Source of the DNA: Thermodesulfobacteriota bacterium
GTDB lineage: Bacteria > Desulfobacterota_D > UBA1144 > Nemesobacterales > UBA2774
Direction: 5' to 3'
Assembly (NCBI GenBank): GCA_963422265.1
Contig: OY729416.1
Coordinates: forward strand, 1,248,001 to 1,312,000
Length of the DNA: 64,000 nucleotides
The position numbers and the translations under genes were made by a program. The notes under the pieces were generated by a model that saw only the letters and a list, made by a program, of their open reading frames with translations, had not been told where the DNA came from and searched no databases. The first letter of the stretch is position 1. The number at the start of each line of letters is the position of its first letter. Of this stretch, positions 1 through 64,000 are shown one piece after another.

Positions 1-493
1 ATTGATTTACCATTGAGTTATGAGCAAACTCATTCTTAGCAATAACGATTACCCCTGACGTATCTTTATCTAGCCTGTGCACTATACCCGGCCTAATCCT
101 CCCTCCTATTCCGGAAAGTCCTTTGCACTTGTGCAGCAATGCGTTCACCAGGGTGCCGGTTTTTACACCGGCGCCGGGATGAACAACCATTCCCGCCGGC
201 TTATTAACCACAACAATGTAATCATCTTCAAAAAGTATATTAACGGGGATGTCCTCGGGTAAAACACCAATCGGTTCTGGTGGGAGCATGCTTACTTGGA
301 CCGTCTCACCACCGTCTAATTTCCTCGAGGGCTTTATGGGCATGCCTTCAACCAACACGTTCTTACTTTCAATCAATCTTTTTATCTGAGAGCGCGTATG
401 GCTCAAAAGAAAATGGGACAAAGCAACATCGGCTCTTTCCCCCGCCACCTCAATTGGAACGCGAAACGTTTTCACTCTCTCTTCATCCATCAT
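1..493 (-). CDS. rluD: RluA/RluD-family pseudouridine synthase (3' part runs off window start)
   Basis: Manual translation from ATG at 493: S4-like N-terminus, then VVNKPAGMVVHPGAG...GTLVNALL...RPGIVHRLDKDTSG (catalytic HRLD). Missing from ORF track because truncated. Confidence 0.9.
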   Translation of the reverse strand, partial: MMDEERVKTFRVPIEVAGERADVALSHFLLSHTRSQIKRLIESKNVLVEGMPIKPSRKLDGGETVQVSMLPPEPIGVLPEDIPVNILFEDDYIVVVNKPAGMVVHPGAGVKTGTLVNALLHKCKGLSGIGGRIRPGIVHRLDKDTSGVIVIAKNEFAHNSMVNQ

Positions 494-598
494 TCATCTC
501 CGCCCAGCTTTCTAATCATGTAACCGCTGATCTCGCGTAGCAGCTTGACTGAACTAACTATGAAGCCTCAGTCAAACTGAGTTACAGCCTCAACAAAA

Positions 599-1369
599 TC
601 ACAGCCTCTTTAGTCTAATTAATGGCTTTTTATCCCTTATGACTTTTGAGGCGCTGTCTTGATTGACTGAAATTTCAAGTAGCCCAGAGCTACCTACTAT
701 GGCTAGCATAGCCCCATTTGGAGCATCATTATAAGAATCTGAGATCCTACCGATCTCTAATGTATCAACGCAAACTATGAAGGCGGAAGATAGCAAATCA
801 CTATTTATATTAGTAACCAGATTACCGAATGAATCCGTATAGATTACCTCCCCTATTATCTCGTCCCCGAGAAGCTTAGGCTCAGGAATATCTAATAAGG
901 TAGGGGATTGAACACTTTGTCCTAGCTCATTTATATTGATCCCCAAGGATAAATGCGCCGCTACCGGTGCAAATATATCTCTCCCGTGAAAGGTTTTGCT
1001 CACATCAGGAAGCATATATCTATGGTTTGTAACTTCGACAACGTAAACATCTTCGCTTTCTTCGTATATAAAGGAGAAAACACCGTTATCCGGACCGACA
1101 AAAACACAGCCGTCCGCTTTAACGGCAATAGGTTTTCTTGTGCTTCCGACACCTGGATCAACAACCACTACGTGGACAGTTCCATTGGGATAGTAACCGT
1201 AAAAACTGCTAAGGATAAAAGCCCCTTCAAAAACGTTGTATTTGGTAACCTCATGGGTGACGTCGGCAACTATCGTATCGGGATTTATCCCATAGATAAC
1301 GCCTTTCATAGAACCCACGTAATGGTCTTTAGTCCCAAAATCCGTTGTTAGGGTTATTATACTCTTCAA
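599..1369 (-). CDS. SAM hydrolase / SAM-dependent halogenase family (DUF62)
   Basis: IITLTTDFG, VVVVDPGVGS, GPDNG, TFHGRDIFAP, DSFGNLVTN motifs. Confidence 0.9.
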   Translation of the reverse strand: MKSIITLTTDFGTKDHYVGSMKGVIYGINPDTIVADVTHEVTKYNVFEGAFILSSFYGYYPNGTVHVVVVDPGVGSTRKPIAVKADGCVFVGPDNGVFSFIYEESEDVYVVEVTNHRYMLPDVSKTFHGRDIFAPVAAHLSLGININELGQSVQSPTLLDIPEPKLLGDEIIGEVIYTDSFGNLVTNINSDLLSSAFIVCVDTLEIGRISDSYNDAPNGAMLAIVGSSGLLEISVNQDSASKVIRDKKPLIRLKRL

Positions 1370-1523
1370 GTAGATTCGCCTTTTATCTCTAGCGGTAAAG
1401 CACTTACGGATTAAAATAGCTTAATTTCCCCAGATTGGTAAATTAAGCTAACATGCCCTAACCCAAGTTGCGCAACGCTTACAACTGCGAGGGGTAACAA
1501 CAAAGGTGATGCTGATAAATCCC

Positions 1524-2312
1524 TTATATGTAATTGCCACCGTCTTTATAAGCATCGCTAATTCGCTCATATGCTAAGCGAGCTGCATTCTTTCTCGTAA
1601 TCTCAGTACTACCCCTTACAACCTCAAGCTCTTCAAACTCAACTAGAATAGTTTTAACCTCTAGCATCCTGAAAAAATGACTAAAGAAACTCGCTTCCCC
1701 GTAAAAGAAAACAGCATCTCTACTTTCTCTATCTATGTAAGCACCATTTACCTTTTTATATCTCAAACATACGGGCAATATATCGATGCGAGATTTTACG
1801 GCGGGATGAAAGAACGAGGTCTTAAAATTCAATATCCCATCGCCGTTTGAAGTCGTTCCTTCTGGAAAGAGCGTTACGCTTAAACCCATGTTCAACGTAT
1901 CCGATATATCACCCACGTTTTCCAACAACTTGCTTTTGTTTCTTCTCTCAACAAATATGGCACCTGAATACCTCGTAATCGTGCCAAGGACAAATTGTTC
2001 CGTCAGTTCTGAATTAGCGATAAATACCGAAGGGGCAATGGAGCAAATCACGAAGACATCCGTATATGAAAGATGGTTAGATACAATAAAATACTGCCCT
2101 TCTTGTCTAATTAGCTTATCAAGGTTTTTTGCCTTGACCTCTACCCCCAAAATAATAAGGACTAACCTGGAAAAGAAGGACGTAATTCTTGAGAAATATC
2201 TAAGTTTTTCTCTACGACCCACTGCAACGTCAACGAGGAAAGAAACAGCCAAAAAAATGATTACAAGAAAAAACAAGATAATAGCCTTTATGGATTTTCT
2301 TGTTAGGATCAT
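1524..2312 (-). CDS. Lysophospholipid acyltransferase (PlsC-like)
   Basis: SNHLSYTD (HxxxxD) and FPEGTTS motifs; N-terminal TM helix. Confidence 0.88.
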   Translation of the reverse strand: MILTRKSIKAIILFFLVIIFLAVSFLVDVAVGRREKLRYFSRITSFFSRLVLIILGVEVKAKNLDKLIRQEGQYFIVSNHLSYTDVFVICSIAPSVFIANSELTEQFVLGTITRYSGAIFVERRNKSKLLENVGDISDTLNMGLSVTLFPEGTTSNGDGILNFKTSFFHPAVKSRIDILPVCLRYKKVNGAYIDRESRDAVFFYGEASFFSHFFRMLEVKTILVEFEELEVVRGSTEITRKNAARLAYERISDAYKDGGNYI

Positions 2313-2390
2313 TATTTGCTCTGTTTACTGACAACGCAGATGGATTTACCTCTGGACATAATCTACTTTATTTAAGTAAAAGCGTCTAAA

Positions 2391-3506
2391 ATGAACCAGA
2401 TTTCCAAAATAATAAAATCAAGGATACAAAATTCAGGTCCAATTACATTCGCGGATTTTATGGAACTTGCGCTTTATCATCCCGAGCACGGCTATTACGC
2501 ATCTGGAAAGGTCCGCTTTGGCAAAGATGGAGACTTTTACACAAGTCCATACGTTCACAATGCTTTCGGTCAGATCATAGCAGGATTTATTGTGAAAAGC
2601 AGGGAAGCAATAGGAGGAACAAGTATTTCCATACTGGAACTTGGGGCTGGGAAAGGATACTTAGCGCTAGATGCACTGGATACCCTCAGAAACAACTACC
2701 CTGAATGCTATGAAAAAGTCTTCTACGCCGTGGTTGAAGGTAGCTCGGAGCTTATAAAGGCATCTAAGAACGTGTTAAAAGAGCATCAGCATAAAATACA
2801 ATGGTACTCTTCCATTGATAAATTAGAAGGATGCTCTATCACGGGTGTCATCGTGTCAAACGAATTATTCGACTCGCTCCCTTTTCATAGAATGATATTT
2901 CAAGGAGGATCCCCGATTGAAATATATGTATCTACAAAAGACAACGAATTTGTTGAAATAATGGATATTGCCAGCAGTGAAGAGCTTATTGAGTATTTAG
3001 GCGGAATAGATTTAGTAGAAAGTCAGGAAATTGAAATAAACCTAGAGGCTAAAAAATGGTATGAGAAATTAGGCAAGATTCTAGCAAAGGGATTTGTCCT
3101 TACTATAGATTACGGTTATCTAGCAGGGGAATTATTCAGCCCAAAGAGAATGAAAGGTACGTATAAAAGTCTTTACAGGAATTCAATAAACGAAGACGTC
3201 TATTCCAATATAGGAGAGCGGGATATTACGGCTCACGTCGATTTTAGCAATCTCATCAAGCTAGGGCAGTCTCATGGCTTGAATAAGTTTATCTATACGA
3301 CGCAGGGACAGTTTCTAATTGACTGGGGAATACTTACCGCTATTGAAAGAGAGAAAGACTATAGAAAAAGAATGGCAATAAAGAACCTATTTTTACCAGA
3401 ATCAATGGGAGATAGCTTTAAGGTTCTCTTGCAAGAGAAGGGGATAAACAACTTTGAAGATTTTTATCAGGCGTCCCCATTCAAGATCAGTTTTAATATA
3501 TCGTAG
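2391..3506 (+). CDS. SAM-dependent methyltransferase, MidA/NDUFAF7 family
   Basis: FADFMELALYHP..GYY, GDFYTSP, LELGAGKG, SNELFDSLP, IDYG, DITAHVDF. Confidence 0.9.
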   Translation: MNQISKIIKSRIQNSGPITFADFMELALYHPEHGYYASGKVRFGKDGDFYTSPYVHNAFGQIIAGFIVKSREAIGGTSISILELGAGKGYLALDALDTLRNNYPECYEKVFYAVVEGSSELIKASKNVLKEHQHKIQWYSSIDKLEGCSITGVIVSNELFDSLPFHRMIFQGGSPIEIYVSTKDNEFVEIMDIASSEELIEYLGGIDLVESQEIEINLEAKKWYEKLGKILAKGFVLTIDYGYLAGELFSPKRMKGTYKSLYRNSINEDVYSNIGERDITAHVDFSNLIKLGQSHGLNKFIYTTQGQFLIDWGILTAIEREKDYRKRMAIKNLFLPESMGDSFKVLLQEKGINNFEDFYQASPFKISFNIS

Positions 3507-3584
3507 CATCTTGCTCCCATGCAGTAGTTTAGTTATGATACAAACACTCAAAGGTAGAAATACAAAATTTAAGGAGTATAGCTT

Positions 3585-4751
3585 ATGAGTGTGAAATGGG
3601 CTAAGAGAATCTCGGAGCTTCCACCCTACCTATTCGCTGAAATAGACGCAAAGAAGAATGAAATGAAAGGCAAAGGAGTGGATGTAATAGATCTAGGCGT
3701 TGGAGATCCTGATATTCCTACGCCGTCTCATATAATAGAGGCTTTGAAAAAAGCGTCTGAAGATCAGGCAAATCACAGGTATCCATCTTATGAAGGTATG
3801 CTTTCTTTTCGCCAAGCGGTTGCCGATTGGTATAAAGAAAGGTTTGATGTTGAACTGGATCCCGAGACGGAAGTCGTTGCCTTAATAGGCTCTAAGGAGG
3901 GTATAGCCCATACACCTCTTGCTTTTCTTGATCCTGGAGACGTAGGGCTGTTCCCGGATCCGGGTTACCCCGTGTACCCTACCTCAATCAGTTTTGCAGG
4001 GGCAACCCCCTATGCAATGCCTCTTCTCGAACAGAATGAATTTCTACCTGACCTTGCCTCCATATCCGAAGACATCAAAACTAAAGCGCGGATAATGTTC
4101 TTGAATTATCCGAATAACCCAACGACTGCCGTAGCGGGAGAGTCTTTTTTTAAGGAAGCCGTAAACTTTGCCGCGGATAATAATATACTCATCTGTCACG
4201 ACGCCGCCTACACTGAGATCGCTTATGATGGATATAATCCCCTTAGTTTGCTACAAATTGATGGAGCCAAAGAGGTGGCAATAGAGTTTCACTCTCTTTC
4301 CAAGACTTTTAACATGACAGGGTGGAGAATAGGCTTTGCCGTAGGGAATAAAAGGGCTCTGGGTGGTTTAGGAAAAATAAAAACAAATATAGATTCTGGA
4401 GCCTTTCAGGCGGTCCAGCATGCCGGAATAGAGGCGCTAAAGAATTATAAAGTCGGGCTTGACGCAAGAAAAAAGATTTTTGAGCAAAGACGTGACATAT
4501 TCTGCAAGGGGCTGGACGAAGCCGGGTTTAGATACAATAAACCCCTAGCTACCTTCTATGTTTGGTTCAAAACCCCCGAAGGTGTTTCTTCAAAAGAGTT
4601 CTCTTCTCAACTCTTGACTGAAGCTGGTATTGTAGTAACCCCCGGTAACGGTTTTGGAAATTATGGAGAGGGCTATGCTCGCGTTTCCACCACTTTTAGC
4701 ACGGAAAGAATCGTTCAAGCCGTAGATAGACTAAAAGAAGCGAAGTTCTAA
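3585..4751 (+). CDS. dapL: LL-diaminopimelate aminotransferase (class I PLP aminotransferase)
   Basis: LPPYLFAEID, IDLGVGDPD, LNYPNNPT, HSLSKTFNMTGWRIG; AAGGAG RBS. Confidence 0.82.
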   Translation: MSVKWAKRISELPPYLFAEIDAKKNEMKGKGVDVIDLGVGDPDIPTPSHIIEALKKASEDQANHRYPSYEGMLSFRQAVADWYKERFDVELDPETEVVALIGSKEGIAHTPLAFLDPGDVGLFPDPGYPVYPTSISFAGATPYAMPLLEQNEFLPDLASISEDIKTKARIMFLNYPNNPTTAVAGESFFKEAVNFAADNNILICHDAAYTEIAYDGYNPLSLLQIDGAKEVAIEFHSLSKTFNMTGWRIGFAVGNKRALGGLGKIKTNIDSGAFQAVQHAGIEALKNYKVGLDARKKIFEQRRDIFCKGLDEAGFRYNKPLATFYVWFKTPEGVSSKEFSSQLLTEAGIVVTPGNGFGNYGEGYARVSTTFSTERIVQAVDRLKEAKF

Positions 4752-4752
4752 A

Positions 4753-6208
4753 GTGGAATATTTAATTTCCGGCTCTAAAATCGTATTGGCAACAATATAT
4801 TTTCTGTCCCTTACGCTTCTTTGCATATATGGTATTGAACGCTACTACCTTTGCTACATATACAGAAGAGATAAGTATAAGAAACCCGTTCCTAAAAATA
4901 AGCTCGCAAACCTCCCGGTCGTAACAGTTCAGCTCCCTATCTACAATGAAATGCACGTGGTAAAAAGGCTTATAGAATCAGCCTGCGATATGAATTATCC
5001 AAAGGATCTACTGGAAATTCAGGTTTTGGATGATTCTACGGATAAAACGGTGGAGATAGCAGCAGGATGCGTGAACGAATATAAAAAGAGAGACGTTGAT
5101 ATAAAGCATATGCATAGGGAAAATAGAGAAGGGTTTAAGGCGGGAGCCCTAAAAGATGGACTTAAAAGCGCCAGGGGGGAGTTAATCGCTATATTTGACG
5201 CTGATTTTATACCACCTGAAGATTTTTTAAGGAAAACAGTGGATTTCTTTTACGACCCCAAAGTTGGAGGGGTTCAAGCAAGATGGGGGCATATAAATAA
5301 GGATTACTCAACGTTGACTAAGGCTCAGTCCATTCTCTTGGACGGGCACTTTATTATTGAACAGACGGTCAGGTTTAACAATGGAATGTTTTTTAACTTC
5401 AATGGAACCGCCGGCGTTCTCAGAAAGAAATGCGTGGAATCCGCTGGGGGCTGGCAGCACGATACGCTTACGGAGGACTTGACCTCAGCTACAGAGCCCA
5501 ACTGGCTGGCTGGAAACTAATATACCTCAGAGACGTGATTGTTGATGCTGAGCTTCCGGTGGATATGAAGCCTTCAAATCTCAACAACACCGCTGGGTAA
5601 AGGGGGGAGTGCAAACCGCGCTGAAAATCCTGCCTCGCATATTAGTTAGAAACGATCTTCCTATCAAAATAAAATCTGAAGCGGTCTTCCACCTTCTTGG
5701 GCTCGGTTTCCTATGACCTACTTTTGGCATTCAATAGGCATGGGCAAGACTATACTCCTAAATCTTTTAGCCGTATCCATTGGTACCATGAGTTTCATTA
5801 TCTTCTTAAAGTTACGGTGAGAGAAATACGAAAACTGGCAGGAAAGAAAATACGTTCCCTTGCAATTTCAGTTGGGATTGGCGGAAGCCAAAGCCGCTCT
5901 CGGGGCGCTCTTGGGTAAAGATCGGAGTTTAAACGCACGCCGAAATTCGCTCATCAAGCGGCTCAGGAGATTCGCCAACTGACTGGTGCTCAAGAAGCTA
6001 CGTGCCAACTACGGCTTTGGCGGAAGTCTCTTTAGGCATGATATTTTTCGCTCAGACAATTTATGTTATATACGCAGGCTACGTCTTAGGCGAGTTCAGC
6101 CGATTCATCGGCTGGATTCCATTTCTTCTTCTTATTCAGTCCGGCTTTTTATACGTCGGTTTTCTTGCAATACGTCATAGCTCTAAGAAAGCACTCTCAG
6201 AACACTAG
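4753..6208 (+). pseudogene. Frameshifted GT2 (cellulose-synthase-like) glycosyltransferase
   Basis: Intact to HDTLTEDL (~5480); continues in another frame as DLSYRAQLAGWK..AELPVDM, shifts again at ~5569 to AFKSQQHRWVKG (QxxRW); later fragments SEFKRTPKF and C-terminal TM helices (6002-6208) lie in further frames. Confidence 0.85.
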
Positions 6209-6228
6209 GAAACGGGATTGAGGAAAAA

Positions 6229-6987
6229 ATGAAAGTATGCGCGCTCGCCAGTGGTAGCTCTGGAAATTCTCTATACGTAGAAACGGAACACGCTAAGATA
6301 CTAGTTGACGCCGGTATTAGCCTAAGGCAAATAAATAGAAGGTTAAATAAGCTAAATGTTGACGTATCAGAAATAGATGCCGTCATTATTACGCATGAGC
6401 ACTCAGATCACACCGCCGCCGTTTCCAAGGTTCCTATCCCTGTATATGTGGCTTCAGCCACTTCACACCTTTGGTGCGAAAAAGTAAACGAGTTAAAAGA
6501 ATTTGAAAGTGACTCTTCGTTTGCCATAAAAGACCTAACAATTACTCCTTTCTCCGTTCCACACGACTCCCTTGACCCAGTGGGTTTCACTATAGAAACG
6601 GAAAATTATAAAAAAACCGGTATAGTAACCGATATAGGCTCCGTAACCGAACTGGTTAAGGAAAGACTTAAAGGATCCAACATTCTTATTATTGAATTTA
6701 ATCACGATGATGAGATGCTTCGTTCTAGTCATTATCCTTGGGATATAAAACAGAGGATCAAAGGACGACTAGGACATCTCTCTAATGATCAGGCATCCGA
6801 GCTTCTTGAAAGTCTTTTACACAACCGGCTTAGTCACGTAATACTAGCTCACTTAAGTGAGGTGAACAACAGTCTTGAAGCAGCTTTCCAATCCGCAAGT
6901 AAAGCAGTTAAAAAATGGGAGACAGGTTTGGACGTAAATATTGTCGTCGCTCCTAAGAAAAAAATAAGCGAGGTAGTGAAGATTTGA
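6229..6987 (+). CDS. MBL-fold metallo-hydrolase (YycJ/WalJ-like)
   Basis: LASGSSGN, LVDAG, THEHSDH, VPHD, GHLSN, LAHLSE. Confidence 0.9.
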   Translation: MKVCALASGSSGNSLYVETEHAKILVDAGISLRQINRRLNKLNVDVSEIDAVIITHEHSDHTAAVSKVPIPVYVASATSHLWCEKVNELKEFESDSSFAIKDLTITPFSVPHDSLDPVGFTIETENYKKTGIVTDIGSVTELVKERLKGSNILIIEFNHDDEMLRSSHYPWDIKQRIKGRLGHLSNDQASELLESLLHNRLSHVILAHLSEVNNSLEAAFQSASKAVKKWETGLDVNIVVAPKKKISEVVKI

Positions 6988-8282
6988 TTTCAAGATATTC
7001 AAGACCCGAAATGGCGTCAATTTGGACTGACGAGGCGAAATATAGAAACTGGCTCCGAGTAGAGATTGCGGTTTGTGAATCATGGGCTAAGTACGGGCGT
7101 ATCCCCAGAGACGCCGTTTCTACTATTAAAAAGCGCGCGGGATTTGACGTGGACAGAATTAATGATCTAGAAAAAGAACTAAAGCACGACGTGATAGCTT
7201 TTCTTACCTCAGTCTCAGAACACGTTGGAGAAGAATCGAGATTTATTCATCTCGGACTAACGTCCTCTGACATATTAGATACCGCGCTTGCGCTCCATCT
7301 TAAGGATTCCTCCTACTTAATAATAAATGACGTCCAAGAGGTTCTTAGCGTATTGGAGAGGCTTGCGTTTGAACATAAGAAGACTCCTATGATAGGAAGA
7401 ACCCACGGGGTTCACGCTGAGCCTAAAACGCTAGGTCTTGTTTTTGCGCTCTGGCACGACGAAATGAACAGAAATCTTAAGCGAGTGAAAAATGCGAAGG
7501 AAGTTATTAGCACAGGCAAGCTCTCGGGTGCAGTGGGAACATTTGCTAATATCCACCCTGAAATTGAAGAGGAAGCGTGCAAACTGCTTGGGCTTAGACC
7601 CGCTGCTATTTCTACTCAGATTATTCAAAGAGATATACACGCCGAGTTTTTTCTTACGCTGTCTATAGTAGCGTCAACGATAGAAAAGATAGCGGTTGAG
7701 ATAAGACACTTTCAGAGAACCGAGGTTCTTGAGCTTGAAGAGCCATTTAGAGAAGGACAAAAAGGCTCGTCAGCTATGCCGCACAAGAGAAACCCAATAC
7801 TCTCAGAAAACTTATGCGGTCTTTCAAGACTCGTGCGTTCCTACGCCGTATCGGCGCTTGAAAACGTTCCGCTATGGCATGAACGCGACATTAGCCACTC
7901 TTCGGTAGAAAGGATAATATGCCCTGACAGCGTTATTCTTATCGATTTTATGCTGAATAGGCTGAAGTCACTGCTAGAAGGCTTACAGATTTACCCTGGA
8001 AACATGGAAAAAAACATAGGGCTTACCCGGGGACTCATATTTTCACAAAAGGTCTTACTCAAACTTATAGACAAGGGTATATCAAGGGAAGACGCATATA
8101 GGCTAGTTCAGGACAATGCAATGAAAACATGGAAGGGTAAAGATGATTTTAAGACCCTTTTACTAAGGGACGATCGTATAAATGAGCTCTTGTCAGTAGA
8201 CGACTTAGAAGAGTGTTTCAACATAACTGCTGACTTCAAAAACATTGACTACATTTATGAAAGGGTTTTTGACAAGTCTTAA
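6984..8282 (+). CDS. purB: Adenylosuccinate lyase
   Basis: ISRYSRPEM, HLGLTSSD, GRTHGVHAEP, GSSAMPHKRNP, LWHERDISHSS; TTG start overlapping upstream stop. Confidence 0.97.
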   Translation: MISRYSRPEMASIWTDEAKYRNWLRVEIAVCESWAKYGRIPRDAVSTIKKRAGFDVDRINDLEKELKHDVIAFLTSVSEHVGEESRFIHLGLTSSDILDTALALHLKDSSYLIINDVQEVLSVLERLAFEHKKTPMIGRTHGVHAEPKTLGLVFALWHDEMNRNLKRVKNAKEVISTGKLSGAVGTFANIHPEIEEEACKLLGLRPAAISTQIIQRDIHAEFFLTLSIVASTIEKIAVEIRHFQRTEVLELEEPFREGQKGSSAMPHKRNPILSENLCGLSRLVRSYAVSALENVPLWHERDISHSSVERIICPDSVILIDFMLNRLKSLLEGLQIYPGNMEKNIGLTRGLIFSQKVLLKLIDKGISREDAYRLVQDNAMKTWKGKDDFKTLLLRDDRINELLSVDDLEECFNITADFKNIDYIYERVFDKS

Positions 8283-8413
8283 GACGAGCTCAGGTGAGAA
8301 GAAAGACTTTGAAATAACTTCAGAATGAGATGCGCGCCTTACACAAGGGTCTCCCTTGTTTTCCGCCCCACCGGTGTTATCGTTATGTTAGTCAAGAGAT
8401 GAGGAGATAAGCA

Positions 8414-9562
8414 ATGAAATTCAAGACTGCCGTATTGGCTGCGCTAACTTTATCTTTCCTTATGGTGGGCATCCAAGCCTGTGCTGAGGACACGCCAAAG
8501 CAAGAGTTCAGGAAAATATCAATACAAGAGGCTGAAAGATTACAAAAGTTTTTCAAGAATAAATTCCTCTCCAACGCGCCCCCGGACGTTACAGCCGAGG
8601 TAACAGGATTTGAAGCAACGGCTATTAAAAGCTTAAAAGCTGGAAAACTCTCCGTCAAAGGTTCACATAGCTCAGATGATTTAGATTTCGTCACAACAAC
8701 GGATGGAAAGTACCTAGCGTTCGGAAGGTTAGCCGATGCTAAGACTGCTGAAGATACACCCATTGAAAATATAAAAAGACTATCTATTTCCGTAGGAGCA
8801 GATTCTATACATATACTCGTAACTGCAGATGGAAAACACCTAATAATTGAGGGAAATACCATAGTAAGCGTCGCGGAACTTGAGGATGCAGAGCTAACGG
8901 GAATGAAAAAAAGCTCCTTTCCTACCCGGAGAGATAACTTTCAGATGCCTATAATAGTGAGTGACGATGGTCGATATCTATTAGTAAGCGAAGTTTATGA
9001 CACAACCATTGACGCTCACGAGGAAACAATGAAAAAAATATCGCTCAACGATGTTCCCACTAAGGGATTCAAAAACGCAAAAGTAACGGTAGTTGAGTAT
9101 TCCGATTTTCAGTGTCCATTCTGCAAGAGAGGAAAGGATATGCTGATAGACATATTGAAATCTTATAAAGGAAAAATAAAGATTGTCTATAAGCAAATGC
9201 CCCTTCCTAATCACAACTGGGCTAGACAGGCTTCAATAGCATCGATATGTGCGTACCAACAGGAAAACGAAAAGTTTTGGGGATTTCACGATATGGTATT
9301 TGACAATCAGCAAAACATAAAATTAGAAAACGCTAAGGAAACATTTAACAACTACGCCAGAGGCTTGGGACTGGACGTAAAACAATTCGACTCCTGTCTT
9401 AACTCTAAAGAGTCCATGACTAAGGTGGAGAACGAGATGGCTGAAGCTAAATCAATAGGGATTTCTTCAACCCCAACTTTTGTCGTCAACGGCATAATGG
9501 TTTCAGGGGCAGATACCGAGAGACTCAAATCAGCTATTGAAACAAAGCTTAGGGACACGTAA
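8414..9562 (+). CDS. Exported DsbA/DsbC-family thiol-disulfide oxidoreductase
   Basis: Signal peptide; VVEYSDFQCPFC active site; GISSTPTFVVNG cis-Pro loop. Confidence 0.88.
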   Translation: MKFKTAVLAALTLSFLMVGIQACAEDTPKQEFRKISIQEAERLQKFFKNKFLSNAPPDVTAEVTGFEATAIKSLKAGKLSVKGSHSSDDLDFVTTTDGKYLAFGRLADAKTAEDTPIENIKRLSISVGADSIHILVTADGKHLIIEGNTIVSVAELEDAELTGMKKSSFPTRRDNFQMPIIVSDDGRYLLVSEVYDTTIDAHEETMKKISLNDVPTKGFKNAKVTVVEYSDFQCPFCKRGKDMLIDILKSYKGKIKIVYKQMPLPNHNWARQASIASICAYQQENEKFWGFHDMVFDNQQNIKLENAKETFNNYARGLGLDVKQFDSCLNSKESMTKVENEMAEAKSIGISSTPTFVVNGIMVSGADTERLKSAIETKLRDT

Positions 9563-9695
9563 AAGCTACTTTGCAGGACTGTAACTATTGGCTTTTTTCC
9601 ATCCCTTCCCAAAAACTAGATTTTGGGCTTCGTTCTAAATAATATAATAGTAAAGGATAAGCACGCTGCAATAAGAAAAGAGAATAACAATACAG

Positions 9696-10163
9696 ATGAC
9701 TCAAAAAAAAGTTACTCTTAACCTCACCGGAGCGCCGACGTTTATCCTAGCAGGTTTCGTATCTCGCTCAATCGCATTCTTTATAGATTTAATGCTTATC
9801 TTCACGATTGTATTTTTAACAATAGTATCAGGTGGCTATTTCCTTAAGGACTACGATATTAACTTATATTCTCTGCCAAAGCTGTTCCACTCTCTCTTTT
9901 TCCTTTTAACCTTTTTAGCCTCTGCCTATTTTGTTCTTCTTCATAGCTTTGAGGGACAAACTATAGGTAAAATGCTTTTACGCATAAGGTTGATAACGGA
10001 TAAAGGTAGCCTTGTAGGTCCTCGGGAAGCATTTATTCGGTGGTTAGGCTATTACATGTCTCTTACCTTTATATTTATAGGTTTCATTGTAGCACTATTC
10101 GACCCCAAGCGTCAAACGTGGCATGATAAGATCGCAAACACCTTTGTTATAAAAGATAAATAG
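9696..10163 (+). CDS. RDD-family membrane protein
   Basis: AGFVSRSIAFFID, GQTIGKMLLRI, RQTWHDKIANTFV. Confidence 0.9.
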   Translation: MTQKKVTLNLTGAPTFILAGFVSRSIAFFIDLMLIFTIVFLTIVSGGYFLKDYDINLYSLPKLFHSLFFLLTFLASAYFVLLHSFEGQTIGKMLLRIRLITDKGSLVGPREAFIRWLGYYMSLTFIFIGFIVALFDPKRQTWHDKIANTFVIKDK

Positions 10164-10165
10164 CT

Positions 10166-11428
10166 ATGGAACATCTAAGACGACTAAACGCTAAAATATC
10201 CTCTAAAAGGCGAAAACTGAACTCATGGTTTAACCGCCAGACTGAGAACGTTCTCATTCCTCTTTATACGTCAGTTGACGTGAGGGTATCTAACAACAAA
10301 ATCGTTCCCGTGGATACAAATGTCTTTCCCGCTGGTTTCAATAACCTTTCCGAGTTATTCAAAAGCAGAGCTTCCAAACTTTTCAAGGACTATTTCAAAC
10401 GTAAGTATCCAAGGGCTGAAAACATACTGATAGTTCCTGAACTCCACACGCGCAACTTCCATTACTGGGAAAATATACTAGTGCTTAGGTCAATCCTTGA
10501 AAACATCGGATATAAGGTAGACGTTGGAATAGTCAGCGATGAGTTTAATAGAGATCAAATGAGTTTCAAGGCATCAAACGGGAAAGAGATCGGGGTTCAT
10601 AAAGTTATGAAAAAGGGACACAAGGTCTTTACCTCAAGTATAACGCCTGATTTATTACTGATAAACAACGATTTTTCAGAAAGATGCCCCAAGATCCTAA
10701 GGGACATTGTGCAGCCTGTAGAACCTCCTGTGGAAATAGGATGGCATACTAGAAAGAAGAGTCTTCACTTCGAATTTTACAACAAGCTTGCATCAAAAGT
10801 AGCAGAGATGATTGGGCTAGACCCGTGGACCATAACGATCGAGACTACTTCCCTTAAAGGGATTAACTTTGACGTCCGGGAGGACCGTGAGAAAGTAGCA
10901 GCCGTAGCGGACTCAGTATTAGATAGAATGAGAGACGATTATGGAGCAAGAAGAATAGACCACGAACCGTATTTATTCGTAAAAAGTGACTCAGGCACTT
11001 ACGGCATGGCGGTGATGAACGTATCAAGTGGCGACGAGATAAGAACCCTTAACTCTGATAAGAGAAAAAGAATGAGAATAAACAAGGGTGGCAATCCTGT
11101 GAGAAACATAGTTATTCAGGAAGGAGTGCCTACAGCTCTCAGGCTTGAATCAGACATTACGGCGGAACCTGTTTTTTATCTCGTAGAGGCTAAAGTGGCA
11201 GGGGGATTTCTGAGACTTAATGAAGGTAAAAACGAATTTGAAAATTTGAATACGAGGGGAATGAAATTCGCTCAAATGTATTGCCTGGACGATCACCCTG
11301 CAAAAGCCGACCAAAAGCTCTTATGTGGTCCCACGTATGAACTGGTATCGTGCATCGCAAGTCTCGCTGCAGGATACGAAATTGATAAGATACTTAAAGA
11401 GGGAGGGTGCAAGGAGGAGGTTGCCTAA
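10166..11428 (+). CDS. gshA: Glutamate--cysteine ligase (ATP-grasp GshA type)
   Basis: PLYTSVDVR..KIVPVDTNVFPAGFNNL, LLINNDFS, VKSDSGTYGMAV, IQEGVPT, AEPVFY, ENLN. Confidence 0.85.
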   Translation: MEHLRRLNAKISSKRRKLNSWFNRQTENVLIPLYTSVDVRVSNNKIVPVDTNVFPAGFNNLSELFKSRASKLFKDYFKRKYPRAENILIVPELHTRNFHYWENILVLRSILENIGYKVDVGIVSDEFNRDQMSFKASNGKEIGVHKVMKKGHKVFTSSITPDLLLINNDFSERCPKILRDIVQPVEPPVEIGWHTRKKSLHFEFYNKLASKVAEMIGLDPWTITIETTSLKGINFDVREDREKVAAVADSVLDRMRDDYGARRIDHEPYLFVKSDSGTYGMAVMNVSSGDEIRTLNSDKRKRMRINKGGNPVRNIVIQEGVPTALRLESDITAEPVFYLVEAKVAGGFLRLNEGKNEFENLNTRGMKFAQMYCLDDHPAKADQKLLCGPTYELVSCIASLAAGYEIDKILKEGGCKEEVA

Positions 11429-11432
11429 TTTA

Positions 11433-12815
11433 CTACCAACTACCAATTTCTTCTTTTCCCTTGGCAATCATCTCTAAGACATTATCTGTAGCCGTTCCAC
11501 CGTAAGAGCGCCTATTTTCAATTGAACCTTCTAACGTTATGTAGCTAAACAAGTCCTCTCGGAAAAGTTGTGAAAAAGCCTGATACTCCGAGATAGTCAA
11601 GTCTATAAGCTCTCTTCCATTTCCCTCAGCGTATGCAACTATCTTCCCCGTGATTTCATGGGATTGTCTGAACGGAATCCCTTTACGAGTCAGATAATCA
11701 GCAATATCAGTCGCCGTAATAAACCCCTCTCCAAGAGCCTTACTCATATTCTCATACTTAAATTCTATTGTCTTTAACATCTCCGATAGAACCTCCAGCG
11801 ACGATTCTAGCGTATCTACGGTGTCGAACATAGGCTCTTTATCCTCTTGCATATCCCTATTGTAAGAAAAAGGGAGTCCCTTCATAACCGTTAGGATTGC
11901 AACGAGGTTACCATACACCCTTCCCGTTTTTCCTCTTATAAGTTCCGGCACGTCGGGGTTTCTCTTCTGGGGCATGATGCTCGAGCCCGTTGTAAATTCA
12001 TCGCCAAGATCTACAAAATCAAACTCCTTACTTGACCACAATATGAACTCTTCTGAAATTCTACTTAGGTGATTCATAAGAATCGAGGATGTGGATATAA
12101 ACTCAATAATGAAGTCTCTATCGCTTACGGCATCAATGCTGTTCTGAGAGACTTGCGGAAAATCAAGCACGCCTGCGACAAAATCCCTATCTATTGGAAA
12201 AGTCGTTCCCGCCCCGGCTCCAGAACCAAGAGGCATTACGTTTACCCTATCAAGGCAGTTCAGTAACCTTTCCCTGTCACGCTTGAACATCTCGTAGAAA
12301 GCCATCAGCAAATGTGACAAGAGCATAGGCTGTCCACGCTGAAGGTGAGTATATAGAGGCATGACAGCATTTATATTATTATCCGCCAAATCTAATAAGC
12401 GCGCCGCCACGCCTTTTATCAATTGCACTATTTCACTAATTGCCCTCCTAAGATATAAACGCATATCAAGAGCAATCTGGTCGTTTCTGCTTCTTCCGGT
12501 ATGGAGCTTTCCACCCACTTCTCCAATCTTCTCTATTAAATGTTTTTCTATATTGAGGTGAATATCCTCAAACTCCTCCCTGAAGGGAAAGTTTCCCTGC
12601 TCAATCTCTTTTTGCACTTCTCCAAGTCCCTTTACGATCTCATCCGCCTCGTCTGTCCTTATAATACCCTCCTTGGCAAGCATTTTTACGTGGGCAATGC
12701 TACCTTGTATATCCTCTCCGTAGAGTCGGACATCAAAGTGGATTGAGGTCGAAAACTTCTCAGCCACTTTGTGCGTCCCTTTTTTGAACCTTCCCGACCA
12801 GGGTTTTTTTCTCAA
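11433..12815 (-). CDS. argH: Argininosuccinate lyase
   Basis: WSGRF, KLHTGRSRNDQ, YTHLQ, TGSSIMPQKRNPD, YNRDMQEDK; TTG start with AGGAGG RBS. Confidence 0.97.
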   Translation of the reverse strand: MRKKPWSGRFKKGTHKVAEKFSTSIHFDVRLYGEDIQGSIAHVKMLAKEGIIRTDEADEIVKGLGEVQKEIEQGNFPFREEFEDIHLNIEKHLIEKIGEVGGKLHTGRSRNDQIALDMRLYLRRAISEIVQLIKGVAARLLDLADNNINAVMPLYTHLQRGQPMLLSHLLMAFYEMFKRDRERLLNCLDRVNVMPLGSGAGAGTTFPIDRDFVAGVLDFPQVSQNSIDAVSDRDFIIEFISTSSILMNHLSRISEEFILWSSKEFDFVDLGDEFTTGSSIMPQKRNPDVPELIRGKTGRVYGNLVAILTVMKGLPFSYNRDMQEDKEPMFDTVDTLESSLEVLSEMLKTIEFKYENMSKALGEGFITATDIADYLTRKGIPFRQSHEITGKIVAYAEGNGRELIDLTISEYQAFSQLFREDLFSYITLEGSIENRRSYGGTATDNVLEMIAKGKEEIGSW

Positions 12816-12879
12816 CCTCTACCTCCTCTGACTAGTATTATAATATAGTTCAATCACGTTACCCTGTCCTGAACTCATT

Positions 12880-13794
12880 TTAGAACCTCTCTTTCTCCCT
12901 ATAATGAACAAGGCTATACTGCGAAACAAAGAAGGTTTCTTCATCCCCGCAGTTTTTTAGCATCTCCAGTGAGTTTTCATTTTCCCTGATTTTGACTTCA
13001 CGTTCTATGCCATCGGATTGATGAGATATGAACCGAACAGTCGATTCGTCACCTCTCATTTGGGAATTTTGCAATAAGATTTTAGAGATTTCATTAATGC
13101 CACTCTCTTTTCTGCAAAAATACTCAGCCACCTGCACCCCTTTTTCATAACAACAACGCCCCCTATAATTTTTGAGATCCACCTGCCCTTTCCCGTATTT
13201 CTCCATCAATCTCTCAGCCGTCAAGGGATCTTTTACCCGCCCGTAATAAATACCGTGTGGAAGACATACGAAAGTGGGGGCGAACCTGTGCCCTCCCAGA
13301 TGTGTGCTTTGCCAGGTACTAGAACCATACTTGCCCTGGGCTACTTCTAAATAGATAGGCACCCCAAACTTGCCGCAGCATACGTCGCGCTTGCCGTTAG
13401 TACATACAAGAAATAGCTCCTCTTCCGTCAAGAAGTTTTGCCCTTTCAAAATGTCTTTTACATCTAGACCGAGCAATTCATCCAAGGTGCTAAGCTCCAA
13501 TTCATAAAGTCTCGGACTAATCTCTTCAGAAACCGCAACATAAAACTTTAAGTTCTTCTGGGCATTATCATGTCTTTTAATAAGCTGAAGACGGGAATTG
13601 GGAATAGCATCTATAGTGGTTCTTATAAAGTCCTTTACTCGCTCCGGCATTTTGCTACCTTCAAAGGCTTTGCTCGACCAACTGCCTCTGTATTCAAGTG
13701 CTAGCCACACGTCAACTCTTGTAGCTGTCCCGAATTGCCCTTCGCTCAGATTAAGTGAATTCTCGCAACAATATGAATGTTTCATCAATCCCAA
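12880..13794 (-). CDS. Sucrase/ferredoxin-like protein (Apd1/Aim32-type Fe-S)
   Basis: LVCTNGKRDVCCGKFG and STHLGGHRFAP motifs. Confidence 0.85.
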   Translation of the reverse strand: MGLMKHSYCCENSLNLSEGQFGTATRVDVWLALEYRGSWSSKAFEGSKMPERVKDFIRTTIDAIPNSRLQLIKRHDNAQKNLKFYVAVSEEISPRLYELELSTLDELLGLDVKDILKGQNFLTEEELFLVCTNGKRDVCCGKFGVPIYLEVAQGKYGSSTWQSTHLGGHRFAPTFVCLPHGIYYGRVKDPLTAERLMEKYGKGQVDLKNYRGRCCYEKGVQVAEYFCRKESGINEISKILLQNSQMRGDESTVRFISHQSDGIEREVKIRENENSLEMLKNCGDEETFFVSQYSLVHYREKERF

Positions 13795-15188
13795 CCATAT
13801 CCCTTACCGTGAGAAAACGCACTAGCAAAACCCGGCTCTATCAACTTTATCTTTAATACTTTACCCTCCTTATCTTTGACCTTGAACCTATCATCTATCC
13901 TCATGCCACCCACCCAGATAATCTCTTCGTTGCAAGTAAAAATCGGAACTCTGAGTCGTAAAAATTTAGGAAGTTTGACATCAGTAAAAAAGTCCTGAAG
14001 CTTCTTTGATGTATTCATCCCCAGTGGAAAGAAGCGGTCGCCCTTTCTAAAACTCCTTACTTCTATGGGAAATTGAACCGACTTAGGATCAAAAGATGCC
14101 ATGCTCTCGTCCCTTTCATCAAATTCACTCGCTTTCAGATATTTTATACAAAGATCAACACCAAAGAAGCTCCATCTTCCCGTCGATTGTATCGTATAAG
14201 AGAGTGTCCGCTCAAGCTCTGACCTCTTGGTAATCAGAAAAGCACGGTACCCCTTAGCTATAACCGTTTCCTTAGGAAGACCTATCTCTCCCGAAGCGTT
14301 ATCAGAACATAGAAAATCATCCGCGGAAACAACGTGGCGCGAGGATATGTTCTTCAGGTTACCGTTTAGTTTGTTAATTCCTATTCTTAACAAACTAAAC
14401 CTCAAAACCTTATCAATACTTTTATAACGCCTTAAATCTCCAAATAACTCCGAATTGTTTTGGCTGAACACGCCGTCGAAATTATTAAGAGCTTGTTTTA
14501 CTATAAACTCTTCTTCATCCCTCACGATGTCGGCCGTTCTTGCAAGCGTCTCTCTTATTCGAGGGTTATAATCCTCAAGCTGAACCAGAAGCTCTTGCCT
14601 TATTCTATTTCTTAAAAACTCCTTTGAGGTATTAGTTGAGTCCTCAACCCATCCAATACCCTTAGACTGAAGATACTTCTCAACCTCAGAGCGGTTTGTC
14701 TCTATAAGAGGCCTTATTATAAAATAATTTAAGACGGGACGAATACCCGACAAACCCCTTGATCCACTTCCCCTGATTAGCCTCATTAACACCGTCTCCG
14801 CTTGATCGTCTAGCGTATGGGCAGTAGCTATCTTCTCTGCGCAATGTTTCTCTAAGACTTGACTAAAGAATCTATACCTTAGGGTTCTTGCGGCGTCTTC
14901 AAGCGAACACCGGGATTTTTCTCTAAAGCTTAGAGTGTCAACCTCGCTATATACGAATTCTAGTCCCAGGGACTCGGCAGTTTCTTTTACAAAGTCGGCG
15001 TCCCTCTTCGCCTCATCTCCCCTGATGCCGTGATTGAGGTGAGCGACTATAAGCTCATAATCACCTAATTCGCTCAAGACATAGAGCATAGCGATTGAGT
15101 CCGCACCACCTGAAACTCCGAGTGCCACCTTCTCGCCCTGGATGAGCATATTATATTTCTTAAGAGTCTTTACTACCTGGGATAACAT
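13785..15188 (-). CDS. tilS: tRNA(Ile)-lysidine synthase
   Basis: GVSGGADS PP-loop, HLNHGIR, ARTLRY, TAHTLDDQAETVL, EDSTN, RNRIR; TilS C-terminal domain. Confidence 0.96.
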   Translation of the reverse strand: MLSQVVKTLKKYNMLIQGEKVALGVSGGADSIAMLYVLSELGDYELIVAHLNHGIRGDEAKRDADFVKETAESLGLEFVYSEVDTLSFREKSRCSLEDAARTLRYRFFSQVLEKHCAEKIATAHTLDDQAETVLMRLIRGSGSRGLSGIRPVLNYFIIRPLIETNRSEVEKYLQSKGIGWVEDSTNTSKEFLRNRIRQELLVQLEDYNPRIRETLARTADIVRDEEEFIVKQALNNFDGVFSQNNSELFGDLRRYKSIDKVLRFSLLRIGINKLNGNLKNISSRHVVSADDFLCSDNASGEIGLPKETVIAKGYRAFLITKRSELERTLSYTIQSTGRWSFFGVDLCIKYLKASEFDERDESMASFDPKSVQFPIEVRSFRKGDRFFPLGMNTSKKLQDFFTDVKLPKFLRLRVPIFTCNEEIIWVGGMRIDDRFKVKDKEGKVLKIKLIEPGFASAFSHGKGYGWD

Positions 15189-15828
15189 TGTTCATATTGC
15201 TATTTGCAGCAAGCCCAGCAGACATGATTATCCTGAAGGCGTCTTCCACCGAAATCGAAAGCTCCTGGACGTCCTCTTGCGGAAGCATAATGTAAAATCC
15301 ACTTGTAGGATTTGGGGTTGTCGGAACAAAAACACTTACAAGCTTTCTGCCCGACTGGTTATGATACTGTCCTGATTCTAATGTTCCCATAATAAAACCA
15401 ATTGAGTAAATATCTTTTCTCGGATATTCGAATAATGCGACCCTTTTTAGATTCTTCATCCCACTTCCCATAAAAACAGTCTCGATTACCTGTTTACTCG
15501 CCAGGTATATCGTTCTAGCCAAGGGAATCTTCGAAATAATGGATTCGCCTACCTTAACGAGCTTGCCCCCTACTATATTTCTTGCCACCGCGCCAATAAA
15601 GAGCACAATTAATAATGCTCCAATAAGGGCAAAGAAGAACTCTACTATTTGAGAAATCGAGGGTAGCGACATGAATAGACTGCTTATAATTTTTGATGGT
15701 GCAGCGCTTACCAGCATTACTATCCATCTACCAACCGTATATAATATGAATATGGTAATAGCAAAAGGGACTGTAACTAATACGCCAGCAAGGATGTTTT
15801 GCCTAAAGAAGCTGTAAATGTGTTTCAT
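15160..15828 (-). CDS. DUF502 membrane protein
   Basis: LAGVLVTVPFAIT, EYPRK, VFVPTTPNPTSGF, SVEDAFRIIMSAG. Confidence 0.9.
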   Translation of the reverse strand: MKHIYSFFRQNILAGVLVTVPFAITIFILYTVGRWIVMLVSAAPSKIISSLFMSLPSISQIVEFFFALIGALLIVLFIGAVARNIVGGKLVKVGESIISKIPLARTIYLASKQVIETVFMGSGMKNLKRVALFEYPRKDIYSIGFIMGTLESGQYHNQSGRKLVSVFVPTTPNPTSGFYIMLPQEDVQELSISVEDAFRIIMSAGLAANSNMNNVIPGSKDS

Positions 15829-16112
15829 TCGTCAAGTGATTTGTTAATTGTATCGCGGAGGAACTTGCTAGACCTAAAAACTATAGCTTTTCTCTCTTCT
15901 ATTTCTATTATCTTGCCCGTAGCCGGGTTCCTCCCTTTTCTTGCCTTACGGTTTTGAACTCTAAAGCTACCGAACTTGGGGAGCTTAATCGCTTCGCCAC
16001 CGGTTAATCTCTCCATAACTATTACAAAGAAGAATTCAACTATCTCGGCTGACTCCCTTTTTGATAGTCCTATCTTGTCGTGGATAACGCTCGCAAGCTC
16101 CTTTTTTGTCAT
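15825..16112 (-). CDS. ihfA: Integration host factor alpha
   Basis: MTKKEL, FGSF, KARKGRNPATG; immediately downstream of pheT. Confidence 0.85.
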   Translation of the reverse strand: MTKKELASVIHDKIGLSKRESAEIVEFFFVIVMERLTGGEAIKLPKFGSFRVQNRKARKGRNPATGKIIEIEERKAIVFRSSKFLRDTINKSLDE

Positions 16113-16128
16113 AGCATTCGCCTCCTCC

Positions 16129-18537
16129 CTACATTCTACGCAATTCCGCCCCGATAGCCAAAGCCAGCTTTTTAAGCGTTTTTCCCTGTAATTTATTAAC
16201 TTCTTGTTCAGTTAGGGTTCTATTCGCGTTCCTCAGTCGCAAAGATACAGCAACGCTCTTTTTACCTTTTCCCAGAGAGTCTCCACTGAATACGTCAAAT
16301 ACCGAAGCATCTTCAATTAGCCCTATATTCATGTCTTTTATTTCATCTAATACGTCACTTGCCGGTATTTTCTCGTCAACTATTAAAGCCATATCCCTCC
16401 TTACCGATGGATACTTAGGAAGAGGGGTAAATTTTTTCTGTATCTTCTTTGAGTGAGCTGCGACTCCATCCATGTCAATCTCGAACGCGAGTATTTTCTT
16501 TGAGACTTCAAGCTTATGCCTAAGGCTAGGGTGAAGTTCACCGATAAAGCCTACTTCGTTCGTTTTAATCATTATTCGAGCTGATTTTCCAGGGTGGAGA
16601 AATTCGACGTCTGGACAAGACAGAAACTTAACGTCTTCTAACAACAAAGAAGTAAATACTTTTTCCACTACGCTTTTAAGATCAAAAAAATCAAATCCTT
16701 CTTCGCTCCAAATTTCAGGTAGCTTCCCTCCGGTTGCCACGGCGGCGATCTTTGTTATTTCATCGGGGAGGCTACCCTCTTGTTTAGGGACGTAAACCCT
16801 ACCAATTTCAAAAAGCCTTATATCGCTTGTTTGGCGGTTTAAGTTCAAAACAGTATTTTTTATAAGCCCAGACAAGAGGCTTGTTCTCATTGTAGAAGCA
16901 TCCGTCGTCAAAGGGTTGATAATACTAAGGGATTCCCTTTCTCCAAATAGGCTGAGAAAACTTATATCCTCAAAGCTATAGTTTATCACCTCATAGAAAC
17001 CGCTTGAGATCAACAACTCTCTTAGCTTCCTCCTTACCGTTTTTTCTGTACTAGCTAAATCCGATTCCATTAATATGGAAGGAAGAGTGGTCGGTATCTT
17101 TTCATAGCCGCGTATCCTCGCAACTTCTTCAATTAAATCTATTTCACGAGTAACGTCCCCTCTGAACGTAGGTATGCTTAGAGCAAAATCCTCTCCAGAC
17201 GAGTTAATGATTTCAAACCCCAGCCCCAAAGCGATCCGTGAGAGATCCCTAGGCTTAATCTCCACCCCCAGCATATAACTAGCTCTTTGAAGTGATAGTT
17301 TTACTTCCACTGGCTCTATCCTTTTGGGATATTCATCAATTACGCCCTTAGCCACCTCTCCGCCAGAGAGCTTTCTTATAAGCTCAGCCGCCCTGTCAAG
17401 CGCATTAACAGCTCCATTAGGATCAACCCCTCTTTCAAATCTGTATGAAGACTCTGACCTTAAAGATATTGTTTTCGAAGTTTTCCTCACAGTCGTAGGC
17501 TCAAAGTAGGCACTCTCAAGAAGCACGTTAGTCGTTTTGTCGGAGACCTCAGCGCTAGTGCCTCCCATTACGCCCGCGACCGCCAAGGGCTTTCTACCGT
17601 CGCAAATGATAAGGTCATTTGAAGCAAGTCTCCTATTAACCTTGTCAAGAGTCTTAATAACCTCTCCTTCCTTCGCGTTTCTAACCACTATCCTGCCTTC
17701 CTCAAGAAGGTCATAGTCAAAGGCGTGAAGAGGTTGCCCAAGCTCAAGAAGAACAAAATTGGTTACGTCCACCACGTTATTTATCGGTCTGATGCCTGAA
17801 GACTCAAGCTTCATCTTAAGCCACTTCGGGGATTGCTCTATTTTCAGGTCTCTTATTACCCTGCATGAATATCTAGGACACTTTGTAGAATCAAACACCT
17901 GAACGTTTATCAAGTTGCCTATGCACTCCCCATCTTCCACCACGCTTATATCCGGATATTTGACTTGTGTTCCAAGGTTGGCAGCTACTTCCCTAGCCAC
18001 GCCTATCACACTTAGACAATCGGAGCGGTTAGGCGTAATACCGACCTCAACCATCACGTCACTTAACCCAAGCTCGTCTATCAACTTGTTTCCCACTTCG
18101 GCAAATTTGGGAAGAATCATAATTCCATCGCTTTCTCCCCCTAATCCTAACTCATCCTCGGCGCACAGCATTCCTTCGGAAAGTTCTCCCCTGATTTTAG
18201 CCTTCTTTATCTTTAAACCGTTTGGAAATTTGGCGGCTGGTGAAAGCTCCGTCCCCTCTGTAGCAAGCGCTACCTTATCACCTGGCTTCATATTATCAGC
18301 GCCACAGACAACTTTGTAGCTGTTCTCTCCGTCCGTAACGTCACAAAGCGACAATCTTTCGGCATTAGGATGAGGTCTTACGTCCAGAATCAGGGCTACG
18401 ATCACACCTTCCAATCCCTTGCCCTTATAATGCAAGTCCTCTACTTCAAGCCCCGCCATAGTTAGCCTATTGGCTAACTCCTCAGGCGTTAGCTCAAACT
18501 CCACGTAATCTTTCAACCATTTCAGCGAGAAGATCAT
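16129..18537 (-). CDS. pheT: Phenylalanine--tRNA ligase beta subunit
   Basis: SLKWLKDY, HPNAERL, VVCGA, ITPNRSDCLS, RFERGVD, DLIEEVAR, KYPSVRRD. Confidence 0.98.
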   Translation of the reverse strand: MIFSLKWLKDYVEFELTPEELANRLTMAGLEVEDLHYKGKGLEGVIVALILDVRPHPNAERLSLCDVTDGENSYKVVCGADNMKPGDKVALATEGTELSPAAKFPNGLKIKKAKIRGELSEGMLCAEDELGLGGESDGIMILPKFAEVGNKLIDELGLSDVMVEVGITPNRSDCLSVIGVAREVAANLGTQVKYPDISVVEDGECIGNLINVQVFDSTKCPRYSCRVIRDLKIEQSPKWLKMKLESSGIRPINNVVDVTNFVLLELGQPLHAFDYDLLEEGRIVVRNAKEGEVIKTLDKVNRRLASNDLIICDGRKPLAVAGVMGGTSAEVSDKTTNVLLESAYFEPTTVRKTSKTISLRSESSYRFERGVDPNGAVNALDRAAELIRKLSGGEVAKGVIDEYPKRIEPVEVKLSLQRASYMLGVEIKPRDLSRIALGLGFEIINSSGEDFALSIPTFRGDVTREIDLIEEVARIRGYEKIPTTLPSILMESDLASTEKTVRRKLRELLISSGFYEVINYSFEDISFLSLFGERESLSIINPLTTDASTMRTSLLSGLIKNTVLNLNRQTSDIRLFEIGRVYVPKQEGSLPDEITKIAAVATGGKLPEIWSEEGFDFFDLKSVVEKVFTSLLLEDVKFLSCPDVEFLHPGKSARIMIKTNEVGFIGELHPSLRHKLEVSKKILAFEIDMDGVAAHSKKIQKKFTPLPKYPSVRRDMALIVDEKIPASDVLDEIKDMNIGLIEDASVFDVFSGDSLGKGKKSVAVSLRLRNANRTLTEQEVNKLQGKTLKKLALAIGAELRRM

Positions 18538-18630
18538 TTTATTCCAGTTAAAAGTTCAATAATCACATATTCTCAGAAAAGGTTCAATACTGACCGTTAA
18601 ATAAACGCGGAGCTTGTACAGACACCCATT

Positions 18631-18666
18631 TGTATCTATATTTACTTGTGTATCTATATTTACTTG
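18631..18666. repeat. Perfect 18-bp tandem duplication
   Basis: TGTATCTATATTTACTTG at 18631-18648 and 18649-18666. Confidence 0.9.
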
Positions 18667-18870
18667 AAGGAGAAAAAGCTTAACACTTATAATATATACA
18701 AATTTGACGAAAGTAGAAAGCAGGGAAGCTACCCTCAGTAATTAAAGAGCGTGAGGCTACCTTTAATAAATAGCAAAAGTTTCTCTCCTGCTAGTAATTG
18801 GAAGAAGATTGCGATAAAAGTTGTTGATGTTCTTGGTAATTACTATGAAGAAAATACCCGAGGCAACAGT

Positions 18871-20020
18871 ATGAGCGCAATTAGTAAATTCTTCTTGCGT
18901 GATGTGCGCTGTTTTAGGGACGAGCACGGGTTTAGTATACGTCCATTGACTTTCCTTATCGGCGAAAATAGTACCGGAAAATCAACCATTCTTGGCTGTA
19001 TCCAAGCATTTAGCAATTTCCTCAGCCCCGCGGTGTATCTGAGATAGATTTTAATTCCGAATCTTATCAGATGGGAGCTTTTGCCCATATTGTCAGGAGA
19101 TCAAACCCCAGAAAAAAGAATTTTCAGTTAGGCATTGAGCTTGAGCACGAGAATGGGAAACGACTAAAACATTTTCTAACCCTAACGGAAAAAGATAAAG
19201 GGTCCAAACCAAATAATCCGCAACGCAAGATAGGCTTTTGACGGAGGCCAAATTACTGTCTCTATGAATGAAAATAATCAGTATGAAAAGAGAGAATTAG
19301 AGTTTGAGATCACATCTGGAGGAAAACAGAATGAATTTGATATTTTAATAGATAAGAATTGGTTTAGTTCAGATATACTAGATTATATTTTTTATCTCTT
19401 ATCCAAACGACAACATTAAGAAGAAATTAAGCATAGCTGAAAACAATTTTATACAGTTTATAGATAAGTCAATTTCTAAACCTGATAAGGAAAATAGTCG
19501 TGCTCGTTTAAACCATTACTGCGACAATTAATTTTTATATGCACACAATTCATAACATTGCACCAATCCGCTCTAAGCCGAAACGCACATACAACCCTCT
19601 GAAAGAAGCAGAAACTCCGGATGGCAGCGAAATACCTATTGGTGTTAATGAATTTGAGCACGTAGAACAAGAAGGAATGGGATGATTTGAGACAACAGCT
19701 AGCAAGTTTTGGCAAAGCCTCCGGCTTGTTCACTGACATCGCCGTTAGAGAGCTTGGACATTCCAAGAGCGATACTCTTCAGCTACAAATTAAAGTCAGG
19801 GGATCTAAGACGAATTTAATGGATGTAGGCTACGGTGTCAGCTAGCTCCTACCTACTTTTGGTGCGTATTCTTACCGAGCAAGGCGTCAAGTTTCCGTTG
19901 CAACAGCCAGAAGTTCATTTGCACCCCAAGGGACAAGTATCCTTAGCTTCTTTGCTAGTAGAGATAAAACAGAAACGCCACAATTCATTTTCAGCCATTT
20001 TCTTGCATGAAATAGCATAG
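18871..20020 (+). pseudogene. Fragmented ABC/AAA ATPase (AAA_15/AAA_21-like)
   Basis: RPLTFLIGENSTGKS Walker A then stop at 19047; later frames give IAPIRSKPKRTY, NLMDVGYGVS* and LQQPEVHLHP; several stops/frameshifts; AT-rich. Confidence 0.82.
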
Positions 20021-20168
20021 GCTGTAATATTTAACAAGTTAGGAACAGCTATCTGAATATATAAAGGGAATTGTAAGGTGATTATAAAAAATCTTCTCTC
20101 CTTCTCACACATGTCTTGAATCTATATATGCTCTTGAAAAGATTACAAAAGCGTTTATACTACCCTTT

Positions 20169-20405
20169 ATGGACGTTAAAGAGATACAGGCTATCATAGA
20201 AGGCGGCATATCAAGTTCATACATAAACGTAGAAGGCGATGGGACGCATTTTGAAGCCGTGATAGTTTCACCAGAGTTTGAGGGTAAAACGCTGCTTGAA
20301 AGGCATAAACTAGTTTACAACGTGCTCGGGGACGCTATGAAAGAGAAAATACACGCTTTGTCACTCAAAACTTATACGCAAGAACAATGGGACAGTGCAA
20401 AGTAA
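20169..20405 (+). CDS. BolA/IbaG-family protein
   Basis: GDGTHFEAVIVSPEFEGK..RHKLVY..IHALSLKT; TATACT 7 nt before ATG and no SD, probably leaderless. Confidence 0.92.
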   Translation: MDVKEIQAIIEGGISSSYINVEGDGTHFEAVIVSPEFEGKTLLERHKLVYNVLGDAMKEKIHALSLKTYTQEQWDSAK

Positions 20406-20459
20406 TACGCTGAACTGACATATGATATAACTCAAGCTTTATTCTTATAGGAGGAAGAC

Positions 20460-20789
20460 GTGGAAGACGTAGAAGACGTAATGAAAGCAATAGAATCTCA
20501 AATAAGCAATAATAAAATTATATTGTATATGAAAGGAACCAAAGATATGCCACAGTGTGGTTTTTCCGCCAGAGTGGTGCAAATCCTTAACTCCTACGGC
20601 GCCGCTTACGAAACGATTGACGTATTAGCAAACCCCGCAATTAGGCAAAACATAAAAGAGTACTCTAGCTGGCCCACCCTACCACAGCTATACGTGGACG
20701 GGAAGTTTATAGGCGGATGTGACATTTGCGTTGAAATGGATCAAAGTGGTGAACTAGAAACCCTCGTTAAAAGTGCAATAGGAGGGTGA
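20460..20789 (+). CDS. grxD: Monothiol glutaredoxin Grx4
   Basis: LYMKG..PQCGFS, YSSWPTLPQLY, GGCD; paired with BolA. Confidence 0.95.
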   Translation: MEDVEDVMKAIESQISNNKIILYMKGTKDMPQCGFSARVVQILNSYGAAYETIDVLANPAIRQNIKEYSSWPTLPQLYVDGKFIGGCDICVEMDQSGELETLVKSAIGG

Positions 20790-20803
20790 TATTATGTTAT
20801 AAA

Positions 20804-20933
20804 GCCATTTTGATGCCCACTCTCTGAGCAGAGTCGAGAAATCAATTCCGCTAGTGAAGCGCAGAATGGCAGCTACGCGATATTATATCTACAAGTCAAG
20901 AACTGATTTCTCCCTACATCCTGAATGACAGGA
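20804..20933 (+). ncRNA. Candidate structured leader RNA upstream of pyrF
   Basis: GCCATTTTG/CAGAATGGC stem enclosing two small hairpins; 12/13 complementarity of 20836-20848 with 20900-20912; hairpin 20919-20933. No family recognised. Confidence 0.3.
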
Positions 20934-20983
20934 CAGATCATTTTGGTTCTCTATTCTACATATATAACCTTTACAAAAAAATA

Positions 20984-21751
20984 ATGCTTATGAAAAGGAA
21001 TCCTCGAGAAAAGAACGCTATTCCCACGGCTAATAAATGGGAAGTTGACGCTAGAGACCGTTTAATTCTGGCGTTAGACTTGCCTATAATAAAATGCAGA
21101 GAACTAGTCAATGAACTGGGAGATTTAGTCCGTATCGTCAAAATAAACTATTTGCATTTTCTTGAAATATCTAACAGCTCAGAGCCGAAGGTAAAAGAGT
21201 TTCTATCATTTCTAAAGGAAAAGAACGTAAACGTTTTTTTTGACCTAAAGTTTGATGATATTAAAAACACCGTTAGTGCTTATATAAGGGCATTATCCAG
21301 AGTAGATAATATAAGCTTTTGCACTATACACGGGAATCCTTCCCTTATGGACGCCGCCATAGAAGGAAGAAGTGGGGGCGACAAACCGAAAATACTAGCC
21401 GTTACTCTATTGACCAGCATTGATGAAAATAACGTTGATGACTCACAACCCGTCGTAGATTACGTTCTACGTAGGGCACGACAAGCGGATGAACGTAAGC
21501 TGGATGGCGTAATAGCGTCGGGAAAGCACGCAGGCCTAATAAAAAAAGAAACAAACAATGGACTTGCAATAGTGTCCCCCGGTATCCGACTAAACGAATG
21601 CCACGACGACCACAAAAGAGTTACGACGCCTGAAGAGGCTATTAGAAATGGCTCGGACTATCTGGTTGTCGGACGACCAATATACAATGCGGAGAAGCCA
21701 AGACGGGTAACTGAGGATATTATTGATAGAATGCAAAAGGCGTTTAGATGA
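20984..21751 (+). CDS. pyrF: Orotidine-5'-phosphate decarboxylase
   Basis: RLILALD, FFDLKFDDIKNT (DxKxxD), VTLLTS, VSPGIR, YLVVGRPI. Confidence 0.93.
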   Translation: MLMKRNPREKNAIPTANKWEVDARDRLILALDLPIIKCRELVNELGDLVRIVKINYLHFLEISNSSEPKVKEFLSFLKEKNVNVFFDLKFDDIKNTVSAYIRALSRVDNISFCTIHGNPSLMDAAIEGRSGGDKPKILAVTLLTSIDENNVDDSQPVVDYVLRRARQADERKLDGVIASGKHAGLIKKETNNGLAIVSPGIRLNECHDDHKRVTTPEEAIRNGSDYLVVGRPIYNAEKPRRVTEDIIDRMQKAFR

Positions 21752-22045
21752 AAAACAAAGTTTCAGCTGCGCTCATTACTAAGCCATTCAAAAACCGCCT
21801 CTGAATCAATCTATACCCGCTTCTATGAAGAAATACCTTGTGGGAATAGCGTTTCTCAACGTAGCATCCTTTATTAGCCATGCCACCGCCTTGTGTAACT
21901 TATACGAACGATGCTTAAGATAAGTGATAGCAACTACCCATTAGCACCCCCCGGAGTAAACCCATTGAGTATATATTAGGACAAACCTTCCCACTGATGC
22001 TAACCTAGGATATAATATGTCAGAATAGCAAGTTGGTGAGATTAA

Positions 22046-22585
22046 ATGCTGAGCAAATACTACCTTTCAATCGCAATACCACTGATCCTTCTACTCATCG
22101 CGTGTTCTCCGATTAAAGTTAACGTTTATAAAGTGCCTGAAACAGCGCACCAGCGCTATAATCTAATCATAATACCAGACTTTCGGAAGACCGAATCAGA
22201 ATGGGTTCCTTATGACTCAGGCGTGGAAATAGCTGATATGGTAGCGGAAAGGCTTAGAAAAGACAGTAAATTTACGACTGTCAGTCGGTCATCAGGTAAC
22301 GTTGACAGGTCCGATGGAAAAAGGACGTTAATCGTCAGTGGAGTGGTTACCGGCTACGTTCGCGGCTGTAAATACTGCGAATATATATTCATGGGCTTTA
22401 GGGACAAGGGAAAGATGTCGGTACAAGTGTGGGTTAGGCTGACTGATAATACGACGGGGGAGACTCTGGCCGAAGTTGGAATTGACGGTCGGGCAAAAGC
22501 TCCAGGCACAGGTAGAAGTAAATACATACGAGTTGTAAATGAAATTGTAAAAGTAATAGACGCGGTCAATAGCAGACAATTATAG
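22046..22585 (+). CDS. Putative lipoprotein (DUF4410-like)
   Basis: Lipobox LLIAC; LIVSGVVT...VWVRLTDNTTGETL resembles DUF4410/CsgG-like fold. Confidence 0.55.
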   Translation: MLSKYYLSIAIPLILLLIACSPIKVNVYKVPETAHQRYNLIIIPDFRKTESEWVPYDSGVEIADMVAERLRKDSKFTTVSRSSGNVDRSDGKRTLIVSGVVTGYVRGCKYCEYIFMGFRDKGKMSVQVWVRLTDNTTGETLAEVGIDGRAKAPGTGRSKYIRVVNEIVKVIDAVNSRQL

Positions 22586-22594
22586 ACTTGAATT

Positions 22595-23620
22595 ATGAAG
22601 CTCAAAATTCTCTTTTTTCTAATTGGCGCCGCTGCTGGATTCTTTATAGCCAATCCGGAATATAGTCCTATAGTCTCTTTTCTAGTAAGCGTTGCGCTTG
22701 GCGCGTCAATCATCGGAATAGCATGGGCTTCAGAATCACTTTTTTCCAACTTTAGCCCAAGAGCATTTTTAGGAGTGGCAATAGGGTTAGCAGTCGCCTC
22801 GATGTCGTTTTTTGCCCTAAATCAAGCGCTCTCAACCCTAGGGCTTCCCTCAAATATCTTTCCACTTGTTTCAGTGGGATTCTTTCTATTATTAGTTCAC
22901 ATTGGCATCGCTATAGGGATTAAAAAAGGCAAAGAATCCGAACGGTCTAACGGAAGGAGCTACGGCTCTGCGGGTATGGGGAATAGGACAGGCGAGGTCA
23001 AAATCCTTGACACTAGCGTGATCATAGATGGCAGGATCGCCGATGTCGCCGAGGCCGGTTTCATAAGCGGCGATATTATTATTCCTAAATTTATTATAAA
23101 AGAGCTTCAATACATAGCCGATTCTTCAGATCAGATAAAAAAGGTCAGAGGAAGAAGGGGACTTGACATACTTAAAAGGATGCAGAAAGAAATACCCAAT
23201 GTTTCCGTCAGAATCACGAATCACAATTTCCCAAGCATAAAGGAAGCAGACTTAAAACTTGTAGAACTTGCGAGCAAATTAAAAGGAGTAATTATTACAA
23301 ACGACTTTAATCTAAATAAGGTAGCTGGTCTTCAGAACGTAAAGGTTATGAACCTTAACCAGCTTTCAAACGCCTTAAAGCCAGTCGTGCTGCCAGGTGA
23401 GACGCTAAATATACGCGTTACAAAAGGAGGAAAAGAGGAAAATCAGGGAGTAGGATATCTAGAAGATGGAACTATGGTCGTAGTAGATAGAGCTAAAAGA
23501 CACTTAGGAGACAAAGTAAAGGTGCTGGTTACCAGCGTTCTACAAACCCCTACTGGCAGGATGATATTTTCCAAGGTTAAGGAAAACGGAAAAGACATGG
23601 CTCCCGATTTACATGGCTAG
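22595..23620 (+). CDS. PIN/TRAM domain membrane protein (YacL-like)
   Basis: N-terminal TMs, ILDTSVIIDGRI, RGRRGLD, ITNDFNLNKVA, QGVGYLEDGTMVVV; precedes ispD. Confidence 0.92.
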   Translation: MKLKILFFLIGAAAGFFIANPEYSPIVSFLVSVALGASIIGIAWASESLFSNFSPRAFLGVAIGLAVASMSFFALNQALSTLGLPSNIFPLVSVGFFLLLVHIGIAIGIKKGKESERSNGRSYGSAGMGNRTGEVKILDTSVIIDGRIADVAEAGFISGDIIIPKFIIKELQYIADSSDQIKKVRGRRGLDILKRMQKEIPNVSVRITNHNFPSIKEADLKLVELASKLKGVIITNDFNLNKVAGLQNVKVMNLNQLSNALKPVVLPGETLNIRVTKGGKEENQGVGYLEDGTMVVVDRAKRHLGDKVKVLVTSVLQTPTGRMIFSKVKENGKDMAPDLHG

Positions 23621-24326
23621 GATCTATGCGTCGGTTATAATCACGGCGGGTGGCCTAGGAAAGAGATTTGGCGGTAGTTTAATCAAACAGTTCTCCCTGT
23701 TTGATGGTAAACCCGTTATAATACATTCTGTTGAAGTTTTCACTAAATGTGATTTGATCGATGAAATAGTGCTCGTAGTACCTGAAAGCCAGGTAGAGCA
23801 TTCAAGAGAGCTACTTAAGCGGTACCGTCTAACAAAAGTAAATAAAATAGTTCCGGGGGGAAAGCAAAGGCAATATTCGGTTGAAAACGGATTCAATGCG
23901 CTTTCAAAAAGTACCGGGATAGTAGTGGTGCATGACGGGGTACGCCCGTTTGTTACTTATGACTTGATAAAGAGCGTCATTATAGAGGCATCAAATAGCG
24001 GCGCCGCTATTTCAGCTTTGCCTGCAAAAGACACAATTAAATTATGTTATGAAGATAATTACGTCAATCGCACCATATCGAGAGAATCTATTTGGCTGGC
24101 GCAGACTCCACAGGCTTTTACACGTGAAATTCTCAAAGATGCGTATAAAAAAGCATCCAAGGACGGGTTTGTAGGGACGGACGAGGCTCTGCTCGTCGAG
24201 CGGGCTGGAGGCAAAGTAAAACTCGTCATGGGCTCCCCTTATAACATTAAAATTACAGAACGAGGGGATTTGCAAATTGCGGAATTGATCTCAAGAGCGA
24301 GAATTCACAATACTAACCAAAACTAA
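23613..24326 (+). CDS. ispD: 2-C-methyl-D-erythritol 4-phosphate cytidylyltransferase
   Basis: AGGLGKRFG..KQF, GGKQRQYSV, VHDGVRPF, AQTPQAF, NIKIT. Confidence 0.95.
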   Translation: MARIYASVIITAGGLGKRFGGSLIKQFSLFDGKPVIIHSVEVFTKCDLIDEIVLVVPESQVEHSRELLKRYRLTKVNKIVPGGKQRQYSVENGFNALSKSTGIVVVHDGVRPFVTYDLIKSVIIEASNSGAAISALPAKDTIKLCYEDNYVNRTISRESIWLAQTPQAFTREILKDAYKKASKDGFVGTDEALLVERAGGKVKLVMGSPYNIKITERGDLQIAELISRARIHNTNQN

Positions 24327-24376
24327 ACGTATCTCTGCAAAAAGGAGAAAAGGCTGCAGAGTTAATCAATTAAATT

Positions 24377-24862
24377 ATGTATAGGGTCGGATTTGGGCTC
24401 GACGCCCATAGATTTGCGAAAGGAAGGAAACTGATTCTGGGAGGAGCAGAAATTCCTTTTAAGTACGGATTAAAAGGGCATTCGGATGCTGACGTTCTGA
24501 GTCATGCAATATGCGATGCCCTCTTTGGGGCGCTAGGGGAGGGAGACATAGGAAGCCACTTTCCCAACTCGGATCACAGATATGAAGGTGCTTCGAGCTT
24601 GGAGTTCATTAAGGAAGCCCTGGAACTTCTCGCGCAAAGAAGCTATAAAGTAGAAAATATAGACAGCGTAATTGTTTGCGAACAGCCCAAGATTTCCCCC
24701 TTTATTCCAGAGATAAAAAGTAAACTCGCCTCACTAGAAGGACTCTCTGATAAGCAACTAGGAGTCAAAGCTACAACAACCGATAAAATGGGATTTGTGG
24801 GAAGAGGTGAAGGTATTTCTGCTTACTCTATTGCTTTGATTAGACTAGATTCTGAGGACTAG
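24377..24862 (+). CDS. ispF: 2-C-methyl-D-erythritol 2,4-cyclodiphosphate synthase
   Basis: RVGFGLDAH, GHSDADV, DIGSHFP, VKATTT, GRGEG. Confidence 0.96.
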   Translation: MYRVGFGLDAHRFAKGRKLILGGAEIPFKYGLKGHSDADVLSHAICDALFGALGEGDIGSHFPNSDHRYEGASSLEFIKEALELLAQRSYKVENIDSVIVCEQPKISPFIPEIKSKLASLEGLSDKQLGVKATTTDKMGFVGRGEGISAYSIALIRLDSED

Positions 24863-24899
24863 CTGCCTACCAGCCTATTAATACTTAAAAATATGCCTT

Positions 24900-27284
24900 A
24901 TGTATCTATTTACACAGAAGTATAGGATACTTCTCCCCCTTTTCGGATTTGTAGTCGGCATACTATTAAGCGAGCACATGGGAAATCAATGGATTTTAAT
25001 CGCCGGGCTTGCGCCGATCGCTCTCATAACATCCGCCTACCTGCCCAGCCTTGGCTTCCTTCTATTTATCCCTCTCGGGTTACTGTTCACAGCGAATCCA
25101 CTGCTAAGATCAGTCGAGAACATTGAAAACTACATTGGCAAAAGAATCAATTTGGAAGGAACGCTCTACAAATCACCCGAGACTTTAAATCAGAGAACCA
25201 AACTGTTTATTGACGTGGAATTCGTAATTGAGGAAAACACAATAAAACCCGTTCACGGCAAAGTGGCTATTTCCTGTGGTGAAGTAATTCCTGGACTCAA
25301 TCGCGGTGACAGATTAAGGATAATTGACGCTAAACTCAAGCCTATAAGAAATTTTAACAACCCAGGAAGATTTGATGTGGAAAGATTTTACAAAAGACAG
25401 GGTCTGTACGCAACTGGTTTTGTTCAAGATAAGAACCACACAATTTCTTTCGGCAGGGATAGTTCTTACAGTCCCCTCCTCTACTCAATAAATGAAACGC
25501 GCCTTAGATTTGGCAGGTTCGTTAGAAAAAATTTCAAAGCTCCTGAAAACGAGATTATAAATGCCGTTACAATTGGAGATAGAACTGGAATACCTAGTAA
25601 GCTGAGAACAGAGTTTTCACGCACGGGCGTAGCGCACATTCTCGCAATATCAGGGCTTCACGTAGGCTCAGTCGCATTCATCTTCTTTCAACTAATCAAG
25701 TGGATGCTAAAGCGCTCAGAATACCTGCTTCTACGCTTCAAAGTGCCGCGCCTAGCAGCCGCGCTAACCATCCTACCGGTTTTCTTATATACGGCAACAG
25801 CGGGATTCTCCACGTCCGCCTGTAGAGCCTTGATAATGGTATCAATCTATCTAGCGTCAATAGTGGTCGGAAGGAGTGAGAACAAGATAAATACCTTAGG
25901 CGTCGCAGCTCTTATAATACTTATCCTGCAACCCTGGGCGCTTTTTCAGTTGTCATTTCAGCTCTCATTCGCATCGGTATTAGCAATACTGCTAGCACAC
26001 AAGTTCTATCCTTTCAAATTCAATACATTAAAAAATACTGCATGGAGCTTAATAAAAACTACCTCAGCGGCAGCATTTGCCACTTACCCCTTCATAGCCG
26101 ATTCTTTCGGAACTTTACCACTAATATCTATACCTGCAAATCTGTTATTTATCCCTATAGTAGAGTTTTTCACCGTCCCGTTAGGACTCACTTCCTTTGC
26201 GGCTTTCTTGATCTCCACGCACTTAGCCGAGCCTTTTATTTCACTAAACGTATTTCTAATAGAATTGTTGATAATTGGCATAAGCAACATAATCAAAATT
26301 CCATATTCCTCCCTCGCCGTTCCTGAGCTCGGCAGGTTAAACTGGGTGCTTTTTACATTGGTGGGATTAGCCTTTATGATTCAAAACATTCATCCTAGAT
26401 TCAAATACCTCTTCCCTGCTCTATTGGTATTATTCGTCGCAAGCTCAGCCTTTTCAGTGATAAACAAATCGTGGAATCTCGGGGAGCTTAAGGTGAACTT
26501 CTTAGACGTGGGAAAGAACAAAAGCTCCGTATTCTTCAACCTTCCAGATGGGAAAACGATTCTAATCAACGGCGGATATTCAGCTAAAGCCCAAAGCGGC
26601 TATGCGGAGAAAACCACTTTAAGCAACTTCCTCATAAGTCTAGGGATTGAAAGAATAGACTATTTAATTCTAACCTCTATAGATAAGGATCATTTAGAAG
26701 GAGCAAAGCACATTACAGAAAGGTTTACGGTAAGGACACTCTTAACTAATGGCTCAAAGCTTGACAGTGAGCTCTGGGAAGCGGTGTATGAAAAGGGTAT
26801 AAAATGGAAAAACCTGCTTCAAATTGATGAGCCGTTGCCGATAGGAGAATTACGCCTTGGAATCCTAAAGACTGGCCAAGGGATGAGAATTCAGGATTCG
26901 TCAATGCCCTATCCCATAGCCTTAAAGTTGAGCGTCAGAGGGCTGAAGTTTATCATTGGAGAGGCACTAAATGACAAAGCTCGGCAAGCCAATCTTGAAG
27001 AAAGATACGGCGAACTCTTACAGTGTGACGTTCTTTATTTGCCTCGATTGGCTTCCGAAAACACCCTTGACAAATTCATGAGTTCAGCATCCCCACAAAT
27101 GCTATTAACTAATGATTTTCAAACCCAAAATGGACTTAAAACCAAGGGATGGAAGAATGCAAATCGGGGACTTCAGATAATGCGCATTCAGAATACGGGA
27201 GCCGTAACTTTTTATACAAAGCGAGAAAGACTTTATTATTATACGTTTAGTGGAGGAAAAGGAAGCGTTTCAAAACGGAACTAA
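24900..27284 (+). CDS. comEC: ComEC/Rec2 competence protein
   Basis: OB domain with NPGRFD, TGVAHILAISGLHV, FQLSF, C-terminal MBL-like domain (FLDVG). Confidence 0.9.
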   Translation: MYLFTQKYRILLPLFGFVVGILLSEHMGNQWILIAGLAPIALITSAYLPSLGFLLFIPLGLLFTANPLLRSVENIENYIGKRINLEGTLYKSPETLNQRTKLFIDVEFVIEENTIKPVHGKVAISCGEVIPGLNRGDRLRIIDAKLKPIRNFNNPGRFDVERFYKRQGLYATGFVQDKNHTISFGRDSSYSPLLYSINETRLRFGRFVRKNFKAPENEIINAVTIGDRTGIPSKLRTEFSRTGVAHILAISGLHVGSVAFIFFQLIKWMLKRSEYLLLRFKVPRLAAALTILPVFLYTATAGFSTSACRALIMVSIYLASIVVGRSENKINTLGVAALIILILQPWALFQLSFQLSFASVLAILLAHKFYPFKFNTLKNTAWSLIKTTSAAAFATYPFIADSFGTLPLISIPANLLFIPIVEFFTVPLGLTSFAAFLISTHLAEPFISLNVFLIELLIIGISNIIKIPYSSLAVPELGRLNWVLFTLVGLAFMIQNIHPRFKYLFPALLVLFVASSAFSVINKSWNLGELKVNFLDVGKNKSSVFFNLPDGKTILINGGYSAKAQSGYAEKTTLSNFLISLGIERIDYLILTSIDKDHLEGAKHITERFTVRTLLTNGSKLDSELWEAVYEKGIKWKNLLQIDEPLPIGELRLGILKTGQGMRIQDSSMPYPIALKLSVRGLKFIIGEALNDKARQANLEERYGELLQCDVLYLPRLASENTLDKFMSSASPQMLLTNDFQTQNGLKTKGWKNANRGLQIMRIQNTGAVTFYTKRERLYYYTFSGGKGSVSKRN

Positions 27285-27302
27285 GGATAAGGCGGTTCAC
27301 TA

Positions 27303-28055
27303 CTAGTCAACCCCTTCCATTTTAGCATTAATAAAGTTCCTCAGCATCTCGACGTCTGTATTTCTAGCTTCTTCAACCGTTCCGGTAAAGACTATCTTGC
27401 CGCGATATAAAAAAGCCAAGCGATCCGAGGTAGCAAAAGCGCTTTGAATATCATGAGTAATTATAACGCCAGTTATGCCAAACTGATCCTGCATATCCCT
27501 TATCAAATAGTTTATTCTAGTTTTATTAGGCGGGTCAAGCCCGGTCGTCGGCTCATCATAGAGCAGTATCTTTGGATTCATAGCCATTGCTCTAGCTAGC
27601 CCTACACGCTTTTTCATGCCCCCGCTAAGGTCGTTAGGCATCTTGTCCTCTATCCCGGGAAGCCCCACTAACTCAAGATTTTTCGCTACTATATCCCTTA
27701 TTTCATTTTCAGGCATATTAGAATTTTCCTTGAGTGGGTAGGCTATGTTATCTTCAACCGAAAGCGAGTCAAAAAGCGCAGCACCCTGAAACAGCATTCC
27801 CATCTCCTTCCTTATATTAATATTATCTTCTTCATCCATTGGTACTATGTCTTCCCCTTCCACAATCAACTTGCCAGAGTCAGGCTTAAGCAATCCTACA
27901 ATTTCTTTAAGCAATACACTTTTGCCCGAACCGCTTCCACCCATAACGGTTATATTCTCACCCCTTACGACCGATAAATTAACCCCAGCGTGAACCTCCT
28001 TCTCTCCAAAGGATTTATAAACATCCTTAATATCTATTATTATTCCCTGCTCCAT
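27303..28055 (-). CDS. ABC transporter ATP-binding protein (MlaF/Mkl type)
   Basis: GGSGSGKS, LFQGAALFDS, LSGGMKKRVGLARA, LYDEPTTGLDP; no mlaE/mlaD adjacent. Confidence 0.9.
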   Translation of the reverse strand: MEQGIIIDIKDVYKSFGEKEVHAGVNLSVVRGENITVMGGSGSGKSVLLKEIVGLLKPDSGKLIVEGEDIVPMDEEDNINIRKEMGMLFQGAALFDSLSVEDNIAYPLKENSNMPENEIRDIVAKNLELVGLPGIEDKMPNDLSGGMKKRVGLARAMAMNPKILLYDEPTTGLDPPNKTRINYLIRDMQDQFGITGVIITHDIQSAFATSDRLAFLYRGKIVFTGTVEEARNTDVEMLRNFINAKMEGVD

Positions 28056-28349
28056 TTTACATAGTTCCCAATCATCACTTTTTTGGACGGAGATTGGACG
28101 GAGAAAAACCCAACGTCAAGCTGCTAGTCACGTGGATTGTAATGCGCCATTCCAACTTGTCAAAAGGCTTTAACTATTTGGCTACTTTGTGTAAGCTCAA
28201 GTGTTCATGAACTTCATGCAAAACTAAGCAAATCTTAACTTAACTTTCATTGACATTTGATATATATACAATACAAAATATATGGTAAGGTTAAAAGTCA
28301 TGCCCAAGTGTATGGTCCCACACATGCTGCTTAACCCACTAGGATCCAA

Positions 28350-28964
28350 ATGAGAAGATTAAACGTCAGCTCTGGGACAGAGCTAGAGTTCAGCTTGAAA
28401 TTCCTTACGCAATTTATCACACATCCCACCAAAACTGGAGCAATACTTCCATCAAGCGATGAGCTTTGCGACCTGATGGCGGATTTAGCCGGCATCCCTA
28501 AGGTTTCGACAATTGTAGAGTTCGGACCTGGCACTGGAGTAATCACGGAAAAGGTGATGCAGAAGAAGTCAAAAAACGCAACCTTTTTCGCAATGGAGAT
28601 AAACGAAGCCTTTGTTGAAGCTACGAAAAAGAGATGTCCGGACGCGATTGTATATAAGTCCTCAGCTACTGAGGCGATGAAACACCTTGAAATGCACGGA
28701 AAGTCAGGCTGCGATGTAATACTTAGCAGCCTGCCCTGGCTGACTTTCAACGGTGATATGCAGCAAACACTCCTTGACACCATATACGAAACGCTTAATC
28801 CAGGAGGCAAATTCCTAACTTACGCATATGTGCCGGGGCTTATCTTCCCCGCTGCATGGAGACTAAAGAATAAGCTTTTCGGGAGATTTGATAAAGTTAC
28901 GAGAAGCAAAATCGTTTGGAAAAACGTCCCTCCTGCTTTTATATATAAAGGAGAGAAGGCATGA
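28350..28964 (+). CDS. Phospholipid/ornithine-lipid N-methyltransferase-like SAM MTase
   Basis: TGAILPSS, VEFGPGTGVIT, SSLPW, LNPGG, VWKNVPPA. Confidence 0.8.
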   Translation: MRRLNVSSGTELEFSLKFLTQFITHPTKTGAILPSSDELCDLMADLAGIPKVSTIVEFGPGTGVITEKVMQKKSKNATFFAMEINEAFVEATKKRCPDAIVYKSSATEAMKHLEMHGKSGCDVILSSLPWLTFNGDMQQTLLDTIYETLNPGGKFLTYAYVPGLIFPAAWRLKNKLFGRFDKVTRSKIVWKNVPPAFIYKGEKA

Positions 28965-29135
28965 GCATCCGCATTTCCTAATACCTCTTTCTTATTAACT
29001 TATCTACACAATACGCCTATCTATTAAGCACTATCCAATCCAGAAAACTTGCTTGAAACTAATGGCTCAATCATTTATATTAGTAAAAGTTAAAGATTGT
29101 TAAAAACATAGTAAAAACATAGGAGGTGTAATAAA

Positions 29136-29957
29136 ATGAGTTTTACAAGAAGAGTAGCAGCGTTATCCGTTTTATTCCTAATTTGTGCGTTTTCCATAGG
29201 AAACAGTAATACTTCAAAGGCGCAGGAGCTTCCGGGTCCCCAACTCGTAACTAATGCATGGATGTTTATAGCAGCTTATAAAGCTGACCCTAAAATTCTA
29301 AAATCTATGCTTCCCAAGGGGCTTGAGCCTAACCCCGCAGGGCACGTCGTTATAAATATGTACACCGTCCCCAATGGTCTTGAGACTTCCGGATTCGGAC
29401 CTTACACACTTACTTATCTGACCGTAGAGCTAGCCGGACAGGATTCATACGTAATGAACTCCGACATAACCTATCCGGGTAGATACTTCGTTTTCTATTT
29501 CAATAGCTCGCCCGTGATGAGGGAATTTACAAAGAAAGCAGGGATTCCGGTAAACGAGAATACTAACGTTCTGACTACGACAACAGTCAAAGAGGGCAAG
29601 CTCACCGCGACCTTAACCGTTGATGGGAAGCCCTTTATAGTATCTACCGCTGACGTTGGAAGCGAGCTCGGAAACTTTAGCGGCGGCCACCTAAACTACT
29701 TCGGACTTATTAATTACAAGAAGGAGGGTAAGTCCGTGCACAAGGTTGTTAAGTATCCTATTCCCTTTAACGGTGGAACTGTGGAGACCAAAAACGCCAA
29801 AATAAAGATCGCTGCCCCAGAAGGTCATAAGTTAAATAAACTTAAGCCAATCGCCGATCCAACTTGGGCGGTTTGGATGAAGGGAAGCTTCGTATATCCC
29901 CAATACCAGATTATAAATAAACACATAAGAAAGGGTTGTAGCAAAAAGACAAGATAG
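29136..29957 (+). CDS. Exported acetoacetate-decarboxylase-like fold protein
   Basis: Signal peptide; YKADPKILKSMLPKGLEP...FGPY..TYLTVE...PGRY resembles ADC family; AGGAGG RBS; lacks PKK motif. Confidence 0.55.
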   Translation: MSFTRRVAALSVLFLICAFSIGNSNTSKAQELPGPQLVTNAWMFIAAYKADPKILKSMLPKGLEPNPAGHVVINMYTVPNGLETSGFGPYTLTYLTVELAGQDSYVMNSDITYPGRYFVFYFNSSPVMREFTKKAGIPVNENTNVLTTTTVKEGKLTATLTVDGKPFIVSTADVGSELGNFSGGHLNYFGLINYKKEGKSVHKVVKYPIPFNGGTVETKNAKIKIAAPEGHKLNKLKPIADPTWAVWMKGSFVYPQYQIINKHIRKGCSKKTR

Positions 29958-29963
29958 GACGTA

Positions 29964-30000
29964 AAAAAGGGGCATCTGCAGTCAGCAGATGCCCCTTTTT
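29964..30000. terminator. Bidirectional intrinsic terminator
   Basis: AAAAAGGGGCATCTGC-AGTCA-GCAGATGCCCCTTTTT between convergent CDS and tRNA. Confidence 0.92.
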
Positions 30001-30010
30001 ATAAAATTAC

Positions 30011-30087
30011 TGGTGGAGATGAGGGGAATCGAACCCCCGACCTCCGCGTTGCGAACGCGGCGCTCTCCCAGGCTGAGCTACATCCCC
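30011..30087 (-). tRNA. tRNA-Ala (anticodon CGC)
   Basis: GGGGATGTAGCTCAGCCTGGGAGAGCGCCGCGTTCGCAACGCGGAGGTCGGGGGTTCGATTCCCCTCATCTCCACCA; G3-U70 pair, encoded CCA. Confidence 0.97.
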
Positions 30088-30125
30088 CCGCGGAATGATC
30101 TTGTGAGACACCCTAGTCATTCTAA

Positions 30126-31676
30126 TTACATCATACCTTGCGACACAACGCGTTTAGGATGCTCTTTGCGCCAGCGAAGTTTATTTAAGGCATTTATATA
30201 GGCTTTCATGCTCGCCACCACTATATCTGTATCAGCCCCCTGACCCTGAGTTATAAAGCCTTCATCCTCGATCCTTACGTTTACCTCGCCCTGAGCGTCA
30301 ATACCCTCCGTTATTGATGATACAATATAGCGTTCAAGAGCGGGATACATGCCTGTCGCCTTTGAAACCGCTTTATAAGCAGCGTCAACGGGACCCCCTC
30401 CAGTCTCGGATACCGCCACCTCTTCTCCATCTATTAGAATCTTTACAGTGGCGACGGGCTGTAAATCAGATCCGCCAGAGTAATTAGCTGACGCAAGCTG
30501 GTAGTATTCTGAGGAGCGAATAAACTCTTCGCTAATTAACGCCTCTATATCTTCGTCAAAAACGTATTTCTTTTTATCTGCCAGATCCTTGAATTTCTTA
30601 AAGGCCTTCTTAAACGGTTCGTCCTCAAGATGATAGCCATATTCCTCAAGACGAGCCCTGAAAGCATGTCTCCCGGAATGTTTTCCGAGCACTATCTTGT
30701 TTGAAGGAATCCCTACTTCCTCGGGACTCATTATCTCATAGGTAATTCTTTCTTTAAGAACGCCGTCCTGATGTATACCGGCTTCGTGAGCAAAGGCGTT
30801 AGCCCCAACAATAGCCTTATTCGGCTGCACTTTTATACCCGTTATATGCGAGACGAGCCTGCTCGTTGGATATATTTGCTCAGTATTTACTCTTGTTTCA
30901 AAGGGATTCTTGTCATGCCTAACCTTGAGACCCATTACTATTTCTTCAAGAGAAGCATTTCCCGCCCTCTCCCCTAATCCATTTATCGTGCATTCAACCT
31001 GCCTTGCCCCTTCATGCACGGCAGCGGTAGAGTTAGCTACGGCGAGACCAAGGTCATTATGACAATGAACGCTAAGCGTAACGTCATCAAGTCCCGGCAC
31101 CCTTTCCTTCAAGTTTTTTATAACGTAGGAAAATTCTTCGGGCACAGTATATCCCACCGTATCAGGAATATTTATAGTAGTAGCCCCGGATCTCACTGCC
31201 ACGTCCACCGCTTTGCATAGGTAGTCAATATCCGTTCTAGTAGCATCTTCGCAAGAAAATTCAACGTTGCACGTATAATGCCTCGCATGCCTCACTGCGT
31301 CACTTATTATTTCCAAAACCTCATCCTTCGATTTTCTGAGCTTGTGCTTTAGATGTATGTCGGAGGTAGCAATAAAGGTATGTATCCTAGGACTCTCAGC
31401 CCCACTTACGGCTTCCCACCCCTTGTCTATGTCATTACGATTAGCCCTGCAAAGCCCGGCGATTTCGCAACCCCTTATAGTATCAGCTATTTGCTTTACA
31501 GCCTGAAAATCACCATCTGAAGAAATTGGAAAACCTGCTTCAATAACATCTACGCCCAATTTTTCGAGCTGGCGTGCAACCCTCAGTTTTTCCTCCACGG
31601 TCATACCGCACCCGGGGGCTTGCTCTCCATCTCTTAAGGTCGTATCAAAGATTTTAACTACATTATTGTCAGACAT
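30126..31676 (-). CDS. leuA: 2-isopropylmalate synthase
   Basis: [47 protein letters not shown]. Confidence 0.97.
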
Positions 31677-31708
31677 AACTCTTTACCCCTGCCTGAAATC
31701 GGAAGGAT

Positions 31709-31737
31709 AGTCTAAGGCCAGGTTTAAGTTTTGTCAA
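31709..31737 (-). promoter_or_regulatory. Sigma70-like promoter for leuA
   Basis: TTGACA-N17-TAGACT on minus strand. Confidence 0.6.
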
Positions 31738-31844
31738 TTATTTACGGGATATTAGAAACCCAAGCTCGGACTTAGTTTCACAAACCGGCAAGTAAATCAA
31801 TAAAGACTGTTTTAATCTTAAATTTCTTCTTCGGAGCATAACAA

Positions 31845-32114
31845 TCACGGCTTGCCTTTCACCAAACTATATATAAAAAGTAATACGACAGAGCCTACTA
31901 AAGCAAATATGAAACTTCTGAAATCAAAGCCCATTTGTATTGCTTGACCAACAGCTAGAATCTTTGAAATTTGACCACCTACAATGGCACCAACTATGCC
32001 AATTAAAATTATTCCTACGAATCCCTCTGAATACTTACCATCAATTAGTAACTTCGCTACCGCCCCAGCCACAAACCCAACAATCAACCAAGATATAAGT
32101 GCAATTAGTCCCAT
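31845..32114 (-). CDS. GlsB/YeaQ/YmgE-family membrane protein
   Basis: ISWLIVGFVAGAVAK...ILIGIVGAIVGG...ALVGSVVLLFIY. Confidence 0.9.
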   Translation of the reverse strand: MGLIALISWLIVGFVAGAVAKLLIDGKYSEGFVGIILIGIVGAIVGGQISKILAVGQAIQMGFDFRSFIFALVGSVVLLFIYSLVKGKP

Positions 32115-32323
32115 ATACGACTCCGTAGGAAATTTTAGACTAAACCTTACGAGTATTTAAGCATTGAACGCAAATTTTACAACATACTGATTTAGAAATT
32201 ATGAAGGCCAAGCCCAATGAAATAACGATAATTGTCGTGTTCTTAAATAATCGTGTATTTTATCGAAATATCGCTAACGACTGTTTAACGCTACATCAAG
32301 ACGAATAAAAACTCAAAAAATCA

Positions 32324-35290
32324 ATGATAGGTAAAAGATTGGACAAGGATAATTCATTTGCTAGAAGGCATATAGGACCAAATGAATCTCAACTAATGGA
32401 GATGCTTGAGTCTATTGGCGTAAATTCGCTTGAAGAACTTATTAAAGAGACTATACCCAAATCTATAAAAAAAAGAGAAAATCTCAACCTGCCAAATGGC
32501 GTAAGTGAATACGAGTATTTAGAAGAGCTTAAGGAGATAGCTAAACGAAATCAGCACTTCAAATCTTATATAGGGCTTGGATACTACGATTGTATTACTC
32601 CCAGCGTAATCGAGCGTAATATTTTTCAAAATCCGGGTTGGTACACTCAATACACCCCTTATCAAGCTGAAATATCCCAGGGACGCCTCGAAGCCTTAAT
32701 CAATTTTCAGAGCATGGTAATTGATTTAACCAAGATGGACATAGCGAATGCTTCCTTACTTGACGAGGGAACAGCAGCAGCTGAGTCCATGACAATGCTC
32801 CATAGAATTAGCGGTAAAAAATCGAAAAATGAACGAGCAAAAGTTTTTCTGGTATCTGAAAAATGCTTTCCACAAACCCTAGACGTCTTGCGTAATAGAG
32901 CAGAACCAATTGGAATAGAGATCAAAATAAATAATCACAGAGATCTTGAATTTGGAGGGGGGGTGTTCGGAGCATTAGTTCAGTATCCCAACGCGGACGG
33001 AGAGATTTTTGACTATACGGATTTTATAAGAAGAGCCCATGAAGCAGGCGCTCTTGTTGCAGTTGCAGCGGACTTACTCAGCCTTGCACTTCTGAAACCA
33101 CCTGGGGAGATGGGAGCTGACGTCGTAGTCGGCTCTACTCAAAGATTCGGGGTGCCATTAGGCTACGGAGGACCGCACGCCGCGTATTTTGCAACGCGTG
33201 AGAGGTTCACGAGACAGGTGCCGGGAAGAATTATCGGCGCCTCAGTAGATTCCGAGGGGACAACTGCTTATAGAATGGCGCTTCAAACCCGTGAACAGCA
33301 CATAAGAAGAGAGAAAGCAACATCAAATATATGCACGGCCCAGGCTCTGCTCGCCATAATGGCTAGTATGTACGCAGTCTATCATGGACCTAAGGGGATT
33401 AAATCAATAGCCGAAAGGATTCATAAAACGGCGATTTACCTCGCGTCAGAGCTTGAAAAGCTAGGATACTGTCAGATTAATGAACGCTACTTCGATACCT
33501 TAAAGATAGAACTAGAACCAACACTAGAACCCCTTTGTAATAATAACCGGGGGAATTCAAATCAGAAGCTCAAAGAGCTGGCAGAGAAATCAAAAATAAA
33601 CTTCCGATACATAGATGATAAATACGTAGAGATTTCCATTGATGAAACTACCCAAGCTCAGGATATAGCAAACATAATAGGAATTTTTGAGGTTTTAAGA
33701 GGTTCTATGAAGCGTCAACGAGATACTGTTCTTCAAAGCTCTTATCAACCTGCGCAAGCTATCGAGCAAAGACTTGACGAATTAGATTGTAACCTCCTGA
33801 AAGGGTTTCTCCGCAAGAGCGAATACATGAAGCACCCTGTTTTCAACGAATACCACTCAGAGACAAAAATGTTGCGTTACATAAAAAAGCTCGAAGCCAA
33901 AGACCTTTCATTAACTCATTCAATGATTCCACTCGGATCATGCACTATGAAACTGAACGCTACGACTGAGATGATACCAGTTTCATGGCATGAGTTTTCA
34001 AAACTCCATCCTTTTTCTCCTAAGGAACAGGCGAGTGGTTATGCACAAATATTTAAGGAGCTTGAGAATTACCTATGCGAGATCACGGGTCTTGCTGCGG
34101 CTTCACTACAGCCCAATTCAGGTGCTCAGGGCGAATACGCAGGACTAATGGTAATAAGAGCTTATCAATTGGATAAAGGAGAGTCTAATAGAAACGTAGC
34201 TTTAATCCCTTCATCTGCTCATGGGACTAACCCGGCGAGCGCGGCGATGGCTGGCATGAAAGTCGCCGTAGTTAAGTGCGATAAAGACGGGAACATAGAT
34301 TTAGACGACCTTAGGGAAAAAGCGAAGAAGCATAAGAGGAGTCTTTCTTGTCTTATGATCACCTACCCATCAACGCATGGGGTGTTTGAGGAAAGGATAA
34401 GAGAAATTTGTGATATTATGCATCACAATGGCGGGCAGATATACATGGACGGGGCGAACCTAAACGCCCAGGTAGGACTAACCAGCCCCGCCGCTATAGG
34501 TGCTGATGTATGTCATATAAATCTACATAAGACCTTTAGCATACCGCACGGCGGAGGTGGTCCCGGTATGGGTCCTATCTGCGTCGCGGAACACCTTGCC
34601 GCATATCTACCTAGCCACTCAATCGTTGACGTCGGGACGCCTAAATCCATACCTGCCGTAGCCTCGACTCCATGGGGAAGCCCAAGCATTCTACTCGTCT
34701 CGCACGCCTACGTTAAACTCCTCGGGAGTGAAGGGGTTACAGAAGCCACAAAATACGCAATTCTTAACGCCAATTATTTGAAATCAAGATTGGAGAATTT
34801 TTACAAGGTGCTCTACAAGGGTGGGAACGGAAGGGTGGCTCACGAATTTATACTAGATTTGAGGAGATTTACGAAAGAGGCGGGGATAGGAGTTGAAGAC
34901 ATTGCTAAAAGACTAATGGATTACGGATTTCACGCTCCCACGATTTCTTGGCCAGTCGCTGGGACTATTATGATTGAGCCTACCGAGAGTGAAGCGAAAG
35001 ACGAGCTAGATCGTTTTTGCGAAGCGCTTATCTGTATCTATAAAGAGATTGAAGAGGTAGTTGAAGGCACTGCGGACAGAGAAGACAACGTTCTTAAACG
35101 TGCGCCACACACCGTAAAGGAAACATCCGGGGATGAATGGAACCACGCCTATTCAAGGAAGAAGGCAGCCTATCCCCTAACTTATCTCAAGGAGAATAAG
35201 TTTTGGCCACCCGTTGGTAGAATAGACAACGCACATGGTGATAAAAACCTCGCCTGCTCATGCCCTCCTGTAGAATCATACGAAGATTAG
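32324..35290 (+). CDS. gcvP: Glycine dehydrogenase (decarboxylating), single-chain P protein
   Basis: [57 protein letters not shown]. Confidence 0.98.
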
Positions 35291-35300
35291 CTACTGGAAA

Positions 35301-35402
35301 GCGCGGGATTAGAGGAAGCGACTCGTTCCCCATCCCTCAATGCTGGATTTTGAAACAAGTTCAGATTGACGGGATGAAAAGACTGGATTCCTCTTTCTGC
35401 GC
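35301..35402. repeat. Long imperfect palindrome filling the gap between convergent genes (REP/MITE-like relic or terminator)
   Basis: Nested pairs GCGCGGGA/TTCTGCGC, AGAGGAA/TTCCTCT, CATCCCTCAAT/ATTGACGGGATG, CTGGA/TTCAG around GAAA. Confidence 0.55.
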
Positions 35403-36287
35403 TCACTTAGATTTTATAACCGAATCCATATTGATAAGGGGAACCGTTTCTCCACCTGTGAACTTAGGCAAGGTCCCGTCCCATTTTTCAGCTAGACGAA
35501 GCTGTATTAGCTCCGGATTGCCTTTTAACGCCCTCGCTTCTCTCTTAATTGCGTCCGCCTTAGCCCTAGACGCCACCTCTATCTCATAAGCGGTGGCGTC
35601 AGATGCAAGCTTCTTCTCCTGATACCCGGCTTCGGCTTGCGTAACTCTCCGCGTCTTTTCATTTAGCGCTTGAAGGGCTTCCTGCTCGGCTTTTACCTTT
35701 AATTCAATTGCCTTATTAAACCCTTCCGAGAATTCAAAATCGGTAATAGCGACGTTTGCGATTTTAAGAGCGTTCGGAACGTTTTTATCATGTAAAGTAA
35801 CGCTTATGAAGTTATTTATAGCTTCTTGTATTTGCACCTTTACCTGAGCCCTTTTAGTTACCAACTGCTCAGCCGTGTACTGAGCTGTAACCGCCTTTAC
35901 CGACTCCTGAATAGCAGGTTCAATAACCGTTGTCGCAACGATGCCCCGCTTTCCGATCTTCTGAAATGTTTTAGGCGCCACCAAACCCGTAAGCGAATAC
36001 TGGACCGACACCTGCGTTTCGACCGTTTGCAAATCCTTAGACGCTGCGGTTGATTTAGACGTCGCCTTTGTAAGTCTTATATCTACCTGCTCCACCTTGT
36101 CTAAGAAGGGCTTCTTTAAGTGGAAACCCTCAGACAGAGGATCAAGCTGAACGGCTCCCAGAGTTCTTACGACCCCTACGTGCCCACTCTCGACTACGAC
36201 GAAAGTGCTCGTGCCTAAAACAATCAATGCTACAATTATCACAGGATATAGGAAATTAAAATTCTCTAACTTTGGCCCTCTAGCCAT
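35403..36287 (-). CDS. Prohibitin/SPFH (band 7) family protein
   Basis: N-terminal TM, VVESGHVGVV, AASKDLQTV, AIELKVKAEQEA, EKWDGTLP. Confidence 0.92.
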   Translation of the reverse strand: MARGPKLENFNFLYPVIIVALIVLGTSTFVVVESGHVGVVRTLGAVQLDPLSEGFHLKKPFLDKVEQVDIRLTKATSKSTAASKDLQTVETQVSVQYSLTGLVAPKTFQKIGKRGIVATTVIEPAIQESVKAVTAQYTAEQLVTKRAQVKVQIQEAINNFISVTLHDKNVPNALKIANVAITDFEFSEGFNKAIELKVKAEQEALQALNEKTRRVTQAEAGYQEKKLASDATAYEIEVASRAKADAIKREARALKGNPELIQLRLAEKWDGTLPKFTGGETVPLINMDSVIKSK

Positions 36288-36365
36288 GATAAACCCTCCG
36301 TATTCTCCATTATTTTAGCTCTATGCTAGTATAGCTTATAGTATAAAGAAGTAAATAAACGCGGA

Positions 36366-38123
36366 TCATTCTAAACTCGGCTCAGTATTTACGTCTTTAA
36401 CCCTAAACCTTATCTCTCTATTTCCATTCCACTCATTAAATTCAGGCGTGAATGCTAGGTCTATTTTGTCCGGAAGCCTAATAGTACCCTGAGGCTGCCA
36501 CTGGGCTGGCTCCTTTGCGGCTTCATGGCTTTTTACAAAAGCGTTAAACCAAATAGCTTCATTGAGCTTATCTCCCTGCCTCACCCTGAATCTAAGATGT
36601 TTATCCTTAAAAAAGCGCTGTGAGACAACTTCCACCGACCTAGCCATTAATACGGGCTCTGGGTTTCCTATACCGAATGGAGCGAGCATTTCCAATTCAG
36701 TAACCAGTTCAGCAGTCATACTATTCAGATCAACGTGGCAGTCTATTGCCAACCCAGCCTCAGAATCTCTTTTATAACCACTAATTACGTTGTTAATCCT
36801 CTCTCTTAATTTATCTATATTTTCCATTCTAATCGAAATGCCGGCAGCCAACTCATGCCCCCCGAATTGCTCAAGAAGCTCGCTACATTCCGAGAGAACC
36901 TCATATATATTAATCCCACTGACGCTCCTAGCCGAGCCTTTGCCAACTCCATCAGCTCCTATTGCTACTAAAACAGTCGGCTTATCAAATCTCTCGACGA
37001 TTCTCGAAGCTACGATACCTATTATTCCAGGGTGCCAGTCGGACGAGGCGAGAACAAGCGAGGCCGAATTAGAATACTCTGGATTGGATTCAACTTGAGA
37101 GACTGCTTCACTCAGTATTGACGTCTCCACACTCCGCCTCTTGACGTTATCCTCATTCAACGTTCTCGCGAGCTGCCTAGCATCCTCCAAGTCTTCCGAT
37201 AGCAACATTTTAACGGCTTTCTCAGCGCTGCTTATCCTGCCAGAGGCGTTTATCCTAGGTCCCAACTTAAAACCTAGATCAAATGAGTTGACCTCACCCT
37301 TTATAGCACTTAACTCCTTTAAAGCCCTGACCCCCTTGCGTTTAGGGTCGCGCATTCTTTTAATTCCCTCTTTTACAAAAATTCTGTTCACATTAATAAG
37401 CGGGGCACAGTCGGCTACGGTTCCAAGAGCTACTAGGTCTAGGTAATCAGCAAGATTAGGCTCTTCGTTCTTAAAAAAACCTGAATCTCGTAGGGCTCGT
37501 CTGAGCCCAATCGTAAGATTGAACACCACGCCTACCCCAGTTATCTCCTTACCAGGATACTTACATCCTGAGAGCTGTGGATTTAGGATCGAAACGCCTT
37601 TAGGTAAATCGTCAGGTGGTTTATGATGATCAGTTACGATAAAATCTACCCCTAGCTCTTTAGCCCTTTCGACCTCTTTGACCGCCGTAATCCCGCAATC
37701 TCCAGATATTACGAGCTTAACCCCTTTGCTAGCTAGACCCTCTACGGCGGCAATGTTTACTCCGTAGCCCTCCTTTATCCTATGAGGATTGTAGTAAATA
37801 ACATCCACCCCTAAGTCGCTCAGAAACTTATATAAAAGAGCAGTGGAAGTAATACCGTCAACGTCGTAATCCCCGTAGATCGCAACCTTCTCATCCTTCT
37901 TTATAGCTTCCTTTACCCTATTAATGGCTTTATTCATACCTTCCATTAGATTGGGAGAAGGCAAATTGAAAAGCGTGCTATTTAGAAAAAGGTTAGCCTC
38001 CTCTTCGTTACGTATTCCACGATTTACAAGAACTTGCGCCGTAATGGGAGATATTTTTAAACTTTTTACGAGTTTGTCCCTAAGTTTTGGACTCTCCTGT
38101 CTGAAAGTCCAGTTTGTCTTCAT
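36366..38123 (-). CDS. recJ: Single-stranded-DNA exonuclease RecJ
   Basis: [53 protein letters not shown]. Confidence 0.97.
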
Positions 38124-38569
38124 TTATTCTTAACCGTTGCCCGCAGATGATTCACCAGACCCCTGACGCCGAGAAAATAACTATCAGCCCCAAAACCCGA
38201 TACGACAGCGACGGCAACCCCTGAGACATAAGATTTCCGTCTAAATTCTTCCCTTTTGTGAACGTTTGACATGTGAACTTCCACCACTGGCAGATCCACC
38301 GAAAGAATCGCATCGCGGATAGCGATGCTAGTGTGCGTGTAGGCACCTGGATTTATTACTATCCCGTTGAATTCGTGCATAGCCTCCTGAATACGACTTA
38401 TTATGTCCCCCTCGGAGTTCGACTGAAAAAAAACGACCTTAATCCCCAATTCAACCGCTAGGTTACACAAGTCCGAATTAACGTCTTCAATAGTTCTGTC
38501 GCCGTAGATTTCAGGCTCGCGTTTCCCCAGCATATTCAAGTTCGGCCCGTGTATGACTAGTATATTCAT
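38120..38569 (-). CDS. aroQ: Type II 3-dehydroquinate dehydratase
   Basis: [38 protein letters not shown]. Confidence 0.97.
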
Positions 38570-38604
38570 TGTTCAGAACCTAATCTCTCCATATTTGGCT
38601 AAGC

Positions 38605-39309
38605 CTAGTTCTTCAGCGCAACAAAGCCCGCAGCTTGATTAACTAAGCCGATTCTCGCTTGGGCGAGTTTTTTTGTCGCCTCGACATTGTTAGGATCGGT
38701 CTTTAGAATTTGCTCCAAAACCCAAGAAGCCTTTGCGTAAAGACCTTGACTGATATACAACTCAGCCATGATTACGGTCGCAACCTCTTCATTATAAACT
38801 TCAGCTTTGATTGGAAGCCTGTAACCTCCAACGTCTTCTTTGTTAACAGTCCCAAAATTCCTCTCTTTATTTTCTATTTGGTAGAGTATCTCCTTCATCT
38901 CGATAGTTATACCCTCTTCATTCGAATGAAAACCCTTGAGTAATTTGAGAATATCAAGCGATTTATCCAGATCGCCCTCACTTCTATACATCTGAACTAG
39001 CATAGCACCGGCAGCTAAATTATCCGGAGACAGCTTAATTACAGCTTGTAACTCTTCTTTAGCCTGTCTTATCATCCAAAAATCATAATAAATTTTGCCA
39101 AGCAAAAACCTGCCCGTAACGCTTTGTTTATGATACCTTAAACCCTTTATCAATACATCCATCGCCTTGTTCAGCTCATTCTTCCTGTATAGAATCTGAG
39201 CCAAGAATACAAATGCGAGAGACCTATAATCATCACTCAGGAGAGTTCTATACTTTTCCTCAAGTCCGCTAAGAGAGTCTCTCGTCTCCTTCTTACTTCC
39301 CTTATCCAC
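38605..39309 (-). CDS. Tetratricopeptide-repeat protein
   Basis: TPR-like helices (SLAFVFLAQ, FLLGKIY, SPDNLAA, MAELYISQG..DPNN); GTG start after AAGGAGG. Confidence 0.75.
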   Translation of the reverse strand: MDKGSKKETRDSLSGLEEKYRTLLSDDYRSLAFVFLAQILYRKNELNKAMDVLIKGLRYHKQSVTGRFLLGKIYYDFWMIRQAKEELQAVIKLSPDNLAAGAMLVQMYRSEGDLDKSLDILKLLKGFHSNEEGITIEMKEILYQIENKERNFGTVNKEDVGGYRLPIKAEVYNEEVATVIMAELYISQGLYAKASWVLEQILKTDPNNVEATKKLAQARIGLVNQAAGFVALKN

Positions 39310-39317
39310 TCATCCTC

Positions 39318-39458
39318 CTTATCCATTCTTCACCGTAAAGGGATAGATTGCCCTACCATGTCCGAAGTGACAAAGAGGAGTACTTTCTCATTGCCCAACC
39401 AAACTACCGACGTGATCGGGAATGACTCCCATTCTACCACCGTGAACACTTGGATAAG
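39318..39458 (-). ncRNA. Candidate 141-nt rod-shaped RNA (6S-like architecture or cis-regulatory leader)
   Basis: End-to-end pairing CTTATCCA/TGGATAAG, TTCAC/GTGAA, GTGG/TTAC, central bubble, GTTTGG/TCGGAC, GGCAA/TTGTC, GAG/CTC; many G-U pairs on minus strand. Confidence 0.45.
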
Positions 39459-39522
39459 ATGATATTACTTTATAACAGATTTAGTAATCAAGAAAGGTGT
39501 TTCAATAAAAGTATATAAAGGC

Positions 39523-41124
39523 TTAAAGCCTCTTTTTAATCGTGCTAAAAAGAAAGGCCAATTCCTCTATATTCAACATTTTCGCCAGACCTAGATAAAC
39601 AGTTATTGAAGCCACCGTTGACGCAAGCAAGAGCAGGAGCTTGTCAAAAGTAAATTCTGACTCGGTCCAGTCCCCAAAGCTCGAGATTTGCCATGCTATA
39701 GCCGCCGTAACAATTGACAAGGGAACAACCTTTAAGCAAAAGACCAATACCGATTTTGATTCCACACTTCTACCACTAGTAATTACTCCCGGCGCGTCCT
39801 TAGACTCTATACGCCTTCTGAGCAAGTAAAATAGCATTAAGAAATTGAAAATAGAAGAGACTGAGCTAGCTATCGCTAAACCCGTATGATTCAACCCAAG
39901 CGTAAAGCCAAGTATGAATCCTAATAACGCATTGGCTACAAACGCAAAGAACGCTATTAAAACAGGCGTCTTGGTATCCTGCATAGCGTAAAAAGCTGGA
40001 GCCGTAATTCTTATAGCTCCGACTGCCCAAAGTCCCACAGCATATCCCAAGAGAGCTTGTGAAGTAAGGAGTGTAGCCTCATACGTGAACTCTCCCCTTT
40101 GATAAAGAAGGTTACATATAGGTATTCTGAGAGCTATAAGACCCGCCAGAGCTGGCAGTAATATAAAAAGCATCATCTTTAGCATAGATGAATATGTTTC
40201 TCTAAACTTATCAAATTCGTTCCTACTCGCATAAGTTGCAAGATTCGGCAGCAAAACAACCGCTATAGAGACTGCTATTATGCCTAAGGGAAACTCTATC
40301 AACCTTTCTGAAAAATAGAGATAAGAAATAGTTCCATCTTTCATAAAAGACGCATATTGAGAACTGACTATCAAATTCAAATTATAAACAGCGACTCCAA
40401 AAAGCTGGGGCATCATTAGCAAGCCTATCTTTTTTGCAGCCGGATGTTGGAAGTTTGCATTGAATCTGAAGAGAAACCGCCTCTTGCTGAGAAATGGAAA
40501 CTGAAAAGCAAGTTGTATAACCCCGCCGATCATTACCCCCACCGCCGCCGAGTATATAGGAAGACCCAAGCCATCGTGCAATAGAAAGATTGCAGCGATA
40601 ATACACACGTTAAAAAGCACGGGCGAAAAAGCGGGAGCGAAGAATCGACGTAAGGAATTAAGGACACCCATGGATAGAGCCGTAAGCGATATGAAAAAGA
40701 TGTAAGGAAACATTAGGCGCATTAGGGAGGCGGAAAGGTTAAAAGTTTGCTCATCAAAACCGGAGGCGAACAACTTCACAACGTAGGGAGAGAAAATTAT
40801 CCCTAGCACAGAGACTAGGATTAGTATGATGGACAACAAGGTGAAAATTACGTCAGCGATTTCTTTCGCCTCTTTTTCACCTTGTTTCTCCAGACTCTCC
40901 GTGAATATGGGAATAAACGAGATAGTTAGTGAACCCTCGGCGAAAAGTCTTCTAAGAATATTAGGCACCCTAAAAGCTACCCAAAAGGCGTCGGTTACCG
41001 CCGTTGCACCAAAGAAATAAGCCACTGTCATATCTCGCAGGTAGCCTGTGATACGACTTAGAAAGGTAGCCGAACCTACCGTGACCGCTGAACGCGCCAT
41101 CTCTTCTCTCTTCATCATTATCAC
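39523..41124 (-). CDS. murJ: Lipid II flippase MurJ
   Basis: SRITGYLRD, DAFWVAFRVPNILRRLFAEG, ERLIEFPLG, FYAMQDTKTP. Confidence 0.96.
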   Translation of the reverse strand: MIMMKREEMARSAVTVGSATFLSRITGYLRDMTVAYFFGATAVTDAFWVAFRVPNILRRLFAEGSLTISFIPIFTESLEKQGEKEAKEIADVIFTLLSIILILVSVLGIIFSPYVVKLFASGFDEQTFNLSASLMRLMFPYIFFISLTALSMGVLNSLRRFFAPAFSPVLFNVCIIAAIFLLHDGLGLPIYSAAVGVMIGGVIQLAFQFPFLSKRRFLFRFNANFQHPAAKKIGLLMMPQLFGVAVYNLNLIVSSQYASFMKDGTISYLYFSERLIEFPLGIIAVSIAVVLLPNLATYASRNEFDKFRETYSSMLKMMLFILLPALAGLIALRIPICNLLYQRGEFTYEATLLTSQALLGYAVGLWAVGAIRITAPAFYAMQDTKTPVLIAFFAFVANALLGFILGFTLGLNHTGLAIASSVSSIFNFLMLFYLLRRRIESKDAPGVITSGRSVESKSVLVFCLKVVPLSIVTAAIAWQISSFGDWTESEFTFDKLLLLLASTVASITVYLGLAKMLNIEELAFLFSTIKKRL

Positions 41125-41180
41125 TTCAATAACGTATCTGTCGTTTATAACTCCAAAATCTCATAACCTAGCTAAAATTC

Positions 41181-41420
41181 TTATCCGCTAATACTATTAC
41201 CCGGATCAGCCGACTCAACCTCCTCAAACTCTATCTCGGATTTAAGCCTGCTTAATATAGCCCTCGTATCGTCAATCAAGTCTTCAGTCGTCGTAAGCTT
41301 AATTATTCCCAACTCCACGTTCTCAGTTCTTATCCATGCTACATGAGAATAAGTTCCCCAGATAGACTGTAAATATACAGTTTCGCATTTATTTTTAAGC
41401 TTTACGTATATAGATGGCAT
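41181..41420 (-). CDS. DUF4911-like small protein
   Basis: 79 aa; VYLQSIWGTYSHVAWIRT pattern. Confidence 0.6.
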   Translation of the reverse strand: MPSIYVKLKNKCETVYLQSIWGTYSHVAWIRTENVELGIIKLTTTEDLIDDTRAILSRLKSEIEFEEVESADPGNSISG

Positions 41421-41635
41421 AATCCTACAAATAGCTTTTAGGGTGAGAGCGGAAAAACTTGTTAATAGCGTTAGATTTTTACCGTTTCAAACCCTATTTC
41501 CAATGAGCATCTACCAAAATACTGAAAGAAAACAGTGCGCTAAACTCCTTGAGGAGTTTCCGTGACAGCAGGAATCCAGAAGTAACTGAGTAACAAATAA
41601 GGCATCGCAACTGAGTTTCATCAGGGAAGAGTTAA

Positions 41636-41665
41636 TTGACAATAAACCAACAACCTGATTAATAT
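41636..41665 (+). promoter_or_regulatory. Promoter for probably leaderless MerR-like gene
   Basis: TTGACA-N18-TAATAT, 6 nt before ATG 41672, no SD. Confidence 0.55.
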
Positions 41666-41671
41666 TCTGCT

Positions 41672-42379
41672 ATGACTTATATAACCCTTGAGGAAGTTAT
41701 CAACGAAGCCAGCAAAAGAAAAATAGACTTGGGACGTTATCCAGAGAAAACAATCAGGGCTTGCGCACGATTAGGTCTCATACCTAAACCCACGAAGAAA
41801 AGAATCAAGGAAGGCAAAACGATCCTACTGTTTTCTGAAAAGACTATAGACAAGCTAGCATACGTAAAGGCACTTAAATCAGAAGGGCTTAGTATGGAAG
41901 AAATCCGAGACAGCTTTGCCCTTGAATACGTGCAAGGCGCGCTTAAGGACCTGCTTAACAATGCTGAAGGTAAAAAAGTAAAAGATATTGCAAGCATGAT
42001 AAGCAAGGATAAGGAGCTTGAATCTATCGTAGAAGCGCCACTTGTCTATTTAATTGAGGGAATGTCGCAGGATGAAGCGAAGAAGTTGCTCACGCTTTTT
42101 TGTGGCGTGGGATTTTACGCCTTGCTGGAAACGCAGAAGAATTTAGAGGAGTTCAAGCTTAACGACGCAAGGAAATCCCTTTTCAAGGCAATTTTTTATA
42201 ACTCCATAGCTGTGCTGAGACTGGCACGAACCACTGGAGACGCAAACCTTGAAGCTACCGCATCCGAAATATATGAGAAAGCCGTAACTACGCCAATAGG
42301 AAAAGCTAGTAAGCGTGTGCGCACGGAATTCATAAAATCATTTGAGAGATACCTAAAGGAAAAAGGATTGGACACCTAG
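41672..42379 (+). CDS. MerR-like HTH protein with unrecognised helical C-terminal domain
   Basis: EKTIRACARLGLIPKP...FSEKTIDKLAYVKALKSEGLSMEEIR. Confidence 0.65.
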   Translation: MTYITLEEVINEASKRKIDLGRYPEKTIRACARLGLIPKPTKKRIKEGKTILLFSEKTIDKLAYVKALKSEGLSMEEIRDSFALEYVQGALKDLLNNAEGKKVKDIASMISKDKELESIVEAPLVYLIEGMSQDEAKKLLTLFCGVGFYALLETQKNLEEFKLNDARKSLFKAIFYNSIAVLRLARTTGDANLEATASEIYEKAVTTPIGKASKRVRTEFIKSFERYLKEKGLDT

Positions 42380-42586
42380 CCTTTTAGCTTTACTCTAACT
42401 TAGCGAATAGAATGCATTCTCATACAATTTCCATAGAAAAAGCAACTCTGGTAATTACGCCGATACGGAATCATACTTGAATGCTAAATCCCATATACAA
42501 ATCAAAAATTATCTGTTATAATGGCAAGGTTGTAGGTAACAACCAGTCATAATATATGCCTAAATGACTTATTGGAGGACAATCAC

Positions 42587-43471
42587 GTGATAAAAAAACC
42601 TCGCATAAAATCTTTACTACTATTAGCAGCGCTCATAACCGTATCATACGCTTCATCAGGCATTTCAGTAGGCTGTGACGATACGAAAAAGGTCAAAGAG
42701 AACACAATCGTATTACAAGGCAAGGTTACACGACATAACGGAGAGGCAGCATCAGATATAAAAGTCTCCATTCTAAGATTGGGGAAGGAACTCGACTCGA
42801 AGAGTACGGACAAGGATGGACGGTTTAAGTTTGATTCACTTCCCATACCAAATGAAGGGACACAAATATTCTTAGAGTTCACATTATCTGAATCTGATAA
42901 CATCACAAAAAGTAGGCCTATATGGGCTACGGGAGGCAGCAAAGTAACGTATAATGTAAGTATAAACCAGGATTCTAACGATATTAGTCTCACAAGGTGG
43001 TTAGTGCGTCAGAGAGCTATAGATTTGAATAATCGAGACCAATTCTCCTTTGAGGGAACAGAAGCAACCTTTACAATAAATGCAGATAATGAAGACTGTA
43101 TAAAAGTGAAGGATAACAGCCTCGTTAAGATAGCTTCTAGTGAAGTTACCCTAAGTGGTTGCGTAAACGGAATAGTAGCCAACGGTTCCGCATCAGTTAT
43201 AATCGAGGCTGATAAAGATATAGAAGTTACTGCTGAGGAGAAGAATGGAATTGATACTGACGACAACGCCACGGTAAAACTCACAAAAACTGAAACCTCT
43301 ACAAAAAACAACATTTTTTCCATTACCTCAGACAACGGAGACAGCATAAATGCCAAAGGATCATCTGCAGTGACAATAGATCCTGGGACTACTGGTAGTT
43401 GCAAAATTACTGGAGAGGTCAATTCTGATAATGAGGCTACTATTAACAGAGAGTGCCCAGATGACAGCTAA
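42587..43471 (+). CDS. Putative lipoprotein: carboxypeptidase-regulatory-like domain plus beta-solenoid-like C-terminus
   Basis: GTG after GGAGG; SVGC lipobox-like; QGKVT..NGE...TDKDGRFKF; repeated GI.A.G.A.V.I units. Confidence 0.6.
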   Translation: MIKKPRIKSLLLLAALITVSYASSGISVGCDDTKKVKENTIVLQGKVTRHNGEAASDIKVSILRLGKELDSKSTDKDGRFKFDSLPIPNEGTQIFLEFTLSESDNITKSRPIWATGGSKVTYNVSINQDSNDISLTRWLVRQRAIDLNNRDQFSFEGTEATFTINADNEDCIKVKDNSLVKIASSEVTLSGCVNGIVANGSASVIIEADKDIEVTAEEKNGIDTDDNATVKLTKTETSTKNNIFSITSDNGDSINAKGSSAVTIDPGTTGSCKITGEVNSDNEATINRECPDDS

Positions 43472-43513
43472 AACGACTCATAAAGTCGCGCGCCTCTTTT
43501 GTTCTAACAATAG

Positions 43514-46288
43514 TCAATGCGATTGGGACCAGTTGCGTCCAGTGCCGATGTCAACTTTGAGAGGAACGCTTAGTTCCCAGGCTCCTTCCATATCTTGCCT
43601 TACCACCTGAGATAAATCGTCTAGTTCCGTCTCTTTTGCCTCAAATAGCAATTCATCGTGAACCTGCAGAATCATACGGGCTTCATAGCCGTTTATTAGT
43701 CTCTTGTGTATCCTGACCATAGCTATTTTTATTATATCCGCCGCTGAGCCTTGAATCGGAGTATTCATCGCCATACGCTCCCCAAAACCCCTTCTATTTC
43801 TATCCCCAGATTGAAGCTCAGGTATGGGACGCCTGCGCCCCAAAATAGTCTCAGCGTATCCTTTATCCCGAGCTTCGGATATTGATTTCTCAATATATTC
43901 CTTTACGCTGTCATAGCGCCTGAAATATTCTTCAATATAACTCTTAGCTACCGACACTGAAGTGCCCAACTGCTTAGCAAGCCCAAAGGCACTTATTCCA
44001 TATATGATTCCGAAGTTAATATTCTTGGCAAACCTCCTCATTTCCGGCGTAACCATACCACCAGCAACGCCGAATATCTCCGACGCCGTCCTGTTGTGTA
44101 TATCGCTTCCCATTACAAAGGCTTCAACAAGGCTTTTATCTTGAGAAAAGTGCGCCAACAGCCTAAGCTCAATCTGAGAGTAGTCGGCGGAAAGTAGAAC
44201 ATACCCTTTCTCCGGAATAAAAGCCTCCCTAATTCTCTTTCCCTGCATAGTCTTAATAGGTATATTTTGAAGATTCGGATCGCTAGAGCTAAGCCTACCG
44301 GTAGAAGAACCTACCGGATTAAAAAAAGTATGAATCCTCCCCGTCTCACTATTTATGAGCTTTGGCAGAGAATCCACGTAAGTGGACTTGAGCTTTGATA
44401 AAGCCCTGTGCTCAAGAACCTTTTGGGGAACAGGATTGAGCTTGCTTAGATTGTTTAGAACCTCAACATCCGTCGAAGGCTCGCCTTTCTTCGTTAGCTT
44501 GCTCTTAGGAAGCCCCAGCGTATCAAAAAGAACTCTCCTCAACTGAAGGGGAGAATTAAGATTGAACTCATAACCAACTTTCGCATATATCTCTTTTGCC
44601 ACTTTTTCAAGGTATATCTCAAATTCATTTGACAATTCTTTAAGCCTCTCGGCATCCACTTTAACGCCATTCATCTCTACCTGCGCCAAAACCTGAATAA
44701 ACTCAAGCTCCACATCCTTAAATACTTGAGCGACTTTGATTTTTTCTAATTCAGGCTTCAGCACTCTACTCAGCATCATCGCCAAATTAGCTCTTTTGGA
44801 GGCGTATTCTTTTGCTGGCTCAAGTTCGAGCTCATCAAAGGTTATCCTAGATTTACCAACAGTGGTTACATCCTTGTAACTTACAATTCGGCGGTCAAGA
44901 TAGAGGCTTGACAATTCACCTAAACTGTAGCTGCCTCTAGATGAATCTATTATATGAGAGGCAATGATAGCATCAAAGGCAACGCTGCTCATATTAACGC
45001 CATATCTTTTCAGAACAACGATTTCGTGCTTGAGATTGTGCCCTACCTTGCTTATATATTTACTTTCTAATAAAGGCTTAACCTTTTCCAATACATAGGA
45101 AATATCTAGTTGTATAAACGAAGTATTGGACAGGTTATGGTGGGCAACCGGAACGTAGTAAGCCTCGTGCGAGACTGGACAGAGGGCTATACCAACGATT
45201 TGCGCAAGCATAGGCTTTGTTGAAGTAGTCTCAAGGGCTATTGCGACCTCACCTGTATCTTTGATCCGGCTTATCACTTTATCTAGTTCATCCACAGATA
45301 AAACGAGTCTATATTTTTCATGTGAAGCAGTAGTGCTATCTTCTGCAACATGCGCAGGGCCGCCTTGATCTTGCTGAATGGCTGAACCCGTTTCACTATG
45401 GTTATCTTTACCTGATGGGACTCGGGAACGTACTTCAGGTTCCCCAATCTCTCGTAGCAAATTCTTAAACTCAAGATCCCTAAATATTCGCCCTAGCTTT
45501 GCCTTATTTAACCCTTCATACTTAAAGCTCCAGACGTCTAGTCCCATTTGTATGTCCGTCTTGATGGTAAAAAGCCTCCTACTGAGCAAAGCGTCTTCCC
45601 TATTTTCTTCAATGAGCGCTCTCTGCCTACTCGTAACCTTATCCATATTTTCCAGTAAGCCGTCAAGAGAGCCAAACTCCGCTATAAGGCTAATAGCAGT
45701 CTTTTCACCTATTCCTTTCACTCCTGGAATATTATCAATTGCATCTCCGGCAAGGGCAAATACGTCTATTATCCTATTGGGAGTTACTCTATATTTTTTC
45801 ATAACCTCCTCAATACCAACTTGTCTATTCTTCATCGTATCAAGAAGAGTAACATTGGCTGAAACGAGCTGATAGAAGTCTTTGTCTCCAGTTACTAGAA
45901 CTACCTCCATGCCTTTCTGCTCCGCCACTTTCGCTATAGCTCCCATAACGTCGTCAGCCTCAAATCCATCTATCTGATACTGCGGGACGTTGAACCCATC
46001 TACTAGCTCAAAGATTTTAGAGAACTGGGGAACAAGGCCATCAGGGGGAGCGCTCCTGTTAGCTTTATACAGAGGATAAATTTTATTTCTAAAAGTATCC
46101 CCCTGTGAATCAAAAACGATGCCAAGGTATTGCGGGTTGTAGTCCTTCAAGAACTTAAACAGCATAGAAGCGAATCCATAGACCGCATTTGTCGGGAATC
46201 CCTTTGACGTGTTAAGGCTCTTAATCGCATAATAGGCTCGAAAGATATAAGAGCTACCATCTATAAGATACAAAACCGGCTTTCCCAT
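43514..46288 (-). CDS. polA: DNA polymerase I
   Basis: LIDGSSYIFRAYY, FEADD, DNIPGVKGIG, TGRLSSSDPNLQNIP, ADYSQIELR, NTPIQGSAAD, LQVHDEL. Confidence 0.98.
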   Translation of the reverse strand: MGKPVLYLIDGSSYIFRAYYAIKSLNTSKGFPTNAVYGFASMLFKFLKDYNPQYLGIVFDSQGDTFRNKIYPLYKANRSAPPDGLVPQFSKIFELVDGFNVPQYQIDGFEADDVMGAIAKVAEQKGMEVVLVTGDKDFYQLVSANVTLLDTMKNRQVGIEEVMKKYRVTPNRIIDVFALAGDAIDNIPGVKGIGEKTAISLIAEFGSLDGLLENMDKVTSRQRALIEENREDALLSRRLFTIKTDIQMGLDVWSFKYEGLNKAKLGRIFRDLEFKNLLREIGEPEVRSRVPSGKDNHSETGSAIQQDQGGPAHVAEDSTTASHEKYRLVLSVDELDKVISRIKDTGEVAIALETTSTKPMLAQIVGIALCPVSHEAYYVPVAHHNLSNTSFIQLDISYVLEKVKPLLESKYISKVGHNLKHEIVVLKRYGVNMSSVAFDAIIASHIIDSSRGSYSLGELSSLYLDRRIVSYKDVTTVGKSRITFDELELEPAKEYASKRANLAMMLSRVLKPELEKIKVAQVFKDVELEFIQVLAQVEMNGVKVDAERLKELSNEFEIYLEKVAKEIYAKVGYEFNLNSPLQLRRVLFDTLGLPKSKLTKKGEPSTDVEVLNNLSKLNPVPQKVLEHRALSKLKSTYVDSLPKLINSETGRIHTFFNPVGSSTGRLSSSDPNLQNIPIKTMQGKRIREAFIPEKGYVLLSADYSQIELRLLAHFSQDKSLVEAFVMGSDIHNRTASEIFGVAGGMVTPEMRRFAKNINFGIIYGISAFGLAKQLGTSVSVAKSYIEEYFRRYDSVKEYIEKSISEARDKGYAETILGRRRPIPELQSGDRNRRGFGERMAMNTPIQGSAADIIKIAMVRIHKRLINGYEARMILQVHDELLFEAKETELDDLSQVVRQDMEGAWELSVPLKVDIGTGRNWSQSH

Positions 46289-46347
46289 AATATTGTCCCC
46301 GACCCCTGAATAGAGGTATATGCAGAACTAGTCCTGGTATAGGTAAG

Positions 46348-46376
46348 AGTGTAGGTTCTAAAGAGTAGAGTGTCAA
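46348..46376 (-). promoter_or_regulatory. Sigma70-like promoter for polA
   Basis: TTGACA-N17-TACACT on minus strand. Confidence 0.6.
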
Positions 46377-46448
46377 AAAGACGGTAGGATATGCACGCTC
46401 GTAGTGCAAAAATATAGCGTTTTTAGTTATCCTTAATCTTGGTATCTC

Positions 46449-48266
46449 ATGAATATAACAAAAAATAGATTGAGACATCTTCCGACTTCCACGGGGATTT
46501 ATTTGCTAAAAGATAAAATAGGGGAAACTCTATATATAGGAAAGGCTAAAAATTTAAGAAGCCGTATATTCTCATATCTAAACCAAGAAGAAAATGCTCA
46601 GCGTCCCCATATAGCGCATCTTATGAGAGAGGTGCAGGACGTGGAGTACGTTGTAACGAATAATGAGCGTGCAGCACTTTTACTCGAGAACTCTCTCATA
46701 AAACAGAAGAAGCCCAAATATAATATACGGCTCAAGGACGACAAAAATTACTTGTCCTTGAGACTAGATATAAGAGAGGCGGTCCCAAGGCTTGCGCTGA
46801 CGAGACGGGTACTAAGAGACGGCGCATTATATTATGGTCCGTTCACCTCAGCGGATGCTATTAAGAAAACGAAACGGCTGATTCATAAAGTATTTCCACT
46901 CCGCGATTGCACAGATGAAAAGTTTAGGCGTCATTCCCTCAGACCATGTCTTAATTATTATATGAAACAATGTTTGGGACCCTGCACTAAGAAGTCGGAC
47001 GACAAAAAATACAGGGCGGTAGTTGAACAGGTAAGAATGTTTCTTAAAGGAGAAAAGAAGCAGGTTACTAATCTCATCAAAGAAAATATGGAAAGAGCTT
47101 CTGAAGAGACGAGGTTTGAGGATGCTGCGCATTATAGGGATCAACTTAGGCTTCTCGAAAAAAATATCTCATCTAGAATGTTTGTTACGCCGAACACTCA
47201 AGATATGGACGTCGTAGGCCTCTACAGACAGGGACACGTTGCAGAATTCGCCATACTCTTTTTGAGGGGCGGGAGCTTGGTGGACAGAGAAGCGTATTCA
47301 TTTACGAAAGTGGCAGGGACCCACGAAGAGATACTAGAAGACTTTCTATCACAGTTTTACGGCAGTAACAGATTTATACCCAATAAGATTATCATTCCTT
47401 TTGTAACAGGGGATAAGCTGGCTCTTTCCCAGATTCTTACAGAAAAACAAGGACGCAAGGTGAGTATAGAGGTGCCTAAACGGGGAGAAAGACTTAAACT
47501 CGCTAACCTCGCAAATATAAATGCGGCAGAGAATTTCCAAAGAAAAAGCACCGAACACTTAAACAAAATAGATCTACTTAAAAGGATCAAATCGTTTCTA
47601 CACCTACCTCGCCTTCCAGTCTCAATTGAATGTTGCGATATTTCAAATATTCAGGGGTCTATAACAGTCGCTTCTATAATAAGATTTGAAAATGGAGAGC
47701 CTGTAAAGGATAAATACAAGAGATTCAGAATCAAAACGGTTAAGGGTCCTGATGATTATTCCAGTATGCATGAGGCGTTATCAAGAAGGTTTGCAAGAGT
47801 TGATCAGGACGGATGGGAGGCTCCCGACCTGATGTTGATAGATGGCGGAAAAGGGCAACTCAACATAGCCCATCAAGTTTTAGATGAGATTGGATACCTA
47901 GACAAGGTTGGCATTGCCTCAATAGCTAAAGGGAAAGAGGAAGGAGAAGTTGATAAAGTTTATATGCACTGCAGTAGAACTCCAGCAGTGCTCTCCAGGA
48001 ACTCGCATCTACTACTCCTTTTGATGCGTATTAGGGATGAGGCACACCGGTTTGCTATTACTTACCATAAAAAACTAAGGAGCAAGGAAACCCTTAGATC
48101 CGAGCTAGATGGGGTGCCCGGCATAGGGATTAAACGCAAGAGAGCACTGATAAAACGGTTTGGAAGCATCTCAAAGATTAGAGAAGCTTCGGTGAATGAA
48201 ATTGCTTCTGTTCCTGGAGTAAATGAAAGACTTGCAGAAAATCTTAAGAATCACCTTTCTTACTAA
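46449..48266 (+). CDS. uvrC: Excinuclease ABC subunit C
   Basis: [47 protein letters not shown], HhH. Confidence 0.97.
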
Positions 48267-50268
48267 TTTCACCAGCGTACTTCATCTCGAGTTCCCTCAA
48301 TTCTTTTATTTGATCTCGCTTTTTTGCGGCTATCTCATATTCTAGATTCTTAGCCGCCTCCTTCATTTCCTTGCTTAAGACATTTATTTCGCTAGGAATT
48401 TGTTCAGGAAGAACGTTTAAGAATTCCTCACTCTTAGGTTCTTTAGCAACTGTGTAGTAATCCGCCTCATATATACTTGATAGTATATCATTGACCGATT
48501 TGTTGACTCCAGTTGCAGTGATACCGTTTTCCCGATTGTATTTCTCCTGAATCTTCCTTCTTCTGTTTGTCTCCGAAATAGCACCCGACATCGAAGACGT
48601 GACCTTATCCGCATATAAAATCACTTGTCCATCTACATTCCTCGCAGTTCTACCAAACATCTGTATAAGGGAGGTCTCAGAGCGGAGATACCCCTCTTTG
48701 TCAGCGTCAAGTATGGCAACAAGCGATACCTCAGGTATGTCCAAACCCTCTCTTAATAAATTAATTCCCACAAGAACGTCAAATTTTCCAAGTCTCAAAT
48801 CCCTCAATATGGCTATCCTCTCAAGCGTATTAATGTCTGAGTGCAGGTAATGCACTTTTACTCCAAGCTCTTTGTAGTAAAAAGTTAAGTCTTCCGCCAT
48901 TCTTTTGGTAAGAGTGGTAACGAGAGACCTGCTTCCCTTCTCAGCTCTTCTCCTTATTTCTTCTAACAAGTCATCTACCTGATTGTTAACGGGTCTTATT
49001 TCAACCTTAGGATCGGCAAGCCCAGTGGGGCGTATAATTTGCTCTGTTATAGCACCTTCCGCTTTGTCTATTTCATAAGTACCGGGGGTCGCAGAAACAT
49101 ATATCGTCTGCGGCATTTTTTCTTCAAACTCAGAGAAGTTAAGGGGCCTATTATCTAAGGCTGAAGGCAGCCTGAAACCATGCTCCACTAGATTCATCTT
49201 CCTACTCCTGTCCCCCCCATACATTGCCCTCAACTGCGGAATCATCTGGTGACTCTCGTCAATTATCATTAAAAAATCTTTGGGAAAGTAATCAAGTAAA
49301 GTCCATGGGGGCTGCCCAGCTAATCTTCCAGAAATATGCCTTGAATAATTTTCAATACCTGGACAAAAACCCATATTTCTAAGAAGCTCTAGGTCATAAT
49401 TTGTCTTTTCTTCAAGTCTTTGTCTCTCCACCAGCATTTTCCGCGCTTCAAGGTATTTGAGCCTTTCCGCAAGCTCTTTTTCTATGTTCTCAATTGCCCT
49501 TTCATGCCTATATTTAGGGGCTGCGTAGTGAGAACCAGGATATATCGCCGCTTTTGCAAGAGGCCTTAAAGTCTTCCCCCTAACTGGATCTATTTCTCTT
49601 AGTGAATCTACTTGATTCCCAAAAAACTCTATTCTTAGAGCAGTCTTATCATAGTGAGATGGAAAAACATCCACGATATTTCCCTTCACACGAAAACTGT
49701 TCCTATGCAGATCAACCCCTACTCTTTCATATTGAATTTCCGCAAGCTTGTCCACCAACTCATCTCTATCAAGCTCCATACCATTCTTAACTACCGTGAG
49801 AAGGCTATAATAGTGCATAGGAGCACCAATCCCATATATACATGATACGCTAGCCACTATTATTACACCCCTTCCTTCAAAGAGCGACGTGGTAGAAGCA
49901 TGGCGCAATCTATCTATATGCTCATTAACCTGAGCGTCTTTTTCTATGTAGGTATCAGTTGACGGTATATAGGCTTCAGGCTGATAGTAATCATAATAGC
50001 TCACAAAATATCTAACTGCATTTTGCGGGAACAGATCTTTTAATTCTCCATAGAGCTGTGCTGCTAAGGTCTTATTATGGGCGATAATTAGGGTGGGTCG
50101 CTCTAAAATTGCAATTACGTTCGCAACTGTGAACGTCTTGCCACTACCAGTAACTCCGAGAAGTACTTGATGCTTGTCACCTCGGAGGACGCCCTCGGTA
50201 AGCTCTTTGATTGCGTCTGGCTGATCACCAGTTGGGTAAAACTCAGAATGTAGCTTAAAGATGTCCAC
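48244..50268 (-). CDS. uvrB: Excinuclease ABC subunit B
   Basis: [40 protein letters not shown]; 23-nt convergent overlap with uvrC. Confidence 0.98.
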
Positions 50269-50437
50269 TATGTAAAGATGGATTCATAACCAGAGATGGG
50301 AATCACCCCCATTACACAGGTAGATGAAAAGCATATTTGCACATGTTGTAAGTGAAGCATAGATTACAGAACTCCAACTCCATGCATTTAGAATGACGGT
50401 TTTCACCTTTTAACGTTATCTATCTCTCACCAGCAAC

Positions 50438-50977
50438 CTACTGATACTGTAGGTGAAGCTCAGGAACCCTTTCCTCTATCCTCTTTTCTTTATCTCTTTC
50501 CTCACCCTCCAATAATGCCATATCCTCGGGCACCCCAATTATTCGCCGCAAGGATTTTAACTCTTGTTTTGTCCGCTTACGGCTTTGCTTCATCTTTTTG
50601 CTTCTAACACGCAACTCCCGCAATATATCTGACATGCTCTCCCGGTCACCCTCACTTACGTAACTAATCCGACCCCGTCGGGACATCATATCTCGGACAA
50701 ATCTATACTTATCATACTCCTCATCCGGTATAAAGTTATCTAAAAATCTATAAGCCTCCTCTATTATCTCACGTTCCCCTATATAGTCTTCGTGAAGCAA
50801 GTATATACCCATTGCGTGGCGTATTACCCCCACCGAATAAGGCAACATAGATTCTGGTAATGCCCACGGAAGTATGTTAAGCGCTCGCGCTCCTTTTCCA
50901 CGTTTAATCAACTCTAATACTTCCCCATACTTACTCAGCACTTCCCCAGGATGTAGCCCTTCTTGTTTCTGTTTCAT
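50438..50977 (-). CDS. Hypothetical protein (helical, coiled-coil C-terminus)
   Basis: 179-aa ORF with purine-rich RBS region and own predicted promoter; no family recognised. Confidence 0.65.
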   Translation of the reverse strand: MKQKQEGLHPGEVLSKYGEVLELIKRGKGARALNILPWALPESMLPYSVGVIRHAMGIYLLHEDYIGEREIIEEAYRFLDNFIPDEEYDKYRFVRDMMSRRGRISYVSEGDRESMSDILRELRVRSKKMKQSRKRTKQELKSLRRIIGVPEDMALLEGEERDKEKRIEERVPELHLQYQ

Positions 50978-51023
50978 TCTGTTACTTCCCTCTATCCTTT
51001 TTGCACTGTCTTCTTATACCACA

Positions 51024-51053
51024 ATTATATGACATAGAATGACGATATGTCTA
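51024..51053 (-). promoter_or_regulatory. Promoter with overlapping palindrome
   Basis: TAGACA-N18-TATAAT; inverted repeat GACATA-N9-TATGTC at 51031-51051. Confidence 0.5.
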
Positions 51054-51138
51054 TATAGTGTGGTGTGATATGAACTCACTACACCTTATACCTATTCTTC
51101 TCCATAATACCCATTCTTCTCCATAACCCCTACTACAT

Positions 51139-51179
51139 AAAAAAAGCAGGAGCCCCTTATATCACAAAGAGACCCCTGC
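51139..51179 (-). terminator. Intrinsic terminator after ADC-like pair
   Basis: GCAGGGGTCTCTT-loop-AAGGGGCTCCTGC-T7; 13-bp stem with three G-U pairs. Confidence 0.85.
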
Positions 51180-51222
51180 CACTTTACTTATATTAATCGC
51201 CTGCTCTCCTAAATACTACAAC

Positions 51223-52194
51223 CTACCCCTGTGAATACTGTGGCAACAAGAACCTATGGCGCATCGTATACTTAAACGGCGTAGAATACAATATCTGACC
51301 CAAATCATCATCACCACGCTCTACCGTCTTACTCCATATCGTTAACGCAGGTGGTATTATCAAATTAAACGTGAAACTTATCAATCCCACTACCTCAGTC
51401 GCAGGTATCTGACCACCCATAAAATCAAATGGAGTCCCTGACATATACCACGAACGTATATCTCCACCCGTAGCCGTCCGGATACTCTCAGGATTTAACT
51501 GAAAACGATGCCCTGTCCCAAAACCAGGTGGTAAGTCTGATGGCAAATACGTTACCTCATGGATACTGTTACTTACATCAGGCCGCGTCGTTATCCTGTA
51601 ATTCATTCGACCCCAATCCGTCTTACCATAAAACGTCGGCCGCGTCGATAACGGCTTGTCAGAATACCGCCCATTAGCCGTGTGTAGTATATATCCCCTA
51701 CGCTCCATCAAATGATTAAAATAATTGTTGTTCGTCCCATGCTCAAAACCCGCTATATATGCAGCCTTCTTTGGAAATCCAAACGGCTCCTTACCCGCAA
51801 ATATAGGAGAATCATTAGACAAATACATATATGGATAATATCCAGCCTTGTATATCTGCCCATCTCCTGAATCTACCGTAGCTGAAAACGTTACTCCCAT
51901 CTCCATATACGGACCCAACATCGTGTTACGATGTATCACATACCAAAACTCTATTACATCATCCTGCACCTCTATCGGCTCAGGAACTACCGCCTTCATA
52001 CTGCTTATGTCCGCTCGTACTACATAAGCCATCCAACGACTCTCTGTATACGTCAACGGTATTATGTCATAGTCAAATACAGGATCCGCCACACCTTGAG
52101 ATATGATGTGAATCCTATCCCTATCTCGAGGCAAAGGTGGTACCTCCCCCTCTGCCAACCATGGATAGCTATATTCATTCGCTTGTAATCCCAT
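51223..52194 (-). CDS. Acetoacetate decarboxylase-like superfamily protein (paralogue B)
   Basis: VPEPIEV, MLGPYMEMGV, YYPYMYL, AGKEPFGFPKK (Schiff-base Lys motif); AGGAGG RBS. Confidence 0.82.
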   Translation of the reverse strand: MGLQANEYSYPWLAEGEVPPLPRDRDRIHIISQGVADPVFDYDIIPLTYTESRWMAYVVRADISSMKAVVPEPIEVQDDVIEFWYVIHRNTMLGPYMEMGVTFSATVDSGDGQIYKAGYYPYMYLSNDSPIFAGKEPFGFPKKAAYIAGFEHGTNNNYFNHLMERRGYILHTANGRYSDKPLSTRPTFYGKTDWGRMNYRITTRPDVSNSIHEVTYLPSDLPPGFGTGHRFQLNPESIRTATGGDIRSWYMSGTPFDFMGGQIPATEVVGLISFTFNLIIPPALTIWSKTVERGDDDLGQILYSTPFKYTMRHRFLLPQYSQG

Positions 52195-52248
52195 TGCTTT
52201 TAACCTCCTAATTTCGTTTTTGTTTCTCTCCTCTAAAACTACTCACCC

Positions 52249-53220
52249 CTATGACCCCTGACTGATTGGAAACTGCTGACGTAATCCATACTTATATGGC
52301 GTCGCATATCCACGATAACTCGCAGGACGCTCATATGTCTCCGTCCATAATACATTCGCAGGAGGTATGATTAAATCAAATACAAACGATATCAAACCCG
52401 TTACCTCCTGTACCTTTAGCTCTGCTCCCATATTGTCAAATGGCGTCGCCTGCATAAACCAGTTTATCGCATCTCCAGACGCCGTCCGCGTGTGCTCAGG
52501 CTTGATCTGAAAACGATGCCCCTTTACGTTAAATATCGCAGGTAACTCCGATGGCAAATACGTTAACTGCCACTCTGAACTAGATACGTCCGGACGCGTT
52601 ATTACCTTCATGTTAAACTTGCCCCAGTCCACCTTACCATAAAAATGTGGCGGCGTTACTTGCTTGTCGTCAAACTGACCCGTCGCACTGTGCATCAAAT
52701 ACCCATTCCGAGACATAGCAAATCCAAAGAAATCCGTCCCCTTCTCTCCACCGTGTACCGTGCAACGTATATATGACATCTTCTTCGGAAATCCTAATAC
52801 TCGCCCCGCATCTACAGGCGCATCGCCCGTCAAATACATATACGGATAATATCCAGCCTTGTACACATTACCACGTGGATCCTTATACGTCGCCGATATC
52901 GTTACTCCAAACTCCAAATATGGACCCAACATCGTGTTCTTATGATCCACATACCAAAACTCTACTAAATCAGCATTCTCCCCATCCCATACCTCTAATG
53001 GCGGATTCGGACATAAACGCTGACGCGTACCCTCATCCACCCTTACTACAAACGCCGACCAACGACTATCTGTATATGTCAGAGGAAGAACGTCTATATC
53101 CCACAACGGATCCGATGGATTCGCTATGATCCATGACTTTATGTCACGCTCTATTGGAGGAGGTGGAACCTCCTTCGTGAGTTCCCAATACTTCGTAGGA
53201 ACGTTAAGATGACTTGGCAT
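52249..53220 (-). CDS. Acetoacetate decarboxylase-like superfamily protein (paralogue A)
   Basis: PPLEV, MLGPYLEFGV, YYPYMYL, AGRVLGFPKK; AAGGAGG RBS. Confidence 0.82.
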   Translation of the reverse strand: MPSHLNVPTKYWELTKEVPPPPIERDIKSWIIANPSDPLWDIDVLPLTYTDSRWSAFVVRVDEGTRQRLCPNPPLEVWDGENADLVEFWYVDHKNTMLGPYLEFGVTISATYKDPRGNVYKAGYYPYMYLTGDAPVDAGRVLGFPKKMSYIRCTVHGGEKGTDFFGFAMSRNGYLMHSATGQFDDKQVTPPHFYGKVDWGKFNMKVITRPDVSSSEWQLTYLPSELPAIFNVKGHRFQIKPEHTRTASGDAINWFMQATPFDNMGAELKVQEVTGLISFVFDLIIPPANVLWTETYERPASYRGYATPYKYGLRQQFPISQGS

Positions 53221-53404
53221 AGTCTTAATACCTCCTTACTTAAATAGTTTTTTGACCAGATTACCAACCCTTCTATATCATCTACATCTCTATATCATCT
53301 AATACCACTCTATACGATAAACTATAATACAATAACACTAATTATTATACAATCTAATTGCTCCTACTTAATCCTACCTATCTAACACCTACCTAATAAT
53401 ACCA

Positions 53405-53434
53405 CTTATAACAAATCCCATCACTCCTTGTCAA
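53405..53434 (-). promoter_or_regulatory. Promoter for ADC-like pair
   Basis: TTGACA-N15-TGT-TATAAG, followed by ~180-nt C-poor leader. Confidence 0.55.
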
Positions 53435-53534
53435 GAACTATTTGTTAAATTACAGAGAATAGCTGACGATAGCCAGAAGCTGAACATTAACGAGTGAAAT
53501 TATGAAAAAACAACAAACCTAAAACTAATAACAA

Positions 53535-54686
53535 CTATTTACCTAAGATGCTAACAACACAAGTAATGCCATCCATGGCTGGTTGCGCTCCACCCATTGT
53601 TTCTATTATCCCTACTTTAGCCCCCTCCTGCTGACGTTCACCAGCTTCACCCCTCAACTGCCATACTATCTCCGCCGTCTGCAGAAGCCCTGTCGCCCCT
53701 ACTGGGTGACCTCGAGATAGAAGCCCTCCACCTGGATTAACTGCTACTCCCCCCCCGTTTACCCAAGTACTTCTATCCTCTATTAGCTTACCACCTTCTC
53801 CCTTCTCGCAAAATCCTAGAGCTTCATACACCATCATCTCTGCTATAGAAAACGCATCGTGTATTTCCGCTACGTCCATATCCTCAGGACCTAGCCCTGC
53901 TTGCTCATACGCCATTCTTGACGTCCGCATCACGTTCTCTGAAGGATCGCAAGTGAGACCCTTTGGACTTGAGTACTTCCCTGATTGAGCTACACAACCC
54001 AACACCTTGATTGGTTCCTTCGTAGCTAGCTTATCCACTAACTTCTCTGAGCATAGTACCGCTGACGCCGAAGCATCACCTACAGGACAACACATGTTGC
54101 GCGTTAGAGGATCTGCTATCATCGGCGAGTTTAGCACATCTTCTATCGTAACTTCTTTCCGATATTGGGCTAATGGATTCAAGGACGCATGATGACGGCT
54201 TTTTACCACTACTTTCGCCAACTGCTCCGGCGTAACCCCGTATTCCGACATGTACCGCTTCGCCCGCATCGCATATAGACCAGGCATTCCCATTCCCAAC
54301 GACACCTCTATATCATCTTCTTCTAAAGGCAAAGGTCCACCCGATAGCACCCTGCTTAAATTCTCTATACCCAAAGCTAAAGCTATGTCATATTGACCAA
54401 AAGCTATTGTTCTCCATGCCTCCCAAAAAGAAAGAGTGCCACTTCCGCATGCCCCCTCAACGTTTATTGTCGGCTGACCAACCAACCCTATCTCTTTAAG
54501 AGTCCTTTGACCTACTCCCATCCCCTGATATACGTGTCCACAAAACGCTATCTCTATCTTCCTAGGATGAATACCTGCATCCTGTATCGCCGCCCATGCT
54601 GACTCGCGTCCTAAAACATGCGCAGGCTTATCAGGAAATCTCCCACAAGCAGTAGTTCCTACCCCTATGATATATACATCTTGCAT
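53535..54686 (-). CDS. SCP2-type thiolase family protein (catalytic Cys present)
   Basis: NVEGACGSG, AEIHDAF, GGLLSRGHPVGATG, QLRGEAGERQ. Confidence 0.9.
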   Translation of the reverse strand: MQDVYIIGVGTTACGRFPDKPAHVLGRESAWAAIQDAGIHPRKIEIAFCGHVYQGMGVGQRTLKEIGLVGQPTINVEGACGSGTLSFWEAWRTIAFGQYDIALALGIENLSRVLSGGPLPLEEDDIEVSLGMGMPGLYAMRAKRYMSEYGVTPEQLAKVVVKSRHHASLNPLAQYRKEVTIEDVLNSPMIADPLTRNMCCPVGDASASAVLCSEKLVDKLATKEPIKVLGCVAQSGKYSSPKGLTCDPSENVMRTSRMAYEQAGLGPEDMDVAEIHDAFSIAEMMVYEALGFCEKGEGGKLIEDRSTWVNGGGVAVNPGGGLLSRGHPVGATGLLQTAEIVWQLRGEAGERQQEGAKVGIIETMGGAQPAMDGITCVVSILGK

Positions 54687-54706
54687 TTGTAGAAATCCCT
54701 CCTGTT

Positions 54707-54771
54707 AAAAAAAAAGGGGGGAAGGGGAGGTGGCGAGGTTTATCCTTCTCATGCCACTTCCCTATCCCACC
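54707..54771 (-). terminator. Intrinsic terminator after AmiS/UreI gene
   Basis: GGGAAGTGGC..GAG / CTC.GCCACCTCCC long imperfect stem followed by T9; RBS of next gene lies just downstream. Confidence 0.75.
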
Positions 54772-54795
54772 AATACTCTTATCCACACTTATACT

Positions 54796-55338
54796 CTACC
54801 CACCAGCACTAAGAGCCGTTATCGGACCCCACGTGCCCGTCAATAACAACATACCAGGCAACATTAACGTCAACACCGACTCTATCAAAAATAACCACGC
54901 TACCGTCGGTCCCAATGCCTTCCCCAAAGAAAATACCAAAAATACCAAAAATACTAACAATGCCCATGACCAACAAAATAAAGCATAATACATCATACCA
55001 GGAATCGCTCCCTCCAATCCATAAAAATGAAATCCATACCAAACAAACACTACCGTAGCAAATAAACAATACCAACCCAAACCCTTCGCATCATGACCAT
55101 GTATGAATATCCCCGCCACCATCAAATATATCAACGCAAATACCGATACCAATGCCGTCGCCGCCGTTAAATCCAACTCATGCAACTTCCACGCCGCTAT
55201 CAATATCAATATCGCTACGCCTAAGTTTAATACCCCTACCTCCTTCGCACCCGTCTTCCCCAATACCGTCATACCATTACAAAAAAATACAAATCCTACC
55301 AACAACAATACATAACCCAACAACATATCTATTCCCAT
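54796..55338 (-). CDS. AmiS/UreI-family channel
   Basis: Six TM helices; LLLVGFVFFCNG..LGK..AKEVGVLN, FALIYL, DAKGLGWYCLF, WSWALL, LMLPGMLLL. Confidence 0.85.
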   Translation of the reverse strand: MGIDMLLGYVLLLVGFVFFCNGMTVLGKTGAKEVGVLNLGVAILILIAAWKLHELDLTAATALVSVFALIYLMVAGIFIHGHDAKGLGWYCLFATVVFVWYGFHFYGLEGAIPGMMYYALFCWSWALLVFLVFLVFSLGKALGPTVAWLFLIESVLTLMLPGMLLLTGTWGPITALSAGG

Positions 55339-55416
55339 CTTCCTCCTTACCTCCTTATAATATGAGTTTTCTTACCTCTTTCTTTTCTTCTTCTTTTCTC
55401 CCCTACCCCCTCTACT

Positions 55417-55446
55417 CTTTTAACACACTTCACTACCCCATGTCAA
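55417..55446 (-). promoter_or_regulatory. Internal promoter for AmiS/UreI gene
   Basis: TTGACA-N15-TGT-TAAAAG; doubled SD AAGGAGGTAAGGAGG downstream. Confidence 0.5.
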
Positions 55447-55471
55447 GATACTTTTTACCTCACCCTCCAAT

Positions 55472-55927
55472 TTACCCCTCACCACGACGCCTTACCAGTA
55501 TCACCCACTTCCCAACCTGTACCACCTCTCCACCCTGATTATATACCTTTACCTCAAATATCAAAAATCCCATCCCTCCTCGCTTATGCTCACGCTTCTC
55601 CAATAACTCACGCCTCACATGAACTGTGTCCCCTAACTTCACCGCCCCTGAAAACCGCCAATCCTCCAATCCCATAAACGCCACTGTCCCCAAACGCGGC
55701 ATCGTAAACCATAAACCCGATGCTATAGATAATACACACAAACCATGCGCTACACGCCCCTTAAACACCGTACCACGCGCAAACTCCTCATCCACATGCA
55801 TATCGTTAAAATCCCCAGATAAACCAGCAAAACCCACTACGTCTGCCTCGGTCACCGTCCGACCACTGCTCTCATGTACCTCCCCCACCTCTATATCCTC
55901 ATATAACAACCGCACTGCTTCACCCAT
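55472..55927 (-). CDS. MaoC-family (R)-enoyl-CoA hydratase/dehydratase
   Basis: YEDIEVG, GRTVTEADV..FAGLSGDFNDMH (D-x4-H), GRVAHG, NQ.GEVV. Confidence 0.9.
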   Translation of the reverse strand: MGEAVRLLYEDIEVGEVHESSGRTVTEADVVGFAGLSGDFNDMHVDEEFARGTVFKGRVAHGLCVLSIASGLWFTMPRLGTVAFMGLEDWRFSGAVKLGDTVHVRRELLEKREHKRGGMGFLIFEVKVYNQGGEVVQVGKWVILVRRRGEG

Positions 55928-56366
55928 CCCTATTTACCCCCTCCTTCTTTACAGGCTTGAACTTCGGTAACGTTACCTCATCCGTTACGTCATCAAACAC
56001 TACCTCCACCTCCATACCTATATAAACATCTCCAGCCTCTACTCCCACCACGTTCGTCATTATCTTTACACCTTCCCCCAGCTCCACTAACGCAACCACA
56101 TACGGCGGCTCGCCCTTATACGCCTTCGTCGGACCCATGTGGTGCACCGCATACGTCCACACCTTACCTAACCCCCGAGAACGCACCCACTCTATCTCTT
56201 TACTCATTTCTTCCCCAGGACTATACGCACGCGGATAAAAAAAATACTCCCCACTTACCTTACTCCTTGGTATCAATAACTCATGCCCCTTACATCCCTC
56301 CCAATACCGCCGCGTCTCCGGACGAAAATCCGGCAACGGCTTCCCATATCCTCTCGCCTCACTCAT
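55920..56366 (-). CDS. DUF35 Zn-ribbon/OB-fold protein (thiolase partner)
   Basis: KPLP, YWEG, G.GKVWTY, PPYVVALVELGEG, IGMEVEVVF, LPKFKP; overlaps MaoC start. Confidence 0.9.
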   Translation of the reverse strand: MSEARGYGKPLPDFRPETRRYWEGCKGHELLIPRSKVSGEYFFYPRAYSPGEEMSKEIEWVRSRGLGKVWTYAVHHMGPTKAYKGEPPYVVALVELGEGVKIMTNVVGVEAGDVYIGMEVEVVFDDVTDEVTLPKFKPVKKEGVNRDG

Positions 56367-56385
56367 CGCTTGTCTCTCCCTCCTC

Positions 56386-57588
56386 TTATGTTAATGCCTG
56401 ATTCCCTAATACTACCGTGCTGTGCGCAGACACTATACCACCATTCCCATGAACTAACGCTACCTCGGAACCCTCTACCTGCCTATCCCCACAATCACCT
56501 CGCAACTGCAACACCGCCTCCACTACATGGTGCATCGCTCCCAAATGTGCCTGTGATAACAAACCCCCATGCGTGTTCACAGGTAAATCCTTACCTATCT
56601 CCATCCGCCCCTCCAAAGAAAACGCACCCCCCTCCCACTTAGGCACAAAACCCAACCCCTCTAACTCTAACAATACCGTTATCGTAAAACAATCATACAA
56701 ATACGCTATATCCACGTCACCCACACCTATACCTGCCGTCTCAAACGCCCTACCCCCAGACCTTCCTATCGCCTCATATATCTGATCCAAACCATCAAGA
56801 CTCGTCAAATACTGATGTGAATACCCCTGCCCCATACCCCATAAATACGCTAGCTTATTCTCTATCCCCAGCTCCCGCGCCTTATCCTCCGTCGTTACTA
56901 TAAACGCCGCTCCACCATCTGATATTATAGAACAATCATACTTCGTCAACGGCTCCGCTATCACCCTAGAACTCAACACTTCCTCTATGCTCAACGGCTC
57001 CTTATTCATCGCATTCTCTTTCAACCCCGCATGCTTACGCATCGTTACTGCTACAGAAGCTAAATGCTCCCGACTACATCCACTCTCATACAAATACCGC
57101 TGTGCCGCTAACGCATATCCACCAGGCGTCGTTAATCCATAAGGATACTCAAACTCACCATGACACATCTCGCGTATCAAAGCCACCATACCTGAAGACG
57201 ATATACCAGATAACGTGTTATCTCCGCGCACACATAATACTACCTCCGCCTGACCCGTTGCTATTGCCATCGCCGCCTCCGCTACCATCCACACCGCCGT
57301 CGCACCCCCTACTGCTACCGATGAAAAAAAACGAGGCCGCATACCAAAATAATCTGCAAACGTCGTGCAGTGCATAAACGTATGCTCCACCAATGAAAAC
57401 GCCGTTACTAGTCCATCCACTTCCCCCTTCTTTATCCCTGCATCCTCTATAGCCAACTTCGACGCCTGTGATAAAAAATCAAATGAACTACGACCCGATA
57501 TACGCCCCTGCTCCGTCTCACCAACTCCTGCTATTACTACACCCTTCCCCTTTAATACCTCCCGCGCTTCCTTCATATCGCTACCCAT
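56386..57588 (-). CDS. Ltp2-like thiolase-fold protein (probable aldolase; no catalytic Cys)
   Basis: VIAGVGET, VAVGGATA (no Cys), YDCSIISDGG, YLYDCFT, VNTHGGLLSQAH; start placed at ATG 57588 behind GGAGG. Confidence 0.88.
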   Translation of the reverse strand: MGSDMKEAREVLKGKGVVIAGVGETEQGRISGRSSFDFLSQASKLAIEDAGIKKGEVDGLVTAFSLVEHTFMHCTTFADYFGMRPRFFSSVAVGGATAVWMVAEAAMAIATGQAEVVLCVRGDNTLSGISSSGMVALIREMCHGEFEYPYGLTTPGGYALAAQRYLYESGCSREHLASVAVTMRKHAGLKENAMNKEPLSIEEVLSSRVIAEPLTKYDCSIISDGGAAFIVTTEDKARELGIENKLAYLWGMGQGYSHQYLTSLDGLDQIYEAIGRSGGRAFETAGIGVGDVDIAYLYDCFTITVLLELEGLGFVPKWEGGAFSLEGRMEIGKDLPVNTHGGLLSQAHLGAMHHVVEAVLQLRGDCGDRQVEGSEVALVHGNGGIVSAHSTVVLGNQALT

Positions 57589-57615
57589 ATCTCTATACCC
57601 CCCTCCTTCCTTATT

Positions 57616-57666
57616 CATAATTATCTGTCAATTAATTATGTTAATTGTCCCCACTAAGATTGTCAA
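57616..57666 (-). promoter_or_regulatory. Promoter and operator-like palindrome of thiolase-DUF35-MaoC operon
   Basis: TTGACA(57666-57661)-N17-TAACAT(57643-57638); CATAATTA-N9-TAATTATG at 57616-57640. Confidence 0.6.
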
Positions 57667-57671
57667 ATCCC

Positions 57672-58700
57672 CTAACTCCGCTGAGGTTCTATAATAATCT
57701 TAATAGATTCCTGAGCATCCTCTACCATGCGGAATCCTTTCTCAGTCTCCGAAAGCGGAAGCCTGTGTGTAATCATATTCTTCACGTTTACGCGCTTAGA
57801 CTTGATAAGCTCTAAAGCCAAAGTTAAGTCCGCAGGAGAAGCGGCATAAGAGCTCGTAACTGCAACCCCCGACCACCAGAAATTATTGAATGGAATTGAA
57901 ATCCTAACGTCGGGATCCGATGGGGCGAAGAATAACACTTTGCCCCCCGTCTCTACTAGTTTAAAAGATTGCTCTACCGCGGATCTAGCTCCCGTGCACA
58001 CCACTACGAAATCAACAAGCCTCCCGCTGTTTATCTCTTTTATACACGTAAATAAATCTTCCCTAGCATTGATTGAAAAATCGGCTCCAAATTCAGTCGC
58101 CGCGTCAAGCCTGTATTCACTGAGGTCAGTCGCTATGATACACCCCGCTCCCTGAGCACGCGCCAACTGTATATGGAGGAGTCCTGTAATTCCGCTCCCT
58201 ATCACAAGCACGCTGTCCGCCATTTGCAAATTTGCCAAACGCTGTCCACGAACGACGCAGCCAAGGGGCTCTACGAAAGAGCCTTCCTCATAGGAAACCC
58301 CATCGGGAAGCATAAGGACACCCCTATCTACGTTAATTGAAGGTATGCGAACGTACTCAGAGAAACCACCTGGATCAAAGCGAGTGGACTTTAAGGTAGG
58401 ACAAACTGAATGATTGCCTCTCAGGCATTGGTAGCAGGTATTGCAAGGAACGTGATGAGTGGCTACCACCCTGTCCCCCTCTTGGAACTTATGAACTTCC
58501 TCCCCCACCTCTACTACGTCACCCGCTATCTCATGCCCCAAGACCAAGGGAGCTTTCGGAAGGCGGTACCACTCCATTAAATCACTCCCACAAATCCCGC
58601 TAGCTCCAACGCGCACCAGTATTTCACGTGGACATATCTTAGGTTTAGGCACGTCCTCAAGACGGACGTCTCTATTGCTATAATACATGGCGGCGCGCAT
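57672..58700 (-). CDS. Zn-dependent medium-chain (sorbitol/threonine-type) dehydrogenase
   Basis: GICGSD, LGHE, CxxCxxC-x7-C, VEPLGC, GSGITG. Confidence 0.92.
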   Translation of the reverse strand: MRAAMYYSNRDVRLEDVPKPKICPREILVRVGASGICGSDLMEWYRLPKAPLVLGHEIAGDVVEVGEEVHKFQEGDRVVATHHVPCNTCYQCLRGNHSVCPTLKSTRFDPGGFSEYVRIPSINVDRGVLMLPDGVSYEEGSFVEPLGCVVRGQRLANLQMADSVLVIGSGITGLLHIQLARAQGAGCIIATDLSEYRLDAATEFGADFSINAREDLFTCIKEINSGRLVDFVVVCTGARSAVEQSFKLVETGGKVLFFAPSDPDVRISIPFNNFWWSGVAVTSSYAASPADLTLALELIKSKRVNVKNMITHRLPLSETEKGFRMVEDAQESIKIIIEPQRS

Positions 58701-58749
58701 GAAACCCTCCCTAAATGAAAGAAAGGTGAAAAGCTACGAGGCTTTAAGG

Positions 58750-59565
58750 TTAAGTGCTGGCTAGCCTCTTAGACTCCTCATCTCTTAAAGACAAAAAGAG
58801 GTCATGAGCCTGACTTGGTCTATTGCCTTCATGAACAATAGACCTAATCGCTCTTAATATGGCGACGGGATGCTCATTCTGCCATATATTTCTTCCCATG
58901 TCCACTCCCACAGCGCCTTGTTGAATAGCACCATAAGTCATTTCCAATACGTCCATCTCCGTATCTAATTTAGGTCCCCCGGCAATCACAATCGGTGCGG
59001 GACAACTGGTAGCTACCTTATCAAAGTTCTCACAATAGTAAGTCTTTACAATATGAGCACCAAGCTCGGCGCAAATCCGACAGCAAAGTGAAAGATACCT
59101 AGCGTCTCTTTTTTCGAGTTCCTTTCCAACGGCAGTTATTCCTAGAACAGGGATTCCATACTCCTCACCCTGATTAACCAACTCCGCAAGATTAATCAAC
59201 GTTTGCCTCTCATGAGCACTTCCGACAAAAACGGATATTCCAACGCCAGCTACGTTCAGCCTTATGGCATCCTTAAACGACGTCGTAAGCCCCTCGTCAG
59301 AAAGGTCATCCCCAATGATACTTGCTCCCCCAGATACTCTCAGAACCACGTTGGCGCATGACTCAGGGGATACCGAAGAACGGAGAATCCCACGCGTAAG
59401 CATTATCGTATCCGCATAAGGAATCAACGGCTCAATAGCTTTCTTAGGTTCTTCTAATTTATGGGTAGGTCCCAGAAAATACCCATGATCAAAGGCGAGC
59501 ATTACGGCTCTCCCGGTCTCGGGACTAATAATTCGCGCCATCCGATTTCTCATACCCCAGTCCAT
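58750..59565 (-). CDS. lsrF: LsrF-family class I aldolase-fold thiolase
   Basis: MDWGMRNRMARI, MLAFDHGYFLGP, AELGAHIVKTYYC, VIAGGPK, GVDMGRNIWQ. Confidence 0.85.
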   Translation of the reverse strand: MDWGMRNRMARIISPETGRAVMLAFDHGYFLGPTHKLEEPKKAIEPLIPYADTIMLTRGILRSSVSPESCANVVLRVSGGASIIGDDLSDEGLTTSFKDAIRLNVAGVGISVFVGSAHERQTLINLAELVNQGEEYGIPVLGITAVGKELEKRDARYLSLCCRICAELGAHIVKTYYCENFDKVATSCPAPIVIAGGPKLDTEMDVLEMTYGAIQQGAVGVDMGRNIWQNEHPVAILRAIRSIVHEGNRPSQAHDLFLSLRDEESKRLAST

Positions 59566-59678
59566 ATTAACGATACCCTCCGATTAACGATACCACCGCT
59601 CTGATTATAGTTGACACGAAGGAATTTATAGCAGTGACGGTTGAATGTCAATTGAACAACTACGTTTACCTTCCCATC

Positions 59679-60857
59679 TTAGGATGCAAACTCATTATAG
59701 GCGAACTTAAAAGCCTCAAGCACCTCAGCTATATGCTCTTCAGTATGGGTAGCCATAAGAGTAGCCCTTATCCTGCACTTTCCATGCGGGACTGACGGCG
59801 GGCGAACGGCGGGCGTATAAATCCCTTTTTCCCTCAATATTCCCGCAAAGCTGAGCGTCCGCTCCGCATCTCCTATAAGTACTGGGACTACCGCTGAATG
59901 GGAAGGGATAGTTCTGAGTCCTATGCAATCAAGACCCGCCTTAAATTGTTTTATTATAGACCAGAGATATTGCCTTCTCTCAGGCTCTTTCTCAACTATA
60001 TCAATAGCAGCGAGAGAAGCAGCGACGGACGGCGGGGGCAGCGAAGTGTCAAATATATAACTTCTAGCCCTATTTCTTAGATAATCAATCAATCGCTGAC
60101 TGCCAGCAATATAACCTCCCATTGAACCAATTGCCTTAGATAAAGTTCCCATAACGATAGGAACACGGTCTTCCACCCCGAAGTGCTCGGTAGCGCCGCT
60201 TCCCCTATCTCCCAAGATCCCAGTCGCGTGAGCTTCGTCCACCATAAGCATACATCCGTAACGCTCGGAAATCTCGACAAGTTCAGGGAGAGGAACTAAA
60301 TCCCCATCCATACTAAAAACCGTATCGCTTATTATAAGCCTCTTGCCGCTTATATGCTTATCGGTTTTGAGCATAGAGCTTAGATGATCAAGGCGTAGGT
60401 GTTTATATATCTTTACTTCAGCACGTGATAACCTGCACCCGTCAATTATGGATGCGTGATTAAGTTCGTCACTATATATGGTATCTCCTTCTTTAACAAG
60501 CGCTGAGATCACTCCCACGTTCGCCAGATAACCAGAGCTGAAGAGAATTGCGGATTCCGCGTTCTTAAATCTTGCTATGCGAGTTTCAAGACGTCTGTGG
60601 AGACCGGAACTTCCACTAACAAGTCTTGATCCCGCGGACCCAGATCCGTATTTACTCAAAGCCAGTTTTGCAGCCTCAACAACTTTCGGATTAACGGTCA
60701 GCCCCAAATAACTATTAGAGGAAAGAAGTATATGCCGCCTTCCCCCTATAGTTATTTCAGGGGTTTGAGCGGTTTCTATTTCGGTAAGGAAACGAAAGAG
60801 CTTCTTATCCTTTATGTCTTTCAGATCGTTATGTATCCAGTGTAAGATGTCCTGCAT
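59679..60857 (-). CDS. bioF: 8-amino-7-oxononanoate synthase
   Basis: SSNSYLGL, GSAGSRLVSG, SDELNHASIIDG, VFSMDGD, VDEAH, GTLSKA, RPPSVP. Confidence 0.93.
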   Translation of the reverse strand: MQDILHWIHNDLKDIKDKKLFRFLTEIETAQTPEITIGGRRHILLSSNSYLGLTVNPKVVEAAKLALSKYGSGSAGSRLVSGSSGLHRRLETRIARFKNAESAILFSSGYLANVGVISALVKEGDTIYSDELNHASIIDGCRLSRAEVKIYKHLRLDHLSSMLKTDKHISGKRLIISDTVFSMDGDLVPLPELVEISERYGCMLMVDEAHATGILGDRGSGATEHFGVEDRVPIVMGTLSKAIGSMGGYIAGSQRLIDYLRNRARSYIFDTSLPPPSVAASLAAIDIVEKEPERRQYLWSIIKQFKAGLDCIGLRTIPSHSAVVPVLIGDAERTLSFAGILREKGIYTPAVRPPSVPHGKCRIRATLMATHTEEHIAEVLEAFKFAYNEFAS

Positions 60858-60867
60858 TGTAGAAACA

Positions 60868-62238
60868 TTAAGGGACTTCAGTAACCTTTTTAATTGAGTT
60901 GTAAGTAACAGCGAGAAGCTTCTTTAAATCGCCGATAGGTATCCCAATAGGCGGCATTAAAACAATGATGTTTCCCAAGGGACGGATTAGAACTCCATTT
61001 CGCATAGCGCAGTCCGCAACCTGCCACCCTATTTTCTCTTCAGGAGAATATGGATGTTTTGTTTCTTTATCGTGTACAAGCTCAATGCCTACCATAAAGC
61101 CTTTGTTCCTAACGTCACCAACGTGTTTAAGCCCAGCAAATTCCGCTAGCTCCTCCTCCATAAGTTTGAGCTTTTCCTCAAGTTTTTCAAGCGTATTATG
61201 GTTTTCAAAAGCCTCCAGATTTCCTAACGAAGCCGCACAAGATACCGGATTTCCCGCATAGCTATGACCATGGAAAAAAGTCTTAAACTCCTCATAATCC
61301 CCGAGGAAGGCATCATATATATCCTGCGTCGTGATGGTCGCCGACAGGGGCAAATAGCCGCCCGTAAGCCCCTTGCCAAGAACTAGTATATCGGGCGAGA
61401 TATCCTCGTGCTCACAGGCAAACATCCTGCCCGTCCTACCAAAACCCGTCGCTACCTCGTCTAATATCATAAGAATATCATATTTGTTACAATACTCGCG
61501 GATCTTTTTCAAATATCCAGGAGGGGAAACAATCATCCCTCCAGCGGCTTGAACGTAAGGCTCAAGTATAATAGCGCCGATTTCCCCGCTATGCACCTTC
61601 AATATATCTTCAACCTTGTCCGCGCAGGCTAAACCACACAAAGGATACGTCTTGCCAAGCGGACACCTATAACAATAATAGGATGGAGCTTTGTGCGTAT
61701 CAAAAAGAAGTGGCTTAAAAGTAGAATGGAATAAATCTATCCCACCAACGGAGACCGCCCCCAACGTATCCCCATGGTAACCGTTTTCTAAAGATATGAA
61801 TCTTGTTTTTTCGGGTTTTCCCCTTAACTGCCAGTACTGAAGCGTCATTTTAAGCGCAACTTCTACCGCGCTTGCCCCGTCGCCAGAGTAGAAAACCTTT
61901 CTAAGCCCCGGCGGACATATATCTATCAACTTTTTCGCAAGTTCGGAAGCAGGCGGATTAGTAACCCCAAGGAGCGTGCTGTGACCGAGCTTATCCACCT
62001 GCTTTTTTATAGCACTATCTATCTCAGGAACTTTATGGCCGTGCACGTTGACCCAAAGAGAAGATACTCCATCAATGTATCTATTGCCGTTAGAATCAAT
62101 AAGATATGAGCCTTCACCCTGCTCAATGATAAGACACTCTTTCTCCCGATACTCCTTCATTTGAGTAAAAGGATGCCATACAAATTCTTTATCGTAGGCT
62201 TCTAATTTTTTCTTATGATCCGACACAATGGGCTTCAT
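60868..62238 (-). CDS. bioA: Adenosylmethionine--8-amino-7-oxononanoate transaminase
   Basis: VWHPFTQM, DGVSSLWVNVHGH, YHGDTLGA, DEVATGFGRTG, GKGLTGGYLP, FFHGHSY. Confidence 0.96.
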   Translation of the reverse strand: MKPIVSDHKKKLEAYDKEFVWHPFTQMKEYREKECLIIEQGEGSYLIDSNGNRYIDGVSSLWVNVHGHKVPEIDSAIKKQVDKLGHSTLLGVTNPPASELAKKLIDICPPGLRKVFYSGDGASAVEVALKMTLQYWQLRGKPEKTRFISLENGYHGDTLGAVSVGGIDLFHSTFKPLLFDTHKAPSYYCYRCPLGKTYPLCGLACADKVEDILKVHSGEIGAIILEPYVQAAGGMIVSPPGYLKKIREYCNKYDILMILDEVATGFGRTGRMFACEHEDISPDILVLGKGLTGGYLPLSATITTQDIYDAFLGDYEEFKTFFHGHSYAGNPVSCAASLGNLEAFENHNTLEKLEEKLKLMEEELAEFAGLKHVGDVRNKGFMVGIELVHDKETKHPYSPEEKIGWQVADCAMRNGVLIRPLGNIIVLMPPIGIPIGDLKKLLAVTYNSIKKVTEVP

Positions 62239-62279
62239 AGCAGAAGGTGGACACCGTCTCTGCGATACAATGAGAATAA

Positions 62280-63266
62280 TTAGTTTAGATCAGTTCTAAT
62301 TGGCATTTGGAGATCGTCAAGCATTCGCAAATCTTCCTCTGGGGGTCTTCCGGGAGTAGTTAAGTAGTTGCCTAAAATCATCGCATTCGCTCCGGCGACG
62401 AGACCCATAGCCTGTAAGTCGCGGAGCGTAACCTCGCGACCCCCCGCCGTCATAAGTATCTTATCAGGAAGAATTAGTCTGAATATGGATATTGTTTTCA
62501 CCGCCTCAAAAGGTGGAACGGTCTCAATATCCTCAAAAGGCGTTCCCGGCCTTGGATTCAGAAAGTTTATAGGGATCCAGCTCGGGCCCAGCTCCCTCAA
62601 TTCAAATGCAAGCTCAATTCTTTGTTCAACCGATTCTCCCATACCTAGAATCCCACCTGAGCAAAGGCGCATACCAACCTTTTTTACAAGCTGAGCCGTT
62701 CTACACCTGTCTTCATAAGTGTGCGTAGTGCAGATATGAGGGAAAAAGCTTTTGCAAGTCTCAAGATTATGATTATAGCGCCAGACGCCATGCTCTTTCA
62801 ACTCATAAGCTTGGTCTTCCTTTAAGTCTCCTAGAGAACAACCGACTTTAAGGTTAGTGTGCTCACGTAACAAGTCAACTGCCTCAAGCACCTTTTTCAA
62901 AATACGCGGGGTAGGACCCTTAGCGCTAATAACTATGCAAAAATCCATAGCCCCCATCTTTTCAGCATGTTTCGCAGCCAATAGAATCTTCTCGGCAGCC
63001 ATAAGGGGATAAGACTCTACCATAGTATCAAAATGCGCCGATTGCGAGCAGAAAGAGCAATCCTCCGGGCAGTTTCCCGTCTGCGCACTTATTATAGAGC
63101 GCAGAAATACGCCGTCACCCTTGTATTTTAAGGTAACCTTTCTCGCAAGGGATATAAGATCAGGAACCCTATCCTTAGGAAGCTTAGTTAACTGTACCGC
63201 TTCCTCAAATTCAATAGGTTCTTCTCTTCTTAGTAGCTTATCAGAAAGCGATTCAAGAATGGAAAT
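62280..63266 (-). CDS. bioB: Biotin synthase (probable ATT start)
   Basis: Radical-SAM CPEDCSFCSQS lies upstream of the track's ATG (63023); YNHNLET, CSGGILGMGE, PINFLNP, AGGRE, GNYLTT; start coordinate inferred. Confidence 0.92.
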   Translation of the reverse strand: MSILESLSDKLLRREEPIEFEEAVQLTKLPKDRVPDLISLARKVTLKYKGDGVFLRSIISAQTGNCPEDCSFCSQSAHFDTMVESYPLMAAEKILLAAKHAEKMGAMDFCIVISAKGPTPRILKKVLEAVDLLREHTNLKVGCSLGDLKEDQAYELKEHGVWRYNHNLETCKSFFPHICTTHTYEDRCRTAQLVKKVGMRLCSGGILGMGESVEQRIELAFELRELGPSWIPINFLNPRPGTPFEDIETVPPFEAVKTISIFRLILPDKILMTAGGREVTLRDLQAMGLVAGANAMILGNYLTTPGRPPEEDLRMLDDLQMPIRTDLN

Positions 63267-63518
63267 ACCGAGACTCCCCTTAATTAGAAATCCTTTCTAT
63301 ACTACAGAAACAGGATACATTGTCAACGATGTCCCGGAACGCTTGTCAAACATGTAACAAGCACTTGCGACAACTGGAGAAGAATAATTTCCCCACTACA
63401 ACTAAATTTGGAGAACTCCCTAAATGATTAAAGAGCTAATATTCCATGGCACCCATTGTTAAGCGTAAAGATAAAGATGTATAATCCTCCTAAAAGTGTG
63501 TTTTGGAGGTGTGTGCTA

Positions 63519-64000
63519 GTGGTTGAAGAAATTAGAAAATATGGTCTTTTCATAAATGGAGAGGAAGCGGAATCTTTATCTGGAGCAACCTACTGCAGGG
63601 AAAATCCCGCAACGGAAGAGGTGCTTGCCGTGGTTTCAGAAGCGCAGAGAGAAGACGTGGATAAAGCCGTCACGGCTGCCGATAAAGCCTTTGGTGCATG
63701 GTCTAAAACGCCAGTTGCAGAAAGAATCAAACATTTACTGGTAATCGCCAAGCTCTTAGAACAAAACAAAGAAACTATAGCTTTAACCAACACGCTCGAG
63801 ACCGGAAAACCAATTCGTGAAAGCCGATTTGAGGTGGGGGGATGCGTCAGAACCCTTGAATACTACGCCAGCATTGGCAATAGATTAAACGGTGAAACTA
63901 TCTCAGCGTCTGAAGATAGACTAACTATGACGATAAGAGAGCCAATAGGTATTGCCTCCCATATAATCCCGTGGAATTTTCCGCTTCTACTTTCATTTTG
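63519..64000 (+). CDS. Aldehyde dehydrogenase family protein (runs off window end)
   Basis: GTG after GGAGGT; LFINGE, NPATEEVL, DVDKAV, ETGKPI, REPIGI..HIIPWNFP. Confidence 0.92.
   Translation, partial: MVEEIRKYGLFINGEEAESLSGATYCRENPATEEVLAVVSEAQREDVDKAVTAADKAFGAWSKTPVAERIKHLLVIAKLLEQNKETIALTNTLETGKPIRESRFEVGGCVRTLEYYASIGNRLNGETISASEDRLTMTIREPIGIASHIIPWNFPLLLSF

Follow-up and report, generated by a model that had tools for sequence, protein, structure and literature searches.

The locus reported here encodes a thiolase-fold protein that resembles described aldolases. As defined in PMC12329534, from which we took our distinction between the Sal/SLP and Ltp2 types, CtSal carries a glycine at the thiolase nucleophile position and uses the tyrosine and cysteine of YDCY as its catalytic pair, Ltp2-type enzymes have YDHF plus Tyr344 and release a ketone, and characterised Sal acts on a secondary alcohol, freeing an aldehyde, rather than on a tertiary one, freeing a ketone. 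The substrates of the characterised Sal and Ltp2 enzymes are bulky steroids, so the analogy is uninformative on the substrate size of the aldolase-like protein described below. Characterised members of the AmiS/UreI family conduct urea or are linked to amidases. The stretch of DNA analysed here (the window, 64,000 nucleotides) belongs to a closed genome of 1.78 Mb, most closely related to Candidatus Dadabacteria, and it brings these families together. Our literature search found no published pathway with this gene combination, in agreement with the initial annotation.

A conserved gene cluster in uncultured Dadabacteria

Eight ORFs occupy positions 50438-57618, all on the minus strand (Table 1), and form a real gene cluster that is kept across uncultured Dadabacteria. 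What the initial annotation had observed is confirmed overall: the genes are co-oriented, Pfam matches agree with the families it named (thiolases, DUF35, MaoC, AmiS/UreI and twin ADC-like proteins), and the mostly strong Shine-Dalgarno sequences that it described are found as GGAGG upstream of 6/8 starts. Its promoters and terminators fared less evenly, as neither promoter-like sites (20 vs 16.7 +/- 3.8 in shuffles) nor terminator-like sites (4 vs 4.8 +/- 2.5) were enriched as a class, despite which three such sites are well placed (the promoter-like site upstream of thl410, the hairpin after ADC-A and the promoter-like site before the 179-aa gene). In the ADC leader, TTGACA at 53432 and TATAAG, separated by 18 nt, were spotted by eye; the leader gave no match in Rfam. 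The ATG at 57618 has no Shine-Dalgarno site in front of it, but GAAGGAGGAGGA precedes Met11 of the 410-aa ORF (ATG at 57588), so the true thl410 start is probably Met11; thl410 orthologues are 403 aa long. Biotin genes adjoin the cluster in the window (NCBIfam).

The 179-aa gene had been counted as a cluster member, an assignment that we do not uphold. It is a separate unit behind the ADC-A terminator, was found in 15/80 related loci, lies on the strand opposite to ADC-A in 14 of these 15, and its product had no match in Pfam or NCBIfam searches.

Table 1. Genes, putative signals and duplicated segments of the locus (positions in the window)
Feature	Position	Strand	Evidence or remark
thl410, thiolase-fold protein, Sal/SLP aldolase type, 410 aa	56386..57618	-	Pfam Thiolase_C_1, 161.5 bits
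DUF35 OB-fold protein, presumed thl410 scaffold	55920..56366	-	PF01796, 70.8 bits
MaoC-type (R)-specific enoyl-CoA hydratase	55472..55927	-	PF01575, 96.6 bits
AmiS/UreI-family six-helix channel protein	54796..55338	-	PF02293, 95.3 bits
thl383, conventional SCP2/archaeal-type thiolase	53535..54686	-	Pfam 136 bits, NCBIfam
ADC-B, long-form acetoacetate-decarboxylase-family subunit	52249..53220	-	PF06314, 71.7 bits
ADC-A, long-form acetoacetate-decarboxylase-family subunit	51223..52194	-	PF06314, 73.5 bits
179-aa protein	50438..50977	-	frequent neighbour, outside operon; own promoter-like site 51053-51024
Promoter-like TTGACA-17-TAACAT	57638..57666	-	upstream of thl410; outside duplicated segment (end 57622)
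C-poor leader and promoter-like site of ADC operon	53221..53452	-	read from sequence; within duplicated segment
Terminator-like hairpin, 14 pairs and T-run	51145..51180	-	directly after ADC-A, closes ADC operon; inside duplicated segment 51022-53452
Promoter-like TAGACA-18-TATAAT	51024..51053	-	before 179-aa gene
Duplicated segment 1, AmiS to thl410	54708..57622		= genome 890773-893695, 99.5% identity
Duplicated segment 2, ADC-B and ADC-A with leader and terminator	51022..53452		= genome 893753-896181, 99.9% identity

Duplication and codon composition

The genome carries a second copy of six of the eight cluster genes (99.5-99.9% identity), which are arranged in another order and lack thl383 and the 179-aa gene among them. 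Two full-length ADC-A matches are listed in 25 genomes, and their bit scores are equal in 22 of these.

The shared compositional signature reported by the initial annotation is sharply bounded, with third-position values of C3 0.02-0.09 and G3 0.33-0.52 in the eight genes vs C3 0.15-0.26 and G3 0.20-0.27 in the flanking genes. The eight lowest C3 values among the 1452 ORFs of the genome are those of the cluster genes, the AmiS/UreI gene being lowest of all (0.02); two genes each for EF-Tu and GroEL, together with S10, follow. Given that EF-Tu, GroEL and ribosomal genes rank next, the bias is read as a mark of high expression rather than of foreign DNA and, judged by codon usage, the cluster is probably very highly expressed.

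These data bear on the channel. Membership of PF02293 would be in keeping with a role in nitrogen supply by import of urea or a short amide, unconnected to the neighbouring enzymes, but we regard this as very improbable since neither a urease alpha subunit nor a formamidase/acetamidase was found in the genome, the one amidase-signature match (496 aa) is presumably GatA, the only two AmiS/UreI genes of the genome sit inside the two clusters, and the codon bias of the channel gene is the most extreme of all.

A predicted aldolase module of the Sal/SLP type

The genes may be read as two linked modules, a CoA-dependent aldolase set (thl410, DUF35 and MaoC) and an ADC-B/A heteromer. Among PDB entries, thl410 matches best to 4u4e (253.6 bits) and to 6ok1, an Ltp2 entry (206.9 bits). 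The initial annotation had called this protein a "Cys-less" thiolase of the Ltp2 type. The first term holds at the nucleophile position only, where thl410 has Gly, as the cysteine of YDCF is kept in the motif LYDCFT. Gly together with YDCF makes thl410 a Sal/SLP-type protein and not one of the Ltp2 type.

The hydratase/DUF35/thiolase-fold-aldolase architecture proposed earlier is real. The end of the DUF35 gene and the start of the MaoC gene share 8 nt, and 20 nt separate the thl410 stop from the DUF35 gene. The DUF35 translation has a single Cys ahead of the OB fold and thus lacks a Cys4 zinc ribbon. In NCBIfam, MaoC scores highest against the PaaZ hydratase domain (88.6 bits, far under the cut-off). 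The other thiolase, thl383, keeps the nucleophile Cys (GACGSG), the GHP His and HDAF; its gene is followed by a DUF35 gene of its own in relatives with 1-Mb genomes. An acyl-CoA dehydrogenase is encoded 0.7 Mb from the cluster in the host genome, among uninformative neighbours.

Linkage of the two modules

Co-occurrence across genomes, which the initial annotation had proposed as a check, was found: across 120 genomes of the phylum, ADC-A and thl410 occur together in 75, ADC-A alone in 14, thl410 alone in 6 and neither in 25 (ADC-A in 89/120, thl410 in 81/120), although kin are not independent and the 75 vs 14 and 6 therefore overstate the support for linkage. In 80 Dadabacteria loci ADC-B adjoins ADC-A in 70, and AmiS was found in 49, DUF35 in 41, thl410 in 38, MaoC in 35, acyl-CoA dehydrogenase in 29, aldehyde dehydrogenase in 19 and thl383 in 14. 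Genomes of ~1 Mb from three genera carry the set thl383, DUF35b, nitroreductase-like, Sir2, ADC-B, ADC-A, aldehyde dehydrogenase (ALDH) and PNPOx-like, convergent with acyl-CoA dehydrogenase, thl410, DUF35, MaoC and AmiS. By Pfam matches of the neighbours, two dehydrogenases join the operon in relatives, one for acyl-CoA and one for aldehydes, the latter being missing from the window cluster itself.

These two dehydrogenases point to cleavage and not to the condensation of a ketone with acetyl-CoA that had been suggested for the locus. By that account, an acetone-like ketone would enter via the channel, the aldolase would join it to acetyl-CoA to give a tertiary 3-hydroxyacyl-CoA, MaoC would dehydrate the product, and enzymes of leucine degradation would carboxylate and split it. 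Aldolases are reversible, the channel is tightly linked to the cluster (49/80 loci), the genome has one full-length acyl-CoA carboxyltransferase, biotin genes are close by, and very high predicted expression would suit an unfavourable reaction. We nevertheless consider condensation improbable. YDCF is the motif of Sal/SLP, which releases an aldehyde, and not that of the ketone-releasing Ltp2, a route from acetone via 3-methylcrotonyl-CoA to HMG-CoA would be left without an HMG-CoA-lyase-sized gene (the only two HMGL-like matches in the genome, of 518 and 539 aa, are LeuA-like), bioF and bioA queries matched in 0/80 related loci, and the ADC pair would have no role.

The initial annotation had treated all genes as one joint locus. 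In Dadabacteria this holds in that both modules lie within 10 kb of each other through at least three gene orders, but elsewhere the ADC pair forms a module of its own, found without CoA genes in 79/80 metagenome loci of other lineages. At the tblastn thresholds used, thl410, DUF35, MaoC and AmiS were found within 10 kb of the pair in 0/80 of these loci, and the single thiolase match, of the thl383 type, is in locus L088. In those lineages, transporters of the TRAP, EamA and MFS kinds are found near the pair, as are F420 genes, with a TRAP binding protein adjoining ADC-B in 35 loci (36 loci are at least 8 kb long). Lone pairs also occur within Dadabacteria, 13 loci having the pair alone and 13 only AmiS beside it, with L184 another case. 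It is thus possible that the modules belong to different pathways, and the ADC pair could act alone on a transported solute, its proximity to the aldolase set in Dadabacteria coming from high expression and co-duplication. We hold this to be rather unlikely, given the linkage kept through changes of gene order, the genome counts above, inflated by kinship as they are, and an anaerobe-type operon in L087 and L088 that again couples the ADC pair with acyl-CoA dehydrogenase and thiolase, along with ETF, an Fe-S oxidoreductase and a weak DUF35 match.

The ADC-B/ADC-A pair

The two ADC-like proteins are an ancient B-then-A pair, and B-type orthologues were found across phyla. GFPKK is invariant in ADC-B, and the two subunits share an invariant Lys-Lys dyad and an invariant Glu at the position of E76 in 3bh2; in ADC-A, E98 is the counterpart of E76, K142 that of K115 and K143 that of K116. 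With a model of ADC-A (pLDDT 71), Foldseek placed genuine ADCs nearest, namely 3bgt and 3bh2, at a target-normalised TM of 0.72-0.75. Speaking against ADC-like chemistry, the invariant Arg lies one position past the residue aligned with R29 of 3bh2, Trp takes the place of E61, and both subunits fall far short of the ADC cut-off of NCBIfam.

ADC-B and ADC-A are predicted to bind each other, in line with the complex modelling that the initial annotation had proposed: the complex score was 0.79 (runs 0.82, 0.79 and 0.79) vs 0.00 for the best of three controls, measured against a mark reached by 116/157 solved complexes and 2/215 mismatched pairs, although the pair may have passed by likeness to the ADC homo-oligomers already solved. 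Partner pLDDT was at least 81, at least 59% of contacts were common to the runs, and the predicted interface takes in the loops bearing the Lys-Lys dyad.

The nearness of sequence profile and fold to true ADCs, the conserved dyad and E76 equivalent, and the Cys-bearing thl383 directly upstream recall classical acetone formation, in which thl383 would supply acetoacetyl-CoA, ADC-B/A would decarboxylate the derived acetoacetate, and acetone would leave via the channel. This scheme appears doubtful to us, and strongly so, because no CoA-transferase of family I or family III is encoded in the genome to free acetoacetate, the pair scores 54 and 29.3 bits against the NCBIfam ADC cut-off of 150, the E61 position of 3bh2 is Trp, two long subunits replace the single ~245-aa chain of the classical enzyme, and both the second copy and most related loci lack thl383. 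Nor would it give thl410, DUF35 and MaoC a role.

A possible route of short-chain carbon catabolism

The earlier interpretation is thus partly supported, and the reading that we prefer is aldolytic acyl-CoA cleavage coupled to a Schiff-base keto-acid enzyme. Its reactions, the way in which flux runs and the coupling of the modules are all inferred, as follows. A short-chain acyl-CoA dehydrogenase, encoded elsewhere in this genome and in the operon in relatives, would form an enoyl-CoA, MaoC would hydrate it to a 3-hydroxyacyl-CoA, and thl410, held by the DUF35 protein, would cut this by a retro-aldol reaction into acetyl-CoA and a free small aldehyde. Such beta-oxidation would be aldolytic rather than thiolytic, comparable to the Scd/Shy/Sal/Sad steps of bile-acid side-chain degradation, with thl383 serving as an ordinary thiolase for a 3-oxoacyl-CoA branch. 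In the second module the active-site Lys of ADC-B/A would form a Schiff base with a small carbonyl substrate that bears a carboxyl group, a beta-oxo acid being the likeliest, and yield CO2 and a small neutral carbonyl; in relatives an aldehyde dehydrogenase comes next. Given the lack of family-I and family-III CoA-transferases, an aldolase-released aldehyde, oxidised by ALDH, could plausibly yield a free acid with no CoA-transferase involved. Against the reading as a whole stand the distant acyl-CoA dehydrogenase gene, the window cluster's lack of an aldehyde dehydrogenase, the genomes with one module only and the ADC pairs without CoA genes in other lineages.

The AmiS/UreI-type channel may move the small neutral carbonyl across the membrane in either direction. 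Small ketones and aldehydes pass membranes fairly easily, which leaves the need for a channel unexplained.

As one example, a glutaryl-type acyl-CoA could pass via its 3-hydroxyacyl-CoA to acetyl-CoA and 3-oxopropanoate, the latter giving acetaldehyde and CO2 and then acetate, although we think this particular scheme improbable at best. The scheme is compatible with the gene order.

Taken together, and as a tentative reading, aldolytic acyl-CoA cleavage and a Schiff-base keto-acid enzyme may form the core, common to Dadabacteria, of a route for the catabolism of short-chain carbon compounds.

A conserved gene cluster and its signals

The window lies in a closed genome of 1.78 Mb (99.4% complete), and the closest relatives of its proteins and loci were deposited as Candidatus Dadabacteria or Thermodesulfobacteriota. 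Eight minus-strand ORFs are flanked upstream by genes for a Zn-dehydrogenase and an LsrF-like aldolase and by bioF, bioA and bioB, and downstream by uvrB and uvrC. The initial annotation had described eight genes with their own predicted promoters and terminators and mostly strong Shine-Dalgarno sequences. The gene families and the shared orientation are confirmed, and GGAGG precedes 6 of the 8 starts. Promoter- and terminator-like sites, however, are not enriched over shuffled sequences; three are well placed, namely ahead of thl410 (the thiolase-fold protein that opens the cluster), after ADC-A (one of two acetoacetate-decarboxylase-family subunits) as a 14-pair hairpin with a T-run, and ahead of the 179-aa gene. 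Because this last promoter-like site follows the hairpin that closes ADC-A, the 179-aa gene is a separate unit, and in this respect the eight-gene layout does not hold: the gene is absent from the cluster's second copy in the same genome and lies on the strand opposite to ADC-A in 14 of the 15 relative loci that carry it (among the best 80 of 239 genome matches). The first ATG of thl410 has no ribosome-binding site while GAAGGAGGAGGA lies ahead of Met11, and orthologues are 403 aa long, which puts the true start probably at Met11, 10 codons downstream of the annotated one. An Rfam E-value scan of 50000-59000 returned only a chance match to a miRNA model (E = 0.36).

Coordinates of the cluster genes, related segments and neighbouring features
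Feature	Sequence	Coordinates	Strand	Length
Eight-ORF cluster	window	57618 down to 50438	minus	
thl410, thiolase-fold protein	window	first ATG at 57618	minus	410 aa
Stretch with GAAGGAGGAGGA ahead of Met11 of thl410	window	57588-57618		
DUF35 OB-fold protein	window		minus	148 aa
MaoC hydratase	window		minus	151 aa
AmiS/UreI channel	window		minus	180 aa
thl383, thiolase	window		minus	383 aa
ADC-B, ADC family	window		minus	323 aa
ADC-A, ADC family	window		minus	323 aa
Protein of no family	window		minus	179 aa
Zn-dehydrogenase and LsrF-like aldolase genes	window	57672-59565	minus	
Gap in cluster	window	53221-53534		314 nt
Fifth ADC-family gene	window	29136-29957	plus	273 aa
AmiS to thl410, first copy	window	54708-57622		
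AmiS to thl410, second copy	genome	890773-893695		
ADC-B and ADC-A with leader and terminator, first copy	window	51022-53452		
ADC-B and ADC-A with leader and terminator, second copy	genome	893753-896181		
ACAD orthologue	genome	604001-605146		
EF-Tu genes	genome (G000)	802233-803432; 922683-923882		
GroEL genes	genome (G000)	1573204-1574868; 1435069-1436715		
Sir2/nitroreductase neighbours	locus L182	7557-8327; 6696-7511		
Sir2/nitroreductase neighbours	locus L012	7988-8761		
Conserved ORF upstream of ADC-B	locus L007	8397-8777		126 aa
Defective second thl410	G053	C1:1217435-1218409		
Defective second thl410	G049	C1:1855241-1856092		

The genes between the biotin genes and the cluster, for a threonine-dehydrogenase-like Zn-dehydrogenase and the LsrF-like aldolase (NF006081, 399.9 bits, above the cut-off of 297), have ordinary codon usage. 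They were considered as cluster members and rejected, as the two follow ADC-A in 1 of the best 80 of 239 genome loci; bioF and bioA were likewise rejected, with 0 of these 80.

Gene linkage within and outside Dadabacteria

Our counts for Dadabacteria cover the best 80 of 239 genome matches. At these 80 loci ADC-B adjoined ADC-A in 70 cases, and we found AmiS at 49, DUF35 at 41, thl410 at 38, MaoC at 35 and the conventional thiolase thl383 at 14. The commonest order among them is divergent, with an acyl-CoA dehydrogenase (ACAD), thl410, DUF35 and MaoC on one strand and ADC-B and ADC-A on the other (15 loci); the co-linear order of the window occurs at 7 loci, a convergent order was also seen, and 13 loci have the pair with AmiS only. 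In genomes of ~1 Mb from three genera, a set comprising thl383, a second DUF35, a nitroreductase-like gene, Sir2, ADC-B, ADC-A, an aldehyde dehydrogenase (ALDH) and a PNPOx-like gene is convergent with ACAD, thl410, DUF35, MaoC and AmiS. Across the phylum, ADC-A was found in 89 of 120 genomes (77 of the 94 of high quality) and thl410 in 81 of 120. The co-occurrence across genomes that the initial annotation proposed to check is borne out: both genes are present in 75 of the 120 genomes and neither in 25, while 14 have ADC-A without thl410 and 6 the reverse, counts in which kin are not independent.

In other lineages (best 80 of 310 metagenome matches), ADC-B precedes ADC-A on every contig of sufficient length, and no thl410, DUF35, MaoC or AmiS adjoins the pair. 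This separate occurrence of the pair speaks for the alternative that the cluster is two unrelated modules, the joint occurrence in Dadabacteria against it, and we consider it rather unlikely. On high-GC contigs, a TRAP binding protein lies beside the pair at 35 of the best 80 of 310 loci, 36 of these 80 being at least 8 kb. DctQM, EamA and F420-biosynthesis genes are also near the pair there; in L089-L161 it sits between a TRAP transporter and cofC, cofD, cofE and CofH-like radical-SAM genes. This F420 neighbourhood could reflect mere synteny or point to a step that depends on deazaflavin, and it was rejected as independent evidence, since the loci are so closely alike that they form one synteny block and one observation. 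An anaerobe-type operon (L087, L088) joins the pair with an acyl-CoA dehydrogenase, a weak KAS-III-like ORF, a Cys-bearing thiolase, a weak DUF35 match, ETF and an Fe-S oxidoreductase, two DUF2148 proteins and a sigma-54 activator.

We also observed a Sir2/CobB-type deacylase gene directly upstream of ADC-B at 19 of the best 80 of 239 genome loci, and in L182, L183 and L186, all 1-Mb relatives, such a gene together with one for a nitroreductase-like flavoprotein. Genes of the nitroreductase family also neighbour the pair in L088 and L162 as well as the ACAD gene of the present genome, and the 314-nt gap in the window holds neither type of gene. Speculatively, these neighbours might serve to repair an acylated active-site lysine. 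Just upstream of ADC-B, 23 of the best 80 of 239 loci have a conserved ORF (126 aa) that belongs to no family and is not in the window.

The CoA module

thl410 has the thiolase fold (Pfam Thiolase_C_1, 161.5 bits; Thiolase_N, 37.1 bits), and its best PDB match is 4u4e (253.6 bits), followed by the Ltp2 entry 6ok1 (206.9 bits). The initial annotation had taken it for an Ltp2-type aldolase, and with the actinobacterial ChsH1-ChsH2-Ltp2 system (Thermomonospora curvata Ltp2) it does share a thiolase fold that lacks the nucleophilic Cys, along with a DUF35 partner and an upstream MaoC hydratase. However, the YDHF motif and catalytic Tyr344 of Ltp2 are not kept: thl410 and its L182 orthologue carry LYDCFT, and the 'AY' of 6ok1 reads 'AH', which places His at the Tyr344 position. 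The nucleophile position is Gly ('avGGAta', against 'eaaCAsg' of thiolase 7yvy and 'GACGSG' of thl383). According to Rolfe et al. (2025; PMC12329534), Ltp2 uses Tyr294 of YDHF and Tyr344, CtSal of Comamonas testosteroni relies on Tyr302 and Cys304 of YDCY and carries Gly where the nucleophile would be, the trypanosomal SLP motif is YDCF, and SCP2 thiolases have HDCF. Because of its Gly, its YDCF motif and the His at the Tyr344 position, thl410 is by its residues Sal/SLP-type and not Ltp2-type, sharing with CtSal the Gly and the Tyr-Asp-Cys-aromatic pattern.

The same paper (PMC12329534) describes the Scd/Shy/Sal/Sad steps of Proteobacteria, in which bile-acid side chains pass from an ACAD to MaoC, a thiolase-fold aldolase bound to the DUF35 domain of Shy, and an ALDH. 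At the best 80 of 239 Dadabacteria loci, a short-chain ACAD lies in the thl410 operon in 29 cases and an ALDH nearby in 19. The best NCBIfam match of this ACAD is AcrC (413.6 bits, below the cut-off of 640); the orthologue in the present genome (77% identity) stands alone among uninformative neighbours. By analogy, ACAD, (R)-hydratase, DUF35-bound aldolase and ALDH would follow the logic of the Scd/Shy/Sal/Sad steps. Unlike in Shy, MaoC and DUF35 are here separate small proteins, and unlike in the bile-acid module, the DUF35 protein (PF01796 OB fold, 70.8 bits, residues 60-125) has no N-terminal four-Cys or Cys3His zinc ribbon, with a single Cys before residue 60 of its 148 residues. Its partnership with thl410 is presumed from gene adjacency. 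Further, no steroid-ring genes lie near the cluster, genome sizes are 1-2 Mb, and the proteins encoded alongside are a channel and an ADC-like pair; in our judgement the substrate is surely no steroid.

thl383 retains the nucleophilic Cys (GACGSG) and the GHP histidine (RGHPVGATG) and has HDAF where SCP2 thiolases have HDCF. Its scores against the archaeal thiolase model (288 bits, cut-off 600) and BbsB (307 bits, cut-off 750) both fall short of the curated cut-offs, and in the 1-Mb relatives it has a DUF35 neighbour of its own. With regard to the archaeal comparison, the Dadabacteria cluster has no HMG-CoA synthase gene, and the weak KAS-III-like ORF is found only in the anaerobe-type L088.

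The ADC pair

ADC-A and ADC-B match PF06314 with 73.5 and 71.7 bits (gathering threshold 29.8), and both types have orthologues across many phyla. The AlphaFold model of ADC-A (pLDDT 71, with low confidence for the N-terminal ~45 and C-terminal ~25 residues) takes the beta-cone fold of acetoacetate decarboxylase (EC 4.1.1.4), with a Foldseek probability of 1.00 to the Clostridium acetobutylicum (3bh2) and Chromobacterium violaceum (3bgt) enzymes and its best target-normalised TM-scores, 0.72-0.75, to these true ADCs. All 19 of the 19 A- and B-type sequences compared contain GFPKK, which lines up with YPKK of 3bh2, whose K115 and K116 we take to be the Schiff-base lysine and the second lysine; the candidate Schiff-base lysines are K142 in ADC-A and K146 in ADC-B. 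The invariant E98 aligns with E76, which, like E61 and R29, presumably also has a role in 3bh2. However, E61 aligns with an invariant W84, so that the Glu has no equivalent, R29 aligns with S52 while the invariant R53 comes one position later, and the scores of the two subunits against NF002614 (54 and 29.3 bits) are far below the curated cut-off of 150. The ADC-fold aldolase-dehydratases and their relatives, Sbi00515 (4zbo, 6eej) and MppR (4jm3), share the fold and the Schiff-base lysine and, by their PDB entry titles, represent a scaffold capable of pyruvate aldol chemistry instead of decarboxylation, although they are more remote than the true ADCs (profile E-value 0.0093 against 7.5e-15; TM-score 0.63-0.68).

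A further difference from acetoacetate decarboxylase is the pairing of two paralogous 323-aa subunits. A complex prediction for the pair, of the kind suggested in the initial annotation, predicted binding. ADC-B/ADC-A scored 0.79, whereas the highest of 3 controls scored 0.00; the partner's pLDDT was at least 81, and the runs had at least 59% of contacts in common. Of the solved complexes 116 of 157 attained the mark applied, and of the mismatched pairs 2 of 215 did. The predicted interface holds the N- and C-terminal arms and the Lys-Lys loops. This model supports binding of ADC-B to ADC-A, a pass that may partly reflect likeness, since ADC homo-oligomers have already been solved. As to classical acetone formation, the fold and lysine dyad of the pair agree with it, but the altered active-site positions and low ADC scores do not, and family-I and family-III CoA-transferases were not found in the 99.4%-complete genome, on which ground a CoA-transferase route to acetoacetate was rejected; we regard this alternative as improbable.

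The window also contains a fifth ADC-family gene (PF06314, 40.5 bits) next to leuA. Given this neighbour and its ordinary codon usage (third-position C, C3, of 0.26), it belongs to a subfamily other than that of the twin pair.

The channel and the gene content of the genome

The AmiS/UreI protein is a full-length match to the Pfam family of Helicobacter UreI and Pseudomonas AmiS (95.3 bits against a cut-off of 25; profile positions 2-165 of 166, residues 7-168 of 180), and both AmiS genes of the genome sit inside the two clusters. Unlike those channels, it has no urease or aliphatic amidase partner in the genome and is linked instead to the ADC pair. Our search of the 99.4%-complete genome gave no PF00449 (urease) and no PF03069 (formamidase/acetamidase) match, and a single amidase-signature match (496 aa) elsewhere. 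Uptake of urea or an amide, which the channel family itself would suggest, was on this ground ruled out as a candidate and is a very improbable account of the cluster.

The initial annotation had also proposed the condensation of a ketone with acetyl-CoA. The genome has one full carboxyltransferase, one strong 3-hydroxyacyl-CoA dehydrogenase and three crotonase-family genes; no HMGL-like gene of HMG-CoA-lyase size was found in the 99.4%-complete sequence, on which ground a route from acetone to HMG-CoA was rejected, and we hold ketone condensation to be improbable too.

Codon bias and duplication

The shared compositional signature noted earlier is evident in third codon positions: the eight cluster genes have C3 of 0.02-0.09 and G3 of 0.33-0.52, against 0.15-0.26 and 0.20-0.27 in the flanking genes, and the leader of the ADC genes is C-poor too. 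The eight lowest C3 values of the genome (1452 ORFs of at least 100 aa) all belong to cluster genes of the two copies, followed by two EF-Tu genes, two GroEL genes, ribosomal protein S10 and a ribosomal-protein region. Since tuf, groEL and ribosomal genes rank next, the C-poor signature is, on this ranking, the organism's bias for its most-expressed genes and not a mark of foreign DNA; a foreign island was rejected, as tuf, groEL and rpsJ carry the same signature. The EF-Tu gene is itself duplicated with identical composition, and both EF-Tu and GroEL genes have C-poor, G-rich third positions as in the cluster.

In the second copy, the segment from AmiS to thl410 (99.5% identity) and the ADC pair with leader and terminator (99.9%) are joined in a different order, without thl383 and the 179-aa gene. 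Two full-length ADC-A matches occur in 25 of the 120 genomes searched, with equal bit scores in 22 of the 25. As these scores are equal within genomes and vary from genome to genome, the pattern indicates concerted evolution of the copies. In several closed relatives (G053, G049, G068, G065, G061) the second thl410 copy is truncated or has an in-frame stop, while the ADC pair is intact in both copies.

Interpretation and significance

The best-supported reading, which we hold tentatively and by analogy, is that of a lineage-wide catabolic set, by codon bias probably highly expressed, in which the CoA module would cleave an acyl-CoA aldolytically, the ADC pair would act as a heteromeric Schiff-base enzyme on a small keto acid, and the channel would provide a route for a small neutral solute. 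We infer every reaction of the cluster, the coupling of the two modules included. Our literature search found nothing joining Dadabacteria with acetoacetate decarboxylase or 4U4E with thiolase, and nothing relevant on acetoacetate decarboxylase with DUF35, alone or together with thiolase and MaoC; a paper naming both Dadabacteria and acetone mentions the latter solely as acetone carboxylase, and Graham and Tully's article on marine Dadabacteria contains none of six relevant terms. This analysis adds the assignment of thl410 to the Sal type, a codon ranking across the whole genome, the complete supercluster of the 1-Mb genomes, the predicted A/B binding and the negative genome checks.

Dadabacteria are uncultured organisms found in oceans, sponges, soils and groundwater, and to our knowledge their physiology is known from genomes only. 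The gene set is kept even in ~1-Mb genomes (15 of 19 of that family), often in two near-identical copies and with a codon bias more extreme than that of EF-Tu, which marks it as central to the life of the cell. A bolder and quite unlikely extension is that channel, two-subunit ADC-like enzyme and CoA-dependent aldolase form the main carbon and energy pathway of Dadabacteria, for a small volatile carbonyl (acetaldehyde, acetone, formaldehyde) or a beta-oxo-acid precursor. Small volatile carbonyls are everywhere in seawater, soil and sponges, and if this were true, the phylum would live largely on volatiles, or turn them over, by a route not known from any cultured organism; the near-identical copies and a codon bias exceeding that of EF-Tu would then have their counterpart in key enzymes that other specialists encode several times over, as in the ammonia and methane monooxygenase operons.

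Finally, the cluster widens two enzyme stories. DUF35-partnered thiolase-fold aldolases have so far been met mainly in steroid side-chain, toluene and phloroglucinol chemistry, and we know of the ADC fold only in single-subunit enzymes. Once the substrate is named, a new route for small carbonyls and two new biocatalysts for carbon-carbon bonds could come to light.

What the first reader, a model, noticed from the sequence alone, without database searches (positions are those of the whole stretch)
51139..57640. Extreme coding-strand cytosine depletion confined to this locus
Hand count in the AmiS/UreI gene: 4 of 180 codons end in C, 34 of 35 Leu are TTR, all Lys are AAG and all Glu GAG; Thr/Ala/Val/Ile favour ACG/GCG/GTA/ATA. 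Intergenic 55339-55471 has 4 sense-strand C in 133 nt, two of them in TCTTGACA. Same-strand neighbours (dehydrogenase 57672-58700, uvrB) use C-ending and CTN codons freely, so this is not a replichore effect, and non-coding DNA is affected, so it is not only tRNA adaptation. Inference: transcription-associated deamination of the exposed non-template strand, selection for C-poor/G-rich RNA (Rho avoidance), or inheritance from a strongly skewed donor.
Basis: partly seen in the sequence, partly recalled or inferred. Interest (0 to 1): 0.85.

Follow-up and report, generated by a model that had tools for sequence, protein, structure and literature searches.

The report
Cytosine-purged, duplicated high-expression operon
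A duplicated metabolic operon of an uncultured Dadabacteria-like bacterium almost completely avoids cytosine on its coding strand, a signature shared only with the genes for EF-Tu, GroES/EL and a surface-protein anchor, so it points to extreme expression rather than foreign origin, but why cytosine is avoided is still open.

Summary
Five of six spacers are also C-poor.

It is not confined to this locus. Both modules have a 99.5-99.9% identical second copy 410 kb away. The same codon dialect is used by tuf x2 and groES/EL x2. On a score trained on tuf and groEL, these and the locus genes form a separate class of 16 ORFs. Five autotransporter barrel modules show the same dialect less strongly, as an earlier scan note reported for one of them. 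Ribosomal-protein genes show a milder C3 loss.

Orthologues elsewhere (0 of 19, 79 and 76 scored) lack the dialect, and trees place the gene in its own family. Transfer from a skewed donor is therefore rejected.

Plain deamination fits poorly. At four-fold sites C is replaced by G, not T. Amino-acid replacements run C>G 8 against C>T 2.

Best reading: an expression-scaled avoidance of C in transcripts plus selection for G-ending codons, arisen in place. The driver (Rho avoidance, scarce CTP, template-G damage) is unresolved. This is a new variant of expression-linked bias.

The parts
54708..57622 (-). Module A, the most strongly C-purged block. It is duplicated at genome 890773-893695 (99.5% identity, 4 mismatches, 2 gaps).
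   Evidence: Run X1 gives one contig over exactly 54708-57622 at 33x, against 21x on the flanks.
56386..57618 (-). thl410: SCP-x-type thiolase-like protein (Thiolase_C_1, Thiolase_N). C3 0.032, G3 0.45.
   Evidence: closest solved chains 4u4e, 6ok1, 6esq, 7pxp.
55920..56366 (-). DUF35 / ChsH2-type OB-fold protein. C3 0.040, G3 0.52.
55472..55927 (-). MaoC-like (R)-hydratase. C3 0.033. Coding-strand GC skew 0.62, the highest in the genome.
55339..55471 (-). Purine-rich spacer: 4 C in 133 nt (A 56, G 49, T 24). It contains TTGACA, which holds two of the four C, and a double AGGAGG before the AmiS start.
   Evidence: It is the third most C-poor of 418 co-directional spacers of at least 50 nt; its own second copy is second.
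54796..55338 (-). AmiS/UreI-family channel gene. C3 0.022, the lowest of 1449 ORFs.
53535..54686 (-). thl383: second thiolase-domain protein (nearest NCBIfam models PRK06064 and BbsB, both below their cut-offs). Single copy. Intermediate bias: C3 0.081, four-fold C 0.041, dialect score -0.09.
51022..53452 (-). Module B, duplicated at genome 893753-896181 (99.9% identity). In the second copy it lies upstream of module A.
   Evidence: X1 contig 51029-53452 at 39.5x.
52249..53220 (-). ADC1: acetoacetate-decarboxylase-fold protein (PF06314). C3 0.077. 92-93% identical to orthologues in eight of the relatives' loci examined.
51223..52194 (-). ADC2: paralogue of ADC1 (about 50% identity). C3 0.065.
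57638..57666 (-). Promoter-like site TTGACA-17-TAACAT in the ADH-thl410 spacer. The composition changes from normal to C-poor here.
   Evidence: (a consensus match only).
51145..51180 (-). Terminator-like hairpin (14 pairs plus a T run) after ADC2.
50438..50977 (-). hyp179: ORF with no family match and an intermediate bias (C3 0.094, dialect score -0.16). It is preceded by the promoter-like site 51053-51024.

Best explanation
The locus is the ancestral copy of a thiolase-like / DUF35 / MaoC / AmiS-UreI / thiolase / ADC-like x2 gene set. The set is conserved across the relatives examined. In this genome its modules A and B are present twice.

Its cytosine depletion is the extreme end of a native, expression-scaled signature of this genome. 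It has two layers.
1. Avoidance of C anywhere in the transcript. This covers third codon positions, first positions of Leu codons, spacers and even amino-acid choice.
2. A strong preference for G-ending codons, for which the genome has C34 tRNAs, plus ATA, GTA, CGT and GGT.

The full dialect is used only by tuf, groES/EL, modules A and B, and more weakly by autotransporter barrel modules. The operon therefore most likely encodes some of the most abundant proteins of the cell.

The signature arose in place on the branch leading to this genome. It was not imported. I infer that it is kept by selection on transcript and codon composition rather than by C-to-U deamination alone. Which selective agent acts is not shown. 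Candidates are escape from Rho, which loads on C-rich, G-poor RNA; scarce CTP during heavy transcription; and fewer oxidisable G in the template strand.

Shown: the pattern, its members, its lineage specificity and its effect on protein sequence. Inferred: very high expression, and selection as the cause.
For: 1. Class membership.
- A synonymous-codon log-odds score was trained on tuf and groEL. The bulk of 1449 ORFs falls at -1.2 to 0.1, nothing falls between 0.1 and 0.4, and 16 ORFs fall at 0.41-0.63.
- The 16 are the trained tuf x2 and groEL x2 plus the untrained module A x2 (8 ORFs) and module B x2 (4 ORFs).
- groES x2 scores 0.29.
- Identities.

2. Gradient. Four-fold-site C is 0.22 in the bulk, 0.158 in 26 ribosomal-protein genes, 0.081 in hyp179, 0.056 in groESL, 0.041 in thl383 and 0.014-0.017 in tuf, module A and module B.

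3. Beyond codons.
- Five of six locus spacers lie at or below about the 6th percentile of sense-strand C. Pooled, they hold 60 C in 818 nt.
- thl410 has 43 lineage-unique amino-acid replacements, against 6-30 in 19 orthologues. The net change at codon positions 1+2 is -13.7 C and +24.3 G, against dG of -5.7 to +2.3 in the others.

4. Native and in place.
- No orthologue carries the dialect: 0 of 19 relatives' loci, 0 of 79 scored of 80 genome-contig loci (best -0.20), 0 of 76 scored of 80 metagenome loci.
- thl410 groups with genus g2 of its own family, with weak support (80/72), on a terminal branch of 0.25 against a median of 0.023.
- UvrB next door gives a similar placement (with g7, then g2), with a terminal branch of 0.24 against a median of 0.057.
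- uvrB lies on the same contig as the thl410 orthologue, about 6 to 23 kb away, in G007, G009, G001, G018, G017, G002, G008, G016 and G021.

5. The dialect is older for EF-Tu. 9 of 27 EF-Tu genes of other genomes, from 6 genomes in 6 families, have C3 of 0.12 or less and G3 of 0.42 or more. Their thl410 and groEL do not.

6. Pointers to high expression.
- Protein conservation matches EF-Tu and GroEL: ADC1/ADC2 mostly 90-93% identical, thl410 79-86%, EF-Tu 80-90%, GroEL 78-91%. UvrB is 58-83%.
- The locus is duplicated here, and more than one thl410 locus is present in many relatives.
- A double Shine-Dalgarno sequence precedes AmiS.
- Weak hint only: in run X5 a 3603-nt contig with 7 differences shows that a close strain is present. 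Contigs on the locus carry word depth 37-1329 against 0-7 on the flanks. The DNA-like run X1 is flat at 21, with 33-39 on the two duplicated modules. The tool warns that contig depth cannot rank genes, that X5 being RNA is a guess, and that the run was found with this locus.

7. Codon-level selection is also acting.
- Arg moves from AGR (65% in the genome) to CGN (73-82% in the class), which adds C.
- Asn stays AAC in tuf, 7 of 7.
- Val prefers GTA, and there is no tRNA-Val with anticodon CAC. Thr, Ala, Lys, Glu and Gln prefer NNG, and C34 tRNAs exist for them.
Against: - Expression was never measured. No listed run is on record as RNA.
- Ribosomal-protein genes, the classic highly expressed set, do not use the dialect (score -0.68 against -0.77 for the bulk). 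At four-fold sites they replace C by T, not G. So the class is not simply 'all highly expressed genes'.
- The barrel modules carry the signature while the N-terminal parts of the same ORFs have C3 of 0.33-0.61. One ORF has one expression level. This needs the extra assumption that the passenger parts are recent imports.
- Every full member of the class is a near-identical repeat. A link to duplication or gene conversion is therefore not excluded.
- Preference for U over C in all NNY boxes, although only G34 tRNAs exist, is not what tRNA matching predicts.
- Predicted mRNA folding is not weaker in absolute terms: -25.3 against -24.9 kcal/mol per 120 nt. One popular benefit of C loss is therefore not seen.
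- If this small genome (1.78 Mb) comes with a small effective population size, which is my assumption and was not measured, mutation bias would be favoured over selection.
Confidence: 0.6

Rival explanations
1. Transcription-associated mutation bias. The non-template strand of very heavily transcribed units is single-stranded more often and loses C by deamination. Codon selection then shapes what remains.
For: - C loss is sharply bounded by transcription units and includes spacers.
- Leu moved CTN to TTR, a synonymous C>T path. Arg did not move CGN to AGR, which needs C>A.
- Ribosomal-protein genes and barrels do show C down and T up at four-fold sites (T 0.42 and 0.37 against 0.31).
- Family-1 Ung was not found.
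Against: - In tuf and modules A and B, four-fold T falls or stays (0.25-0.29) while G doubles to 0.39-0.48.
- Locus spacers replace C mostly by G: 0.28 against 0.21 in genome spacers.
- ATT is 0-3% and ATA 79-97% of Ile codons, which transitions cannot produce.
- Inferred one-step replacements are C>G 8, A>G 5, C>T 2.
- A UDG-superfamily gene (138.6 bits) and Mfd are present.
Confidence: 0.2
2. Pure translational selection. The dialect is just the set of codons best matched to this organism's tRNA pool, seen only in the few most abundant proteins.
For: - It is shared with tuf and groESL.
- NNG codons are preferred where C34 tRNAs exist, and GTA where none exists.
- CGT/CGG are preferred over AGR, and AAC is kept in tuf.
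- EF-Tu shows it in six other families.
Against: - Spacers are C-poor.
- Amino-acid replacements are directional towards G and away from C.
- Nearly all NNC codons are avoided, although G34 tRNAs pair best with C; AAC (Asn) is the main exception.
- Ribosomal-protein genes move along another axis.
Confidence: 0.1
3. A by-product of duplication. Near-identical repeats kept alike by gene conversion accumulate a strand-specific bias through biased heteroduplex repair.
For: - All four repeats of at least 1 kb and at least 99% identity are the class members: tuf 100%, groESL 99.4%, module A 99.5%, module B 99.9%.
- The barrels are a five-copy family.
- The single-copy thl383, which lies between the two modules, is only intermediate.
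Against: - Other repeats are not skewed: 38142-40448 / 42544-44850 (95%, skew -0.07) and 617762-619776 / 1108459-1110473 (97%, skew 0.12).
- Relatives with two thl410 or two groEL copies lack the dialect.
- The single-copy thl383 and hyp179 are partly affected.
- From general knowledge, GC-biased conversion raises G and C together and gives no skew.
Confidence: 0.07
4. Horizontal transfer from a donor with this skew.
For: - The composition is atypical and has sharp edges.
- Module order differs between the two copies.
Against: - 0 of 174 scored orthologous genes (19 + 79 + 76; the sets may overlap) carry the bias, and none is more than 86% identical.
- The tree places thl410 with its own family, with weak support.
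- uvrB lies on the same contig as the thl410 orthologue in relatives.
- The genome's own tuf and groESL share the bias, and their best matches are in the same family.
Confidence: 0.03

Closest known systems
Major-codon bias of highly expressed bacterial genes (translational selection, as described for E. coli and B. subtilis; recalled, not from a call)
   Same: A small set of very abundant proteins (EF-Tu, GroEL) uses a restricted codon set that partly tracks the tRNA repertoire.
   Different: - Nearly every C-ending codon is avoided although only G34 tRNAs read NNY.
- Ribosomal-protein genes do not follow the dialect.
- Non-coding spacers and amino-acid choice are also shifted.
[quoted passage not shown]
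   Same: - Strand-specific skews at synonymous sites scale with expression and need selection as well as mutation.
- The paper cites an earlier proposal that C is avoided in transcripts because CTP is the scarcest NTP.
   Different: - The paper reports that selection favours C over G in 71.5% of 1,550 genomes, and more so at higher expression. Here the direction is the opposite and the size extreme (four-fold C 0.015).
- I could not see its supplementary tables, which may list genomes of the minority type.
Transcription-induced strand asymmetry by cytosine deamination (E. coli work of Beletskii and Bhagwat, and of Francino and Ochman; recalled, not read here)
   Same: Loss of C on the non-template strand of transcribed DNA, including untranslated parts.
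   Different: The expected gain of T is missing in the top class. G gains instead, and replacements are mostly C>G.
Rho utilisation sites (C-rich, G-poor, YC-rich RNA; recalled)
   Same: - The purged transcripts are the mirror image of a Rho loading site. 0 of 223 (module A) and 0 of 87 (tuf) 78-nt windows have C>G, against 23.8% of bulk windows.
- The share of C preceded by a pyrimidine is 0.31 against 0.46.
- Rho is encoded.
   Different: - There is no evidence that Rho acts on these genes.
- My two-term-set literature search listed no paper that links gene-wide G-over-C skew of highly expressed genes to Rho.
SCP-x-type thiolase-like enzymes that work with a DUF35 OB-fold partner. Solved relatives by sequence: 6ok1 'lipid-transfer protein', 6esq/6et9 acetoacetyl-CoA thiolase, 7pxp benzoylsuccinyl-CoA thiolase subunit, 5m3k PhlC. 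Their biology is recalled.
   Same: The thiolase-like gene is followed by a DUF35 gene and a MaoC hydratase gene. This is the layout of CoA-thioester C-C bond-making or -cleaving modules.
   Different: - It is joined here to an AmiS/UreI channel and two 323-aa ADC-fold proteins that have no solved relative by sequence.
- The substrate is unknown.
The cytosine-purged autotransporter barrel noted earlier by this scan in the same genome (e1-1204678)
   Same: Same genome, and the same C loss with AAG/GAG preference. Barrel codons score 0.2-0.5 on the tuf/groEL dialect.
   Different: - In the barrels, four-fold G is hardly raised (0.26) and T is up (0.37).
- The signature covers only part of an ORF.

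Membership tests
Expression-linked codon bias (translational selection) | The bias is shared with canonical highly expressed genes. | tested here: inconclusive
   Shared fully with tuf x2 and groES/EL x2. The 26 ribosomal-protein genes share only the C3 loss, not the dialect.
Expression-linked codon bias (translational selection) | Preferred codons match the tRNA repertoire. | tested here: inconclusive
   Met for NNG codons (C34 tRNAs for Lys, Glu, Gln, Thr, Ala, Leu) and for GTA. Not met for NNY boxes, where U is preferred although only G34 tRNAs exist.
Expression-linked codon bias (translational selection) | The effect is limited to synonymous codon choice. | tested here: not met
   Spacers are C-poor. 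There are 43 directional amino-acid replacements in thl410.
Transcription-associated cytosine deamination | C is lost on the non-template strand, including non-coding transcribed DNA. | tested here: met
Transcription-associated cytosine deamination | The lost C reappears as T. | tested here: not met
   Four-fold T is 0.25-0.29 against 0.31 in the bulk, and G is 0.39-0.48 against 0.22. One-step replacements: C>T 2 of 24, C>G 8 of 24.
Horizontally acquired compositional island | The nearest homologues or the tree point outside the host lineage, or to a donor with the same composition. | tested here: not met
Rho-avoiding transcript | Rho is encoded, and C/G is well below 1 along the whole transcript with YC depleted. 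| tested here: met
Rho-avoiding transcript | Rho terminates a C-restored version, or the purged genes are Rho-insensitive in vivo. | not testable with these tools
   This needs termination assays.
SCP-x thiolase / DUF35 enzyme systems | A thiolase-like protein with the Thiolase_C_1 domain, next to a DUF35 OB-fold gene. | tested here: met
   PF22691 at 161.5 bits and PF01796 at 70.8 bits in adjacent genes. PDB relatives.
SCP-x thiolase / DUF35 enzyme systems | Catalytic residues and a physical complex. | not tested
   No structure or complex prediction was run.
AmiS/UreI channels | A full-length match to PF02293. | tested here: met
   95.3 bits, residues 7-168 on profile positions 2-165 of 166. 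There was no NCBIfam hit.

The most novel reading that the evidence does not exclude
This lineage has evolved a transcript-level rule, 'no cytosine in the most heavily transcribed RNAs', which is the same as 'no guanine in their template strand'. The rule is strong enough to rewrite the amino-acid sequence of one of the most conserved enzymes of the order. That enzyme's terminal branch is 0.25 against a median of 0.023.

The rule could be an adaptation to a cellular weakness, not a matter of codon-tRNA matching. Candidates:
- No canonical 8-oxoguanine repair was found in the order: MutY in 0 of 41 genomes, and Fpg only just below its cut-off in 2 of 41. Template G would then be a source of faulty transcripts.
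- An unusually aggressive Rho.
- Scarce CTP.

If this holds, base composition of single operons could be read as a record of which damage or termination process limits gene expression in uncultured bacteria.
Probability: 0.15. Interest if true: 0.8.

Novelty: new variant of a known kind. Interest (0 to 1): 0.58.

Why it matters
- It gives a sequence-only marker for the most abundant proteins of an uncultured bacterium. It singles out an unstudied thiolase/DUF35/MaoC/AmiS/ADC-like operon as central to its physiology.
- The direction of the bias (C avoided, more so in the presumed top-expressed genes) runs against the majority trend reported for 1,550 prokaryotic genomes (PMC4844684, section read).
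- The bias reaches non-coding RNA and protein sequence. That makes this genome a clean natural case for separating codon-level selection, transcript-level selection and transcription-linked mutation.
- EF-Tu shows the bias in several families while the operon shows it only here. This offers a built-in comparison.

Tried and rejected
- No RNA holder listed. The runs marked 'RNA?' are guesses. Parts of the flanks without cover in X5, X10 and X11 are not used as evidence.
I compared them with blastn in a script instead.
- Rfam scan of 50000-58500 at E up to 1: only a chance miRNA-model hit on the terminator hairpin. The purine-rich spacer matches no known RNA family.
- Weaker mRNA folding as the benefit: the class does not fold less than bulk genes in absolute terms (-25.3 against -24.9 kcal/mol per 120 nt). 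It folds less only relative to its raised G+C.
- Loss of CTP synthase as the cause: PyrG is present at 825 bits.
- Loss of Mfd: it is present.
- Loss of 8-oxoG repair as the reason the operon is purged only in this genome: not a difference from the relatives. MutY was found in 0 of 41 genomes at E 1e-40. Fpg was found only just below its cut-off, in 2 of 41. The Ogg model is a weak test, because no control genome reaches its cut-off.
- ADH next door as a control gene for branch length: relatives' loci hold no homologue. UvrB was used instead. One UvrB row (G027) was a wrongly picked ORF with a branch length of about 10 and should be ignored.
- Closer relatives that might show an intermediate stage: none above 86% identity in genome contigs or metagenome contigs.
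- Literature:
  - 'Dadabacteria' + 'codon' gave 13 papers, 10 listed; no listed title concerns codon usage.
  - The Rho / C-rich / G-poor / highly expressed / GC skew search gave 4 papers, 2 listed, neither on this.
  - The purine-loading search gave 10 papers. From the listing only, PMC5028192 on mRNA:ncRNA avoidance is a related idea.
  - The Dadabacteria + sponge + metatranscriptome + thiolase search gave nothing on this operon.

Full report
**What is there**

The flagged stretch lies on the - strand of the window, which is G000:C1:1248001-1312000 in a 1.78-Mb, 44% G+C, single-contig genome. Relatives' records are titled Candidatus Dadabacteria or Thermodesulfobacteriota MAGs.

The genes run in this order:
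- thl410 (56386-57618), an SCP-x-type thiolase-like protein
- a DUF35/ChsH2-type OB-fold protein (55920-56366)
- a MaoC hydratase (55472-55927)
- an AmiS/UreI channel (54796-55338)
- a second thiolase-domain protein, thl383 (53535-54686)
- two paralogous 323-aa acetoacetate-decarboxylase-fold proteins, ADC1 (52249-53220) and ADC2 (51223-52194)
- a 179-aa ORF without family, hyp179 (50438-50977)

Upstream on the same strand lie ADH, DeoC-type aldolase, bioF-like and bioA-like genes. Downstream lies uvrB.

The closest solved relatives of thl410 by sequence are thiolase-like enzymes. Several of them, as I recall, act with a DUF35 partner: 4u4e, 6ok1, 6esq/6et9, 7pxp and 5m3k. ADC1 has no solved relative by sequence.

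**Checking the observation**

My own ORF caller found 1449 ORFs of at least 100 aa, with mean C3 0.203 and sd 0.051. Against these, the locus genes hold ranks 1, 4, 5, 8, 11, 16, 19 and 25 for low C3. The neighbours ADH (rank 903) and uvrB (rank 172) are ordinary.

The + strand GC skew is -0.31 to -0.64 over 51-57 kb, against -0.08 to -0.23 beside it. A 150-nt profile shows the change within about 100 nt of 57650.

Spacers are affected too. Among 418 co-directional spacers of at least 50 nt, the median sense-strand C is 0.176 and the 5th percentile 0.094. The locus spacers have 0.030, 0.056, 0.070, 0.094 and 0.098; one, 54687-54795, is normal at 0.193. Pooled without that one, they hold 60 C in 818 nt, P 4e-18.

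**Not confined to the locus**

- Both modules are duplicated. Window 54708-57622 matches genome 890773-893695 (99.5%). Window 51022-53452 matches genome 893753-896181 (99.9%). In the second copy the order is B then A, and thl383 is missing.
- A DNA-like run confirms this. Its contigs break at exactly these edges and carry 33-39x against 21x on the flanks.
- The next most C3-poor genes of the genome are EF-Tu (two 100% identical copies, C3 0.048) and GroEL (two copies, C3 0.08).
- I trained a synonymous-codon log-odds score on tuf and groEL. The bulk of ORFs lies between -1.2 and 0.1, nothing lies between 0.1 and 0.4, and 16 ORFs lie at 0.41-0.63. These are the trained genes plus the eight ORFs of module A and the four of module B, which were not in the training.
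- groES x2 scores 0.29. No other ORF of at least 90 aa exceeds 0.1.
- thl383 (-0.09) and hyp179 (-0.16) are intermediate.
- The last 400-500 codons of four giant autotransporter ORFs examined also score 0.2-0.5, with C3 of 0.02-0.11. The N-terminal parts of the same ORFs have C3 of 0.33-0.61. A fifth ORF holds the same barrel.

**The dialect**

In the class, the main codon choices are as follows:

| Amino acid | Usage in the class |
|---|---|
| Phe, Tyr, Asp | 61-100% U-ending (His mostly CAU; GroEL has 2 CAC of 2) |
| Lys, Glu | 88-100% G-ending (Gln 75-100%) |
| Leu | 85-92% TTR |
| Ile | 79-97% ATA |
| Thr | 66-91% ACG |
| Ala | 52-74% GCG |
| Val | GTA at least as frequent as GTG |
| Gly | GGT/GGG |
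| Arg | CGN 73-82%, against 35% in the genome |
| Asn in tuf | AAC 7 of 7 |

The genome has 45 tRNA genes. These include C34 tRNAs for Leu, Lys, Glu, Gln, Thr, Ala, Pro, Gly, Ser and Arg. There is no tRNA-Val with anticodon CAC, and only G34 tRNAs serve the two-codon NNY boxes.

Part of the dialect therefore looks like codon-tRNA selection: NNG where a C34 tRNA exists, GTA where none exists, and CGT/CGG. The near-total avoidance of NNC does not.

Base shares at four-fold sites:

| Set | A | C | G | T |
|---|---|---|---|---|
| Bulk | 0.25 | 0.22 | 0.22 | 0.31 |
| Module A | 0.26 | 0.017 | 0.48 | 0.25 |
| tuf | 0.25 | 0.015 | 0.47 | 0.26 |
| 26 ribosomal-protein genes | 0.21 | 0.158 | 0.21 | 0.42 |
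| One barrel | 0.32 | 0.043 | 0.26 | 0.37 |

Loss of C is the common, graded feature. What replaces it differs between sets.

**Origin**

The gene set is conserved in the relatives examined. thl410 is 79-86% identical, ADC1/ADC2 mostly 90-93%, and OB, MaoC and AmiS 58-73%. Many relatives hold more than one thl410 locus.

None of the orthologues carries the bias:
- 19 relatives' loci: C3 0.12-0.49.
- 79 scored of 80 genome-contig loci: best score -0.20.
- 76 scored of 80 metagenome loci: best score -0.65.

In GC-richer relatives the gene is C3-rich instead (0.43-0.49).

The thl410 tree puts G000 next to genus g2 of its own family, with weak support (80/72). Its terminal branch is 0.25 against a median of 0.023. 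UvrB next door places G000 with g7 and then g2, with 0.24 against a median of 0.057 (ignore the mis-picked G027 row). uvrB lies on the same contig as the thl410 orthologue, about 6 to 23 kb away, in several family members. The window copy is therefore native and probably the ancestral one. Transfer from a skewed donor is rejected.

EF-Tu carries a similar bias in 9 of 27 genes scored from other genomes (G025, G026, G029, G031, G036, G037; six families). GroEL of relatives does not: 27 were scored, with a best score of 0.03. Barrel homologues in G037 do not either (two rows read in a long frame). The signature is thus old for EF-Tu and has spread to more genes only on the branch to this genome.

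**Effect on the protein**

thl410 of G000 has 43 lineage-unique replacements, against 6-30 in the 19 orthologues. The net change at codon positions 1 and 2 is -13.7 C and +24.3 G. The others range from -5.7 to +2.3 for G. Where one nucleotide step explains the change, the steps are C>G 8, A>G 5, T>A 4, G>T 4, C>T 2 and G>C 1. Purifying selection filters such counts, so they are suggestive only.

**Mechanism**

Expression linkage is supported by several indirect points:
- The class includes EF-Tu and GroES/EL.
- C3 loss is graded, with ribosomal-protein genes in between: 0.13 against 0.206, P 3e-14.
- The operon's proteins are as conserved as EF-Tu and GroEL, while UvrB is 58-83% identical. From general knowledge, abundant proteins evolve slowly.
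- The locus is duplicated.

There is also one weak hint. In run X5 a close strain is present (a 3603-nt contig with 7 differences). Contigs on the locus carry word depth 37-1329 against 0-7 on the flanks. The tool warns that contig depth cannot rank genes, that X5 being RNA is a guess, and that the run was found with this locus. Expression itself was not measured.

Simple deamination is disfavoured because T does not rise, ATT is nearly absent, spacers gain G, and C>G replacements dominate. Pure tRNA matching is disfavoured by the spacers, the protein changes and the NNY boxes. Duplication alone is disfavoured by unskewed repeats and by duplicated but unbiased orthologues.

Selection on transcript composition remains, with an unknown agent:
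- Rho avoidance. Rho is encoded. No 78-nt window with C>G occurs in module A (0 of 223) or tuf (0 of 87), against 23.8% of bulk windows. TC and CT dinucleotides are depleted.
- Scarce CTP. This idea is cited in PMC4844684. PyrG is present.
- Fewer oxidisable G in the template strand. MutY was found in 0 of 41 genomes and Fpg only just below its cut-off in 2 of 41, which is an order-wide trait.

None of these was tested.

The main unresolved points are why ribosomal-protein genes do not join the class, and why only the barrel part of the giant ORFs does. For the barrels I assume that the passenger parts are recent imports, in line with the scan note e1-1204677, but I did not test this.

**Comparison with what is known**

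Chen et al. 2016 (abstract and one section read) report that in 71.5% of 1,550 genomes selection favours C over G at four-fold sites of transcribed DNA, increasingly so with expression. This genome is of the minority direction and extreme. My searches listed no paper on codon usage in Dadabacteria and none linking gene-wide G-over-C skew to Rho.

I rate this a new variant of expression-linked compositional bias, with interest 0.58.

Noticed in passing
G000:C1:613545-613620 (outside the window): ARAGORN calls a tRNA-Pro with anticodon AGG, in addition to Pro tRNAs with GGG, CGG and TGG. Four Pro tRNAs among 45 is many, and an A34 Pro tRNA is unusual for a bacterium.
   Followed up: no
whole genome G000 and 40 relatives: Canonical 8-oxoguanine repair genes were not found. 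MutY: 0 of 41 genomes at E 1e-40. Fpg: only two genomes, at 197-201 bits, below the cut-off of 203.3. Family-1 Ung is not found in G000, but a UDG-superfamily gene is present.
   Followed up: partly
window 53288: In run X5 a contig carries a 27-nt insertion made of a short repeated unit, in the spacer between thl383 and ADC1. This is a strain-level length variant.
   Followed up: no
G000:C1:21889-25209, 317935-323298, 855954-860591, 957260-963481, 1040600-1046938: Giant autotransporter ORFs are compositional mosaics. N-terminal parts have C3 of 0.33-0.61, repeat parts about 0.28 and barrel ends 0.02-0.11. The barrels are 89-97% identical in protein to one another.
   Followed up: partly
G000:C1:1657817-1658389: A 190-aa coiled-coil-like ORF has a very strong local GC skew (0.68 over 575 nt). 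It has C3 of 0.084 but only a dialect score of -0.09. Pfam gives only weak coiled-coil matches below their cut-offs.
   Followed up: no
G000:C1:9786-10780: Two overlapping ORFs without any Pfam match have G3 of about 0.48-0.50 and C3 of 0.09-0.10. They lie upstream of a 1895-aa ORF with G3 mostly 0.3-0.5 along most of its length. This may be another strongly expressed cluster.
   Followed up: no
window 51024-51053 and its copy near genome 893755-893785: A promoter-like site (TAGACA-18-TATAAT, 11 of 12) lies after the ADC2 terminator, inside the duplicated module B. In the window it faces hyp179. In the second copy the same sequence would face thl410. This is an inference only.
   Followed up: no
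window 62280-63023: The biotin-synthase-like ORF is only 247 aa. Its radical-SAM match starts at profile position 26, so the gene may be truncated or may start further upstream.
   Followed up: no
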